Source of the DNA: Squalus acanthias
Lineage: Eukaryota
Reading direction: 5' to 3'
Length of the DNA: 64,000 nt
Assembly (NCBI GenBank): GCA_030390025.1
Contig: CM059432.1
Span: 62,436,001-62,500,000, forward strand
Of the stretch, positions 1-64,000 are shown piece by piece; position 1 is the stretch's first letter; every line of letters starts with the position of its first letter. The position numbers and the translations under genes were made by a program. Below the pieces are notes generated by a model. It made no database searches and was not told the DNA's origin. It was given only the letters and a program-made list of their open reading frames with translations.

Positions 1-411
1 AAAATGAGTCAGAAAGTCAGTGGGAAAAACAATTCACATTCTGAACTTTTCTGAAACCTCCTAAAGCAATAGATGGTGTTCAAACTGTCGTGTTGTATGA
101 TGATTCAAATCTAAACTCAAATTTAATCCCTACACAGATCAACCAGTTTTGTCAGCACGCACTCTGAATTTGGTCACGTCCTTCTTCCTTCCTTCAATAT
201 ACACTTAATAGGTCTGCAATCCCAATGAGGGGAAAATATGGGATACACTCCTGTTATGAATTTACATATTCATAGTAGCCAATGCAATTTTTCACAAAGA
301 CCATAATAAAGATAGATCACCAAATGTCCATAATTTGTTCAACCTTCACATACAGAAGCAACCCCATGAATTTATTTTGAGGATTTCTTGGACCACAAAA
401 TTGCCAAATGC

Positions 412-508
412 TTTTTGTCTCTCCACAGATGCTGCCTGACCTGCTGAGTATTTCCAGCATTTTCTGTTTTTATTTCAGATTTCCAGCATCCGCGGTATTT
501 TGCTTTTG
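412..508 (+). repeat. Penelope-type terminal repeat relic (others at ~16300, 32089-32180, 33470-33670, 44345-44430)
   Basis: tctccacagatgctgcctgacctgctgagtatttccagca...ccagcatccgcggtattttgc resembles 55235-55322 of the Penelope element. Confidence 0.7.
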
Positions 509-976
509 TAAAACAAATAACTGGCTAGATATGTTTGATCCTGCCTTATATAGAAGGCATAGGTTCCACAAACATCAACAAAATGATACTTTCTCTTCAT
601 GGAGGAAGCACAGAATTACAGGTTAAATTTCAGCACAGATTTCCTAAGGCAAATGAAATTCAGAAACAATTTCAAGCAAACCTTTAGGACATGGTCATCA
701 CACTTCCCTATCTAAATAGCAAATGAATGCTGGTATAGAAACCATTACACAATGAAGCTCACTTACTGTCATAGCAGCAATAACTGTGAAAGGCTTAAAA
801 AGAGTGAAGAAAGAAATGGGGATGAACCCACAGGTCAAATTATATCATGAAGAATGACAGGCTCATTAACCCATTCCATTTATGATGCTGTCATTTGACT
901 AAACTGAACTTAAACAAGTTCAGCCCAAAACAAATACATTCCTGATAATCACCCCAAGTATGAAATAAATGATTAC

Positions 977-1125
977 CGTCTTTCTGGTACGAACAACAGG
1001 TAGCGTGGGATCTTGTGAGCTGTACGAGAAGCTCTGGACACCAGTAGAGAAGTCAAACTGACTCATTTCCTCACTGAGACTGCTGTCTACCATGTACGAC
1101 TGGGAGGACAAATAATGGGGTTCAT
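977..1125 (-). CDS. PRKDC: DNA-PKcs exon 23/23 (149 bp), PQR autophosphorylation cluster
   Basis: [50 protein letters not shown]; cag/gtaat. Confidence 0.97.
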
Positions 1126-1532
1126 CTGGATAAAGAGAAGTCACCAACACAGGCAAAGTTTAGTCAAGTCACAGAACTGTGAAGGTTACATTTTTGACAA
1201 TCCCAGTCTCTCTATTATCAACTGTAGTTTCTGTTTATCATTTTGCTAAACGAATACAATCTAAAAGAACACCAAATTGTGCCCTGAATGAAGTTATTTT
1301 GTTAGAAAAAAAATTAAAATGCACTGAGCCCCAACCCCTAATTTATGAATAAAGAATCTGCCGTGTGGAGAGTCTTTTCCCACCCTGAATTTAGAAGAGA
1401 CACAGTGTGCACAACACAATTCTCTGTAGATACTTCATCAGTGTTGACTGGGCATGGCAAGTGCCTCACCGAACTGCGCCATTTTTGGTGTCAGGTGACA
1501 CGCTGAGGAGTTCTGTGATTTTGTTTACATTT

Positions 1533-1826
1533 TACAGAGAATTAAACTGAATTTACAGCACAGAAACAGGCCATTTGGCCCAAATGGTCTATGCCAGTGC
1601 TTATGCTCCACATTAGCCTCCTCCCACTCTACATACTTCATCTCACCCTATCAACATATCCTTCTATTCTTTTCTTGGTCATGTGCTTAACTAGCTTCTC
1701 CTTAAAGGCATCTATGCTATTCACCTCAACCACTCTATGTGGTAGCAAATTCCACATTCTAACCACTATCCGAGTAAAGAAGTTTCTCCTGAATTCTTTA
1801 TTGGATTTATTAGTGACTATCTTATG
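1533..1826 (-). mobile_element. CR1 LINE 3' fragment
   Basis: Reverse complement of CR1 ORF2 C-terminus (RNFFT..VVRMWNL) and 3' UTR. Confidence 0.65.
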
Positions 1827-1859
1827 TTTTTAAAACTAGCGGTCATAAATATAAGAACA

Positions 1860-4358
1860 AGGAAAGATAGGCAAAAAGGAAAGGGAGGTGGGGTAGCATT
1901 GCTGGTTAAAGAGGGGATTAACACAATTGAAAGGAAGGATATTAGCTCTGATGATGTGGAATCTGTATGGGTTGAACTGAGAAATAACAATGGGCAGAAA
2001 ACGTTAGTGGGAGTGATATATAGACCTCCAAACAGTAATGCGGAGGTTGGGGATGGCATTAAAAGGGAAATTAGAGAAGCGTGCAATAAGGGCACAGCAG
2101 TCATCATGGGTGACTTTAATCTACATATAGATCGGGCTAACCAAATTAGTAACAATACTATGGAGGAGGAATTCCTGGAGTGTTTACGGGATGGTTTCCT
2201 GGACCAATATGTCGAGGAACCAACCAGAGATCAGGCCATCTTAGACTGGGTATTATGCAATGAGAAAAGATTAATTAGCAATCTTGTTGTGCGAGGCCCC
2301 TTGGGTCAGAGCGATCATAATATGATCGAATTCTTCATTAGGATGGAGAGTGAAGTAGTTGACTCAGAGACTAGGGTTCTGAATTTAAATAAAGGAAACT
2401 ACGATGGTATGAGGTGCGAGTTCGGTAGGATTGATTGGAGAATGTCACTCAAAGGGTTGACGGTGGATAGGCAATGGCAAACATTCAAAGACCGCATGGA
2501 CGAACTACAGAATTTGTTCATCCCAGTTTGGCATAAGAATAAAACAAAAAGGGTGACTCAACCATGGCTAACAAGGGAAATTAGAGATAGCATAAGATCC
2601 AAGGAGAGGGCATATAAATTGGCCAGAAAAAGCAGTAACCCTGTGGATTGGGAGCAGTTTAAGATTCAACAAAGGAGGACAAAGGGATTAATTAAGAAGG
2701 GGAAAATAGAATACGAGAGTAAGCTTGCAGGGAACATACAAACTGACTGTAAAAGCTTTTATAGATATGCGAAGAGAAAAAGATTAGTGAAATCAAGCAT
2801 AGGTCCCTTGCAGTCAGAATCAGGGGAACTTATAATGGGGAACAAAGAAATGTCAGACCAATTAAATACATATTTTGGTTCTGTCTTCACAAAGGAGGAC
2901 ACAAATAACCTCCCAGAGATGTTGGGGAACATAGGGTCTGGTGAAAGGGAGGAACTGAAAGAAATCAGTATTTGTAGGGAAATGGCGTTAGGGAAATTGA
3001 AGGGATTGAAGGCCGATAAATCCCCAGGGCCTGATAATCTACATCCTAGGGTACTTAAGGAAGTGGCCCTAGAAATAGTAGATGCATTGCTGATCATCTT
3101 CCAACATTCGATGGAATCTGGAACAATACCCATGGATTGGAGGGTAGCTAATGTTACCTCACTATTCAAAAAGGGTGGTAGAGAGAAAACGGGGAATTAC
3201 AGACCGGTAAGCCTGACATCGGTAGTGGGGAAAATGCTAGAGTCCATTATAAAAGATGTAATAGCTGAGCACTTGAAAAACAGTGACAGGAGCGGACAAA
3301 GTCAACATGGATTTACAAAAGGTAAATCATGCTTGACTAATCTACTGGAATTTTTTGAGGATGTAACTGGTAAAATAGATAAGGGAGAACCAGTGGATGT
3401 GGTGTATTAGGACTTCCAAAAGGCTTTTGATAAGGTCCCGCATAAGAGATTAGCGTGTAAAGTTAAGGCACATGGGATTGGGGGCAAGGTATTGACTTGG
3501 ATAGAGAACTGGTTGGCAGACAGAAAGCAAAGAGTTGCAATAAACGGGTCTTTTTCCCAGTGGCAGGCAGTGACTAGTGGGGTACCGCAGGGATCGGTCC
3601 TTGGACCCCAGCTATTCACAATATATATTAATGATCTAGACAAGGGAACTAGATGTAATATCTCCAAGTTTGCAGATGACACAAAACTGGGTGGGCGTGT
3701 GTGCTGCGAGGAGGATGCCGAGAAACTCCAGGAAGATTTGGACAGGTTGGGTGATTGGGCAGAAGCGTGGCAGATGCAATATAACGTGGATAAATGCGAG
3801 GTTATCCACTTTGGTGTCAAAAACAGAAAGGCAGATTATTATCTGAATGGCAATAGATTGGGAGAAGGGGAAGTGCAACGAGACCTGGGTGTCCTTGTGC
3901 ACCAGTCGCTGAAGGTAAGCATGCAGGTGCAGCAGGCGGTTAAGAAGGCAAATGGTATGTTGGCCTTCATAGCGAGAGGGTTTGAGTACAGGAACAAGGA
4001 TGTCTTGCTGCAGTTGTACAGGGCCTTGGTGAGACCACACCTTGAGTACTGTGTGCAGTTTTGGTCGCCTTATCTGAGGAAGGATGTTCTTGCCATGGAA
4101 GGAGTTCAGCGAAGATTCACAAGGCTGATACCTGGGATGGCAGGAATGACGTATGAAGAGAGATTGGGTCGATTGGGCTTATACTCGCTGGTGTTTAGAA
4201 GAATGAGAGGGGATCTCATTGAAACTTATAAAATTCTGACAGGACAGGACAAACTAGATGCAGGAAGGATGTTCCCGATGGTCGGGGAGTCCAGAACCAG
4301 GGGTCACAGTCTAAAGATAAGGGGTAAGCCATTTAGGACAGAAATGAGGAGGAATTTC
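1860..4358 (+). mobile_element. CR1-clade LINE ORF2 (APE endonuclease C-term + RT), one nonsense codon, both ends truncated
   Basis: In-frame ORFs 1824-3410 and 3492-4367: [40 protein letters not shown] at 3408-3410 replaces L of VYLDFQK. Confidence 0.95.
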
Positions 4359-5550
4359 AAGAATTAGGAGCTGTAGTAGGCCATACGGCCCTTCGAGCTT
4401 GCTCCGCCATTCAATAAGATCATGGCTGATCTTCTACCTCAACTCCACTTCCTCGCATGATCCCCATATCCCTTAATTCCCCTAGAGTCCAAAAATCTAT
4501 CTATCTCAGCCTTGAATATACTCAACGTTCAGCATTCACAGCCCTTTAGGGTAGAGAATTCCAAAGATTCACAACCCTCTGAGGGAAGAAATTTCTCCTC
4601 ATCTCAGTCTTAAATGGTCGACCCCTTATCCTGAGACTATGCTCCCTAGTTCTAGGCTCTCCAGCCAGGGGAAAAGACCTCAGCATCTACCCTGTCAATC
4701 CACCTCAGAATCTTATATGTTTCACTGAGATCACCTCTCATGCTTCATAACTCCAGAGAGTATCGGCCAAATCTACTCAATCGCTCTTCATAGGCAACCC
4801 TCTCATCCCAGGGATCAATCTAGTGAACCTTCGTTACACCGCCTCTAAGGCATGTATGTCCTTTCTCAGATAAGGAGACCAAAACTGTGCACAGTACTCC
4901 AGGTGTGGTCTCACCAAAGCCCTGTACAATTGTATTAAGACTTCCTTACTCTTGTACTCCAACCTCCTTGCAATAAAGGCCAACATGCCATTTGCCTTCC
5001 TAATTGCTTGTTGTACCTGCATGCTAACTTTCTGTGTTTCCTGTACGAGGACTCCTAAATCTCTCTGAACACCAACATTTAATAGTTTCTCACCATTTAA
5101 AAAAATATTGTTTTTCTATTCTTCCTACCAAAGTAAATAACCTCACATTTCCCCACATTATACTCTATCTGCCACCTTATCGCCCACTCACTTAACCTGT
5201 CTATATCCCTTTGCAGGCTCTTTGTGTCCTCCTCACAGCTTACTTTCCCACCTAGCTTTGTATCGTCAGCAAACTTGGATACATAGTACTCGGTCCCTTC
5301 ATCTAAGTCATTAACACAGGTTGTAAATAGCTGAGGCCCAAGCACTGATCCTTGAGGCACCCCACTAGTTACAGCCAGAAAATGACCCGTTTACCCCTAC
5401 TCTGTTTTCTGTCTGTTAACCAATCCTTTATCCATGCTAATATTTATATTACCCCCAGCCCCATGAGCACAGCAAACTTTTATGTGGCACATTATCAAAT
5501 GCCAGTTTGGAAATCCAAATATACTACATCCACTGGTTCTCCTTTATCCC
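4359..5550 (-). mobile_element. CR1 LINE 3' part, degenerate, tail-to-tail with preceding copy
   Basis: ORF fragments [21 protein letters not shown]; 3' UTR starts at 4359. Confidence 0.9.
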
Positions 5551-6616
5551 CCATAAGTGAAAACATCTTCTCTACGTCTACCCTTTCAAACCCCTTCATC
5601 ATTTTATCAGGCCATCCCTTAGTCTTCTCTTTTCTACAGAAAAGAGCCCCAGCCTGTTCAGTCTTTCCTGATAGTTGTGCCCTCTCAGTTCTTGTATCAT
5701 TCTTGTAAATCTTTTTTTTGCACGTTCTCCAGTGCCTCTAAATCCTTGCTGGAAATGTACCAATAGCCACAGTAAGAGTGCTTTTAAATCATTGTAATAG
5801 GAGTGCGTGCGGAAACTCACAAAAGAACTGCTGCTTTAACAAATATTTTACTTAACATGTAAAACTCACAGGGGGCTGAGAAAGAGGTTTAAACTACGAC
5901 AGCCAAAACAGTTCTACGCTCCGTTATTTGGAACCAAACATCGAAAGAGATGGATTGGGAGTGGCAGAATGTGATGTTACGTAGGAGATTTGAAGTGCTG
6001 TGTGATTATTCTCAGAGACCAGAGTTCACACCCAGAAGCCCCCATAAGAGTTCTCCACCTCAGTTATGACATTGTAGGGAAGTGTTGAACTGAGGTGCTG
6101 ACTTCCTCACATGGAGGAAGAAAGAGCGACCACAGCAAGTGACCCTGGGACTCTTTAATGCACCTTCGAACTGACATTTAGTGTGACACTGGCAGACTCC
6201 TGGGAGCAGGGCACCAGCCCACCCATACAGCTGGGAAATAATATGTAGTGCTCAAGACTATAAAAGCTTTATTAGAGGCAAAAATAATAAGAAAGAATGG
6301 ACAAAAGGATCTGCATTCATAGAGCACCTTATTACACCTCTTAAAAACAAGTCAAAGCACAGACTTTGCAAAGAAAAAATAATGAAAAGTTGCTGCACAC
6401 GTTCAGTGTTGTAGTATGACTCGCACAGACTCGGGAACGGGCTGTTTATTCATCCTTCTCTCAGTCACGAATATTGTTGTGTGGTGACCTCACCAATGGT
6501 GAAGGAATCATATTAAAAAAGATAAATATTAACACTTTATTGGAAGGCATTATTGAGATCCGCCAATTTGTAATTTATCCCCAAATCCAGATTATACAAT
6601 AAAATTCCACACAAAC

Positions 6617-6689
6617 CTGAATCTCCCGCTGCTGCTTCTCTTGCTTCTTTTCGAATGGCAAAATACCTTCTTTTCTTTTCCACTGGGAC
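6617..6689 (-). CDS. PRKDC: DNA-PKcs exon 22/23 (73 bp)
   Basis: Hand translation VPVEKKRRYFAIRKEAREAAAGDS; aag/gtttg. Confidence 0.92.
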
Positions 6690-7162
6690 CTTTAACAGGA
6701 CATTTAATGGTTTAAGAGAAGTGGCAGATCTTTCATATCATGATCAACTATTTCCCACACATTGCACTTTTCCCCTTATATTTTTGTAGTTTCCCCCCTT
6801 CTCAGTATGTTTTTCTGTGTACATATCAAGTATGGAAACAATGAAACTGGGTTCTCAAAGGGGTTTCTTTGTACAAGATTCCAGTACAATATTTATAATG
6901 ATGTATTGCCAAACTTCATTTTTTTTTCTTTCTAAGTTTTCTTTTCATCCTTTTTGTTTCCTTGATCTTCATTTTTCTGATGCATTATTTTTCTTGTTTT
7001 TTTTCCTCCTTCGTCACAGTCACTCCTAATTCTTCTTTCTTACTCCTCTACGCACAAACACCCAGATAAGCATGCAACAACACCAAGGCATTTTGACAGA
7101 AAATACACAAATCTATCACCCTCCGCACACTCTGATGTATTGTAGAAAGGACTACTACTCAC

Positions 7163-7228
7163 TTCAATCTCCACAGGAAAATTGTATGTGCGTTGGGCAT
7201 CGATCAGATTCTCAAAGATAAAGATATT
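7163..7228 (-). CDS. PRKDC: DNA-PKcs exon 21/23 (66 bp)
   Basis: NIFIFENLIDAQRTYNFPVEIE; cag/gtgag. Confidence 0.93.
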
Positions 7229-9450
7229 CTGTAAAAGAAAAATGATTTGAGAACTCCTGATAACGGCAAAAGCCATTCGCTGACTAGTCAGGAATACTGT
7301 AACAATTTACGGAAGTCAACAGAATGGCCAACAGGTTTTGCCAGTTGAGATTTCCATCCCCAAAGCAGCATTTATTGGAACATACAAGTTCATTTTTATT
7401 GTTTTAACCCTTTCCATTTTCTTCCCTTCCCCATTTCAAGGTCTCCCCACATAATGAACCATACCCCTGCTCAGTTGATGCTCATGCCTCACCACATAAG
7501 TCCATCACTCAGTGTCACTTAATGTAAGTATCCCAACAGACTGTACCCTAGTATCTCCCTGCTAGAATACTTCACGATTCTAATTGGCAGCTGTACTAAA
7601 ACACATAAATTTTATATAAATTCGGTCTTAAAATTAACTGCATTTTAACAATGGATACTGCTACTGTTCCATGCACATTTTTCAGGGGCCATACATGTTA
7701 GAAGACAGCCTTAAATTGGTGATATTTTTGTTTATATTCATATTGTTTTAGCTTGAAATGGTAGGGAATTCAATTTATTTACCACGTAGAAGAAACGACA
7801 AATATTTTTGCATGTTGGAAGCACCAATTTTAACATGCTCACAGAAAACATTTGAAAATCAAATAAGTTTTAACCACTTAATACTTGTATAAAACTAGTT
7901 GATCTTCTGTGGTGTTGCACAGGGGAATGAAGACCAAGTGTAGTCTTCTAGTGAAGCTTATATTATAGGGCAGCGGATAATTAGATCAGAGCACACAGAC
8001 ATAATTCAGTCATGTATTCTGCGCTTATTTTTATATTTCCAATACAAATTCCTATAAACTGCCTATGTAAACTTGTCATGCTGTAATTACACCCTTCCAC
8101 TAGCAGGTGGATGTAATTATAAATGTAGACATCATAATGGAAAAGGTTGATCAGAAGCACGTGCAAATGTAAGATCGTTACTATATTACGAGTAGATAGT
8201 TGCTCATGGTGAGTTAGAGATTTTGCTGATTTATAACAGTAAGGGTGTCTTTGTCATGTAGGGGATACATCAGGGACACTGATGTATAGTGACTGAACAA
8301 GTCAAATTCAATTTTTATGAAATTATATTCTGTGATTCTTACTAGTGCTTTGGGGATTTCATTTCACAACTCTTCCATTATTCTGCAAAAACTGTAAATG
8401 AGTGACTTTTACAATTGATATATATTCCTTTAATTGTTTTTAATTGTTACGCTTTACCATTTTTAATGCTGAGAATCCACAGCAAGAGAGTATGCTAGAT
8501 GCTCCAATTGGAGGTAGACATTTGGTATTTAATAGTATTGGAGAAGGAGAATGGGTTTCAGTCACCCTTGAAGGTTCTGCATTTTGCTAGTAAGAGCAGT
8601 AGTCCAGGGCTTTGATAGCACTGGGCAATGGTCCTGGGGTTTGGCAGAACTGGGGTGCAAGTCCTGAGTTTGACAGTACTGCAGAGAGGCAGGAAAAAAA
8701 TAGCAGCATGGGGGAGGGTCCTTTGATCTGGCATCACTGTGGAGAGGGAGCATGGGTTTTGGAAAGCAGAGCTGAGGTTTGCCACAATTGGGGTCTAAAT
8801 CCTGGTTTTAGTCAGTATAGAAGGGAGGGGTAGGATGTGGGCCTGACACTACTGGTGTGGGGGTCGATCCCATATGTGGCACTGCTGGTTTATAACTTTG
8901 CACGGCATCGCTGCAAACAAAGAATTTGGTGTTTTGTGATTAGTTCCTGGACGTGCATCTTTGTGTCTTTCGGTCTCTCTCTCTGCTATAAGAAAATGTA
9001 AACATTCTAATCACGAACCTTGGCACAGGCTGTAATGAGAGCTTTCATTTTTCTTGAAAAAAACAAATAAAATGGGGACAGGCTGTGTGCCGGTGTCCGA
9101 CAGCTTTTAGCAATTAGAATGTTTACATTTTCTGTCAACATAACATGCGTGATAACCAAGTTAGGTAATTTGAAAAATTAACTTAATTTCAATGAGAAAA
9201 GACACTCTCTCTTTCTTAAGCTTAATGCCTTCTGTTTAAAAAAAACACTCAGTCTAATTTTACCTGAATAAAGGTTTTGAAATTTGTCCTCTAGCATTTC
9301 TTCAAATAACTCATTAAAAACTTTTGAAAAATATTGCTAGAAGCTAAAGTTAAATACAATGGTACGCATGCAAACTGGCAAATTAGATATACTGCACATG
9401 CTCAGTGCACAATCCAAACACAGCTCAGTCACAGCCCTGGGCAAAAATAT

Positions 9451-10100
9451 CGGGTCAGAATTTGCAGTCAAAATAACAGTGAGGCTAATGGCGTTTGCTA
9501 TTATTTATGCGTAAAAGGTACAGCAACTTCAGGCGAGGAGCAGATGCGCGGTTAAATGCGAATATCCAAAAGTTGCTGTCCGAGTTGCGTCGCTCCGCTG
9601 TTAGCTTTGCGAAAACAGCATCTCGCTGTCTGGCTTATGCATTGAATGTCATGAAGTTGCTGTATTTACACAGTAGATACGAACTAAACCCGCCGCAGAT
9701 ATTTAGGGCCAGTAATTAGTAGCGCAAGTACTCTTTTAACAACGCGATAATTGTTAATTACTGCCAATCAAGTGCTCCAGCACTGAAAATTAACTATTAC
9801 AAGTGTGGAGTCTCATTCTTTCAGGTTTTGAATTTTTCAGAGATCTTTTAAAAATGTCAAATTTTTAATTAAAAATGTTTTTTCTTACTTTTCCTTTGTG
9901 TCTTTTTTTTCTGTCTCTCTTAATACATTATTTCTTTCCCTCTCTTTATTTCTCATTCTGTACCTGATTTGACATTGAATTCACCCGCTCTAATTCACCC
10001 TCCTTCTGCTGTTTATTTTCCAATCCTTAAATCTCATTGGTTAAGGAGATAACCTTTTGGTTCACTCAGGTCCCAGATGCCCTGCTTCCTTTGCTCTGAC
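9451..10100. mobile_element. Probable non-autonomous DNA transposon remnant
   Basis: Starts gggtcagaatttg like the MITE termini elsewhere in the window, CpG-rich part then AT-rich core; right end not identified. Confidence 0.4.
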
Positions 10101-10480
10101 ATTACTATTAAAACCCTCCATAATTTTCAAAAGCTATGTTAAATCTCTTCTGAACCTTCTCTGCTGCAATAGAAATAGTCCCAGTATCTCAAGTCTTCTC
10201 ATAATTATAGTTTCCCATCCCCAATATCATCCTATTGAAGCTACATTGTATGCTCACTATAGCTTTAATGTCCTTTCTATAAATGGGCACGCAGGCCCAC
10301 AAACATGACTTGAATTATGGCCTAAATAATGTTTTTACAAACTAATAGAAATGTTTCAAAATTATAAAGGGTTCTGAATAGGTGAATAGGGAAAAACAAT
10401 TTCCACTCCTTGGGATGATGTAATTGAGGGTTCAAAGACAAAATCTATTTAATTAGAATTAAGGAACAATAGAGGAGCTT

Positions 10481-11090
10481 TTTCTTCTTAGGCAGTCCCT
10501 CGGAACCGAGGATGACTTGCTTCCACACTAAAAATGAGTTCTCAGGTGACTGATGAGTCCAATGCGGGACCTACAGTCTCTGTCACAGGTGGGGCAGACG
10601 GTGGTTGAAGGGGCGGGTGGGTGGGGTGCTTGGGTTAACGTGCACTCCTTCCGCTGTTAGCGCTTGGCTTCCGCTTGCTCCCGGCGAAGAGACCCGAGGT
10701 GTTCGGCGCCTTCCCGGATGCTTCTCCTCCACTTTGTGCAGTCTTGGGCCAGGGATTCCCAGGTGTCAGTGGGGATGTTGCACTTTTTCAAGGAGGCTTT
10801 GAGAGTGTCCTTGAAGCGTTTCCTCTGCCCACCTGGGGCTCTCTTGCCGTGTCGGAGCTCCGAGTAGAGCGATGGTTTTGGGAGTCTCGTATCTGGCATG
10901 TGGACGATGTGGCCCATCCACCAGAGCTGATCGAGCGTGGTCAAAGCTTCGATGCTGGGGATGTTGGCCTGAGCGAGAACATGGACGGTGGTGCGCCTAT
11001 CCTGCCAATGGATTTGCAGAATCTTGCGGAGGCAGCGTTGGTGGTACCTCTCCAGTGCTGTGATGAGCTATTACGCTGCTGGGTGCATAC
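10481..11090 (-). mobile_element. RTE-clade LINE 3' fragment
   Basis: WMGHIVHMPDTRLPK..LYSEL..GKRAPGGQRKRFKDTLKASLK is a typical RTE C-terminus; short gaa tail. Confidence 0.85.
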
Positions 11091-11091
11091 T

Positions 11092-12123
11092 CATAGAATC
11101 ATAGAAATCGACAGCACAGAAGGAGGCCATTCAGCCCATCTTGTCCGTGTCGGCCGACAAAGAGCTAGCCACCCTAATCCCACTTTCCAGCACTTGGTCC
11201 GTAGCCTTGTAGGTTATGGCACTTCAAGTGAATATCCAAGTACTTTTTAAATGTGTTGAGGGTCTCTGCCTCTACCACCCTTTCAGGCAGTGAGTTCCAG
11301 ACCCCCACCACCCTCTGGATGAAAACATTTCTCCTCAAATCCCCTCTAAACCTCCTACCAATTACTTTAAATCTGTGCCCCCTGGTTATTGACCCCTCTG
11401 CTAAGGGAAATAGGTCCTTCCTATCCACTCTATCTAGGCCCTTCATAATTTTATACACCTCAATTCGGTCTCCACTCAACCTCCTCTGTTCCAAAGAAAA
11501 CAACCCCAGCCTATCCAATCTTTCCTCATAGCTAAAATTCCCCAGCCCAGGCAACATCCTCGTAAATCTCCTCTGCACCCTCTCTAGTGCAATCACATCC
11601 TTCCTGTAATGTGGTGACCAGAACTGCATGCACTACTCTAGCTGTGGCCTAACTAGTGTTTTATACAGTTCAAGCATAACCTCCCTGCTCTTATATTCTA
11701 TGCCACGGCTAGTAAAGGCAAGTATCCCGTATGCCTTCTTAACCACCTTATCTACCTGTCCTGCTACCTTCAGGGATCTGTGGACATGCACTCCAAGGTC
11801 CCTCTGATCCTCTGCACTTCTCAGTGTCCTACCGTTTATTGTGTATTCCCTTGCCTTGTTAGCCCTCCCCAAATGCATAATTTCACACTTCTCCGGACTG
11901 AATTCCATTTGCCACTGTTCTGCCCACCTGACCAATCCATTGATATCTTCCTAGTCTACAGCTTTCTTCTTCATCAACCACACGACCAATTTCTGTATCA
12001 TCTGCAAACTTCTTAATCATACTTCCTACATTCCAGTCCAAATCATTGATATATACCACAAAAAGCAAAGGACCCAGTACTGAGCCCTGCGGAACCCCAC
12101 TGGAAACAGCCTTCCAGTCACAA
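11092..12123 (-). mobile_element. CR1 LINE 3' fragment
   Basis: ORFs with [24 protein letters not shown]; ttctatg tail. Confidence 0.9.
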
Positions 12124-15100
12124 AAACTATAGGCCACCAAATAGTGGGATGGAGATGGAGGGGCAAATTTGCAGGAAAATTGCAGAAAGATGCAAGAACT
12201 CTAGAGTAGTGATAATGGGAGACTGCAATTGTCCTAATATAGACTGGGATAATAACAGTGTAAAGGGAAAAGAGGGGGAGCTATTTCTGAAATGTGTACA
12301 AGAGAACTTTTAGATCAGTATGTTTCCAGCCTAACGAGGAAGGAAGCAGCACTGGATCTGGTTCTGGGAAATGAAGTGGGGCCAGTGGAGCATGTTTCAG
12401 TGGGGAAGCATTTGGGAAACACTGATCACAATATTAAGTTTAGAGCAGTTTTGGAAAAGGACAAGGAAAAATCAAATGTCAAAATATTCAACTGGAGGAG
12501 GACTAATTTCAATGAGTTGAAAAGGGATCTAGCCCAGGTGGATTGGAATCAAAGATTGACAGGTAAAACAGTAAATGAGCAATGGGAGGCCTTCAAAGAG
12601 GAGATAGTTCTGGTACAGACTAGACACATTCCCACAGGGGGAATGGAAGGACGTCCAAAGCTACAGCTCCCTGGATGACTAAACATACAAAGATTAAAAT
12701 GAAACAGAAAAATGAAGCTTATGATAAATGTCAGGTCCATAATTCAGTAGAGAACCAAACTGAATACAAAAAGTATATGGGAGAACTGAAAAAGGAAATA
12801 AGAGGGGCAAAGAGAGTATATGAGAATAGATAAGCAGGAAACATAAAAGGGAACCCAGAAGTCTTCTATAAATATATAAATAGTAAAAGGGTAGTCAAAG
12901 GAAGGGTGGGGCCGATTAAGGACCTACAAGGAGATCTTATTGTGGAGGCAGAGGGCATGGCTGAGGTACTAAATGAGCACTTTGCATCTGTCTTCACTAA
13001 AGAAGAGGAAACTGCCAATGTCACAATAAAGGAGGGGGTAGTAGAGAAGTTGGATAGGATAAAAATAGATAAAGAGATACTTAAAAGGTTGGCAGCGCTC
13101 AAAGTAGAAAAGTCACCTGGTCCGGATGGGATACATCCTAGGCTGCTGAGGGAATTAAGGGTGGAAATTGCGGAGGCTCTGGCCAGAACCTTCCAATGCT
13201 CCTTCGATATGGGAGTGGTGTCAGAGGACTGGAGGATTGCAAATTTTACACTCCTGTTCAAAAAAGGGGAGGGATAAACCTGGCAATTATAGGCCAGTCA
13301 GCCCAACATCGAGTGGGTAAACTTTTAGACACATTAATCCGGGACAAAATTACCTGACACTTGGAAAAATATGGGTTGATAAATGAAAGCAAGCATGGAT
13401 TTATTAAAGGCAAATTGTGTTTGACTAACTTGATCGAGTTCTTTGATGAAGTAACGAAGAGGGTAGATGAGGGTAGTGCAGTTGATGTTCTGTATATGGA
13501 CTTTCAAAAGGCATAATTTGCCACATAATAAACTTGTTAGCAAAACTGAAGCCCACGGGAGTAAAGGGGCAGTGGCTGCGTGGTAAAAATTGGCTAAGGG
13601 ACAGAAAGCAGAGAGTAGTGGTGAACGGTTCTTTTTCAGACTGGAGGGAAGTGTGCAATGATGTCCCCCCCGGGATCGGTGTTGGGACCACTGCTCTTTT
13701 TGATATATATTAATGACCTGAACTTAGGTATACAAGGCATAATTTCAAAGTCTGCAGATGACATGAAACTTGGAAATGTATTAGTGAGGAGGATAGTAAC
13801 AGACTTCAGGAGGACATAGACAGACTGGTGAAATGGGCAGGTGAAATTTAACGCAGAGAAGTGTGAAGTGATTAATTTTGGTAGGAAGAATGAGGAGAGG
13901 CAATATAAACTAAATGGTACAATGTTAAAGGGGGTGCAGGAACAGAGAGAGCTAGGGGTGTACGTGCACAAGTATTTGAAGGTGGCAGGACAAGTTGAGA
14001 AGGCTGTTAAAATGGCATACGGGATACTTGGCTTTATAAATAGAGGCATAGAGTACAAAAGCAAGGAAGTTGTGCTAAACCTTTATAAAACACTGGTTAG
14101 GCCCCAGCTGGAGTAGTGTCCCCAATTTTGGGCACCACACTTTAGAAATTAGGTCAAGGCCTTAGAAAGGGTGCAGAAGAGATTTACTAGAATGGTACCA
14201 AGACTTCAGTAATGTGGAGAGACTAGAGAAACTGGGGTTGTTCTCCTTAGAGCAGAGAAGGTTAAGAGGAAATTTGATAGAGATGTTCAAAATCATGAAG
14301 GGTTTTGATCGAGTAAATAAAGAGAAACTGTTTCCAGTGGCAGAAGGGTCAGTAACCAGAGGGCATAGATTTAAGGTGATTGGCAAAAGAACCAGAGATG
14401 ACAAGAAGAAAAACATTTTTACACAGCAAGTTGTTAGGATCTGGAATGCAGTGCCTGAAAGGGTGGTGGAAGCAGATTCAATAATAACATTCAAAAGGGA
14501 ATTGGATATGTACTTGAAAAGGAAAAAATTGCAGGGCTTTGAGGAAAGAGCAGGGGGGGACAGGACTAATTGGATAGCTCTTTCAAAGAGCCAGCACAGG
14601 CACAAAGGGCCGAATGGCCTCCTGCTGTGCTGTATCATTCTCATTCTATGATTCTATGGTGCATCGCTAACTTGAAGGTATAAATTCAGGATCACAATAA
14701 GAATGAAGGGAGAGGTTGGAACTTTTCTATGCAGAGGATTGTTAGGACATGAAATTCCCCATCAGAAACAGTGATGGAAGCAGAATCCATAATAGCTTTT
14801 AATGGGGAAGTAAATAAATATATATATTTTTTAAGAAGGGTATGGATAAAGGGCAGGGGAATGGGACTAAGTAGATAGCTCTTTCAGAGAGCTATCACAG
14901 GCACAATGGACAAAATATCCTCTTACTGCAGTGTACAATTCTAAGATTCTACCAAATGTCTACCAATCATGTCCTGGACCTTCAAATCACTGAGAAATCA
15001 CAGAAAGAAAACCACATCTTTCCACACCATACCATAGGGACTAACGGCGTTCATTAAAAAAGGCACAAAGTAATGCTAATGTAACTACAAGTATTGCATC

Positions 15101-15248
15101 AATCATTTCCAAGGATGATACATCCCAGTCTATTATTGCACTATTAACACAACAGTTACTAATATTAGCACCAGACAGGGAAACACATTTAGAAACTGCC
15201 TTCATTTCATGAAGACCTTTACTTTTAAATTTAAGAATGCCATCCTAC

Positions 15249-15417
15249 CTTCTCTGGTTTTTCACTGAAAAGGAAGCCTTGATAAAATTTAGCCTCTGTG
15301 AAAATACAACAGAGGACTGCAATAATGCAGTTATAAGCAGCACAATGGTATTGTCTCCTCTTCTCCAGGAGCTGAGTTTCACCAGCCATGTTTTCAGTAA
15401 CTGCATCATGGCAGGAT
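15249..15417 (-). CDS. PRKDC: DNA-PKcs exon 20/23 (169 bp)
   Basis: [30 protein letters not shown]...[14 protein letters not shown]; aag/gtagg. Confidence 0.95.
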
Positions 15418-15589
15418 CTTGACAGGACAGAAAGAAAACACAAACACGTTTCTGTTATTTGTATGTGAAGTGCACAAGTGTTTCCATAGAAATAGTCAAT
15501 GTTACACCATTTAAAACCAGGATTGTTTTTTGTGTAAGTTTCATGACCAGCTGATCAATTTCATATGAATATCACTATAAATATTACAT

Positions 15590-16095
15590 AGTGCTTTATC
15601 ACACTGAAATGTCTCAGTGATTCACACAATATATTGCTTTCTTTATGCAAGTGCAACAACTGTAGTTACTTGGGCAAATACAGCAGCCATTCACAGTCAG
15701 CAACATCCCACTAGCAGCAATGATATGAATGGTCAGCTATTCAGCTTTTTTTGGTGGTATTGTTTAAGAACATAAGAAATAGGAGGAGTAGGCCATACAG
15801 CCACTTGATTCTGCTCTGCCATTCAATAAGATCATGGCTGATCTTCTACACATTCCTGCTCAGTCCACAAGAACATAAGAAATGATGTTTGAGGGAGGAA
15901 CGCTAGCCAGGGCACTGGGAGAACTCCCTACTCTTCTTCAAACTGTGCTGTGGATTCTTTAACATGTACCTGAACCGGCAAGACAAGACTGAATTTTAAT
16001 GTCTCATTCAAAATTACAGCGCCTCTCTGACAGTACAGAATGCCCTCAGTACTGGACTGAAGTATCAGCCTAGAATATGAACTCAAACCCAAATT
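15590..16095 (-). mobile_element. Deu-domain SINE-like relic (AmnSINE/SacSINE-like) with small CR1 tail inserted at ~15768-15880
   Basis: Recalled resemblance of the minus strand (gtactgagggcattctgtactgtcagagagg...tgaatgagacattaaa) to the Deu core; not verified by search. Confidence 0.5.
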
Positions 16096-17283
16096 ACATT
16101 TAGAGACCAGGTCAACCCCACAGGATAACAATAAACCAGCTACCTACTGGATATCTGAAACACATACCCACCCAGGGTTTTTCACATTCAAAATATTCCT
16201 TCACATAGGCAGGTTTCAGTTCTCACAATGTGAAGTAGATCTAATCCAAAAATATTTGGATGAAAATCAACAAGCATTAATCTATCCTGAATCGTGTTCT
16301 TCCAGAATTTTCTGTTTTGATTTCAGATTTTCAGCACTCTTGGGTTTCTCTATTTATTTCTACTAAAGCCAAAGTGTTAGTTATCTTGAGCTATTACATC
16401 AATACACCAATTTGTGAAAGTGTGTAAATTACTTCATGCAGCTGCCTTGCACAAAACGAAGATAAAACCTTAAAGGTTGGCATAGAAAATGACCATAGCA
16501 CATGTAGAATGAGCCATTTGACTCTCGGCCAGCTAATGAACAACAAAGAGCTTATTCTACGAATGGTGGTTATTGCAATCATTAAGGAAAATGTGCCTGC
16601 AGCCTGAGGAATGAGGGGAGACAAAATAAAAGAGAAATAAACAAAGTAAAAGGTAAACAAGTATTTCACAGAGCAGACAATGATGCCGACCATTATGCTT
16701 TCTCAATCAATCCCATCTAACAGTGGCCCATGATAGCCTCCTCTTGAGAAGGAATAAAGCAATGAAAAAGTTGAAGTGTAAATTCATCAGGATGTTATCA
16801 GGGATGAGGGGTTAGATATGAAGAGAGACTTGAGAAGTTGGGGCTTTTTCACTCGAGCTGAGAAGGCTAAGGCGTGACCTTTCTTTACACTGACAGTGAT
16901 GAGAATGAAGAATTTTCTGTCAAAAACCATAGTTAAAGCAGAGTTCAATTAAAATAAAATGAGCTAGAAAGAGTTGCATTGAAGTATGGGGAGGGAGGAG
17001 AATGTGATTAGACTAAGTGGCTCACATAAAACAGCAGCACAGATTTGATGGACCGAATGGACTACTTCTGTGCTGTAACATTCTGTGATTCCATAAGATA
17101 AGAAGCTATTGGGTTTGAATGTGGATAATGAACAAATGAGGAGGATCAATAAATACTTACATACACTTCTGTGTATAAGCAACTGCAACCACAACAAACA
17201 TCTTCAAACTATGCATATGGACAAAGGAAAATTTAAGAGCTTTTGTACACTTATTTTCTGCTTTAGGGATCACAAAGCCTTAC

Positions 17284-17461
17284 TTCAGTAAAATCTTTGA
17301 AAGTTTGTTGCCCTCTATGTTACCCGAGCAATGGAAAGCCTGGATTATCTTTGACTCTTCTGAGTGACATCATTCTTTGGCAGGCGTGCGTACATGACTT
17401 CAAACAGCTTGTAACAACCAACTTTCTTTGTCAACTGGTTGTCAAAGGAGGACTCGCTTGT
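17284..17461 (-). CDS. PRKDC: DNA-PKcs exon 19/23 (178 bp; 1-nt deletion/frameshift as given)
   Basis: [32 protein letters not shown], then homology continues in another frame ([28 protein letters not shown]); cag/gtaag; flanking phases require 179 bp. Confidence 0.9.
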
Positions 17462-17716
17462 CTGCAATAAACAAACATTTTTAATGATTTATCTAAAATA
17501 ATCTGCAAAACTACAATTCTATTGTGTCTGTTTTAAAAAAAAAGACAGTGGCCCTTAAGTTTGAAGTTATTCGAGAAAATAACGATGCAGTTTAGCAAAT
17601 GACTACACCAAAGGCAAAAATGATCACAGTTTACAGAAAAATTAAACTACACTTGATAAGTTCATATTACAATTAAATAAAAGCTGTAATACGAATGTAA
17701 ACTATTCACTGATTAC

Positions 17717-17924
17717 CTTTATGAATCTAGATTGTACAATTTCCATGGCATCCTTTACAATTTTGCAGAAAAACTCCCTTAAAGCATCTACACTGCAGTG
17801 GGCAATAAGGGTGAGAAGAGAACGGTCCATAACAAACTGCCGAGTAGTATTAGGAAGCATTTCTTCATTTCCGAACATCTCATATGCAGCTTCCAGCAGG
17901 GCCACCTGCTTTTCACAGGTACAC
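17717..17924 (-). CDS. PRKDC: DNA-PKcs exon 18/23 (208 bp)
   Basis: CTCEKQVALLE...DRSLLTLIAHCSVDALREFF...SRFIK; tag/gtaat. Confidence 0.95.
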
Positions 17925-19096
17925 CTAATACAGATGAACAAAAGATCTAATTTTTCAGTGAAAATCATAACTCTAGATATGTTCTTCGTTAAACCATGCA
18001 ACAATTAAAAAAAATCCAAATTGTTCAGTAAAATGCCACACCATAATGCAATCTCAAAACTACCGGAAAATCGACAACCAGTTTTACTAATATTTTCAAT
18101 AGTCCCCACGTGGGGAGTTCAGAATCTCAACTCTGCAATCCGTGAGTCACTGAGTGGAGGCTAGGGACAAAGATGGCAGGAAAGCCAGAAGTGGAAACCA
18201 CCCTGGGTTGTGCACATGCTGCAACAAGTTGTTGTTTTTGTTGTACTGTAGTTACAAAGCAAGTTTTGATAGAGGCCTGGAAGGAGGATACCTGTCTGAC
18301 CTCTTGGCCAAGGCACAATGTATGATGTAGAGAGATATTGATTCTATGTTGGAGCTCCGTGTGTTACCGTAGAGTAATAGAAGTTCACACCTATGATTCC
18401 CAATATTGCTGGTATCTCAGCTGGGTCACTGAATCTAAGTATGGGGCAGAACCCAGGGGTATCATCAGGCGTTACCTTGAATCACTGTCATGTCTCTGTA
18501 CCAATTTGTACTTATCTGAAGTCAGGTCCAGGAGGGACCAAAGAGATGATTCTGGATAGGGACTGGACCTATAAACAATAGGTCATGGCACACTTTATGA
18601 ATGACCAGCCTTCTCAAATGTCATTCACACCTTCTCCCCAACTCCGAAATATGCTACATATACCTAAACAAAAATGTTCCATCAGGTCATATCTAATCTT
18701 TTTCGATATTATTTTACTTTAAAAACTTTGGTTGCAGCTGTCAGATAATGACCCACCAGTACATGCATGTAAAAAAAGTGGACTTTTGTTGTCCAGATTC
18801 CAAATATCAATATTATTGCCCAACCAATCAAGAGTTGGTCATCACCCTAGCCATCCGATCAGCCAGTTGAAAGCAGCACAGGTATGGCCCTGGGAACTGA
18901 TCGCCCGTCCACCCTTTTGGCTATAGATGATGTGTGGCATGAGAAGACCTGGACTGGGAGATAACTGACAAAAAGAGATGCTCGTATGGTTAAAAAATAT
19001 CCCACCCAAAGTGGTTATTTTCTATCAAACAAGTCAGCCAACAAAAAGCTTACTTATCGCACTAAAGCTCAAGGCAAAGCACAAATATTGATAAGA

Positions 19097-21170
19097 AGAA
19101 CATAAGAAATAAGAACAGGAGAAGGCCATTTGGCCCCTCGAGCCTGCTCCGCCATTCAATAAGATCATGGCTGATCTTCTACCTCAACTCCACTTTCCTG
19201 CACCATCCTCATATCCCTTGATTCCTTTAATATCCAGAAATCTATCGATCTCTGTCTTGAATATACTGAACGACTGAGCCTCCACAGTCCTCTGGGTAGA
19301 GAATTCCAAAGATTCACCACCCTCTGAGTGAAGAAATTTCTCCTCATCTCAGTCCTAAATGGCCGACCCCTTATTCTAAGACTGTAACCCCTTGTTCTAG
19401 ACTCCCCAGCCAGGGGAAACATCCTCCCTGCAGCTACCCTGTCAAGTCCTGTAAGAATTTTGTATGTTTCAATGAGATCACCTCTCATTCTTCTAAACTC
19501 TAGAGAATATAGGCCTAGTCTACTCAATCTCTCCTCACAGGATAATCCCCCCATCCCAGGAATCAGCCTGGTGAACCTTCAGTGCACTCCCTCTATGGCA
19601 AGTATATCCTTCCTTAGGTAAGGAGACCAAAACTGTACACAATATTCCAGGTGTGGTCTCACTAGGGCCCTATATAATTGCAGTAAGACATCTTTACACT
19701 TATACTCAAAGCCTCTTATAATAAAGGCCAACATACCATTTGCTTTCTTAATTGCTTGCTGTACCTGCATGTTAACTTTCAGATTCATATACAAGCACCC
19801 CCAGGTCTTTCTGAATACCAACATTTCCTAATCTCTCACCATTTAAAAAATACTGGCCCAAAAATTCGGCATTTCTCGGGTGAGTACTCAGTGCGTACTC
19901 ACCCGCATTCATTCCCGAAGTGCCGGTTTCCTGCATGCGCGGGAAACCGGCACTTCCGGTATGGTGAAGGGGGCGGTTCCTAGGTGAACCGCGTGCGCGC
20001 TAGAGGCTGCGCGCACGCAGCACACTTAGATTTTTTTTCAGGTTTCAACGCGAGGGTAAGTATGGAAGATTCTACGCTAGTAAAAAGGAGGCATAAGACC
20101 CCTTTTGAACAAGGTAAGTAGTTAATTAAGTATAATTTTAAATTTTTTTCAACAGGTTTATCTTTTTTTAGATACTTTAAAGAAAGGTAAGTTTATTTTT
20201 ATAACTTTTAAAAAGTATTTTAATTTTTTCAAAAATTTAAATTTTTGTTTAAAGTGGTTAATTTATTTAACTATAGTTATTTTATAAATGTGATGGTTTT
20301 TTTTTTTAAATTTAGCTGTTCTTTTGGGGCCGATTTCAATTCACAGATTTGACAGGTCTCCTGTCAAATCTATGAATGAAAGATGGTCTGCTGCCATTGG
20401 CTCTCCATGGCCCACGTGATCCCAGGGGTCGCATCGCACTAACTGCGCCCCTGGAACACGCAAGCACTGCGCGCCGGCACTAGGGAGAGGCCCAGGACCC
20501 GAAACACAACAGCAGGCGCGATCCTTACCCCCGCGGCAAGCCGGTCACGCGAATTTCTAGGCCATTCTGCTTTTCTATTTTTCCTACCAAAGTGAATAAC
20601 TTCACATTTCTCCACATTATATTCCATTTGCCATGTTCTTGCCCACTCACTTAGCCTGTCTATATCCCCTTGAAGCCTCTTTGGATCCTCCTCACAATTT
20701 ACATTCCCACTTAGCTTTGTATCATCAGCAAACTTAGATATATTTCATTTGGTCCCCTCATCCAAATCATTGATGTAGATTGTGAATAGCTGAGGCCCAA
20801 GCACTCATCCTTGCGGTACCCCACTAGTTACAGCCTGCCAACCTGAAAATGACCCGTTGACTCCTACTCTCTGTTTTCTGTCCGTTAACCAATCCTCAAT
20901 CCATGCTAGTACATTATCCCCCAATCCCATGAGCCCTAGTTTTGTTTAATAACCTCTTGTGTGGCACCTTATCGAATGCCTTCTGAAAATCCAAATGCAC
21001 CACATCCACTGGTTCCCCCTTATCCATCCTACTAGTTACAACTTCAAAAAACTAACAGATTCATCAACACATGATTTCCCTTTCATAAATCCGTGTTGAC
21101 TCTGCCCAATCCTATTAATATTTTCTAAGTGCCCTGTTACCACGCCCTTAATAATAAGATTCTAGCATTA
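19097..21170 (-). mobile_element. CR1 LINE RT + 3' UTR, split by a MITE
   Basis: ORFs 19165-19824 and 20439-20627; host sequence resumes at 20564. Confidence 0.9.
19855..20563. mobile_element. PIF/Harbinger-like MITE
   Basis: TIR ggcccaaaaattcg / cgaatttctaggcc, 3-bp TSD act/att, clean insertion in CR1. Confidence 0.75.
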
Positions 21171-21384
21171 GATATTTACAGTCATGTGCTAATCTTAAGG
21201 TGACTCTAGTATAACATATTTGATATTAAGTTCAAACATTAGAGCTGTAATCATAAACTATTAGCATATAGATATCAGAATTTTTTGTATTAGTTTGAAG
21301 TAGCAATGAGGCTAAAAACACAACATTTACATTTTTACAGCCCACTATTTTTCAGTTTTCCATATCGTATACAACATGTAATAC

Positions 21385-21512
21385 CTTTTTACTATATTTT
21401 GGAAACAGATCTGAAATGCTTCTTCCATGACATGTTTGCTGTCACGACACAGAACCGTAGTCAGAAGTTTTAACAACAGTGGACTCTGAGATAGCTCCAA
21501 AGCATCCAGTAA
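21385..21512 (-). CDS. PRKDC: DNA-PKcs exon 17/23 (128 bp)
   Basis: LLDALELSQSPLLLKLLTTVLCRDSKHVMEEAFQICFQNIVKR; cag/gtatt. Confidence 0.95.
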
Positions 21513-21859
21513 CTGAAAAACACATTGAATCACACCAATTGTAGCAAATCAATAAACTTATTAATCATCAAATATAACTTGTGACATGAAGAATACAACG
21601 TGGCTAATAAGACTAGTGAATGATGATAAAATAAGACTCATCAGTACGAAGCAGCACTCAGCTTGTGTTGAGAAGTTCCTCAACACATTAAAAGCCCAAA
21701 TAATGAGATCACTCTTTGTTCAATTTTCCAAATTAATTAAATTGAGGTTCTGAAACAAGGCATCCTGTTTCAAAAACACTATTTGGAAACTTACTTTATG
21801 TTTCCTTGGTCATACAGTAGTATTAGTATGAATAGTAGTGCTAGTAATAAAACAAAACA

Positions 21860-22900
21860 TTTCATTTATATAGCACCTTTAACATAGAAAAACATTCCAA
21901 GGTACATTCCAGATGTGTAAACAAAACAAGACTTTGGGCCAAAGGAGGAGGGATTATGAAGGATGATCAAATGTATTCATGATGAAGGATGGGAGGCCGG
22001 CAGGTAGAGCTTTGGAGTAATTGAGTCTGGAGGTGACAAAGACATGGATGAGAGTTTCAGTGGCAGATGGGCTGAGGTAGTGATGAAGATGCGCAATATT
22101 ATGAAGGTGGAAGTAGGCAGTCTTTGAGATGGAGAGGATATGAGGTCGGAAGCTCAGCTCAGAGTCAAACAGGACACCAAAGTTGCGAACAGTTTGGTTC
22201 AGTCTGAGACAGTGGCCTGGGAGGATAATGCAATCAGTAACAAGGGTATGGAGTTTGAGGTGGGACCGGTTGATGGCTTCGGTCTTCCCAATGTTACCTG
22301 GAGGAAGTTACGGTTCATGTTGGACAAGCAGCCTGACAGCACAGAGGCGGTGGAGGGGATGAGAGAAGTGGTGGAGAGGTACAGCTGGGTGTCATCAGCA
22401 TAACGTGTGTAACCAGACCTCATGTCTGTGAATGATACCACCAAGGGGCAGAATGCAGATGAGCAAGAGGATCCTTGGTGGACTCTGGAGGAGACGGTGT
22501 GGGAATGGGGAGAGAAGCCATTGCTAGAGATGTTCTAGCTGTGATGTGATAGGCAAGAATGGGTCCAGGCAAGGAAAGTCCCATGGAGCTGGAGAACAGA
22601 GGAGACACCTTGGAGGAGGATAGTGTGATTGACTGTCAAAGGTTGCAAATGCTATTTGTGACTTTGGTTGGGACCTTTTCAGTTCTGTGGAAAAAACAGA
22701 AACCTGATTTGAGGGATTCAAACAAGGAGTTGTTGGGTAGATGGGCACGGATCTTGGAGAGGAAAGGGAGGTTGGCAATAGGACAGCAGTTAGCAAGGAC
22801 AGAGGGATTGAGGGTGGGTTTTGAGGAGGGGGGTGAAAAAAATTAGTTTTAAAAGTTTTAAGCAGTTCATGAGGAGAGAAAACCATTTACATTTAATTGG
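21860..22900 (-). mobile_element. L2-clade LINE relic
   Basis: YADDTQLY motif in ORF 22199-22444; tail reads gctatataaatg on minus strand. Confidence 0.75.
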
Positions 22901-23566
22901 CTAAAATGGGGACCAGGAAGAGAAGTTGGGAAAATGTATTTGAACCCTGTGGTTTAACTCATTTTGAAAACAGATAATGCGATCAACTCATTATTTTCTT
23001 ATTGTACTAGCTCCCTGACTTAATTTCCAACTCAATAATGTCTTCAGCCTCCCAAGCTCCTTTGTGTCTTTCACCGATTCCACTGACTTAAGCACCAAAT
23101 AATTCTTGATAATACAATACGATTCTCTCCTGCTCGTGTAGTATAAGATTCAGGAACACTATCTGGAGATGCAGCTATTCTACAAACTCCTTTTATTGCA
23201 AGAGCAGATGGGAACAATATTATATTACCAATGCACCTACGGGAGGATAAGGGGGAAAAGTAGTCTTTTTTTGGGGCAAAAACCTCAGGCAATGTGAAAC
23301 AAATGCAAATTATTGCAGAAAGCAGGCCAAATAAAAGACACATACCATACTTCAGCTGGAATTATTCCTGCACTGAATTACTCTCTCACCAAATAAATGA
23401 ATCTAACAGGATTTTCAATTTCCCAAACAACTGAAATTCACCTTTCCAATTCTGTACTGGTAGAGAGGTATGTTCATTCAATTCCTCAGAAGACATAAAA
23501 CTTATTAGCCCCATCCTCGAGTCCAAAATAAACATATCATCTATCCTCTCAACAAATTGCACTTAC

Positions 23567-23734
23567 TTTTTTGACACAGTCAATGTAGTTGTTGTACCTC
23601 AACGTACCCTTAGGAAATTCATCCGATTTCATAGGGAAATGGGTGGCTACAAACTCGTCGAGGGCATTTCTAAGCACTGTAAGATTTTCTTCTGGAAGGT
23701 GAGTAAAAAATGGCAGTATAATCACTGCCTGGGT
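23567..23734 (-). CDS. PRKDC: DNA-PKcs exon 16/23 (168 bp)
   Basis: TQAVIILPFFT...HFPMKSDEFPKGTLRYNNYIDCVKK; cag/gtaag. Confidence 0.95.
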
Positions 23735-23825
23735 CTGCAAAAGAAAAAGTTTCAGAAACTTTTTAACTTGAATTCCATTCAATGGACAAAACTTTCAACT
23801 TCGGCAGGAGCATAAAATGGGCACA

Positions 23826-24125
23826 GAGCTTTGAAAGAGCTGTCCAATTAGTCACACTCCCCCCACTCTTTTCCCATAGCCCTGCAAATTTTTCCTTTCA
23901 AGTATTTATCTCATTCCCTTTCGAAAGTTACTATTGAATCTGCTTCCACCACCTTTTCAGGCAGTGCATTCTAGATCATAACAACTCGCTGCGTCATTTT
24001 TTTTTAATCCTTAGCTCCCCTCTGGCTCTTTTGCCAATTATCCTACATCAGTGTCCTCTGATATTGACCCTCCTACCAGTAAAAACTGTTTCTCCTGATC
24101 AACTCTATCAAACTCCTTCACAATT
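23826..24125 (-). mobile_element. CR1 3' fragment
   Basis: Similar to reverse complement of 14300-14590. Confidence 0.7.
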
Positions 24126-24763
24126 TGTCCTATCGATCATATCTAAAAAAACTCATATGGTGGTAGTTTTAGCTCTCAAAATTACCCAAGTTTAGGCAGG
24201 TCTACCACACTATAGCCCACTAACTGGATTTGTGATTCTAGTTCCTCCATTTTATTTGTAATACCCTTAGCATTGGTATAAAGATACTTATTTGGTTTAC
24301 TGTTTTCCTCCTGGCACTTTCCCCACTATTGATGTTCGTCTCTCTTCATTTAGCAGCTTGCTTAACACCAGTTGAACTTTCTACTATCACAATTCTAGCT
24401 GTTTTAAAGTCTTGATTTTCCTTGCCCTTCTGCTGTAGGAAGCTAACAAGCAGTGAACCTCCATCTCTCCATGGGAGAAGAGAATTGTGGAGAAAAAAAA
24501 TCAGAGGGGGAACCATCACGGAGTCATTGTTGTGTGCACCTCCTATTAGCTAGCTGAAAAGAAGCAGAGGTAGACAGATGCCAGTTAACAAGAACATGCA
24601 CCTAAGCACCTTTTGGCTGCGGCTGGTGTGTGACATTTTGAGATCTGGACTGCAAAAGAAAAAAAAAAAGAGGGATTTGATACCCTCAAAATAGTTAAAT
24701 AAAACATCAAAATCCAGTGATATCACACATTTACTTAGCTTTTCTCCCAAAAAACTGAAATAC

Positions 24764-24868
24764 CTTCAAGTTTAAAGCTAATGTTGAGTCCGTCAATATC
24801 GTGGTATATGTATGGAATACCATTGAAAATGCCTCATGACTATTGCCGAAAGAGACCGAAGAATCAAT
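24764..24868 (-). CDS. PRKDC: DNA-PKcs exon 15/23 (105 bp)
   Basis: Hand translation IDSSVSFGNSHEAFSMVFHTYTTILTDSTLALNLK; cag/gtatt. Confidence 0.92.
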
Positions 24869-25094
24869 CTGAAAAAAATCACATGCAAATTAGCAAAACC
24901 ATGCGCACATACTATAGATCTGTCCCATAACCTGATTGGAAGATTCTTTTTCCAAGGAACCCTATTATCTAGTCAACAGAAAACAAGTTAACAGAAAAGT
25001 ATTGATGCATTATTTGAAGAAATATTTAATTTATTTGTTTGAGTGAGGATCAGTAGTGAAGCAATTTCAATTAGAAAAACCCAATCTGGATCCA

Positions 25095-26325
25095 TAACAA
25101 CTTGTATTTATATAGTGCTTTTAAGGTAGAAAAACATGCTTTGGAGAGGGTACAGAAGAGACTTACTAGAATGGTTCCAGGGATGAGGGATTACAGTTAT
25201 GTGGATGGACTGGAGAGGCTGGGGTTTTTCCCCTTAGAACAAAGAAGGCTAAGAGGAGATTTGATAGAGGTGTTCAAAATCATGAACGGTTTACATAGAA
25301 GTAAATATGGAAGTAAATAAAGAGAAACGGTTTCCAATGGCTAAAGGGTCGATAGCCAGATTCAATAGTAGCCTTCAAAAGGGAATTGGATAAATACTTG
25401 GAGAAAAAATTGCAGGGATATGGGGAAAGATCGGGTTGTGGGACTAACTGGATTGCTCTTCGAAAGACCCGGCGCAGACTTGATGGGCCAAATGGCCTAC
25501 TTCTGTGCTGTATCATTCTATGATCCCAAGGCATTTTACAGAAGTGTAATCATACAAATATGGACACCAAGCCAAAGTAGGAGATATCATGAAGGTTGAT
25601 CAAAAGCTTGGAAAACAGGTGGGTTTTAAGGCAGGTCTTAAAGGAGGAGAGAGAGGTGGAGAGGTTTAGGGAGGGAATTCCGGAGCATGGGACCTGGGTA
25701 GCAGAAGGCAAGGCTGCCAATGGTGGAGCGAAGGGAGGGATGTACAAGAGGCCAGAGTCAGAGAACAGAGAGCTCTGAGGAGAAGGGTGGTAGGGCTAGA
25801 AGAGGTAGGGAAGGACGGGCCCATGAAGAGATTTAAACACAGAGTTTTAAATTGGAGGACTTGAAGCCAATGTAGATCAGCAAGGATAGGAGTGATGGGT
25901 GACGAGGACTTGATGCGGGACAGAATACAGGCAGCAGAGTTCTGGATGAGCTGAAGTTTACAGAGCATGGAGGATGAGTGGTCAGCCAGGAGAGGATTGA
26001 AATAGTCAAGTCTGGAGGTGACAAAGGTATGGATGAAAGTTTCAGCAGCAGCTGGGCTAATGCAGGGGTGGAGGTGGGTGATGTTACAGAGACAGTCCTT
26101 GCGACGTAGAGGATATGGAGTTGAATGCTCAGCTCGGAGTCAGAGAGGATGCTGAGGTTGTGAACAGTCTGGTTCAAACTGAGTCAGTGGTCGGTGAGGG
26201 GAATGAAATCAGTAGCAAGGGTAAAAAGTTTATGGCGGGGGCCGAAGAAACGGCTTTGATCTTCCCAATGTTTAACTGGAGGAAATTGCGGCTAATCCAA
26301 AACTGGATGTCGGACGAGCAATCAG
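25095..26325 (-). mobile_element. L2 relic with plus-strand CR1 3' fragment inserted at ~25137-25525
   Basis: KLQLIQNSAA..LADLHWL; L2 tail gtagaaaaacat resumes as cccaaggcatttt after the CR1 piece. Confidence 0.75.
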
Positions 26326-27536
26326 TCAGCTCAATGGAGGAAATTAACTGACTTGAAAAGGGTCATTTATGAGTCATTCGAGTATATTGCTTGGCACAAA
26401 AATGCCTTGGTCATTTATCAGAGATTTGCCTCCACATTTACAAGGTTTTGTAATGGTATATGAAATTGTGACTTGGTCTCCAGAAAAAAGATTCTAAGAC
26501 CTAAATAACAGAACCTTCCAAATATAAATGCAGCAAAAGTATAACTGAAGGCAAGAATTTAAAACTGATCAACTATCTATATCTTATTAAACTGTTTATA
26601 TCAGCATGTACTTCCCATCTACAAAACCTTACTTCCTGTGTCATGTTTTTGTCACATTTGTGTGCCAACTTTTTACCATTATAAATTCCTTTGTCCACAT
26701 TTATAACCCAGCTCCATCTTCTCCAGCCCCACCCAGTCTCCAACCTTGTGCCACTGTCTCTCCCCTTTTCAGCCTCCAATCCCACTCTATCTTTCCCCTC
26801 CTCTCCAGCCTGTAACCCTCCCCTGCCTTCCCCCACCCAGAAGAACTACTTGGAGGCTGTTTGCAGTTGCAGGTTCTGGCCAGTGGGTGATACTGCAGAA
26901 CATTTTTTCCCCGCTTTCCCACTCTGATTCTCCACCATGTTGATTTGTCAGTGTGGGAGCTTAACTAGCCAGGTAAGTTCTTCACCTTTTGTAAAATTTT
27001 GATTATATTCTTAAATTTGTATGTCCTAGCCCCTGTTCAAATACAACAAGTCCTATTTAAATTTGGGCCTCCAGTCACTCACCTGTTTATACTGCCGAGC
27101 CCTTCCCCAAGGCCTTTCTGGCTCTGCTGCTTCAACCTCCAACAAAGGCTTTGCAGCCACATAGGCTGATCCTCAGGCTTCACAGCCTACTCTGGGGCCA
27201 TTCTGCACTTCAGTCTCTTCCCCTCAAGCTATTTCTGTGCAATGTCTCAACAGAGCCGTTCCGACCCATTTTTCACCAGCAATGCTGCCTCACCCTCCCA
27301 GGTAGAATACTTCTATTCTTTAAGTATATAGCAGCCCATCACTCCTAATGATGCAGACTCAATTATTTTCATCAGATTTTAGTTTTCTAAATTCTATAAA
27401 ACTTTAATACATAAAGATGATAATTTCTCTCCAATGCATTCTGTCCCCTTCCCACTTCCCAGGTCCACTGTCCTCCCCTTCTACTCATTTCCACCCCTTC
27501 CATGTACTCCTCTATCCCTCCCTCTCCATATCATCC

Positions 27537-27908
27537 TAGAATCATAGAATGGTTACAGCACGGAAGGCGGCCATTCAGCCCGTCGAACCCGTGCCGACTC
27601 TCAGCTAGTCCCACTCCCCTGACCTTTCCCCGTAGCCCTGCAATTTTTTTTCCTTCAGATACTTATCCAACTCCATTTTGAAAGATAAGATTGAGTCTGC
27701 CTCCACCACCCTTTCAGGCAGTGCATTCCAGATCTTAACCACTCGCTGCATAAAAAAGTTTTTTCTTACGTTGCCTTTGGTTCTTTTGCGAATCACCTTA
27801 AATCTGTGTCCTCTGGTTCTCGATCCTTCTGCCAATGGGAACAGTTTCTCTCCATCTACCCTGTCCAGATCCCTCATGATTTTGAACACCTCTATCAAAT
27901 CTCCTCTT
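27537..27908 (-). mobile_element. CR1 3' fragment
   Basis: RGDLIEVFKIM...RTRGHRFK...WNALP in ORF 27605-27979. Confidence 0.85.
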
Positions 27909-27987
27909 GCCCTTCCTTCCCCCACCTCCCACACGGTCCAATTGTCGCCTGCCCGATAACCACGATTGTACATCTTCATTCCCTATA

Positions 27988-28455
27988 TGGGGTATGGTAG
28001 CATAGTGGTTATGTTACTGGACTAGTAATCCAGAGGCCTGGACTAATGATCTGGAGACATGAATTCAAATCCCACCACGGCAGCTGGGGGATTTAAATTC
28101 AGTTAATTAAATTTAAAAAAAGCTAGTGAAACTATCGGATTGTTGTAAAAACCCATCTGGTTCACTAATGTTCTTTAGGGAAGGAAATCTGCTGTCCTTA
28201 CCTGGTCTGGCCTATATGTGACTCCAGACCCACAGCAATGTGGTTGACTCTTAACTGCCCTCTGAAATGGCCCAGCAAGCCACTCAGTTGTAACAAGCAA
28301 TAGCTACGACAAAGTCAGCACTGTGGGAGAACCTTCACAAGGACTGCAGCAGTTCAAGGCGGCGGCTCAACACCATCTTCGAGGGCAATTAGGGATGGGC
28401 AATAAATGCCGGCCTTGCCAGCGACGCCCACATCCCGTGAACAAAAAAATAAAAA
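27988..28455 (+). mobile_element. tRNA-derived SINE, full length
   Basis: A box tagcatagtgg, B box-like gaattcaaatcc, A-rich tail, 10-bp TSD attccctata (27978-27987 / 28456-28465). Confidence 0.85.
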
Positions 28456-28954
28456 ATTCCCTATAATAAATACCATGCAAAAATCAACCAGTAAGTTAAC
28501 ATTTTCATTTACTTATGTGAGTCAACCACTGCAATTGTGCCAATCCTTGGATTGTATGTTCATGGATTCTGATCAAGAAAAAGGTGGCAACAGTAAATAT
28601 TGATTATACAATACTATAGAAACTGACTGCCTTTTCTTGAAAATTGTTGCTTGCAGAACTCTTTAGAAAAGCCTAATTCACTGTACAATATAGGCTGATC
28701 ATTTATTAAACAATGCTAAATATAATCATGCCCAATATTGATGCATTTATTTTTTAACAAACAAGATCTGTATTATGTCTTCTCTCAATTTTCTTCCAAT
28801 AACTAGGAACATTCTCGTCACTCTCAACACCCTCTCCAAAACAATGATGTCCTTTTGAAGATAGGGCACCCTGCCATCGGGTTTAATATTTCATATGCTT
28901 ATTGCATTACTTCACATTTACCAGGTATACAGACTGTTGGCAAACACAATATAC

Positions 28955-29140
28955 CTGCAGTACTTTGGAAAGGAGTGTCAAGACAGCCATCTTGCTCTCT
29001 GGGTTGGATCCCTTTGACCACCATGACTCAAGTTTAGCCCAGTTTGTAAGTACAGCATTGACCAGGAGAATACCCTGCTTCTTTCGTACAGTATGGTCTC
29101 TGAAACTCTGGTCAAGCATTCCATTCAGAACAGTGCTCAC
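28955..29140 (-). CDS. PRKDC: DNA-PKcs exon 14/23 (186 bp)
   Basis: VSTVLNGMLDQSFR...SWWSK...KMAVLTLLSKVLQ; cag/gtata. Confidence 0.95.
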
Positions 29141-29862
29141 CTGTAAGAAAGGAGAAAGAACTGAGCATTGTTGGTGCTCAAAGCCAGCAGGTGAAATGGC
29201 TGAAAATCTTATGGCATCCACATAATCTATAAATTCAACTCTGCACACCTCTCTCCGTAACCTTTAGTTTTTTTGCTGACAGTGTATATATACATAAATA
29301 CAGTAATAAATTACCATAAAATTAATCCATACGTCCCAATTTCATGGCAGTTTTTGGGCTTTACAAAGCTTTTACATCTGTGAGTTACTACACTGGGCCT
29401 TATCACAGATCCTGTGGTATGAGACAACATAAACATACCTCAGCTGTTATAAGTACTTTGTCTGGGCTATGCGTAGGATGACTTTTTTTTTTAAACAATT
29501 CCATAAAGAATTTATAATTGTTGAAAACGGGAGCTATCCTGGTTTGGAACAAATGAATACTAATCAGAGTCAACCTCATCCAGCATCCTCATCCTATATT
29601 ACAACAGTGACTACATTTCAAAATTCCTCATCGGTACTATATATTATAGTATTATATACATGTAATACATTGTACGTTACATGGTATCACACCCCAACTG
29701 TTATAAAACAGTATCCTCCGATCAACAGTGAGAAACACCACAGGGTATCTGCTGGTATACTGAAAAAAGGATGCCTTATTTAATTGCTGGCACCTTTACC
29801 AAAAGTTAACAATTTATACAAAATAATCTTCTCTACACAATTGTAATCTGAATAGTGCTTAC

Positions 29863-30066
29863 CATTTTAGAGTTTTCGCTTGCTGATCTCATTAACTGGG
29901 TCACTGCAGAGTTAAGATTTCTAAGCAATTCACCATTAATGGTTTCAGGAAACAAATTGTAGAAGTATTCACCATGGGAAAAACTGATGAAGTTTCTCTG
30001 GGACGCCCCTGACAGTGGCACAGACAGCTCCACTGTGTTCAATAGCAAGGAGACCAGTTCCTCACA
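29863..30066 (-). CDS. PRKDC: DNA-PKcs exon 13/23 (204 bp)
   Basis: [10 protein letters not shown]...[23 protein letters not shown]...NSKM; tag/gtaag. Confidence 0.95.
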
Positions 30067-30172
30067 CTACAGGGATCGAGAGAGAGAGTATATTCAGGTG
30101 GTTTCAACTTCATTGGCCAGCAATATTAAAAACTTCAGCCAGAAATCATATTCAAATCCAAAATGATCTTAT

Positions 30173-31520
30173 ACAACAACACCTTGTATTTATATAGCGC
30201 CTTTAACGTAATAAAATGTCCCAAGGTGCTTCACAGGAGCGTTATCAAACAAAGTTTGACACCGAACCACAGAAGGAGATATCAAGAAAGATGACCAAAA
30301 GTGTGGTCAAAGAGGTAGGTTTTAAGGGGCGTCTTAAAGGAGGAGAGGTGCAGAGGCAGAAAGGTTTAGGGAGGGAATTCCAGAGCTTAGGGTTTGGCAT
30401 CCGAAGACTCGGCTGCCAATGGTGGAGTGATGAAAATCGGGGATGCACAAGAGGTCAGAATTGGAGGAGTGCAGAGATCTTGGAGGGTTGTAGAGCTGGA
30501 GGAGATTGCAGAGATAGGAAGGGGCAAGGCCTTGGAGGGATTTGAAAACAAGGATAAGAATTTTTAAATCAAGGCGTTGCCGGACTGGGTGCCAATGTAA
30601 GTCAGCGAGCACAGGTGTAATGGGTGAATGGAACTTGGTGCGAGTTACGATACAGGCAGCAGAGTTTTGGATGAGCTTAAGTTTATGGAGAGTGCAGGGT
30701 GGGAGGCCGGACTAGAGAGCATTGGAATAGTCGAGTCTCGATGTAACAAAGTCATGGATGAGGGTTTCAGCAGCAGATGAGCTGAGGCAGGGGCGGAGAC
30801 GGGCGATATTACAGAGGTGGAAGTAGGCGGTCTTGGTGATGGAGAGGATATGGGGTCAGAAGCTTTTCTCAGGGTCAAATAGGTTGCGGAGGCTGCGAAC
30901 AGTCTGGTTCAGCCTCAGACAGTGGCCAGGGAGAGATATGGAGTCGATGTCTGGGGAACGACGTCTGTGGTGGGGACCGAAGACAATGGCTTCGGTCTTC
31001 CCAATATTTAGTTGGAGGAAATTTCTGCTCATCTAGTGGGATGTGAGACAAGCAGTGACAAATCAAAGGCAGTGGAGGGGTCGAGAGAGGTGGTGGTGAG
31101 GTAGAGCTGGGCATCATCAGCATACATGTGGAACCTGACATTGTATTTTGAATAATGTCACCGAGGGGCAGCATGCAGATGAGAAATGGGGTGGGGGGGC
31201 GGACAAGGATAGATCATTGTGGGACTCCAGAGGTAACGGTGTGGGAGCAGGAAGAGAAGTCATCTCTGGCTACAACTGGATATATCGGAATGGAACCAAG
31301 CGAGGGCAGTCCAACCCAGCTGGACGATGGAAGAGAGGCATTGGAGGAGGGTGGTGTGGTCAACTGTGTCAAAGGCTGCAGACAGGTCAAGAAAGATAAG
31401 AAGGATAGTTTCTCTCGGTCACAGTCACATAGGATGTCATTTGTGACTTTGATAAGGGCCGTTTCTGTGCAATGGCAGGGCGGAAACCTGATTGGAGGGA
31501 TTCAAACATGGAGTTGTGAG
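30173..31520 (-). mobile_element. L2-clade LINE 3' part
   Basis: MLPLGDII, LADLHW, PKLWNSLP; ttg-rich tail at 30173. Confidence 0.85.
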
Positions 31521-31649
31521 TATACATCAAAATATGTGTTGTAACTAAAATTCTCAATGCTCTTCCTTCACAGTAAATATAGTAAAAAAGTCAATAATGG
31601 GATCATCTCTCTGAGCAATCAAGACAAAACTTAATGAAACAATCTGATA

Positions 31650-31950
31650 AAAACAAGGCAATGAAACTACATAAAATATCTAACAATAAAACTAGCTGCA
31701 GTGATACTCAACACAATAAAACTACATGATACCTAACACAAAACTTCATACCATGCCTAATATAGCAGAATAAAACTATAAACCATGATACACAGTAAAA
31801 CTAATGGTACTCAACACAATAACATTACAAACAGTGAAACTCTACACAATAAAATAAATTCACTGATATCCAACACACGAAAATTATATCCAATGATAAT
31901 CAAAATAAAGCTGCAGTGATAACCAACACAAGAAAAGTACAGTGATGTGA
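31650..31950. repeat. Degenerate ~30-bp tandem repeat
   Basis: Recurring aacacaataaaacta...gtgatactc units. Confidence 0.5.
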
Positions 31951-32427
31951 TGAGACGGAGTTCTTAATATGGTGATTCAAAACCTTGTTAATTTGACAGA
32001 AAGGCCTTTTTGACTCCAATGGCCATTCACAGAACAAAACAAATAAACATGATTTGAAATACCATATTAACTTATTAAGAATACTCAGACAAAAGCAAAA
32101 TACTGCAGATGCTGGAAATCTGAAATAGAAACAGAAAATGTTGGAAAAACTGCTGAGTGTTTCCAGCATTTTTTTGTTTCCACTTAAGTTTACTCAGTCT
32201 CAGCACAGCCAGTTTAACTCTAGGACTGAATACGCTGGAATACTAAAATGTGCAGCACCCAAGCAGTTATTTTCAAGAATCTATTTTAACCCAGAAAATA
32301 TACTAAGGAAAGAAAAATAATGCACCATAGACAAAATACAAAATGTTACAATTACAACCAGTCTTGTAATGGACAGGTCACTTCTTGAGCCCATCAAATT
32401 TTTATTTGTCACAGTACATTCACTGAC

Positions 32428-32586
32428 CTGCCCACCAAGGGAAAATGACAGTTGTAACAATCCATCTGCTAACATCTTACTGCTGACGTCTATTGATGGG
32501 AGCGATTTCCTCTCATCTCCAGGTGCAATTCCTTTGTAGACAGTTGATAAAAGCTTTGAATTCAGTGGCAGGCCAAGACTCCCAGT
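32428..32586 (-). CDS. PRKDC: DNA-PKcs exon 12/23 (159 bp)
   Basis: TGSLGLPLNSKLLSTVYKGIAPGDERKSLPSID...FSLGGQ; cag/gtcag. Confidence 0.95.
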
Positions 32587-33309
32587 CTGTAATAAATAAC
32601 AGTAGCATTTTAAAATATTTGCGACCAGATCTATGTGTAAATGCCAAATTAACCAAATGATTCTCACAATCTGGATAAATACATAAAACTTGGTCAATAT
32701 TCTTGGACAAGATTAGCCAAATGAGTTAAAATCTCGCAGGCCACACGCTGTGGAAGTCAGGATGGCTTGCTGCCCGCCTTAGCCCGTGCCTATACGACTG
32801 TCGTCCCAAGTTAAATTTGGGCTTGCATCTCTCTTTTCTTTCTCCTATTAGGCACTACCTTGATTTTCGTGACATTTTTTGCCCTCCTGAGGATTCACTA
32901 CTTCAAGTCTCACTTGGTTTCACCGCCTGGGACCAAAGGAACTCTGGTTATGGGAGCAGTCCTTGTATATCTCAGGCTGATTCTTCTTACTTAAATGGGA
33001 GCTGGCACTTCAGACTGATTTGGTGGACAAAAACCCTCTAACTTCATTACCCTGACACCAACCTTTAAAAAAAAAATCATATTCCCTGCAAGAAAAGTAC
33101 TCGCCATCCAAATCTCAACTAGCTTTTGGAAGTGATGTTGCGTTACACTGAGAGAAATGCCATGGTTAAGTGGTGGTTCAGTAATAAATACAATTTGTTC
33201 CAATCTTCTGCAGCATATTTGGGAATTATTTAGATACTATACAAGTAAATTGCTCACAGATGTGTGAGATTCAAACTGTACTGGTGACCTTGTGACATAT
33301 GAAAATTAC

Positions 33310-33433
33310 CTGGCACTTCAACACAGAGTTGAGAAGTTCAGCCTTATGGAGTTGTTTGCATGCCAACAGGATGGAGCTTAATTTGGCATGATCTGTCCGA
33401 CGGTACAGATCCACACTGCACAGATCTTCAATG
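33310..33433 (-). CDS. PRKDC: DNA-PKcs exon 11/23 (124 bp)
   Basis: IEDLCSVDLY...ACKQLHKAELLNSVLKCQ; cag/gtaat. Confidence 0.93.
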
Positions 33434-34034
33434 CTGTCGCACACATTAAAATATAAATTATAAATAAAAACACATGCAAATACTGGAAATCTGAAATAAA
33501 AACACGAAGTGCTGGAAACAGTCAATTAGCACCTGAAAACAGAAAAGATGGGTTAACACTTTGTGTCAGCACCTTTGTTAAAAGAAAGTTCTGATGCAAG
33601 ATTTCAACCTGAAATGTTAAACAATTTTTCAGATGATAATGGAGCTACTCTGTATTTCTAGCATTTATTATATGTATTTTTTTATTCCTACAATACTTTT
33701 TTTTTTAAATGTCTTCCATGCATTTCCTCCTCACCATTCTCCCCAGATCCATACCACTCTTTGAAGGGTGCAAAGATTTCCATAGATGATGCTCTTGGAG
33801 CTCCTCAGTCAATGCACCAGAAGATGCAATGAGAAGGATTCCCCTCCCTCATTAGTTTTCCTTTTCCAGATATCCTGATGAGGCTTCCAAATTCACTCTC
33901 ACAAACTGAAGTGTGGTCTTTCTAGCGGTGGCCATTGGATACCAAACAGTGGTGGGAACTCTGGCTGCTTTTTCTCACTTCCGAACCCAAGGGGGTTAAT
34001 AAGGTCATTGCTGGCCTGGCTGAAATAAGCTAAC

Positions 34035-34750
34035 TCACTACAATCAAGGTTAAAACCTAGGAAAATCCATGCCCTCGCCACTAATTCCATCCTCCTCCCT
34101 GGCCACTGTCACAGGTAGAACCACACTGTTTACAACTTCGGCATCCAATCTAACCCCGAGCTGAACTTCCGACCCTATCTACTGCTGAAACTCTCATCCA
34201 TCCCTCTCTCACCTCCAGACTCGACTATTCCAGTGCTCTCCTGGCTGGCCTCCCATCCTCTACATAAACTCGAGCTCATCCAAAATTCTACTGCACATAT
34301 CCTAACCCACATCGTCCCACTCACCCATTGCCCCTGTGCTCGCTGATCTACATTGGCTCCTGGTCCACTAATGCCTCAAATTTAAAATTCTCAACCTTGT
34401 GTTCAAATCCATTCATGGTTTTGCCCCTCCCTATCTCTGTAACCTTCACCAACTCCACAACCCTCCAAGAACTCTTTGTTCCTCCAACTCTGGCCTCCTA
34501 CAGATCCCCACTCCACTATTGGCAGCCATGCCTTTAGCCATCTAGGCCCTAAGCTCTGGAATTCATGTCCTAAACCTCTCCACTTTCCTCTCCTCCTTTA
34601 AGACTATCCTTGAACCACATTTCCATGACCAATCTTTTAGTCACCCCCACCCCACCTTGCCTCACTGTCGATTTTTGTCTATTATGCTTTTCTGAATCGC
34701 CTTGGGGTGTTTTTCTATGTTAAAGGCGCTATATAAATGCAACTTGTTGC
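34035..34750 (+). mobile_element. L2 LINE 3' fragment
   Basis: Ends ggcgctatataaatgcaacttgttg; reverse-complement match to 30173-30950. Confidence 0.8.
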
Positions 34751-34835
34751 TCAACACATTATGCAGCTGTAAGCCCAGTTACAACAGGAGATATATCTCA
34801 ATTTATTATTACTCCAACAGCATTTCCCATCTTAC

Positions 34836-35044
34836 CTCTGTGATCTAATTCTTTTTCTCATGCTGCCTTCTAATGTTTCTCGATAAGGCAATTTTACCAC
34901 TGCTTTCAAAAGCCTCACACAGGTATCAGGCAGACTTTTCATCACTTGTACATCTGCCATATTAAATCCAATGCTGGGTGGATCAATCACCACTGTTGCT
35001 ACAAGTTCGAACAGGTTGGAATTTAATAAGTCTTTCTCGAGCAC
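34836..35044 (-). CDS. PRKDC: DNA-PKcs exon 10/23 (209 bp)
   Basis: VLEKDLLN...PSIGFNMADVQVMKSLPDTC...IRSQS; cag/gtaag. Confidence 0.95.
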
Positions 35045-36799
35045 CTGAACAGTAAAGGGGGGAAAAATCCAATAAAAATTCTAAACGGTATAATTTGCAC
35101 AACCAAACACAGAAAATTAAATCATGAGCTCATCTGGTTCAATACATTTATTTGTATGTATTTATATATAGATTAATTGAAATTCTGAGAATCTTTGCTT
35201 AAATGTATTTCCTACATGATGTGTGTAATTTTCTGTCATGTAGAGGAAGCTGGTGGATATCAAATCTGAGCAGTGCCATGGTCTACAGTTTGCCAGGAAA
35301 CTACTGCTGATATCATTAGCACTGTTGAGTTTTAATTTTTGTATCCAATTGATGACACAAGCCCACAGCACAATCTGCATGAGATTGAGAACCTCAATCA
35401 GAGGCCATAAGGTGGCCAGTGTGAGAAATGCAAGTTCTCACAAAGTAGAGCAATTGAGGGTGTTCCTCCGGGTTTGGGGTTAATGTGTATTATTAGAGTT
35501 GAATGGAAGATGTTTCACTCTTCCTCTGGCTAGAAATAACCTGGCGTGAAATTATTTATTTTTGTTCCCTTGCAGCACATAGACTATGGTATCCACCAGC
35601 TTCCCTTATTGACAGTGGGTGCCAAAAATAGTAATTCACTCCATTTTCACTTTGATATGGTCAGAATTTCACCCAGTGAGTGTTCTGGCATGACGTGAAA
35701 ACTTTGATATGCACAAGCTCTTTGTTAATTATTATAAAGGAGATCGATTCCACTGTAAACATTCAAACAGATCTAATTATTAATTTGTATTGATCCAATA
35801 TAACTGATATCTTAACAATGCAGTACAGCCTTGGTCACAGCACCAGCAGAATATTCAAATAAAGGACAGATGGACAGTTTGATCAAATATTCCAATTATA
35901 CCAAGGTCCCAGTGAATTTTTTATACGTTGTGTATGCTCCAGATACAGATAGAGTTTAAAAATTGTACTACTCTGCAGAAGTTACATCATTCATTGTAGC
36001 AATTACAGTATTGATGTAACTCTCACCATAATTATCATAGATGCATTTAAAGGGAAGCTAGATAAGCACATGAGGGAGAAAGGAATAGAAGGTTATGTTG
36101 ATGGGGTGAGAAGAAGGGTGGGAGGAGGCTCATGTAGAGCGTAAACACCGGCAGGGGCCGAATGTCCTGTTTCTGTGCTGTAAATAGTTTGTAACTTTGT
36201 AATTAGTACTGTGTTACAACACGGTTGTGCAGTAAGGTGCACTGGAGCTCCACTGGACTATGCAGGGGAGTAGGATACAAGTTGTGCCACAAACGCCGAG
36301 ACAGCAAGTTCTCACTCTTGGCCAAACTGTCCTGAAGAGTCCGAATAGTTCCCCACAGGAGGAGATAGGGAAGGAAAATAGAACGGAGAATCACATTTGG
36401 CTGCTTCCATATTTCTCAGTTTTGATTATAGATCAGCACTGATCCAAACCCTGTAATAGACCATCCTACAGGCAGGGATGGTACATGGTACACCAAGACC
36501 AGAGGGTAGGGGAAAATAAATAACATTCTCCAATAACTAAAAGAGTGAGTTAGCATTGTGCTGTGTGACAGAGTGGTAGAATGCAGGTCCATGGCTTTAA
36601 TCCCCTACACTTGTGAGTTAATACATCACAGTTGTGGTGTGTAGAGTTAAGGCACTCGCTTACGAGCAAGAAGCGAACAAAGACCAATGTATCATCCAGC
36701 AACTGGCTCAAGATGAACACTCAGATTATTGGAATAGGAAAGACTGAAAATGGGGCAAAGAAAAAACACAGTTGATCTGCATTATTGACAAATAATTAT

Positions 36800-37518
36800 G
36801 GCCCCTAATTTCCGATAGGAGGCTTCCTGCGTGTGGATGCCTCCTATCGGAAAAAAATCTACGCACTTACCTGAGGGCTCCCGAGGTCCGGACACTTCCA
36901 CTCCTGGGCCTCCTCACAGTCGAAATGTGCAGGGCCCACGTATCCCAGGGGCGCATGCAGTTCGCAAGCGTCCCTGGGATCACGTGGGCCAGGCGAGCCA
37001 ATGAAAGAAGGGAATCCCCCTTCATATTTTTGACAGATAGACCTGTCAAAAGTATGAATGGAGATCACTCCAAAAAGACACTAAAACATGAAATAATTTT
37101 TTTTTAAACCATCACATTTTTTAAATGAGTTAAAATTACATTAAATTAAATATTTTAAACAAAAATGTAATTTTTTGAAAAAAATTAAAGTTTTTTTTAC
37201 AGGGCTAAAAATAAACTTACCTTTTTTAAAAGTACTTTTAAGTTATAAATGAGTAAAATTTTTTTATTTTTTAAAACTCTTATACTGGTAAAAGCAGGCC
37301 TTACCAAGCGTAAGATTTCTAAGGGTTTTCAGTGGGTGGAGGAACTCTCCCCCCAGCAGAGGCCCTTCTCCAGGGCAGGCGTGCGATCTGTCAAGAGGAT
37401 TCTTGACAGATCGGAAATGCCGGTTTTCAGCGCATGCGCTTCTCGCATGCCTGAAACTGGCATTTCTGATGTCCCTACACAGCTCGTACCCACCCGTAGG
37501 CATTGGAAAATACGGGCC
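36800..37518. mobile_element. PIF/Harbinger-like MITE (related to 19855-20563, opposite orientation)
   Basis: TIR ggcccctaatttcc / ggaaaatacgggcc, TSD tat/tat, shared block ggcccacgtgatcccaggg. Confidence 0.75.
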
Positions 37519-37581
37519 TATATATCTCAATCTGAACAATTGCAAGTATGCAGTATGTTCTATAAAAACCTGAATTACTAC

Positions 37582-37808
37582 CTTCCAGAAATCCTGCTGG
37601 CAGCCCTCCAGGACCATGCTAACAAATTCCATAATCCGGACTATAATTGTGCATTTACTGTAATTGTATTCATCTCTCTCTCTCGGACTAAAAAGTATGT
37701 CCTTGATCCCACAAGCAAAGCTCTCCTGTGCAGCTGTGATGTCATGAGTTGCAAGATTTTTCAGGAAGAAATCGATGGCTGTCATGAAGCCAGATTTAGG
37801 GTGAGTCC
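37582..37808 (-). CDS. PRKDC: DNA-PKcs exon 9/23 (227 bp)
   Basis: THPKSGFMTAIDFFL...YNYSKCTIIVRIMEF...DFWK; cag acceptor, weak gtagta donor (alternative GT 3 nt downstream). Confidence 0.9.
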
Positions 37809-40800
37809 CTGCAAGAGCAGAAGTAAACAACGTGAGATTTAGTACAAAGCTTCCATCTTCTCCCCTCCCCCCGATGTTGCATCATCAGAACAACATTTCA
37901 CTGACAGAACCAAATTTGCAGTGGACAACCACATAAAACATGATCCTGGGAATTATAAATTTACTGGCCTGACACCTTTATCAGGAAACATGCTGCAGTC
38001 TGTTATTAATGAAGCAATTGAAGAGTATAGGCAATACTAATAGGAAAACACGGGTTTAAAGGAAGATAGGACATGCCGTAGTATTTGCAGGAACTTTGAG
38101 GATATAACTGGAAAATTGGGGCAAAAATTGTAGGCCATTGTGGATATGTATTTATATTCTCCATTGCTAAATCTGATTATTAAACTGTTTTGAAATGATA
38201 TCTAATCCCCCTTCCAGCTCATGGAACTGATCTTCTTTCGCACTTTCTTAACCCTACACTGGCACTACTGTCACCTTGTCCCCTCATCACTATATGCTGG
38301 CTCATTGTTGATTCTCTACGCCTTTGCAGCCGACTGACCACGCTATCCTCTTCCAACGCCTCTCCTCCGCGGTCCTGCCCTTGCAAGTTTCCACTCTTAC
38401 CTATCCAGTCGCAGCAAGATAATCTCTTGTAATGGCTTCTCTTCCTGACCCCACACCGTTACCTCTGGAGTTCTCCAAGGAATTATCCTTGACCTCCTCC
38501 TGTTTCTCAACAATTGCTGCCCCTCAGTGACATCATCCGAAAACACGTCAGGTTCCACATGCACGCTGACCACACCCAGTTCTACCTCACCACCACCTCT
38601 CTCGACCCCTCCACTGCCTCGGTTTTCAGGCTGCTTGTCCGACATCCATTCCTGGATGAGCCGGAATTTCCTCCAAATTAAGCATTAGGTAAACGCGAAG
38701 CCATTGTCGTGAGCCTCCAGACAAACTCCATTCCCTCGCCAGCGATTCCATCCCCCTCCCTGGCCACTGTCTCAGGTTGAACCAGACTATTCGAAATCTC
38801 TGTGTCTATTTGATCCTGATCTGAGCTTCCAACCCTATATGCTTTCTATCACAAAGACCGCCGACTGCCACCTCCATAACATTGCCCATCATCACCCCTG
38901 CATCAGCCCATCTGCTGCTGAAACCCTCATCGATGCTTCTGTTATCTCCAAACTCAACTATTCCAATGCTCTCCTGGCCGGCCTTACATCTTCCACCCTC
39001 CATAAACTTGAGCTCATCCAAAATTCTGCTGCCCGTATCCTAATCGCACCAGGTGCTGCTCACCCGTCACCCCTGTGCTCACTGACCTACATTGTCTCTC
39101 AGCCCACCAATACCTCAAATTTAAAATTCTCATCCTAGTGCTCAGATCTCTCCATGCCCTCGCTGTTCCCTATCTCTCTAACCTTCTCCAGCTCCTACAA
39201 CGTAACATAAGAACGTAAGAAATAGCAGCAGGAGTAGGCCATTTGGCCCCTCGAGCCTCCTCCGCCATTTAATAAGATCATGGCTGATCTGATCTTGGCC
39301 TCAACTCCACTTTCCTGCCCGCTCCCCATAAACCTTGACTCCCCTATAGTTCAAAAATCTGTCTATTGATACCTTAAATATATTCAATGACCCAGCCTCC
39401 AAAGCTCTCTGGGGTAGAGAATTCCAAAGATTCACGACCCTCAGAAGAAATTCCTCCTCATCTCCGTTTTAAATGGGCGACCCCTTATTCTGAAACTATG
39501 CCCCCTAGTTCCAGATTCCCCCACGAGGGGCAACATCCTCTCTGCATCTACCCTGTCAAGCACCCTCAGAATCTTATATGTTTCAATAAGATCACCTCCC
39601 ATTCTTCTAAACTCCAATGAGTATAGGCCCAACCTGCTCAACTTTTCTTCATAAGTCAACCCCCTCATCTCAGGAATCAACCTACTGAACCTTCTCTGAA
39701 CTGCCTCCAATGCAAGTATATCCCTCCTTAAATAAGGAGACCAAAACTGCACGCAGTACTCCAGGTGTGGTCTCACCAACGCCCTGTACAGTTGTAGCAA
39801 GACTTCCCTACTTTTATACTCCATCCCCCTTGCAATAAAGGCCAACATTCCATTTGCCTTCCTAATTACTTGCTGTACCTGCATGCTAACATTTTGTGTT
39901 TCATGTACTAGGACCCCCAGATCCCTCTGTACCGCAGCATTCTGTAGTCTCTCTCCATTTAAATAATATTTTGCTTTTTTATTCTTCCTACCAAAATGGA
40001 TAACCTCACATTTTCCCACATTATACTCCGTCTGCCAAATTTTTGCCCACTCACTTAACCTATCTATATCCCTTTGCAGATTCTTTGTGTACTCCTCACA
40101 ACTTGCTTTCCCACCTATCTTTGTATCAGCAGCAGATTTGGCTACATTACACTTGGTCCCTTCATCCAAGTCATTAATATAGATTGTAAATAGTTGAGGC
40201 CCCAGCACTGATCCCTGTGGCACCCCACTAGTTACAGTTTGCCAACCTGAAAAATTACCCATTTATCCCGACTCTCTCTTTTCTGTTAGTTAGCCAATCC
40301 TCTATCCATGCTAATATATTACCCCCAACCCCGTGAGCTCTTATCTTGTGCAGTAACCTTTTATGTGGCACCTTATCGAATGCCTTCTGGAAATCCAAAT
40401 ACACGACATCTACTGGTTCCCCTTTATCCACCCTGCTCATTAGAACATAAGAAATAGGAGCAGGAGTAGGCCATTCGGCCCTTCGAGCCTGCTCCACCAT
40501 TCAATGAGATCATGGCTGATCTTCTGCCTCAATTCCATTCACCAGCCTTATCACCATATCCCTTGATGCCCTTACTAGTCAGAAATCTATCGACTTCTGT
40601 TTTGAATATACCCAATGACTGAGCCTCCACAGCCCTCTGGAGTAGAGAATTCCAAAGATTCACCACCCTCTGTGTGAAGAAATTTCTTCTCGTCTCAGTC
40701 CTGAATGGCCTACCCTTTATCCTGAGGCTGTGGCCCATGGTTCTAGACTCCCCAGCCAAGGGAAACATTCTCCCAGCATCCACCCTATCAAGCCCTGTAA

Positions 40801-42143
40801 TAATTTTGTATGCTTCAATGAGATCCCCTCTCATTCTTCTGAATTCAAGAGAATACAGGCCTCGTTTACTCAATCTCTTCTCATACGACAGTCCCGCCAT
40901 CCCAGGAATCAATCTCGTGAACCTTCGTTGCACTCCCTCTGTGGCAAGTATATCCTTCCTTAGGTAAGGAGACCAAAATTGTACACAGTACTCCAGGTGT
41001 GGTCTCACCAAGGCCCTATATAATTGGAGTAAGACTTCTTTACTCCTGTACTCAAATCCTCTTGTAATGAAGGCCAGCATACCATTTGCCTTCCTAATGG
41101 CTTGCTGCACCTGCACATTCACTTTCAGTGACTCATGTACAAGGACACCCAGGTCCCTTTGAGCATCTGCATTCCCCAATCTTTCACCATTTAGGAAATT
41201 CTCTGCCTTTGTTTTTTCTACCGAAGTGGATAACTTCACATTTATCCACATTATAATCCATCTGCCATGTTCTCGCCCACTACTCACTGAGCCTGTCAAG
41301 ATCCCCTTGAAGCCTCTTCACATCTGACACTGCCACCTAGCTTTGTGTCATCAGCAAATTTGGAAATGTTACATTTAGTCCCCTCATCCAAATCATTGAT
41401 ATAGATTGTGAATAGCTGGGGCCCAAGCACCGATCCTTGCGGTACCCCACTAGTCACAGCCTGCCATCCTGAAAAAGACCCGTTTATCCCTACTCTGTTT
41501 TCTGTCTGTTAACCAATTCTCAATCCATGCTTGTATATTACCCCCAATTCCATGTGCCCTAATTTTGTTCACCAACCTCTTGTGTGGGACCTTATCGAAG
41601 GCCTTCTGAAAATCAAAATACACCACATCTACCGGTTCCCCTTTGTCTACTCCACTAGTTACATCCTCAAAGAACTCCAATAGGTTTGTCAAACAGGACT
41701 TCCCTTTCATAAATCCATGTTGACTCTACCCAATCTTACTACTAGTTTCGAAGTGCCCAGTTATTGCATCCTTTATAATAGATTCCAGCATTTTCCCAAC
41801 TACTGATGTGAGGCTAACAGGTCTGTAGTACCCCGTTTTCTCTCTCCCTCCTTTCTTAAATAGCGGGGTTACATTTGCTATCCTCCAATCTGCAGGAATC
41901 GTTCCAGAATCTATAGAATTTTGGAAGATGACAACCAATGCGTCCACTATCCCAATGGCCACCTCTTTCAAAACCCTAGGATGTAGATCATCTGGTCCTT
42001 GAGATTTATCGACTTTTAGTTCCATGATCGACTTTTAGTCATATTAATTTTGCTAGGATTTTACATCCTCAAAGAACTCCAGCAAATTTGTTAAACATGA
42101 TTTCCCTTTCATAAACCATGCTGACTCTGCTTGATTGTATTAT

Positions 42144-42363
42144 TGTGAGAAGTCGCACAACACCAGGTTATAGTCCAACAGTTTTATTTGAAATCACAAG
42201 CTTTCGGAGCGCTGCTCCTTCGTCAGGTGAAGTCGACTTCACCTGGCGAAGGAGCAGCGCTCCGAAAGCTTGTGATTTCAAATAAATCTGTTGGACTATA
42301 ACCTGGTGTTGTGCGACTTCTCACATTTGTCCACCCCAGTCCAACACCGGCATCTCCACATCA
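42144..42363. mobile_element. Fold-back Penelope-type terminal repeat insert with hammerhead motif
   Basis: 182-bp palindrome 42144-42325 plus tail; 12-bp TSD tgattgtattat (42132-42143 / 42364-42375). Confidence 0.8.
42194..42230 (-). ncRNA. Minimal type I hammerhead ribozyme motif
   Basis: UCAC CUGACGA A GGAGC agc GCUCC GAAA GC UU GUGA. Confidence 0.7.
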
Positions 42364-43466
42364 TGATTGTATTATGATTTTCTAAATGTCCTGCTACTAC
42401 TTCCTTAATAATGGACTCCAGCATTTTCCCAATGACAGATGTTAGGCTAACCGGTCTATAGTTTCCTGCTTTCTGTCTCCCTCCTTTCTTGAATAGGGGC
42501 ATTACATTTACGGTTTTCCAATCCGATGGGACCTCTCCAGAATCCAGGGAATTTTGGTGGATTACAACCAATACATCCACTATCTCTGCAGCCACTTCTT
42601 TTAAGACCCTGGGATGCAGGCCATCAGGTCCAGGAGACTTGTCCACCTTTAGTCCCGTTAGTTTGCCTAGTACTTTTTCTCTAGTGATAATGATTGTTTT
42701 AAGTTCCTCCCTCCCGATAGCCCCTTGATTATCTATTATTATTACAACCCTCCAAGAACTCTGCGTTCCTCCAACTCTAGCCTTTTATACATCCTGCACT
42801 CCCTTCACCCTACCATTAGCGGCCGTGCCTTCAGCCATCTAGGCCCTAAGCTCTGTAATTCCCTCCCTTAACCTCTCTCTCTTCCTTTAAGATGTTCCTT
42901 AAAATCTGCCTCTCTGCTTAAGGTTTTATTCACCTCTCCGAATACCTCCTCCTTTGGCTCAGTGTGAATCTTGCCTGGGAAGTGCCTTTGGACATTTTCC
43001 TATGTTAAATTGCTATATAAATGTAAGTTGTTGTTCATGCCATGTTCGCCCTGTTCACGCTGGCACTATTCTATCCGCTCCACCCTGATTTACACCGGCA
43101 CTTTTCCCTTCTTCCTCAATTCATACTAGCACTGTTCTTCCCAGCCCTCCACTCGTTCAAACCAACAGTCATTCCCCTCCTTTCAACTAAGTTCATGCTG
43201 GCATTCTTCTCTTCTCCCTCCTCTGCTCTTCTTAATTCGCACTGCCACTCTTTTCCCCTCCTTCGCTCCTCCCAGTTCACAGAACTGATCATCCATGATT
43301 CACCCTTCACTGCCACTTTCAACCTAATGCTAATGCTGCTCTGGAGATCAACCAATGCTGCTGCCTGCTGTAGTAGGGAATTCTTGATCTTGCAACAGTT
43401 TTCTCTGAGGGGCAAGTTGGACACCACAGCAGGACAATTTTCACGGATTCAATGATTAAAAACATA

Positions 43467-44299
43467 GGGGGTGATTTTCTCAATGGGGAGCTTTTGGCGG
43501 CGGGACTCCCACTTGTCGGGTTTCAGTCCCGCCTTCATCAACTTCTGGCCAACCCATGCTATTTTCCCTTGATTGACCTTGCTAAGCCTGCCCAGCAGGC
43601 CAATTAAGGGAAAGCCGGTTGCAGAGAACATCAACGTATGACGTTTCATCTGTCAAAAATATTTGACAGATGAATTGTCATCGTTTGACAGCTCTGTGAA
43701 GCTGTCAAACATTGACATTCGCTGTAGTTTGATGAGGTCTTGAATTCAAGACCTCATCAAACCTCTTTCTTTTACAGAAATGAGATGGTTGTTGCATCTG
43801 AGAATGCAATGGCTATGTCATCTGCAACGCGGAGGTCCGAGACTCGCCGCATACCCACCGACTGAAGCCTGCAGGAAGAAACAAAGGTAAGTACACTTTT
43901 ACTAACACTTTGCACTTACCTCAGATACTCACCTCTCCACTCTTGCACCCATCACTTACCTTCACAGCACACTTTTGCACCCCCCCCCCCCCCCCCCCCG
44001 CCGCCCCCGCAGTCCCCCTACTCGTCTCGGTGACCTGGCGGGTTTCGGAGCCTTCGGGAAGCCCGCACTTGAGGGCAAAAAGGGGATAATCCTATTTTCT
44101 GCTGGTTAACTACCGGCAGTTAATAGGCTTTAATCCCTTCCCTTCCCGCCTCCAAGGAGACGGGTCCCGGCGCGGGATGGCTACCCGCCTCCTGGGAAGA
44201 TGGCACAGAGGCGGGTTGGGCACCCGCCCCCAAATTCTGCCATTTTCCCGGCAGTCCCGCCTCCATACCCGCCTCCCCAGGGCTGGCAAAATCACGCCC
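43467..44299. mobile_element. PIF/Harbinger-like MITE (related to 61800-62501)
   Basis: TIR gggggtgatttt / aaaatcacgccc, TSD ata/aca, internal tgacag/ctgtca hairpins. Confidence 0.7.
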
Positions 44300-44518
44300 A
44301 CAGTTGCGATTTTCCCTGGATACAACAGAATTAATGGAGAAGGACAAAACGGAAAATGCTGGAAATACACAGCAAGTTCAACATCTGAAAAGTGAGATAG
44401 ATTAAAATTTCAGATGTAGACCTTCACCTTGATGAGCACAAAAATTATATTTTAATTGTCCAATGGAGCAAATTGCAAACTGTACATTGAATGCAAAAAT
44501 ATATAAATAGAAACTCAC

Positions 44519-44773
44519 CCAGGAGTTCATTGGGTTTGACCATACGCAGCCCTATGAATGTATTGTAACAGTCTAGAGCTGCCAGAAACATATCCATCCA
44601 CTGCAGGGTAGCTCTTACACTGAAGGGCTCTTGTAGATCATTAAGTGTGGGATGAAAAATTATTCCTGAACATTTGTCGTGGTCATTCCCAGCACCCTCA
44701 AACTTATTAACCAGAAATGAAACATCGTTCTTCTTTAGAATTTCATCCAACCAAGATGATGGTGTTTTGCTTC
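44519..44773 (-). CDS. PRKDC: DNA-PKcs exon 8/23 (255 bp)
   Basis: SKTPSSWLDEILK...WMDMFLAALDCYNTFIG...NELLG; tag/gtgag. Confidence 0.95.
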
Positions 44774-44910
44774 CTAAAAACAAATACAGACGGCACTTAC
44801 AAATACTGGTTACAATTTATTCAAGTCATATAACAACTTGAAACAGCGGTGGAAAATCTGACAGCACAATGGTACTGTGGAGTGCCAATGCACAATGCCA
44901 CTACTAATGT

Positions 44911-44945
44911 CCACCCCAGTCCAACACCGGCATCTCCGCATCATG
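44911..44945 (+). mobile_element. 35-nt terminal stub of the 42.1-kb element family
   Basis: ccaccccagtccaacaccggcatctccgcatcatg between 11-bp direct repeats actactaatgt. Confidence 0.8.
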
Positions 44946-45513
44946 ACTACTAATGTAGTGCAAGTTGAGTTTGCAGTATCCGCTGCATTGTTTTGGGAGG
45001 CACGGAGTGGGAGCTAGGCATCTAGAAGAAACAAGGAACAGAAAACTGGAGGGAGGGAGAACATTCTTGTGCTTCATGGTAGCCAGTTCAAAGTGACACC
45101 AGCACAGCGTGTTAGCAGATCACCATCTCAACCATGGTTCATGCATGAGCCAAAGAGACCAGTGAAACCTCTGGGGCAAAAGAGAGAGATTCATACACTC
45201 AGAAATTTATTTTTAAAAGTAACAGAAAAGCTTAAGAGTTCTTTCAGGTGAATTAATCAATCCTGGAAGACCCTGAAACTAAATGAATTGAAATTGAAAA
45301 ACAGTAGTTAAGGAAAAATGTTGTGCAGTACTTAGTAAACAAACTGTATAACTGACAGAAACATTGTAGCAATACTTCATTAACATGTCAAAGTTGCATG
45401 CAACTTCAATATTTTCTGCTATTTTTCTAAAAAAGAAATTACAGAGATAAAAGAAATTAAAGACATATTTATGATAAAATATAGGTTTTCCTTTTAAAAA
45501 ATAAAAAACACAC

Positions 45514-45647
45514 CTGGCAAAAGGGGAACTAGCTCATAAAAGAGTTCCATGCATTTGTGCCGACACTCTGTTTGGGGTCGTCCACATTGAGCCAACAGCC
45601 ACATGACAATTTCTGTTAAACACACTGACTGATCAGAGGAAAACCCC
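45514..45647 (-). CDS. PRKDC: DNA-PKcs exon 7/23 (134 bp)
   Basis: [45 protein letters not shown]; cag/gtgtg. Confidence 0.95.
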
Positions 45648-47066
45648 CTGTAGAAACCAAATGTAAAAGATATAAAGAACATTATAGTATAGTCACAATT
45701 CTGTAGATTTTTTTTTTATAAATAGCTACCTGTTCACACTCCTTAGTATAGATATCAGAGACACTAGTTGTGCAAATTATTGCCAGGAGCAATTTTTGTT
45801 TCCAGATTATTCCAAGTCACAAGGTTTAGGCTTTAGGAGTTTCTCAGTCCTTAAATTTGCAAAGCTCTTTTCACACCATCACAAAAAAAACTTTTTTTTT
45901 CTCACAGGTATTGCTTCACATTTTATTTTTTTTCCCGTCTCCACTCTTCTGTCTTGTGCACAGTTCTACAGTTGAGAAAATATTGAGGAGGCCTGCTATA
46001 AGGCTCTTATCTAGACTCTCCTTGAACTTGGTGGTTGGAGCTACATGTGCGTGGATTTCTAACCCAATTTTACCTCTCTTCCAGTGAGCAAGTACCTGGC
46101 CTCTTAATTAACATCTTACCATTCTGTATTTAGGGTACTGCAATCTGCAGGTCAACTTCACTCGGCAACAGCACACTGAAGTGTCAAGACAACACTGCCT
46201 TATCACATGAATAACTTCAAATTAGGAACGGTTTCCATCACAGCATGTATGGTGCGGAGGTTTCAGTAGGTTCCGTGGCTTCTCTGAATAAGATGGCCAA
46301 TTTAGTGTCAAACTAGATACAATTTTAAGCTGTGACCATTAGCAATTGTTAAAAGACTGTTCCAACTACTTTTGCATAGCCAGAAGAGAGTTCCATCTGG
46401 TTATTCTGGGGATGGAGTCGAACTTTGGTTCCAGAGTGCAAAGGATAACGCCTAGATGGCTGTGCTATCCTGCCCACTATTTAAAGACTGGTACACAAGC
46501 TTCTTCGATAACTTAGCAAGTTTATCCAGTGTGTAGCTAAGTCATACAGACCAGAAAGGTTACCAGGTTTGACCCTCCTCCCCATGTACCGAGTTAGCTA
46601 TCTTAGCCGGGACTGTGGTGGAGACAATGCATTTGGTCTCGGTGCCCTTGGGTTAGGGGAGGGCGGGGGGGGCGGGGGGGGAGCAAATTAACCAGGATTC
46701 GCAATCCTGATCATCCACACATGTATTTACAAGAGGGGTCAAGAGTGAAAACAAAATTGCGTTTAGTTGTGATGTCATCCAGTCAAATATCCTGCTGAAA
46801 TTCACCGTCAAGGTTGACACAGGAATGGTGATCACTTGAGTGGAGTACTGGAGGATGTCTGGCATCCATGGACCTGTTCTCCATCAAGAAATCAACAATT
46901 TTTTTGGGGAGCAGGGCGTGGGGAAGAGAAGGGTCAAATAAACTGACCTAATAAATTTAAAACAAGAAAAAAAAATATTGTTTCATATGCAATGGACTTC
47001 TTTTGGCAGCATGCACAATCCCTTTTTGAATCAAGTTGAAAAGTTCACAATAAACAATACACAAAC

Positions 47067-47166
47067 CTGGGCACCCGCCTTTTTACGGGTATATTCAAAA
47101 CAGGAGCTTTCTGTTTGATAATCCGTTTCAGATGATCAATAGCATCACAGCACTGCTGAACTGTAC
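47067..47166 (-). CDS. PRKDC: DNA-PKcs exon 6/23 (100 bp)
   Basis: [33 protein letters not shown]; tag/gtttg. Confidence 0.93.
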
Positions 47167-47354
47167 CTACACAGGGAAATTACCAATTGTTTTGATTAGT
47201 AACAATTTATTTTAAAATAAAGAACAATCCTCAGCAATATGAATGTCAGGGATTTTAATTATTTTTTAATTGGAATTATGCCATTTTTCCCAATTCACAG
47301 CAAAGGTGTTCAAGTTGAATAAAACAAAATAATAGAACATAAACCGCTTCAACC

Positions 47355-47690
47355 ATTACAACAACTTGTATTTATATAGCGTCTTTAACGTAGTAAAACA
47401 TCCCAAGGCGCTTCACAGGAGTGTTATAAAACAAAGTTTGACACCGAGCTACACAAGGAGAAATTAGGGCAGATGCTTGGTCAAAGAGGTAGGTTTTAAG
47501 GAGCGTCTTAAAGGGGGAAAGAGAGGTAGAAAGGCAGAGAGGTTTAGGGAGGGAATTCCAGAGCTTAGGGCCTAGGCAGCTGAAGGCACGGCCACCAATG
47601 GTTGAGCAATTAAAATCGGGGATGCTCAAGAGGCCAGAATTAGAGGAGCGCAGATATCTGTGAGGCTGGAGGAGATTACAGAGATAGGGA
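47355..47690 (-). mobile_element. L2 3' fragment
   Basis: GGRAFSCLGPKLWNSLP..FKTLLKTYLF and L2 tail. Confidence 0.85.
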
Positions 47691-48036
47691 TTAAAGATAA
47701 ATAAAACCCGAAGTAGTTTAGTAGCAATGTACTAATGTTTTTTAAAGTTGACATTTCAGTCTTACAGATAGTTTATTGGGACAGTATGCACAATTCTCAG
47801 GAAAAAATCTCACATGCTGAAGTCACTTTTGAAGCATTGCAGACACGACCAGTTCGTATTCATGAATTAATGGAGGGACAGACAAATAGGCAGACACTGT
47901 CAAAACATAAATCCACTTCCTTCCAGAAGAAGGGTAGCAAGGTTAAAATAAGACAGTTAACAATGCCTTAAAAATGATAATGCGTTAGCATGGCTGCATA
48001 CCAGATAAATTACAGTTGATCTGACAAAGAACCTAC

Positions 48037-48131
48037 CCAATGATTTATCATCTGCATGTGCTAGAGCAAGGCTTTCCACATACACAATCAATACTTCAAA
48101 CACAAACTGGTCAACCAACGCACTTTCTTCC
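48037..48131 (-). CDS. PRKDC: DNA-PKcs exon 5/23 (95 bp)
   Basis: [32 protein letters not shown]; tag/gtagg; phases fit neighbours. Confidence 0.95.
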
Positions 48132-48337
48132 CTAGAAAAATAGAAAAGTGTCACTGCTAGTAATTACCAAATAAAATAAATCCTGAGCTTATTCGTACAT
48201 CAGTGTGTCAGATGGCTCTGTTTAGGTATACGATGTTTAGAGGTGTACTTTGCTCAGGAAAATAAAATCCCCCATCGAGTGCTAAATAATCAACCCTTGC
48301 TTCTAATCTGTGCGTCAAATGCAAATATACAGCTATC

Positions 48338-51300
48338 TACAACAACAACAACTTGCGTATATATAGCACCTTTAACATAGAAAGCGCCCCAAGACATTTT
48401 GCTGGGGGGGGGGGGGGGAGATGAACAAAATAGATAAAGAAACAGACATCAAGTAATAGAGAGTTGGGAAGATAACCAACAGCTTGTTTGAAAAGATGGG
48501 TTTCAGAAGATTTTTAAAGATGGAGTGGTAAGGCCAAGGCAGTTGATTCAACAACAACAATTTGCATTTATATAGCGCCTTTAACATAGTAAAACATCCG
48601 AAAGAGCTTCCCAGGAGCGTTATCAAACAAAATTTGGCACCGAGCCACATAAGGAGATATTAGGGCAGATGACCAAAAGCTTGGTCGAAGAGGTAGGTTT
48701 TAAAGAGTGTCTTAAAGGAGAAAAGAGAGGTAGAAAGGCAGAGAGGTTTGGGGAGGGAATTCCAGAGCTTAGGGCCTCGGCAGCTGAAGGCACAGCCAAC
48801 AATGGTTAAGCGATTATAATCAGGGATGCTCAAGAGGCCAGAATTAGAGGAGCGCAAATATCTCGGGGGTGGGGGGGGGGGGGGTTGTGGGACTGAAGAA
48901 GATTACAGAGATAAGGAGGGGCGAAGCCATGGAGGGATTTGAAAACAAGGATGAGAATTTTAAAATCGAGGGGTTGCTTAACCGGGAACCAATGTAGGTC
49001 AGCGAGCATGGGCGGGGGGAAACAGGACTTGGTGCGAGTTAGGATACGGCCAGCAGAGTTTTGGATGGACTTAAGTTTATGGAGGGTGGAAGATGGGAGG
49101 TCGGCCAGGAGTGTGTTGGAATAGTCAAGTGTAGAGGTAACAAAGGCTTGGATGAGGGTTTCAGCAGCAGATGAACTGAGGCAGAGGCAGAGTCGGGCGA
49201 TGTTATGGAGGTGGAGGTAGGCGGTCTTGCGTTGGCATGGATATGTGGTTGGAAGCCCATCTCGGGCTCAAATACAACACCAAAGTTGCAAAAAGTTTGG
49301 TTCAGCCTCAGACAGTTGCCAGGGAGAGGGATGGAGTCAGTGGCAAGGGAATGGAGTTTGTGGTGGGGACCGAAGACAATGGCTTTGGTCTTCCCAATAT
49401 TTAATTGGAGGAAATTTCTGCTCATCCAGAACCGGATGTCGGACAAGCAGTCTGACAATTTAGAGACAGTGGAGGGGTGGAGAGGTACAGCTGGTGTCGT
49501 CAGCGTACATGTGTAACCTGATGTATTTTCGGATGATGTCACCGAGAGGCAGCATGTAGATGAGCAATAGGAGGGGGCCAAGGATAGATCCTTGGGGGAC
49601 TCGAGAGGTAATGGTGCGGGAGTGGGATGAGCAGCCACTGCAGCTGATTCTCTGGCTACGACTGGATAGATAAGAATGAAACCAGGCAAGGGCAGTCCCA
49701 CCCAGCTGGACGACGGAGGGGAGGTGTTGGAGGAGGATGGTGTGGTCAACCGTGTCAAAGGTTGCAGGCAGGTCGAGGACAAGAAGGGATAGTTTACCAG
49801 TCACATAGGATGTCATTTGTGACTTTGCTAAGAGTCGTTTCGGTACTGTGGCGGGCTGGATCCTGATTAGAGTGATTTAAACATGGAGTTACGGGAAAGA
49901 TGGGCATGGATTTGGGAGGCAACAGCATTTTCAAGGCCTTTGGAGAGGAAAGGGAGGTTGGAGATGGGGCAGTAGTTTGCAAAGACATTGGCTTTTTGAA
50001 GAGTGGGGGTGATGGTAGCAGATTTGAAGGGGAGGTGGACAGTACCTGAGAGAGAACCGTTAACAATATCAGCTAACTGGGGGCCAGGAAGGGATGGCCA
50101 ATGGTGGGACGAAGGGTAAGCAGGATGCACAAAGGCCAGAGTTGGAGAATCGAAGAAGGTCTATGAGGGTTCAGGATATTGCAGAGATAGGGTGGGACAC
50201 GGCTGTAGAGGGATTTTAAATTCAATGCACTGGGGGACAAGGTGCCAACGTAGGTCAGCGAGTATTGGGAAGATGGATGAGCAGGACTGAGTGCAGTATA
50301 CATTATGGATGGCTGAATTTTGGCAAGTTGGACTTTATGAAGGGTGGATACTAGAAAAAACTAGTCTAGATGTGATAAAAGCTTTGATAATGGTTTCAGG
50401 AGCAGTGGGGCTGAGGTAGGGGTGGAGGCAGGCAATTTTGCAATGGTGGAAGCAAATAACGTTTGAGGATAGGGAATGGGGGTTTGAAGTTCAGCTCTGG
50501 GTCGAATAGGATGCCAAGGTTCCGCGTGGTCTGACTCACTGAGCAAGTGGCTATGGCGAGGGAATGGAGTCAATGATGAAGGAGTGGCATTTATAATGAT
50601 GGCCGAAAATGATGGCTTCAGTCCTCCCAATATTCATTTGGAGGATATTTGGCACAATTTGATGTTGGGCAGGCAATCTGACAGCACAGAGGTGGTCATG
50701 GGGTCAAGGGAAGGAATGCAGAAGTAGAGCTGGATATCAGCTGTGCTTGGAGAGGATGGCCTTGAAGGGCAACATATAGATAAGGAAGAAGAGGACGTCA
50801 AGGGTAGATTCCCAGGGGACTCCAGAGGTGGTTGCATGGGGCTGAAAGAGAAATAATTATTGGAGATGTGCTGGCTGCGTTTGGACAAGTAGGAATGGAG
50901 CTACATGAGTGTAGTCCCAAGGAGCTGGACAACAGAAGGAGGCAATAGAGGAGGATAGCATGGCTGAGGAGGACAAGGAAGGAGGGCAAATCGCAGTTAC
51001 AGAGGATACCATTTATGACTTTGGCTAGAGTGTTCTTGAGACTATAAACAAGGACTGAAGGGGTTCGAACAGGGAATCTTGGGAGATTTGACTATGGAGC
51101 CGGGAGGTAAAAAAATATTCAAATATCTTAGAGAGAGGGGAAGTTACAAATGGGGTGGTATTGGAGAGGATACATCACGGGTGGATTTTTTTTTGAGGTG
51201 GGGTGATAATAGCGGTTTTGAAAGACGGACAGTGCTTGAGCATAAAGGACTCATTAGTGTCAGGAAGTATGGGGTCAGGAGGGTAATTGAGTGACTAAGA

Positions 51301-51700
51301 GCTGAGTGAAGAGGAGAGCAAGAGAGCAGTAAATGGGTTGCATGGAAGAGATGAGGTTAGAAAGGGCAGGCAAGGAAGATGGAAGAGAAACTGCAAAGTG
51401 ATAAGGATTCAGAACGAGACTGGAGAGAGGTCTGTGGCAGGGTAGAGAAAAGAAAGCAAAATAAGTGGCAGAAACAGCTGCACGGATGGTCTAAACCTCA
51501 GAGACAAAGAAATCCCCATGAGCTCTTCACACTTGGTATTGGAGGTGAGTGTTGAGGGAGAGGGACAGAGGTTTGAGCAGGCAGTTTATCAGAGAAATGG
51601 GGCTGTGGGTAGCGCTAGTCTCCCATGATGATCCTGGATTGGAGGATTTGGTTGAGGAGAGTGAGACACGTGGTCGTACCAAACTGGATTTCGAATGACT
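48338..51700 (-). mobile_element. Cluster of L2 LINE copies (best preserved 48548-50090, older relics flanking)
   Basis: LLVLDL..FDTVDH, VPQGSILGP, HMYADDT, PISNLPFLSK. Confidence 0.8.
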
Positions 51701-52496
51701 AGACCAATTGTTGTGGTCGTGTTTGCAGCCCTGTGACTTAAGGGTGCGTACTGGGGGATGGGAGAGTGAGGCTAGAAGCACAACTATTAACATTTGCCGA
51801 AAAGCACACCTCAGCCTCAGTCCTCGAACAGAACTGCACTACGAATTAATGCAAATGAAACAAGAGGGAGATGTACTTTCTGTGAAAATCTATAGTTTAT
51901 ATATATGCTTAATGCCAACTTTGGAGCTTGCAATTTTAGAATATTTACAGAAATTGTTTTGTGCGTTGCTCTAATTTTTACCATTGAAAACATCTAACAA
52001 TCTGTCAAATCTTTTCACAATCATTTTAAAGAATGACTGTTTTAAAATGGGTTTTTCAACACAAGTGATAGCAGTACTCAGTATATATGAGGAATAAAAG
52101 CCACCTGGTCATTTGTATTTCAACAAAAGGTAAAGACTTTAAAATAAAGTAAATTTTCAGACTGTAAATAATAAACAACAATTTCTCACAAATGTTTTGT
52201 TTTAAATTGTGAAGTGATAAGTCTTCTACAATTAAGAAAATGACAGGTGAGTGTATCTCAATATATTTTGACTAAAGATGATGATATAAGCTCCAAACAA
52301 TTTGATTTTAATGAGCACTTGTAAAAGTTTAGGCAAAATGATTTTCAATGCAAGTCATAGAGCACTCCCATATGGAGTTACCTTACACAAATTGTTCAAC
52401 TCTGCTTCTAGGTACAATACATTGGTAAGGATTTGATTTTGGTCCAGATATGAAACTATCTAAATTAAATAAATGAAAGGTCCCAAATCGGTTTAC

Positions 52497-52723
52497 CTGA
52501 ATTCTCTGTATAAGCTGTTAAAGGCAAGGGCTGCCCCCAGTCGCTTGAACGTATTGGGATGAAGAGCAAGGCTATAGAGTCTCTTGAAGAGTGATTTTGT
52601 ATTTACTGGACTCTTCTGCTGCTGCTGTGGGGTTGTCTGCTTTATGGACCACCTAAGGAACTCTTGAACACAGTGCCCACAGAAGTCTCTCAGAGTACTG
52701 TCCACTGGATCCACAATGCCATC
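52497..52723 (-). CDS. PRKDC: DNA-PKcs exon 4/23 (227 bp)
   Basis: [16 protein letters not shown]...[34 protein letters not shown]; tag/gtaaa. Confidence 0.97.
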
Positions 52724-53454
52724 CTAACAAAATTAGATATTTGTTTTCAACTTTCAGAACAAAAACAACACTGAGCTACACTGCAATCTGTTTTTGGTCA
52801 AAGCATTGCCCAGTAAATGTAAGCCACGATTCCCCCATCACTGGCTGAAGAATGTAACACAACTTATGGAGGTGTACTTCCACCTGTACTACTGCATTAG
52901 TTCTGTGTCCCAAACACTGTAGCATGAAGATCAGTTCTGACCACTGTGATTCAGCATCAACTGTCAACGTTTAAAAAAGATCGGCCATTTCTCAGTTACT
53001 GTTCCTCCTCTTCTGGATATACATTCAGTATTTAAAAATCTTCAGACATTTTAATAAGGAAATAATTACTTGCCAGTGTCTTAACAAGTAATAAATTAAT
53101 TTGGAAATTTATTTCAATATCCTCCAGCCCTTAGAAAAGCAACATTTAGTAGACAACACGATCAACAGTTAAATACAGAAAGACAAAAAGGAAATCTGTA
53201 AATGATTAAAAACTTTGAAATAAACATCTGAAATTTGTAAACATCCAACATTACTGAGCTGCCTGGTTCATTTCTAGTCATGTAATTCCCTTTAACAAGA
53301 CTGTTTACAAAGTTTTTGGTCTCCTGGCTTTTATAAGCAAAAATACTTCAGTCGTATGTGGGCCAAGACAGATGTTTACAATCACTCTGCTTACAGGGAA
53401 TTAAAGATTGTTTTGAGTGCTCAAATACTAAGAACGTAAGTGAACAATTGTTAC

Positions 53455-53562
53455 CAGAATAGCTTCCAGCATCGCCACTGTATCCCGACTTTCAAATTTC
53501 CTGTTGTTAGTGAACCAATGGATAAGTTGCATAACAAGTGGTTCAAACAACTGACTGGTTAC
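53455..53562 (-). CDS. PRKDC: DNA-PKcs exon 3/23 (108 bp)
   Basis: [36 protein letters not shown]; tag/gtaac. Confidence 0.95.
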
Positions 53563-53763
53563 CTACATATAATTAAAAAATACACACAAAGAGTTATTAT
53601 ATTAAGACTCAATCTCTGCATAAACCTAACATGGTGTGGACCTGTCCTGAACAATCACATTAACACAACAGCAAAATACTGCGGATGCTGGAAAACTGAA
53701 ATAACAACAGAAAGCGCTGGAAAAACTCAGCAGGCCAGGCAACATCCGTGGAGAGAGAAACAG

Positions 53764-53800
53764 AGTTAACGTTTCAGGTCGAAGACCCTTCGTCAGAACT
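53764..53800 (-). ncRNA. Minimal type I hammerhead ribozyme motif, copy 1
   Basis: AGUU CUGACGA A GGGUC uuc GACCU GAAA CG UU AACU. Confidence 0.75.
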
Positions 53801-53902
53801 GAGAAAAAAAGCAGGAAATGAGACAGATGAAAAAGCAAAATAACAACAGAAAACGCTGGAAAAACTCAGCAGGCCAGGCAACATCCGTGGAGAGAGAAAC
53901 AG

Positions 53903-53939
53903 AGTTAACGTTTCAGGTCGAAGATCCTTCGTCAGAACT
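53903..53939 (-). ncRNA. Minimal type I hammerhead ribozyme motif, copy 2
   Basis: AGUU CUGACGA A GGAUC uuc GACCU GAAA CG UU AACU (one stem II mismatch). Confidence 0.65.
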
Positions 53940-55801
53940 GAAAGAGCAGGAAATTAAACAGATAAAAATGCAAGGGGGAAGCTGGGGGGCTCCATCTCTG
54001 GGGATAGGTTATTGACCAACATTCACTACAAGCCCACTGACTCCCACAGCTACCTGGACTACACTTCCTCCCACCCCGCCTCCTGTAAGGACTCTATTCC
54101 CTTCTCCCAGTTTCTCCGTCTCCGCTGCATCTGCTCCGACGATGCCACCTTCCATACCAGTGCTTCCGACATGTCTTCCTTTTTCCTCAACCGAGGATTC
54201 CCCTTACCGTGGTCGACACGGCCCTCGACCGTGTCCGTTCCATCTCCCGCACTTCGCCCTCACCCCTGCCCCTCCCTCCCGGAACCACGATAGAGTTCCC
54301 CTTGTCCTCACCTTTCACCCCACCAGCCTCCACATTCAACGGATCATCCTCCGTCATTTCCGCCACCTCCAACGTGATCCCACCATCAAATGTATCTTCC
54401 CCTCACCTGCCCTTTCAGCATTCCGTAGGGACCGCTCCCTCCGAGACACCCTAGTCCACTCCTCTATCACCCCCAGCACCCCTTCCCCTTCACCCGGCAC
54501 CTTCCCGTGCAAGCGCAGGAGATGCAACACCTGCCCTTATACATCCCCCCTTCCCACTCTCCAGGGCCCCAAACACCCCTTCCAGGTGAAACAGCGATTT
54601 ACTTGTACTTCTTGCAATCTAGTATACTGTATTCGCTGCTCACGATGTGGTCTCCTCTACATTGGGGAGACCAAACGCAGATTGGGTGACCGCTTTGCGG
54701 AACACCTCCGTTCAGTCTGTAAGGGTGACCCCGAGCTTCCGGTCGCTTGTCATTTTAATTCACCGCTCCACGCCCACTCAGACCTCACCGTCCTCGGCCT
54801 CTTGCATTGTTCCACGGAAGCTCAGCGTAAGCTCGAGGAACAGCACCTCATCTTTCGTTTAGGCACTTTACAGCCTTCCGGACTCAATATCGAGTTCAAC
54901 AATTTCAGATCATAACCCCGGCCCCTACCACATATGTATACATTTTATCCACTCTTTTGGTCCGTGCCTTTTTCCTTTTTTTTTCTCTCTCTCTCCCCCT
55001 ACGGCAGCTGTCTCTCATTCTGCCAGCATTTCACACCTCACCTTTTGTTTCTTAACCTGTCCCATTACCATCTCGTCTTGCCTTGAGCATCTCTTAATGT
55101 CTCTACTTACCATAGACCCCCCCCTTTTGTTCTTTTATTCCTCCCCCCAGCTTCCCCCTTGCATTTTTATCTGTTTAATTTCCTGCTCTTTCAGTTCCAA
55201 CGAAGGGTTTCGACCTGAAACGTTAACTCTGTTTCTCTCTCCACGGATGTTGCCTGGCCTGCTGAGTTTTTCCAGCGTTTTCTGTTGTTATTTCGGATTT
55301 CCAGCATCCGCAGTATTTTGCTATCTCCGATGAAAAAGCAAGTTTGGAGGCTGGGGGAAGGAATAAAAGAACAAAAGGGGAGGTCTGTGAGAAGTAGAGA
55401 CATTAAGAGATACATCTAGAGCCATCTTTTGTTTCTTAACCTGTCCTATTACCATCTCGTCTCGCCTTGAGTATCTCTTAATGTCTCTACTTCTCACAGA
55501 CCTCCCCTTTTGTTCTTTTATTCCTTCCCCCAGCCTCCAAACTTGCTTTTTCATCAATCACATTAACATGTCACCTACTCAGGGTATATACAGTACACAC
55601 AAGGAAAATATAGAAGGAAAAGGAGGCCACTCCTCTCTGCAGGCCCCTTGCAAGTTGCATCATTGTGGATTCTCTCCAGCTTGTTAACCACAGAGTGAAT
55701 TACCACATGCAAATCTTCACAGCAGCTACAATTGTGAAATTGTGAAAGTTAATAATTAATCAATCAACGTACTCCTACATTCAGGCCCATAGCTTTCTTA
55801 C

Positions 55802-55948
55802 CTTATCCACATCACAACCGAGACGGAGTAAGACTGGATACATGCGTTTGTTCAGCTTGTACATTGTTTCTTGCTGTCCTTCAGGGATCTGAGATCCTTT
55901 TCCCAGCATATAAGCAACCACACTATGCAGCAGTTCACAAGCTGCAAC
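55802..55948 (-). CDS. PRKDC: DNA-PKcs exon 2/23 (147 bp)
   Basis: Hand translation [49 protein letters not shown]; cag/gtaag. Confidence 0.95.
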
Positions 55949-56488
55949 CTGGCAGGATGTATTATTTATAAAAAAAGTAGTTTTAACATATTAAAAACAT
56001 GAAGAAATGTTTTAAAGTTCAGCAGTGTCATCAAAAACATTGACAAATTAAGAAATCTGTAACTATGGAGTGGCTACATAACAATCTCTTGCCTGAGACA
56101 ACACATTTCCAACATGCTCACAGTGCCTCATTTTCAGTTTATGAATTGGAAAGTAAGTTTACTGCATCCAAAAAGTTAGGAAGCAATTTATAAAACAGAC
56201 TTTAAAATATGAATAAAATGTAAGAGATAACAATCTAACTACATTATAAGTGGTTAACTAATGTAGCATTTTATGATCGTAAGTACAGGTTGGAAGAAAC
56301 ACAAACATTTCTGGTCGATACAACGTGGCAACTATCGAGAAAGTGGCATATTACTCATGTAGAGGCTATGTTGCAAGAAGAGAGTTATGGGAGCAGAATG
56401 CACTCTAACACGACAAGCTTTCCAGTAGGAATATCGCATCTGACCAGGAACATCGTATAAAATATGGACGAAGAGAATGTCGGCTTAC

Positions 56489-56652
56489 CTTCGTCTGTCG
56501 GTCACTGGCAGAAAGCGCAAGTTCGGAGATGCGCGGTAGGAATGAATCCAAGTATATGACGGGTTTCATGTCTGCGAATGGTACTGCAAAACTCAGTGGC
56601 CTCTCTGCCACCCATGCAACACACTTCTTCATCATTTCCTCAGAAGAAGCAG
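56489..56652 (-). CDS. PRKDC: DNA-PKcs exon 1 of 23 in window (164 bp)
   Basis: [13 protein letters not shown]...[36 protein letters not shown] matches DNA-PKcs; tacag acceptor, gtaag donor. Confidence 0.95.
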
Positions 56653-56706
56653 CTGTACGATTCAAGTGGGAATACATAAGCATTTCTTCAATATACTGTA
56701 TTTTAT

Positions 56707-57665
56707 CATAGAATCATAGAAAGTTACAGCACGGAAGGAGGCCATTTCGGCCCACCGTGTCCGTGCCGGCCAACAAAGAGCTATCCAGCCTAATCCCACT
56801 TCCCAGCTCTTGATCCGTAGCCCTGCAGGTTACAGCGTCCCAAGTGCACATCCAAGTACTTTTTAAATGTGGTTAGGGTTCCTGCCTCTACCACCCTTTC
56901 AGGCAGTGAGTTCCAGACCCCCACAACCCTCCGGGTGAAAAAATTTCCCCTCAAACCCTCTCTAAACCTTCCACCAATTACGTTAAATCTGTGCCCCCTG
57001 GTTTTTGACCCCTCTGCTAGGGGAAATAGGTCCTTTCTATCCACTTTATCTTGGCCCCTCATAATTTTATACACCTCAATAAGGTCTCCCCTCAGCCTCC
57101 TCTGTTCCAAGGAAAACAGACCCAGCCTATCCAGTCTTTCCTCATAGCTAAGATTCTCTACTCCTGGCAACATCCTTGTAAATCACCTCTGTACCCTCTC
57201 TAGTGCAATCACATCTTTCCTGTAATGTGGTGACCAGAACTGCACGCAGTACTCTAGCTGAGGCCTAACTAGTGTTTTATACAGTTGAAGCATAACCCCC
57301 TGCTCTTGTATTCTATGCCACGGCTAATAAAGGCAAGCATTCCGTATGCCTTCTTAACCACCTTATCTACCTGGCCTGCTACCTTCAGGGATCTGTGGAC
57401 ATGTACTCCAAGGTCCCTTTGTTCCTCTACACTACTCAGTGTTCTACCATTTAATGTGTATTCCCTTTCCTTATTAGCCCTCCCCAAATGCATTACCTCA
57501 CACTTCTCCGGATTGAATTCCATTTGCCATTGTTCTGCCCACCTGACCAATTTATTGATATCTTCCTGCAGTCTACAGCTTCCTTCTTCAGTATCAACCA
57601 CACAGCCGATTTTAGTATCATGTGCAAACTTCTTAATCATACCTCCTATATTCAAGTCTAGATCA
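56707..57665 (-). mobile_element. CR1 3' fragment
   Basis: ORFs 56790-57173 and 57269-57721; same subfamily as 11092-12123. Confidence 0.9.
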
Positions 57666-58194
57666 TAAGTATCTAGATTTATAAGTAACTTATTTTTGAA
57701 TGAAAATTGAAAATAATACATTTCAAAATGTACTTTAATGATAGCATGTAGCTCCTTTCCTAAAGACTATTAATGTGGGCTAGAGCCTCTCTGACTGTTA
57801 AGGAATTATTTCAATGCTTACGCTTAGCATTTTCCAGCAGCAGAATCCATTTTGTAGATGTTTTACAAAATTACATAGTAATTGCAACATGGAAACAGGC
57901 TGTTTGATCCAACCTTCACATGAACAGCAGTCCTAATCCTCTGTGTCTGCCCTGTTCCCACATGCCTATGTTCTCCTTTCCTTCACAAAATGAAGTATTA
58001 CCTACTAAGGGTCTCTTCATCCTCATTCTTTGAACAAAATTTAGCCTCTACATATAAATGGCCATCGAGTCATCCAACAGACATTTATACTTACATGCAG
58101 CATTGCCTTCCAATAGTCACAATGGGCACTTCATTGAATTTGGCGTCAGCTTCACACTTCTTAAATAATGCAACATCAGTCCACAATACACCAA

Positions 58195-58910
58195 GGGTTA
58201 GAAATTCGATGCCTTAGCGCATCCGGGGGGCGATAATGGGGCGCTAATGACTTTCCGCCCGGGCGCGGCGATGTTACCGCCGCCCACGAAATTCACCTGC
58301 CGGTTTTCGGCGGCGGTAAACCCTAGCGACACGATCTCCTGCGCCCAGAGATTCTGATGTCACCCCGGTAGCGCCCTGGACTCGAAATTCATTTCCGCCC
58401 CTTGCAGCCAGGCGAAAACACCGACAGCTGCAGGAGACATTGATTGGGGACGATAATTAAAGGCGAGGTGGCCGAGGTAGGTGAAAAAAAATCTGAAACG
58501 CTCCTTCCGGTTTTTTTTCTTTCTTCGTCAGCCATCAATCATACGGCACTCTGCTGCAGTGCAGCGGGCTGATCGGGCCAGATCCCAGCTGCTGTCGGGG
58601 ACCAGGTAAGTTTTGACCTTGCAAAGCCTGCAGTGATGGCCCTTCCCTTTAAGGGAAGGAAGGAGCCTTCCAATGTGGCAGCGCTGCACAGCCCATTGTA
58701 CAGCGCTGCACACCTACCGCCCCACCTACTGCGCTCCAGCAATGAAGTGGAGCGCTTGATTTAGCGCTCCACTTCCTTCCTGAAGCGCTAAACCGAATTT
58801 ATTTATTTATTTATTTATTTTTAAAGTTGAGACCCATGAGCGTCTGACGCTAATTTTCTCAACTTTTAAAAGTTAGCACCCCAAACAGGGCTATAATGAC
58901 TTTCTCCCCC
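58195..58910. mobile_element. PIF/Harbinger-like MITE, CpG-rich
   Basis: TIR gggttagaaattc / gactttctccccc, TSD caa/caa. Confidence 0.65.
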
Positions 58911-59734
58911 CAAGAGTTGTATGTGAGAAAAATCTGAAAATCTTTGCAGATCTTAAAAAGTCAGCTACTGGCATCAACTACAGCCAAAGGAAAATCTGAT
59001 TGGAAAAGATTCAAACAAGGCACATGGCCTCAACTGACCAGTATTGAAGGCACAAACAAAATAAATCTATCTGCATTAATCATTAAATTAAAACCATTTT
59101 GAAAATTTAAAATAATCTCTGCAAAAGAACCAGAAACAAATACCAGTTAAACAGACTGTAAGGACTTTATCCTATGTGCAAAGGGAAGATAAAGGACTGC
59201 TGCCATCAACACGAATGGTTCAGAATGAAGGTGTATACACAGTGGAGAAGAGCCCCTGACCAAGATGCTCCCTGTGTAATGCAGATGTCTTAAAAGGCCA
59301 GCATCCTAGGTGTTATCCACTGTTGGGTGGAGACATGGATGATGAATGAATTGGAGTTCATTTACAAAAATTAAACTGACTACAGTAATTATTAATGTGG
59401 TATATGATGAAAGATAGGATACTTGGAATCCTACTTTCAAGATGACAAAAATTAGGGAAAAGTCAGTCTATATAAAAGCAATTTCTTAAAAGGAATTACT
59501 TGAACTTTAAAAAAGAATGTGAGCACAAGCTGCATAGGCATCAAATTTTGAGGGACATCCACCACTTCTGGCCAAGGGGGAGGTTGGGAGGTGGGTTCCT
59601 GCTCCCAGGAATTCCTAGTGCTTTTCAGTAACTGGTCTTAGAAAGTGACTAAGAACTGGGAATTACTCTCTCACTAACATTCCCTTCCTCACTGTGGGAA
59701 GCATATGGCTTCCAGTTGGCACATCCTCACATTT

Positions 59735-62700
59735 AAGAACATAACATAAGAAATAGGAGCATGAGTCGGCCATTTGGCCCTTCGAGCCTGCTCCGCCATT
59801 CAATTAGATCATGGCTGATCTTCTACCTCATCTCCACTTTCCTGCACTATCCCCATATCCCTTGATTGCCTTAATATTCAAAAATCTATCGATCTCTGTC
59901 TTGAATATACGCAACAACTGAGTCTCCACAGCCCTCTGCGGTAGAGAATTCCAAAGATTCACCACCCTCTGAGTGAAGAAATTTCTCCTCATCTCAGTCC
60001 TAAATGGTCGACCCCTTATTCTGAGACTGTGACCCCTGGTTCTAGACTCCCCAGCCAGGGGAAACATCCTCCCTACATCTACCCTGTCAAGCCCTGTAAG
60101 AATTTTGCATGTTTCAATGAGATCACCTCTCATTCTTCTAAACTCTAGAGAATATAAGAACATAAGAAATAGGAGCAGGAGTAGGCCAATTGGCCCCTCG
60201 AGCCTGCTCCGCCATTCAATAAGATCATGGCTGATCTGATCCTAACCGCCAATCTACTATCACAGAACCATCTCCTGAACCTAACAGAATTGGACACACG
60301 AAATAGGAGCAGGATCAGGCTACACGGCCCCTGGGCCCGCTACGCTACCCACAGGGCCATGACCGATCCGAACCTAGACTCATGTCCAAATTCCTGCCCG
60401 CTCCCCGTAACCCTTAATTCCCTTTACTTCTAGGAAACTGTCTATTTCTGTTTTAAATTTATGTAATGATGTAGCTTCTACAGCTTTTTGGGGCAGCTAT
60501 AGGCCCAGCTACTCAATCTCTCCTCATAGGACAATCCCCCCATCCCAGGAACCAGTCTGGTGAACCTTCATTGCACTCCCTCTATGGCAAGTATATCCTT
60601 CCTTAGGAAAGGAGACCAAAACTGTACACAATACTCCAGGTGTGGTCTCACCAGGGCCCTATATAATTGCAGTAAGACGTCTTTACTCTTATACTCAAAT
60701 CCTCTTGTAATAAAGGCCAACATACCATTTGCTTTCCTAATTGCTTGCTGTACCTGCATGTTCACTTACAGTGATTCATGTACAAGGACACCCAGGTCCC
60801 TCTGAACACCAACATTTCCCAATCTCTCACCATTTAAAAAATACTCTGCTTTTCTATTTTTCCTACCAAAGTGGATAACTTCACATTTCTCCACATTATA
60901 TTCCATTTGCCATGTCCTTGCCAACTCACTTAGCCTGTCTATATCCCCTTGAAGCCTCTTTGCATCCTCCTCACAACTTACATTCCCACCCAGCTTTGTA
61001 TCATCAGCAAATTTGCTTATATTACATTTGGTCCTCTCATCCAAATCATTGATGTAGATTGCGAATAGCTGAGGCCCAAGCACTGATCCTACCCCAATAG
61101 TTACAGCCTGCCAACCCGAAAATAACCCGTTTATTCCTACTCTTTGTTTTCTGTCCGTTAACCAATCCTCAATCCATGCTAGTATATTTCCACCAATCCC
61201 ATGAGCCCTAATTTTGTTTAATAACCTCTTGTGTGACACCTTATCGAAAGCCTTCTGAAAATCCAAATACACCACATCCACTGGTTCCCCCTTATCCATC
61301 CTACTAGTTACAACCTCAAAAAACTCTACAGATTCGTCAACACATGATTTCCCTTTCATAAATCTGTGTTGACTCTGCCCAATCCTATTATTTTCTAAGT
61401 GCCCTGTTACTACGTCCTTAACAATAGATTCTAGCATTTTCCTGACTACTGATGTCAGGCTAACTGGTCTGTAGCTCCGCATTTTCTCTCTCCCTACTTT
61501 CTTAAATAGTGGGGTTACATTTGCTACCTTCCAATCCGCAGGAACGGTTCCAGAATCTATGGAATTTTGGAAAATGACAACCAATGCATCCACTATCTCT
61601 ATAGCCACCTCTTTTAAAACTCTAGGCTGTAGGCCATCAGGTCCAGGGGATTTATCAGTTTTCAGTCCCATTAATTTCTCCAGTACTTTTTTTTTTTACT
61701 AATGGTAATTTCTTTCAGTTCCTCATTCTCGCGAGACCCTTGGTTCTCCACTATTTCCGGGAAGTTTTTTGCGTTTTCTTCCGTGAAGACAGACACAAAG
61801 GGCTCGATTTTCCAAGCCCCGTGGAGGCGGGTTTGGAGGCAGGAAAATTGCAGATTCGGGGGGCACGTACCCATCCCGCCCCCAACCCGCCTCCATCCCT
61901 GAAGTGTGGGCTGCCCGACGGCTCCAAACCACGCCAAGTTAGCGAGGCGGACCGTTGGTCTGCAGGGCTTGGAGAGGTCGAGATGTCCGGTGTACAGGTG
62001 AGTGATGGGTGCATGAGTGCAGAGGTAAGTGTGTTTGGTGTGTGTAAAGTGTTTTAATAAGTTTTACTTACCTTTACTTTCTCCTCCAGGCTTCCTCCCT
62101 TCAGTTCTCGGGAGTCCCTCAGCTCACCGGCACAGAAAGCAGAATGGCCGCTGAACTGTCAAAAGCTGCAGCCTCTGCTTTCTGGTCTGGAGAGCTCTCT
62201 AACTGAGTCTGAGTAGAAGGACTCAAGTTAGAAGACAGATTGTCAGTGTTTGCCAGCTTCACAGAGCTGTCAAACGCTGATATTTCATCTGTCAAAAGCT
62301 CTTGACAGATGAAATGTCAATTGCTGACGTCACCAGTATCCAGGTGTCCCTTAATTGGCCTGCTGAGCCCGCTGGGCGGGCTTAACAAGGTCAATCAAGG
62401 GAAAGTAGCGTGGGTTGGCCACAAATCGATGGAGGCGGGACTACAACCCAAAAAGTGGGAGTCCCGCCTCCATCACGTCCCCATTGACAAAAATCGAGCC
62501 CAAAGTATTTGTTTAATTTCACTGATACTTCCTTATTCCCCATTATAATTTCTCCTGTCTCAGCCTATAAGGGACCCACATTTACTTTTCCTAAGCTTTT
62601 TCTTTTTACATACCTATAGAAGCTTTTACAGTCTGTTTTTATGTCTCTCATATTCAATTTTCCCTTTCTTTATCAATTTCTTGGTCCTCCTTTGCTGAAT

Positions 62701-63390
62701 TCTAAAATCCTCCCAATCCTCAGGCTTATTAATCTTTTTGGCAACATTATAAGCCTCTTCCTTTGATCTAATACTATCTTTAACTTCTCTTGTTAGCCAC
62801 GGTTGGACCACTTTTCCTGTGGGGTTTTTGTGCCTTAAAGGAATGTATATTTGTTGTAAATTATGTATTAATTCTTTAAATGCTAGCCATTGCTTGTCTA
62901 CCGTCATACCTTTTAATGTAGTTTCCCAATCTACCTTCGCCAACTCGCCCCGCATACCTACGTAGTTTGATTTGTTTAGATTTAAGACCCTAATTTCGGA
63001 TTTAACTAAATCACTTTCAAACTAAATATAAAAATCTATGACATTATGGTCACTCTTCCCTAAAGGCCCCTTTACTACAAGATTATTAACTAACCCTTTC
63101 TCAATGCACAATACTAGATCTGTTCCCTGGTTGGTTCCTCAACATACTGATCCAGACAACTATCTTGAATTCGTTCTCCACACTATTACTGCAAATTTGG
63201 TTTGCCCAGTCTATATGTAGATTAAAGTCCCCCATGATTACTGCATTACCCATGTTACATGCACTTCTAATTTCCTGATTTATACTCTGCCCAACATTAC
63301 AACTACTGTTTGGGGGCCGATAAACAACTCCCACCAATGTTTTCTGCCCCTTGCTGTTTCTTAGCTCCACCCAAACGGATTCTACTTCTT
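59735..63390 (-). mobile_element. Long CR1 ORF2 + 3' UTR, interrupted at 60157-60497 and 61800-62501
   Basis: VESVWVELRN..YRPPN..MGDFN (63101-63390), RT ORF 60766-61671, C-term 59828-60150. Confidence 0.9.
61800..62501. mobile_element. PIF/Harbinger-like MITE
   Basis: Perfect 12-bp TIR gggctcgatttt / aaaatcgagccc, TSD aaa/aaa, host CR1 restored on removal. Confidence 0.8.
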
Positions 63391-63394
63391 GATT

Positions 63395-63978
63395 TAGAAA
63401 CATAGCAAAATAGGAGCAGGAGTAGGCCATTCGGCCCTTCGAGCCTGCTCTGCCATTCAATATGATCATGGCTGATCCTCTATCTCAATACCATATTCCC
63501 GCTCTCTCCCCATTCCCCTTGATAACTTTTGTGTCTAGAAATCTATCTATCTCCTTCTTAAATATAATCAGTGACTTGGCCTCCACAGCCTTCTGTGGTA
63601 GAGAATTCCACAGGTTCACCACCCTGAGTGAAGAAATTTCTCCTCATCTCAGTCCTAAATGTCCTACCCCGTATCCTGAGACTGTGACCCCTCGTTCTAG
63701 ACCCCGCAGCCAGAGGAAACATCCTCCATGCATCCAGTCTGTCTAGCCCTGTCAGAATTTTATACGTTTCAATGAGATCCCCTCTCATTCTTCTAAACTC
63801 TAGTGAACACAGGCCTAGTCGACCCAATCTCTCCTCATACGACAGTCCTGCCATCCCAGGAATCAGTCTGGTGAACCTTCGCTGCACTCCCTCTATGGCA
63901 AGTATATCCTTTCTTAGGTAAGGAGACCAAAACTGCACACAGTACTCCAGGTGTGGTCTCACCAAGTCCCTGTATAAC
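63395..63978 (-). mobile_element. CR1 3' fragment
   Basis: [23 protein letters not shown] 63558-63980 plus 3' UTR. Confidence 0.9.
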
Positions 63979-64000
63979 AATAGTAAAAATTGAGAGGTCG

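Follow-up and report, generated by a model that had tools for sequence, protein, structure and literature searches.

In the window (the whole 64,000-nt stretch of DNA analysed here), two hammerhead ribozyme motifs lie on the minus strand within an intron of PRKDC, in the sense of the gene. An initial annotation had read them as a pair, brought into this position by inversion of an element's terminal repeats, that might cut the nascent RNA. If this were true, a minimal Penelope hammerhead would act on the host pre-mRNA of an essential DNA-repair gene. The locus raises two questions: where did the pair come from, and can it cut? Our answer, which we hold with good confidence, is that the hammerheads are the ends of two nested Penelope-like elements (PLEs) at a recurrent 13-bp target and that the pair is likely an inert passenger in the PRKDC intron.

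The exon downstream of the intron (53455-53562, minus strand, phase 0) had been assigned to PRKDC, and a 36-residue match to DNA-PKcs residues 979-1014 in human numbering (E 1e-14) bears this out. Translation places the upstream exon, which we take to be the counterpart of the human PRKDC exon, at 55802-55950 (minus strand), with an exact 3′ end at 55802, the donor GTAAG and an approximate 5′ end. The intron runs from 55801 to 53563 and measures 2,239 nt, of which the insertion makes up 1,889 nt. Its 3′ end (53563-53651, minus strand) is host-derived and carries the true acceptor AG at 53564-53563; the nearer hammerhead cut site lies 205 nt ahead of this 3′ splice site, close to the earlier estimate of about 200 nt.

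Both motifs are Penelope-type minimal hammerheads in PRKDC sense, as had been proposed. Hammerhead 1 (53903-53939) and hammerhead 2 (53764-53800) have CUGACGA from 53935 and 53796 and GAAA from 53914 and 53775, respectively, all on the minus strand and 139 nt apart. Stem I is AGUU/AACU in both, and the cleavage nucleotide U17, within the triplet GUU, falls at 53907 and 53768; the core of a minimal type I hammerhead (CUGANGA, GAAA, NUH) is complete in each. GUU is a weaker cleavage triplet than GUC. The described palindromic stem III is present, but its usable part is ACGU, since the outer A and U of AACGUU are the core nucleotides A14 and U17, which in hammerhead numbering should stay unpaired. 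Likewise, the stem II hairpin has 5 bp in hammerhead 2, but a G-to-A change in hammerhead 1 (GGAUC vs GGGUC) leaves either 3 bp or a mismatched stem. In both motifs stem II is closed by G10.1-U11.1 instead of the G10.1-C11.1 usual in minimal hammerheads.

In helices I and II, 95.3% of 297 cells are paired, compared with 8-44% in slid controls. In a covariation test on 33 rows of this young family, 237 of 500 shuffles reached the observed score, that is, there was no excess; the sole varying pair was 10.1-11.1 (A-U in 18 rows, G-U in 13, G-C in 1 and another combination in 1). An Rfam scan of 50000-60000 returned no hammerhead family at E values up to 10, its best matches being hairpin look-alikes of an inverted repeat at 55329-55555.

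The layout of the insertion indicates that the pair arose through nested insertion of two elements, A and B, and not through one inversion. The proposed inversion holds for the upstream motif, which lies in an inverted arm of element A, but the downstream motif belongs to element B, which was already in gene sense. The whole insertion spans 53666-55554 and is flanked by a 14-bp target-site duplication (CAATCACATTAACA; left copy 53652-53665, right copy 55555-55568, plus strand). Along the pre-mRNA it starts with the inverted arm of B (55413-55555, plus strand, 143 nt), followed by 85 nt from the 5′ part of B (55329-55413, minus strand) that end in the 13-bp sequence TTGCTTTTTCATC (55341-55329). 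Element A then follows in reverse, as (i) its tail and pLTR (together 55143-55328, plus strand; the pre-mRNA carries them in antisense, with 97% complementarity to the unit of hammerhead 1), (ii) its 3′ UTR, (iii) the end of its ORF (53990-54915, plus strand), 5′-truncated and frameshifted, with the RT thumb region, a CX4CX2C linker and GIY-YIG, and (iv) its inverted pLTR arm (53839-53989, minus strand), which has no tail and contains hammerhead 1. At the pLTR end of A the 13-bp sequence stands again (53826-53838, minus strand), and the remaining B closes the insertion with the 3′ part of its pLTR (53700-53838, minus strand), which is the second 139-nt unit and holds hammerhead 2, and its tail (53666-53699, minus strand). 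Element A thus interrupts B between two copies of the 13-mer, and its arm ends such that the hammerheads stand 139 nt apart.

In the sequence of events that we favour, element B would have entered first, in gene sense, duplicating 14 bp of its target, and element A would then have landed inside B and duplicated 13 bp. A GIY-YIG endonuclease may have nicked both strands of the B site about 13 nt apart, and each nick may have primed reverse transcription of a different RNA; the two arms of A differ in their subfamily core, which suggests two separate RNA templates. The inverted arm of B itself terminates in a third copy of the 13-mer (55543-55555), against the host duplication. Two-step nesting in its simple form does not account for this copy, which is a hint of a coupled event. 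In the pre-mRNA, the stretch 55329-55555 also folds into a perfect hairpin of 86 bp around a 57-nt loop; it resembles a miRNA in Rfam, below threshold, and is a possible editing or small-RNA substrate.

By these and the following features the insertion is an EN+ PLE with minimal hammerheads. The ORF fragment in the window matches GIY-YIG at E 7.7e-4, below the Pfam curated cut-off, and is 96.9% identical to a full-length copy elsewhere in the genome (L154). That copy is 3.2 kb long, with direct pLTRs and a single open frame of 998 codons in which RVT_1 (E 3.8e-6) and, C-terminally, GIY-YIG (E 0.028) match, both below the Pfam curated cut-offs. The 3.2-kb direct tandem is found in L154 and in a further copy, L155. 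The pLTRs of the family are direct or inverted with an optional tail of 30-40 bp, and 15 other insertions have target-site duplications of 9-16 bp. The linker, CKRRRCNTC, matches by eye the CX2-5CxxC linker motif in the available text of PMC8557442, which, on the motif only, points to Neptune and not to Poseidon. In L154 the first ATG of the long frame (1683-4676, minus strand) lies just downstream of the hammerhead, so that the tail encodes the first codons, as in other PLEs. A separate element (L157, G000:C284:262500-268500) has CCAACGA cores at both of its ends and long internal tandem repeats, inserted directly after the tail-less pLTR end.

The insertion is recent. A contig of 2,071 nt, present in two DNA-type runs, aligns over 52900-53665; its match breaks off with the final base of the duplication, and the following 1,163 nt do not match the element. 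In a third run, a 1,874-nt contig stops matching at 53650 and continues for 905 nt without element match. The three relatives, identified by organism labels, differ from the window at 12-23 positions over about 750 nt. Judged from these left-flank contigs, the insertion site appears empty in all three, and, on the evidence of the same flank, the insertion does not have the conservation at the orthologous site that marks a host-domesticated intronic ribozyme. Since the insertion is recent and apparently absent from relatives, there is no sign of host retention. A 235-nt contig under a fourth organism label, from a run tentatively taken as RNA, reaches from 53466 to 53700 and covers both the exon boundary and the left junction. 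The insertion is therefore not an assembly artefact of one data set; the bridging contig shows its presence in a second data set, not expression or lack of splicing.

Inserted DNA in this position might affect the gene without any catalysis, and a non-catalytic effect on splicing is the more plausible host effect when set against cleavage. Here the insertion would mildly alter PRKDC splicing, with an acceptor-like site in the pLTR at 53800-53799 as a possible competitor of the true acceptor; the long hairpins might in addition attract A-to-I editing. Each pLTR has a branch-point-like YUNAY, a pyrimidine tract and a CAG that ends exactly at helix I, the same layout being found upstream of the motif in most untruncated copies. 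In the available text of PMC4209133 and PMC2377424, the intron of D. virilis Penelope likewise ends at the 5′ end of helix I. The acceptor-like AGs of the window stand at 53800-53799 and 53939-53938 (minus strand), with 16/17 and 14/17 pyrimidines compared with 11/17 at the true acceptor, and splicing to either would at once run into a stop in phase 0 (TTC TGA). The first of these sites is looped out of the predicted duplex described below, and the insertion accounts for most of the intron. Against such an effect, tens of thousands of these pLTRs are tolerated genome-wide, and a strong effect would likely have been removed, as PRKDC is expected to be under purifying selection. We consider an alteration of splicing unlikely; in the preferred reading of an inert passenger, the intron would be spliced at the untouched host acceptor. 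Among 30 consecutive copies (L018-L047), about 10 lose family sequence within a few bases of the splice-like point, often at the centre of an inverted pair (by eye).

How unusual is such a pair? The intact-core pattern has 60,257 matches in the 3.7-Gb genome against 104 for the reversed control, and two tighter patterns have 15,736 and 1,491; the motif is far above chance only because it belongs to a high-copy repeat. With 60,257 copies, a sense motif in an intron is routine, and the close same-strand pair is the uncommon part. An opposite-strand motif lies within 1.5 kb at 10 of 30 consecutive motif loci (three pairs being counted from both sides), a same-strand motif within the same distance at none of the 30 and at 3 of 30 B loci. 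These same-strand counts (0/30 and 3/30), together with the variation of unit 1 from locus to locus, led us to reject two readings of the tandem, as a pLTR trait of the whole family and as a travelling retrozyme.

The copy of the motif in the own sense of A (55193-55228, plus strand) has the core CCAACGA, just as had been claimed, and belongs to a subfamily. Genome-wide, CCAACGA has 27 exact matches and 1,400 within one mismatch, and 71 of the 73 one-mismatch rows among the matches listed read CCGACGA. This U4C subfamily may have as many as about 1,370 members, among them full-length copies of 3.2 kb whose open frames are long (L154 and L155), so the window copy likely lost its G5 through CpG decay. 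A U4C core can keep some activity in a viroid. The spread of the subfamily suggests that the canonical ribozyme core is not needed for mobility. Among the 100 matches listed for the intact-core pattern, the cleavage triplet is GUU in 95 and GUC in 5.

The 13-bp sequence at which A entered B recurs as a junction elsewhere in the genome. Junctions at TTGCTTTTTCATC were found at 16-17 loci in all (L001, L108-L116, L134, L144-L146, L150, L152 and L153), compared with about 0.02 expected by chance for 2,179 target copies if insertion is taken as uniform. A search with a floating offset, used so as not to select only junctions like that of the window, placed 10 of 12 matches at the same base (3 of them with an extra T); of the other two, one was the same site with a substitution and one was unrelated. 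The next 14 junction offsets gave no matches. A tailed version of the junction gave 8 one-mismatch matches and no exact one. A separate search for left junctions with tailed inverted arms gave 10 matches, 8 of them at the site's end. Six new loci came from these 8; 2 of the six are perhaps duplicates, and 3 lack a right junction within 1.5 kb. In unselected B copies the site is intact (30/30 downstream, 28/30 upstream). The 13-mer was also considered as a natural RNA end of B and rejected, as 30 of 30 sampled copies continue through it.

To compare whole insertions, 10 kb was retrieved at each of 10 loci; the junction was present in 9, and the tenth (L117, an 82% match without junction) was excluded from the counts. 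The left copy of the 13-mer is complete at 5 of these 9 loci, partial with microhomology at 3 and absent at 1. Their inserts are all different, varying in subfamily and ranging in length from about 60 to 2,030 nt. We regard it as highly probable that the recurrent landing base in the B pLTR is a targeting hot spot, and we infer that the GIY-YIG endonuclease prefers the B site and cuts it with a stagger of 13-15 nt. In the available text of PMC11167929, an Anolis element nicks and extends both strands in vitro, and its own pLTR is proposed there as a possible target; in that of PMC6765202, PLEs insert into or beside existing copies. In the literature that we searched (Repbase, Dfam and most subscription journals lay outside its scope), we found no report of a comparably base-precise Penelope site in sharks.

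A recurring junction could also arise if one composite master element, or the template switches of a single reverse-transcription event, had been copied to many loci. The right junction is nearly identical at all loci, a third copy of the site ends the other arm of B in the window, and the two unplaced loci that may be duplicates would fit such copying. The inserts nevertheless vary not only in subfamily and length but also in their 5′ junction and in whether they have an inverted arm, and most stand between two copies of the site, as independent staggered cuts would give. A single copied source is improbable on this evidence. Under the targeting hot spot that we prefer, one base has received about 16 independent insertions, staggered by 13-15 nt and with arms copied from different templates, which would provide a defined DNA substrate for work on the endonuclease. 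The landing site bears on target choice by Penelope elements and on the origin of their tandem and inverted ends.

Several observations touch on what the endonuclease may recognise. AAAC and (T)GTTT stand on either side of the hot-spot site; as an inverted pair, they might fit a putative dimeric endonuclease. The target-site duplications of the 15 other insertions gave no clear target consensus. The target at one locus (L038) resembles the B site. Two unrelated insertions, L032 (G000:C1:1410046) and L064 (G000:C1:106988392), share the same 3′ flank, with a target that starts TTGAGAAGTG, which suggests a second hot spot inside another repeat.

Several known systems can be set beside the insertion. 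The minimal hammerheads of PLEs reported by Cervera and de la Pena in 2014 (PMC4209133, available text) have in common with the window the core, a short helix I, an extra nucleotide before stem II, a palindromic 15.2-16.2, location in the pLTR, mostly dispersed single copies and opposite-strand pairs nearby. The window family differs from them in having G10.1-U11.1 or A-U instead of the conserved G-C, in U17 (95 of the 100 matches listed), in its large U4C subfamily and in its copy number, against 2,000-9,000 for the other genomes in that report. Insertions of EN+ PLEs described in the accessible parts of PMC3846280 (Pen2a_Av), PMC8557442 and PMC11167929 (Poseidon-Ac) share 5′ truncation, a head-to-head inverted arm, an optional 30-bp tail, a target-site duplication, secondary insertion into another Penelope and cleavage with extension of both strands. 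What sets the present case apart from them is that one base of one subfamily's pLTR has been reused at about 16 loci.

Two further comparisons concern the pair itself. Animal non-LTR retrozymes (bioRxiv 10.64898/2026.07.22.740005; PMC7229834) are built, in the text available, from two or more pLTR-derived units of 51-972 bp that follow one another and each hold a complete hammerhead, as here, and the window pair likely falls within the working definition of a retrozyme in the first of these sources. Its units, however, come from two elements through nested insertion, not from tandem amplification, and the pair has not spread as a unit: unit 1 varies in subfamily and length and is bracketed by the target duplication. 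Intronic host ribozymes, namely the HDV-like ribozyme of CPEB3 and the intronic hammerheads of amniotes (PMC6765202, available text), also place a sense motif near a splice site in a host intron, but they are single-copy and conserved, whereas the window pair is recent, repeat-derived, minimal and apparently absent in close relatives.

Can the pair cut? The pair is likely inert because a mirror copy of hammerhead 1 is predicted to lock this motif up in a long duplex. The copy lies in the antisense arm (55322 to 55143), which is transcribed 1.15 kb before hammerhead 1 and can form a duplex of -288 kcal/mol with unit 1 or of -271 kcal/mol with unit 2; whichever unit it takes, the other is left as a single minimal motif. 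When the intron was folded from 55800, the minimum-energy structure placed 34 of the 37 nt of hammerhead 1 within the arm duplex and paired the arm's end with the B tail, looping out unit 2. A partition function over 55600-53600 gave a mean pairing probability with the arm of 0.91 and probabilities of at most 1e-5 for the dimer helices. The arm would thus close onto both unit 1 and the tail, and hammerhead 2 would remain a solitary minimal motif unable to form stem III. The pair had been called dimer-competent and possibly able to cut nascent PRKDC RNA, unless folding were to show both motifs paired with the complementary copy at 55143-55322. In silico, hammerhead 1 is sequestered by exactly this copy, which is predicted to be enough to abolish the dimer, and such cleavage is unlikely. 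RNA-binding proteins or A-to-I editing could open the duplex.

The dimer register does allow stem I and stem III to be drawn, and both cores are intact. The dimer fold nonetheless lies 23-27 kcal/mol above the ensemble when the arm is left out, and 17.6 kcal/mol above it if only the two modules may pair, values that are uncalibrated, as are those of 15-26 kcal/mol at other loci. Computed without an active-dimer control, and from nearest-neighbour models that ignore tertiary core energy, these energies rank the folds and do not prove inactivity. Competing UCAG/CUGA and GAAACG/UGUUUC helices cover the core.

Reports on related ribozymes are in line with the predicted inertness and describe them as slow or protein-dependent. 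In the available text of PMC4209133, single minimal PLE motifs did not cleave and dimers cleaved weakly, and in that of bioRxiv 10.64898/2026.07.22.740005, one of nine Xenopus dimers cleaved, that one being very active, while about 44% of copies overlap introns, which is below expectation. The Anolis ribozyme (PMC11167929) cleaved only with the element's protein, and no RNA-seq ends were seen there. A point against inertness comes from PMC11856399, in which a fast engineered intronic hammerhead lowers expression up to 20-fold in zebrafish; real activity at the PRKDC locus would matter accordingly.

A broader reading is that the self-targeting hot spot keeps making 139-nt dimers which, with the element protein as chaperone, cut and circularise, giving birth to retrozymes, and that the PRKDC pre-mRNA is cut too. 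If true, hot-spot dimers would be a concrete birth route for animal retrozymes; we think this full chain highly improbable, and far less probable than the hot spot by itself. We give very little credence to the idea that the double hammerhead folds on the nascent PRKDC RNA, perhaps aided by protein, cuts twice, frees a possibly circularising 139-nt RNA and lowers or alters splicing of the next exon: its intact cores, correct dimer register and 139-nt spacing, and the reported activity of some PLE and Xenopus dimers and of the engineered zebrafish hammerhead, are outweighed by the antisense arm that is made first and predicted to sequester hammerhead 1, by a dimer fold that even without the arm lies well above the ensemble (uncalibrated) and meets competing helices over the core, and by the stem II mismatch of hammerhead 1 and its weaker triplet.

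The window contains other repeats besides the two nested PLEs. LINE-type fragments, with APE endonuclease and RT or with RT alone, lie at 1746-4367 (plus strand), 39441-40262, 57269-57766 and 60766-61695 (all minus strand); the first is near full length, with one stop. A short GC-rich inverted repeat with 26-nt arms and a 6-nt loop stands at 58731-58788, in the next intron.
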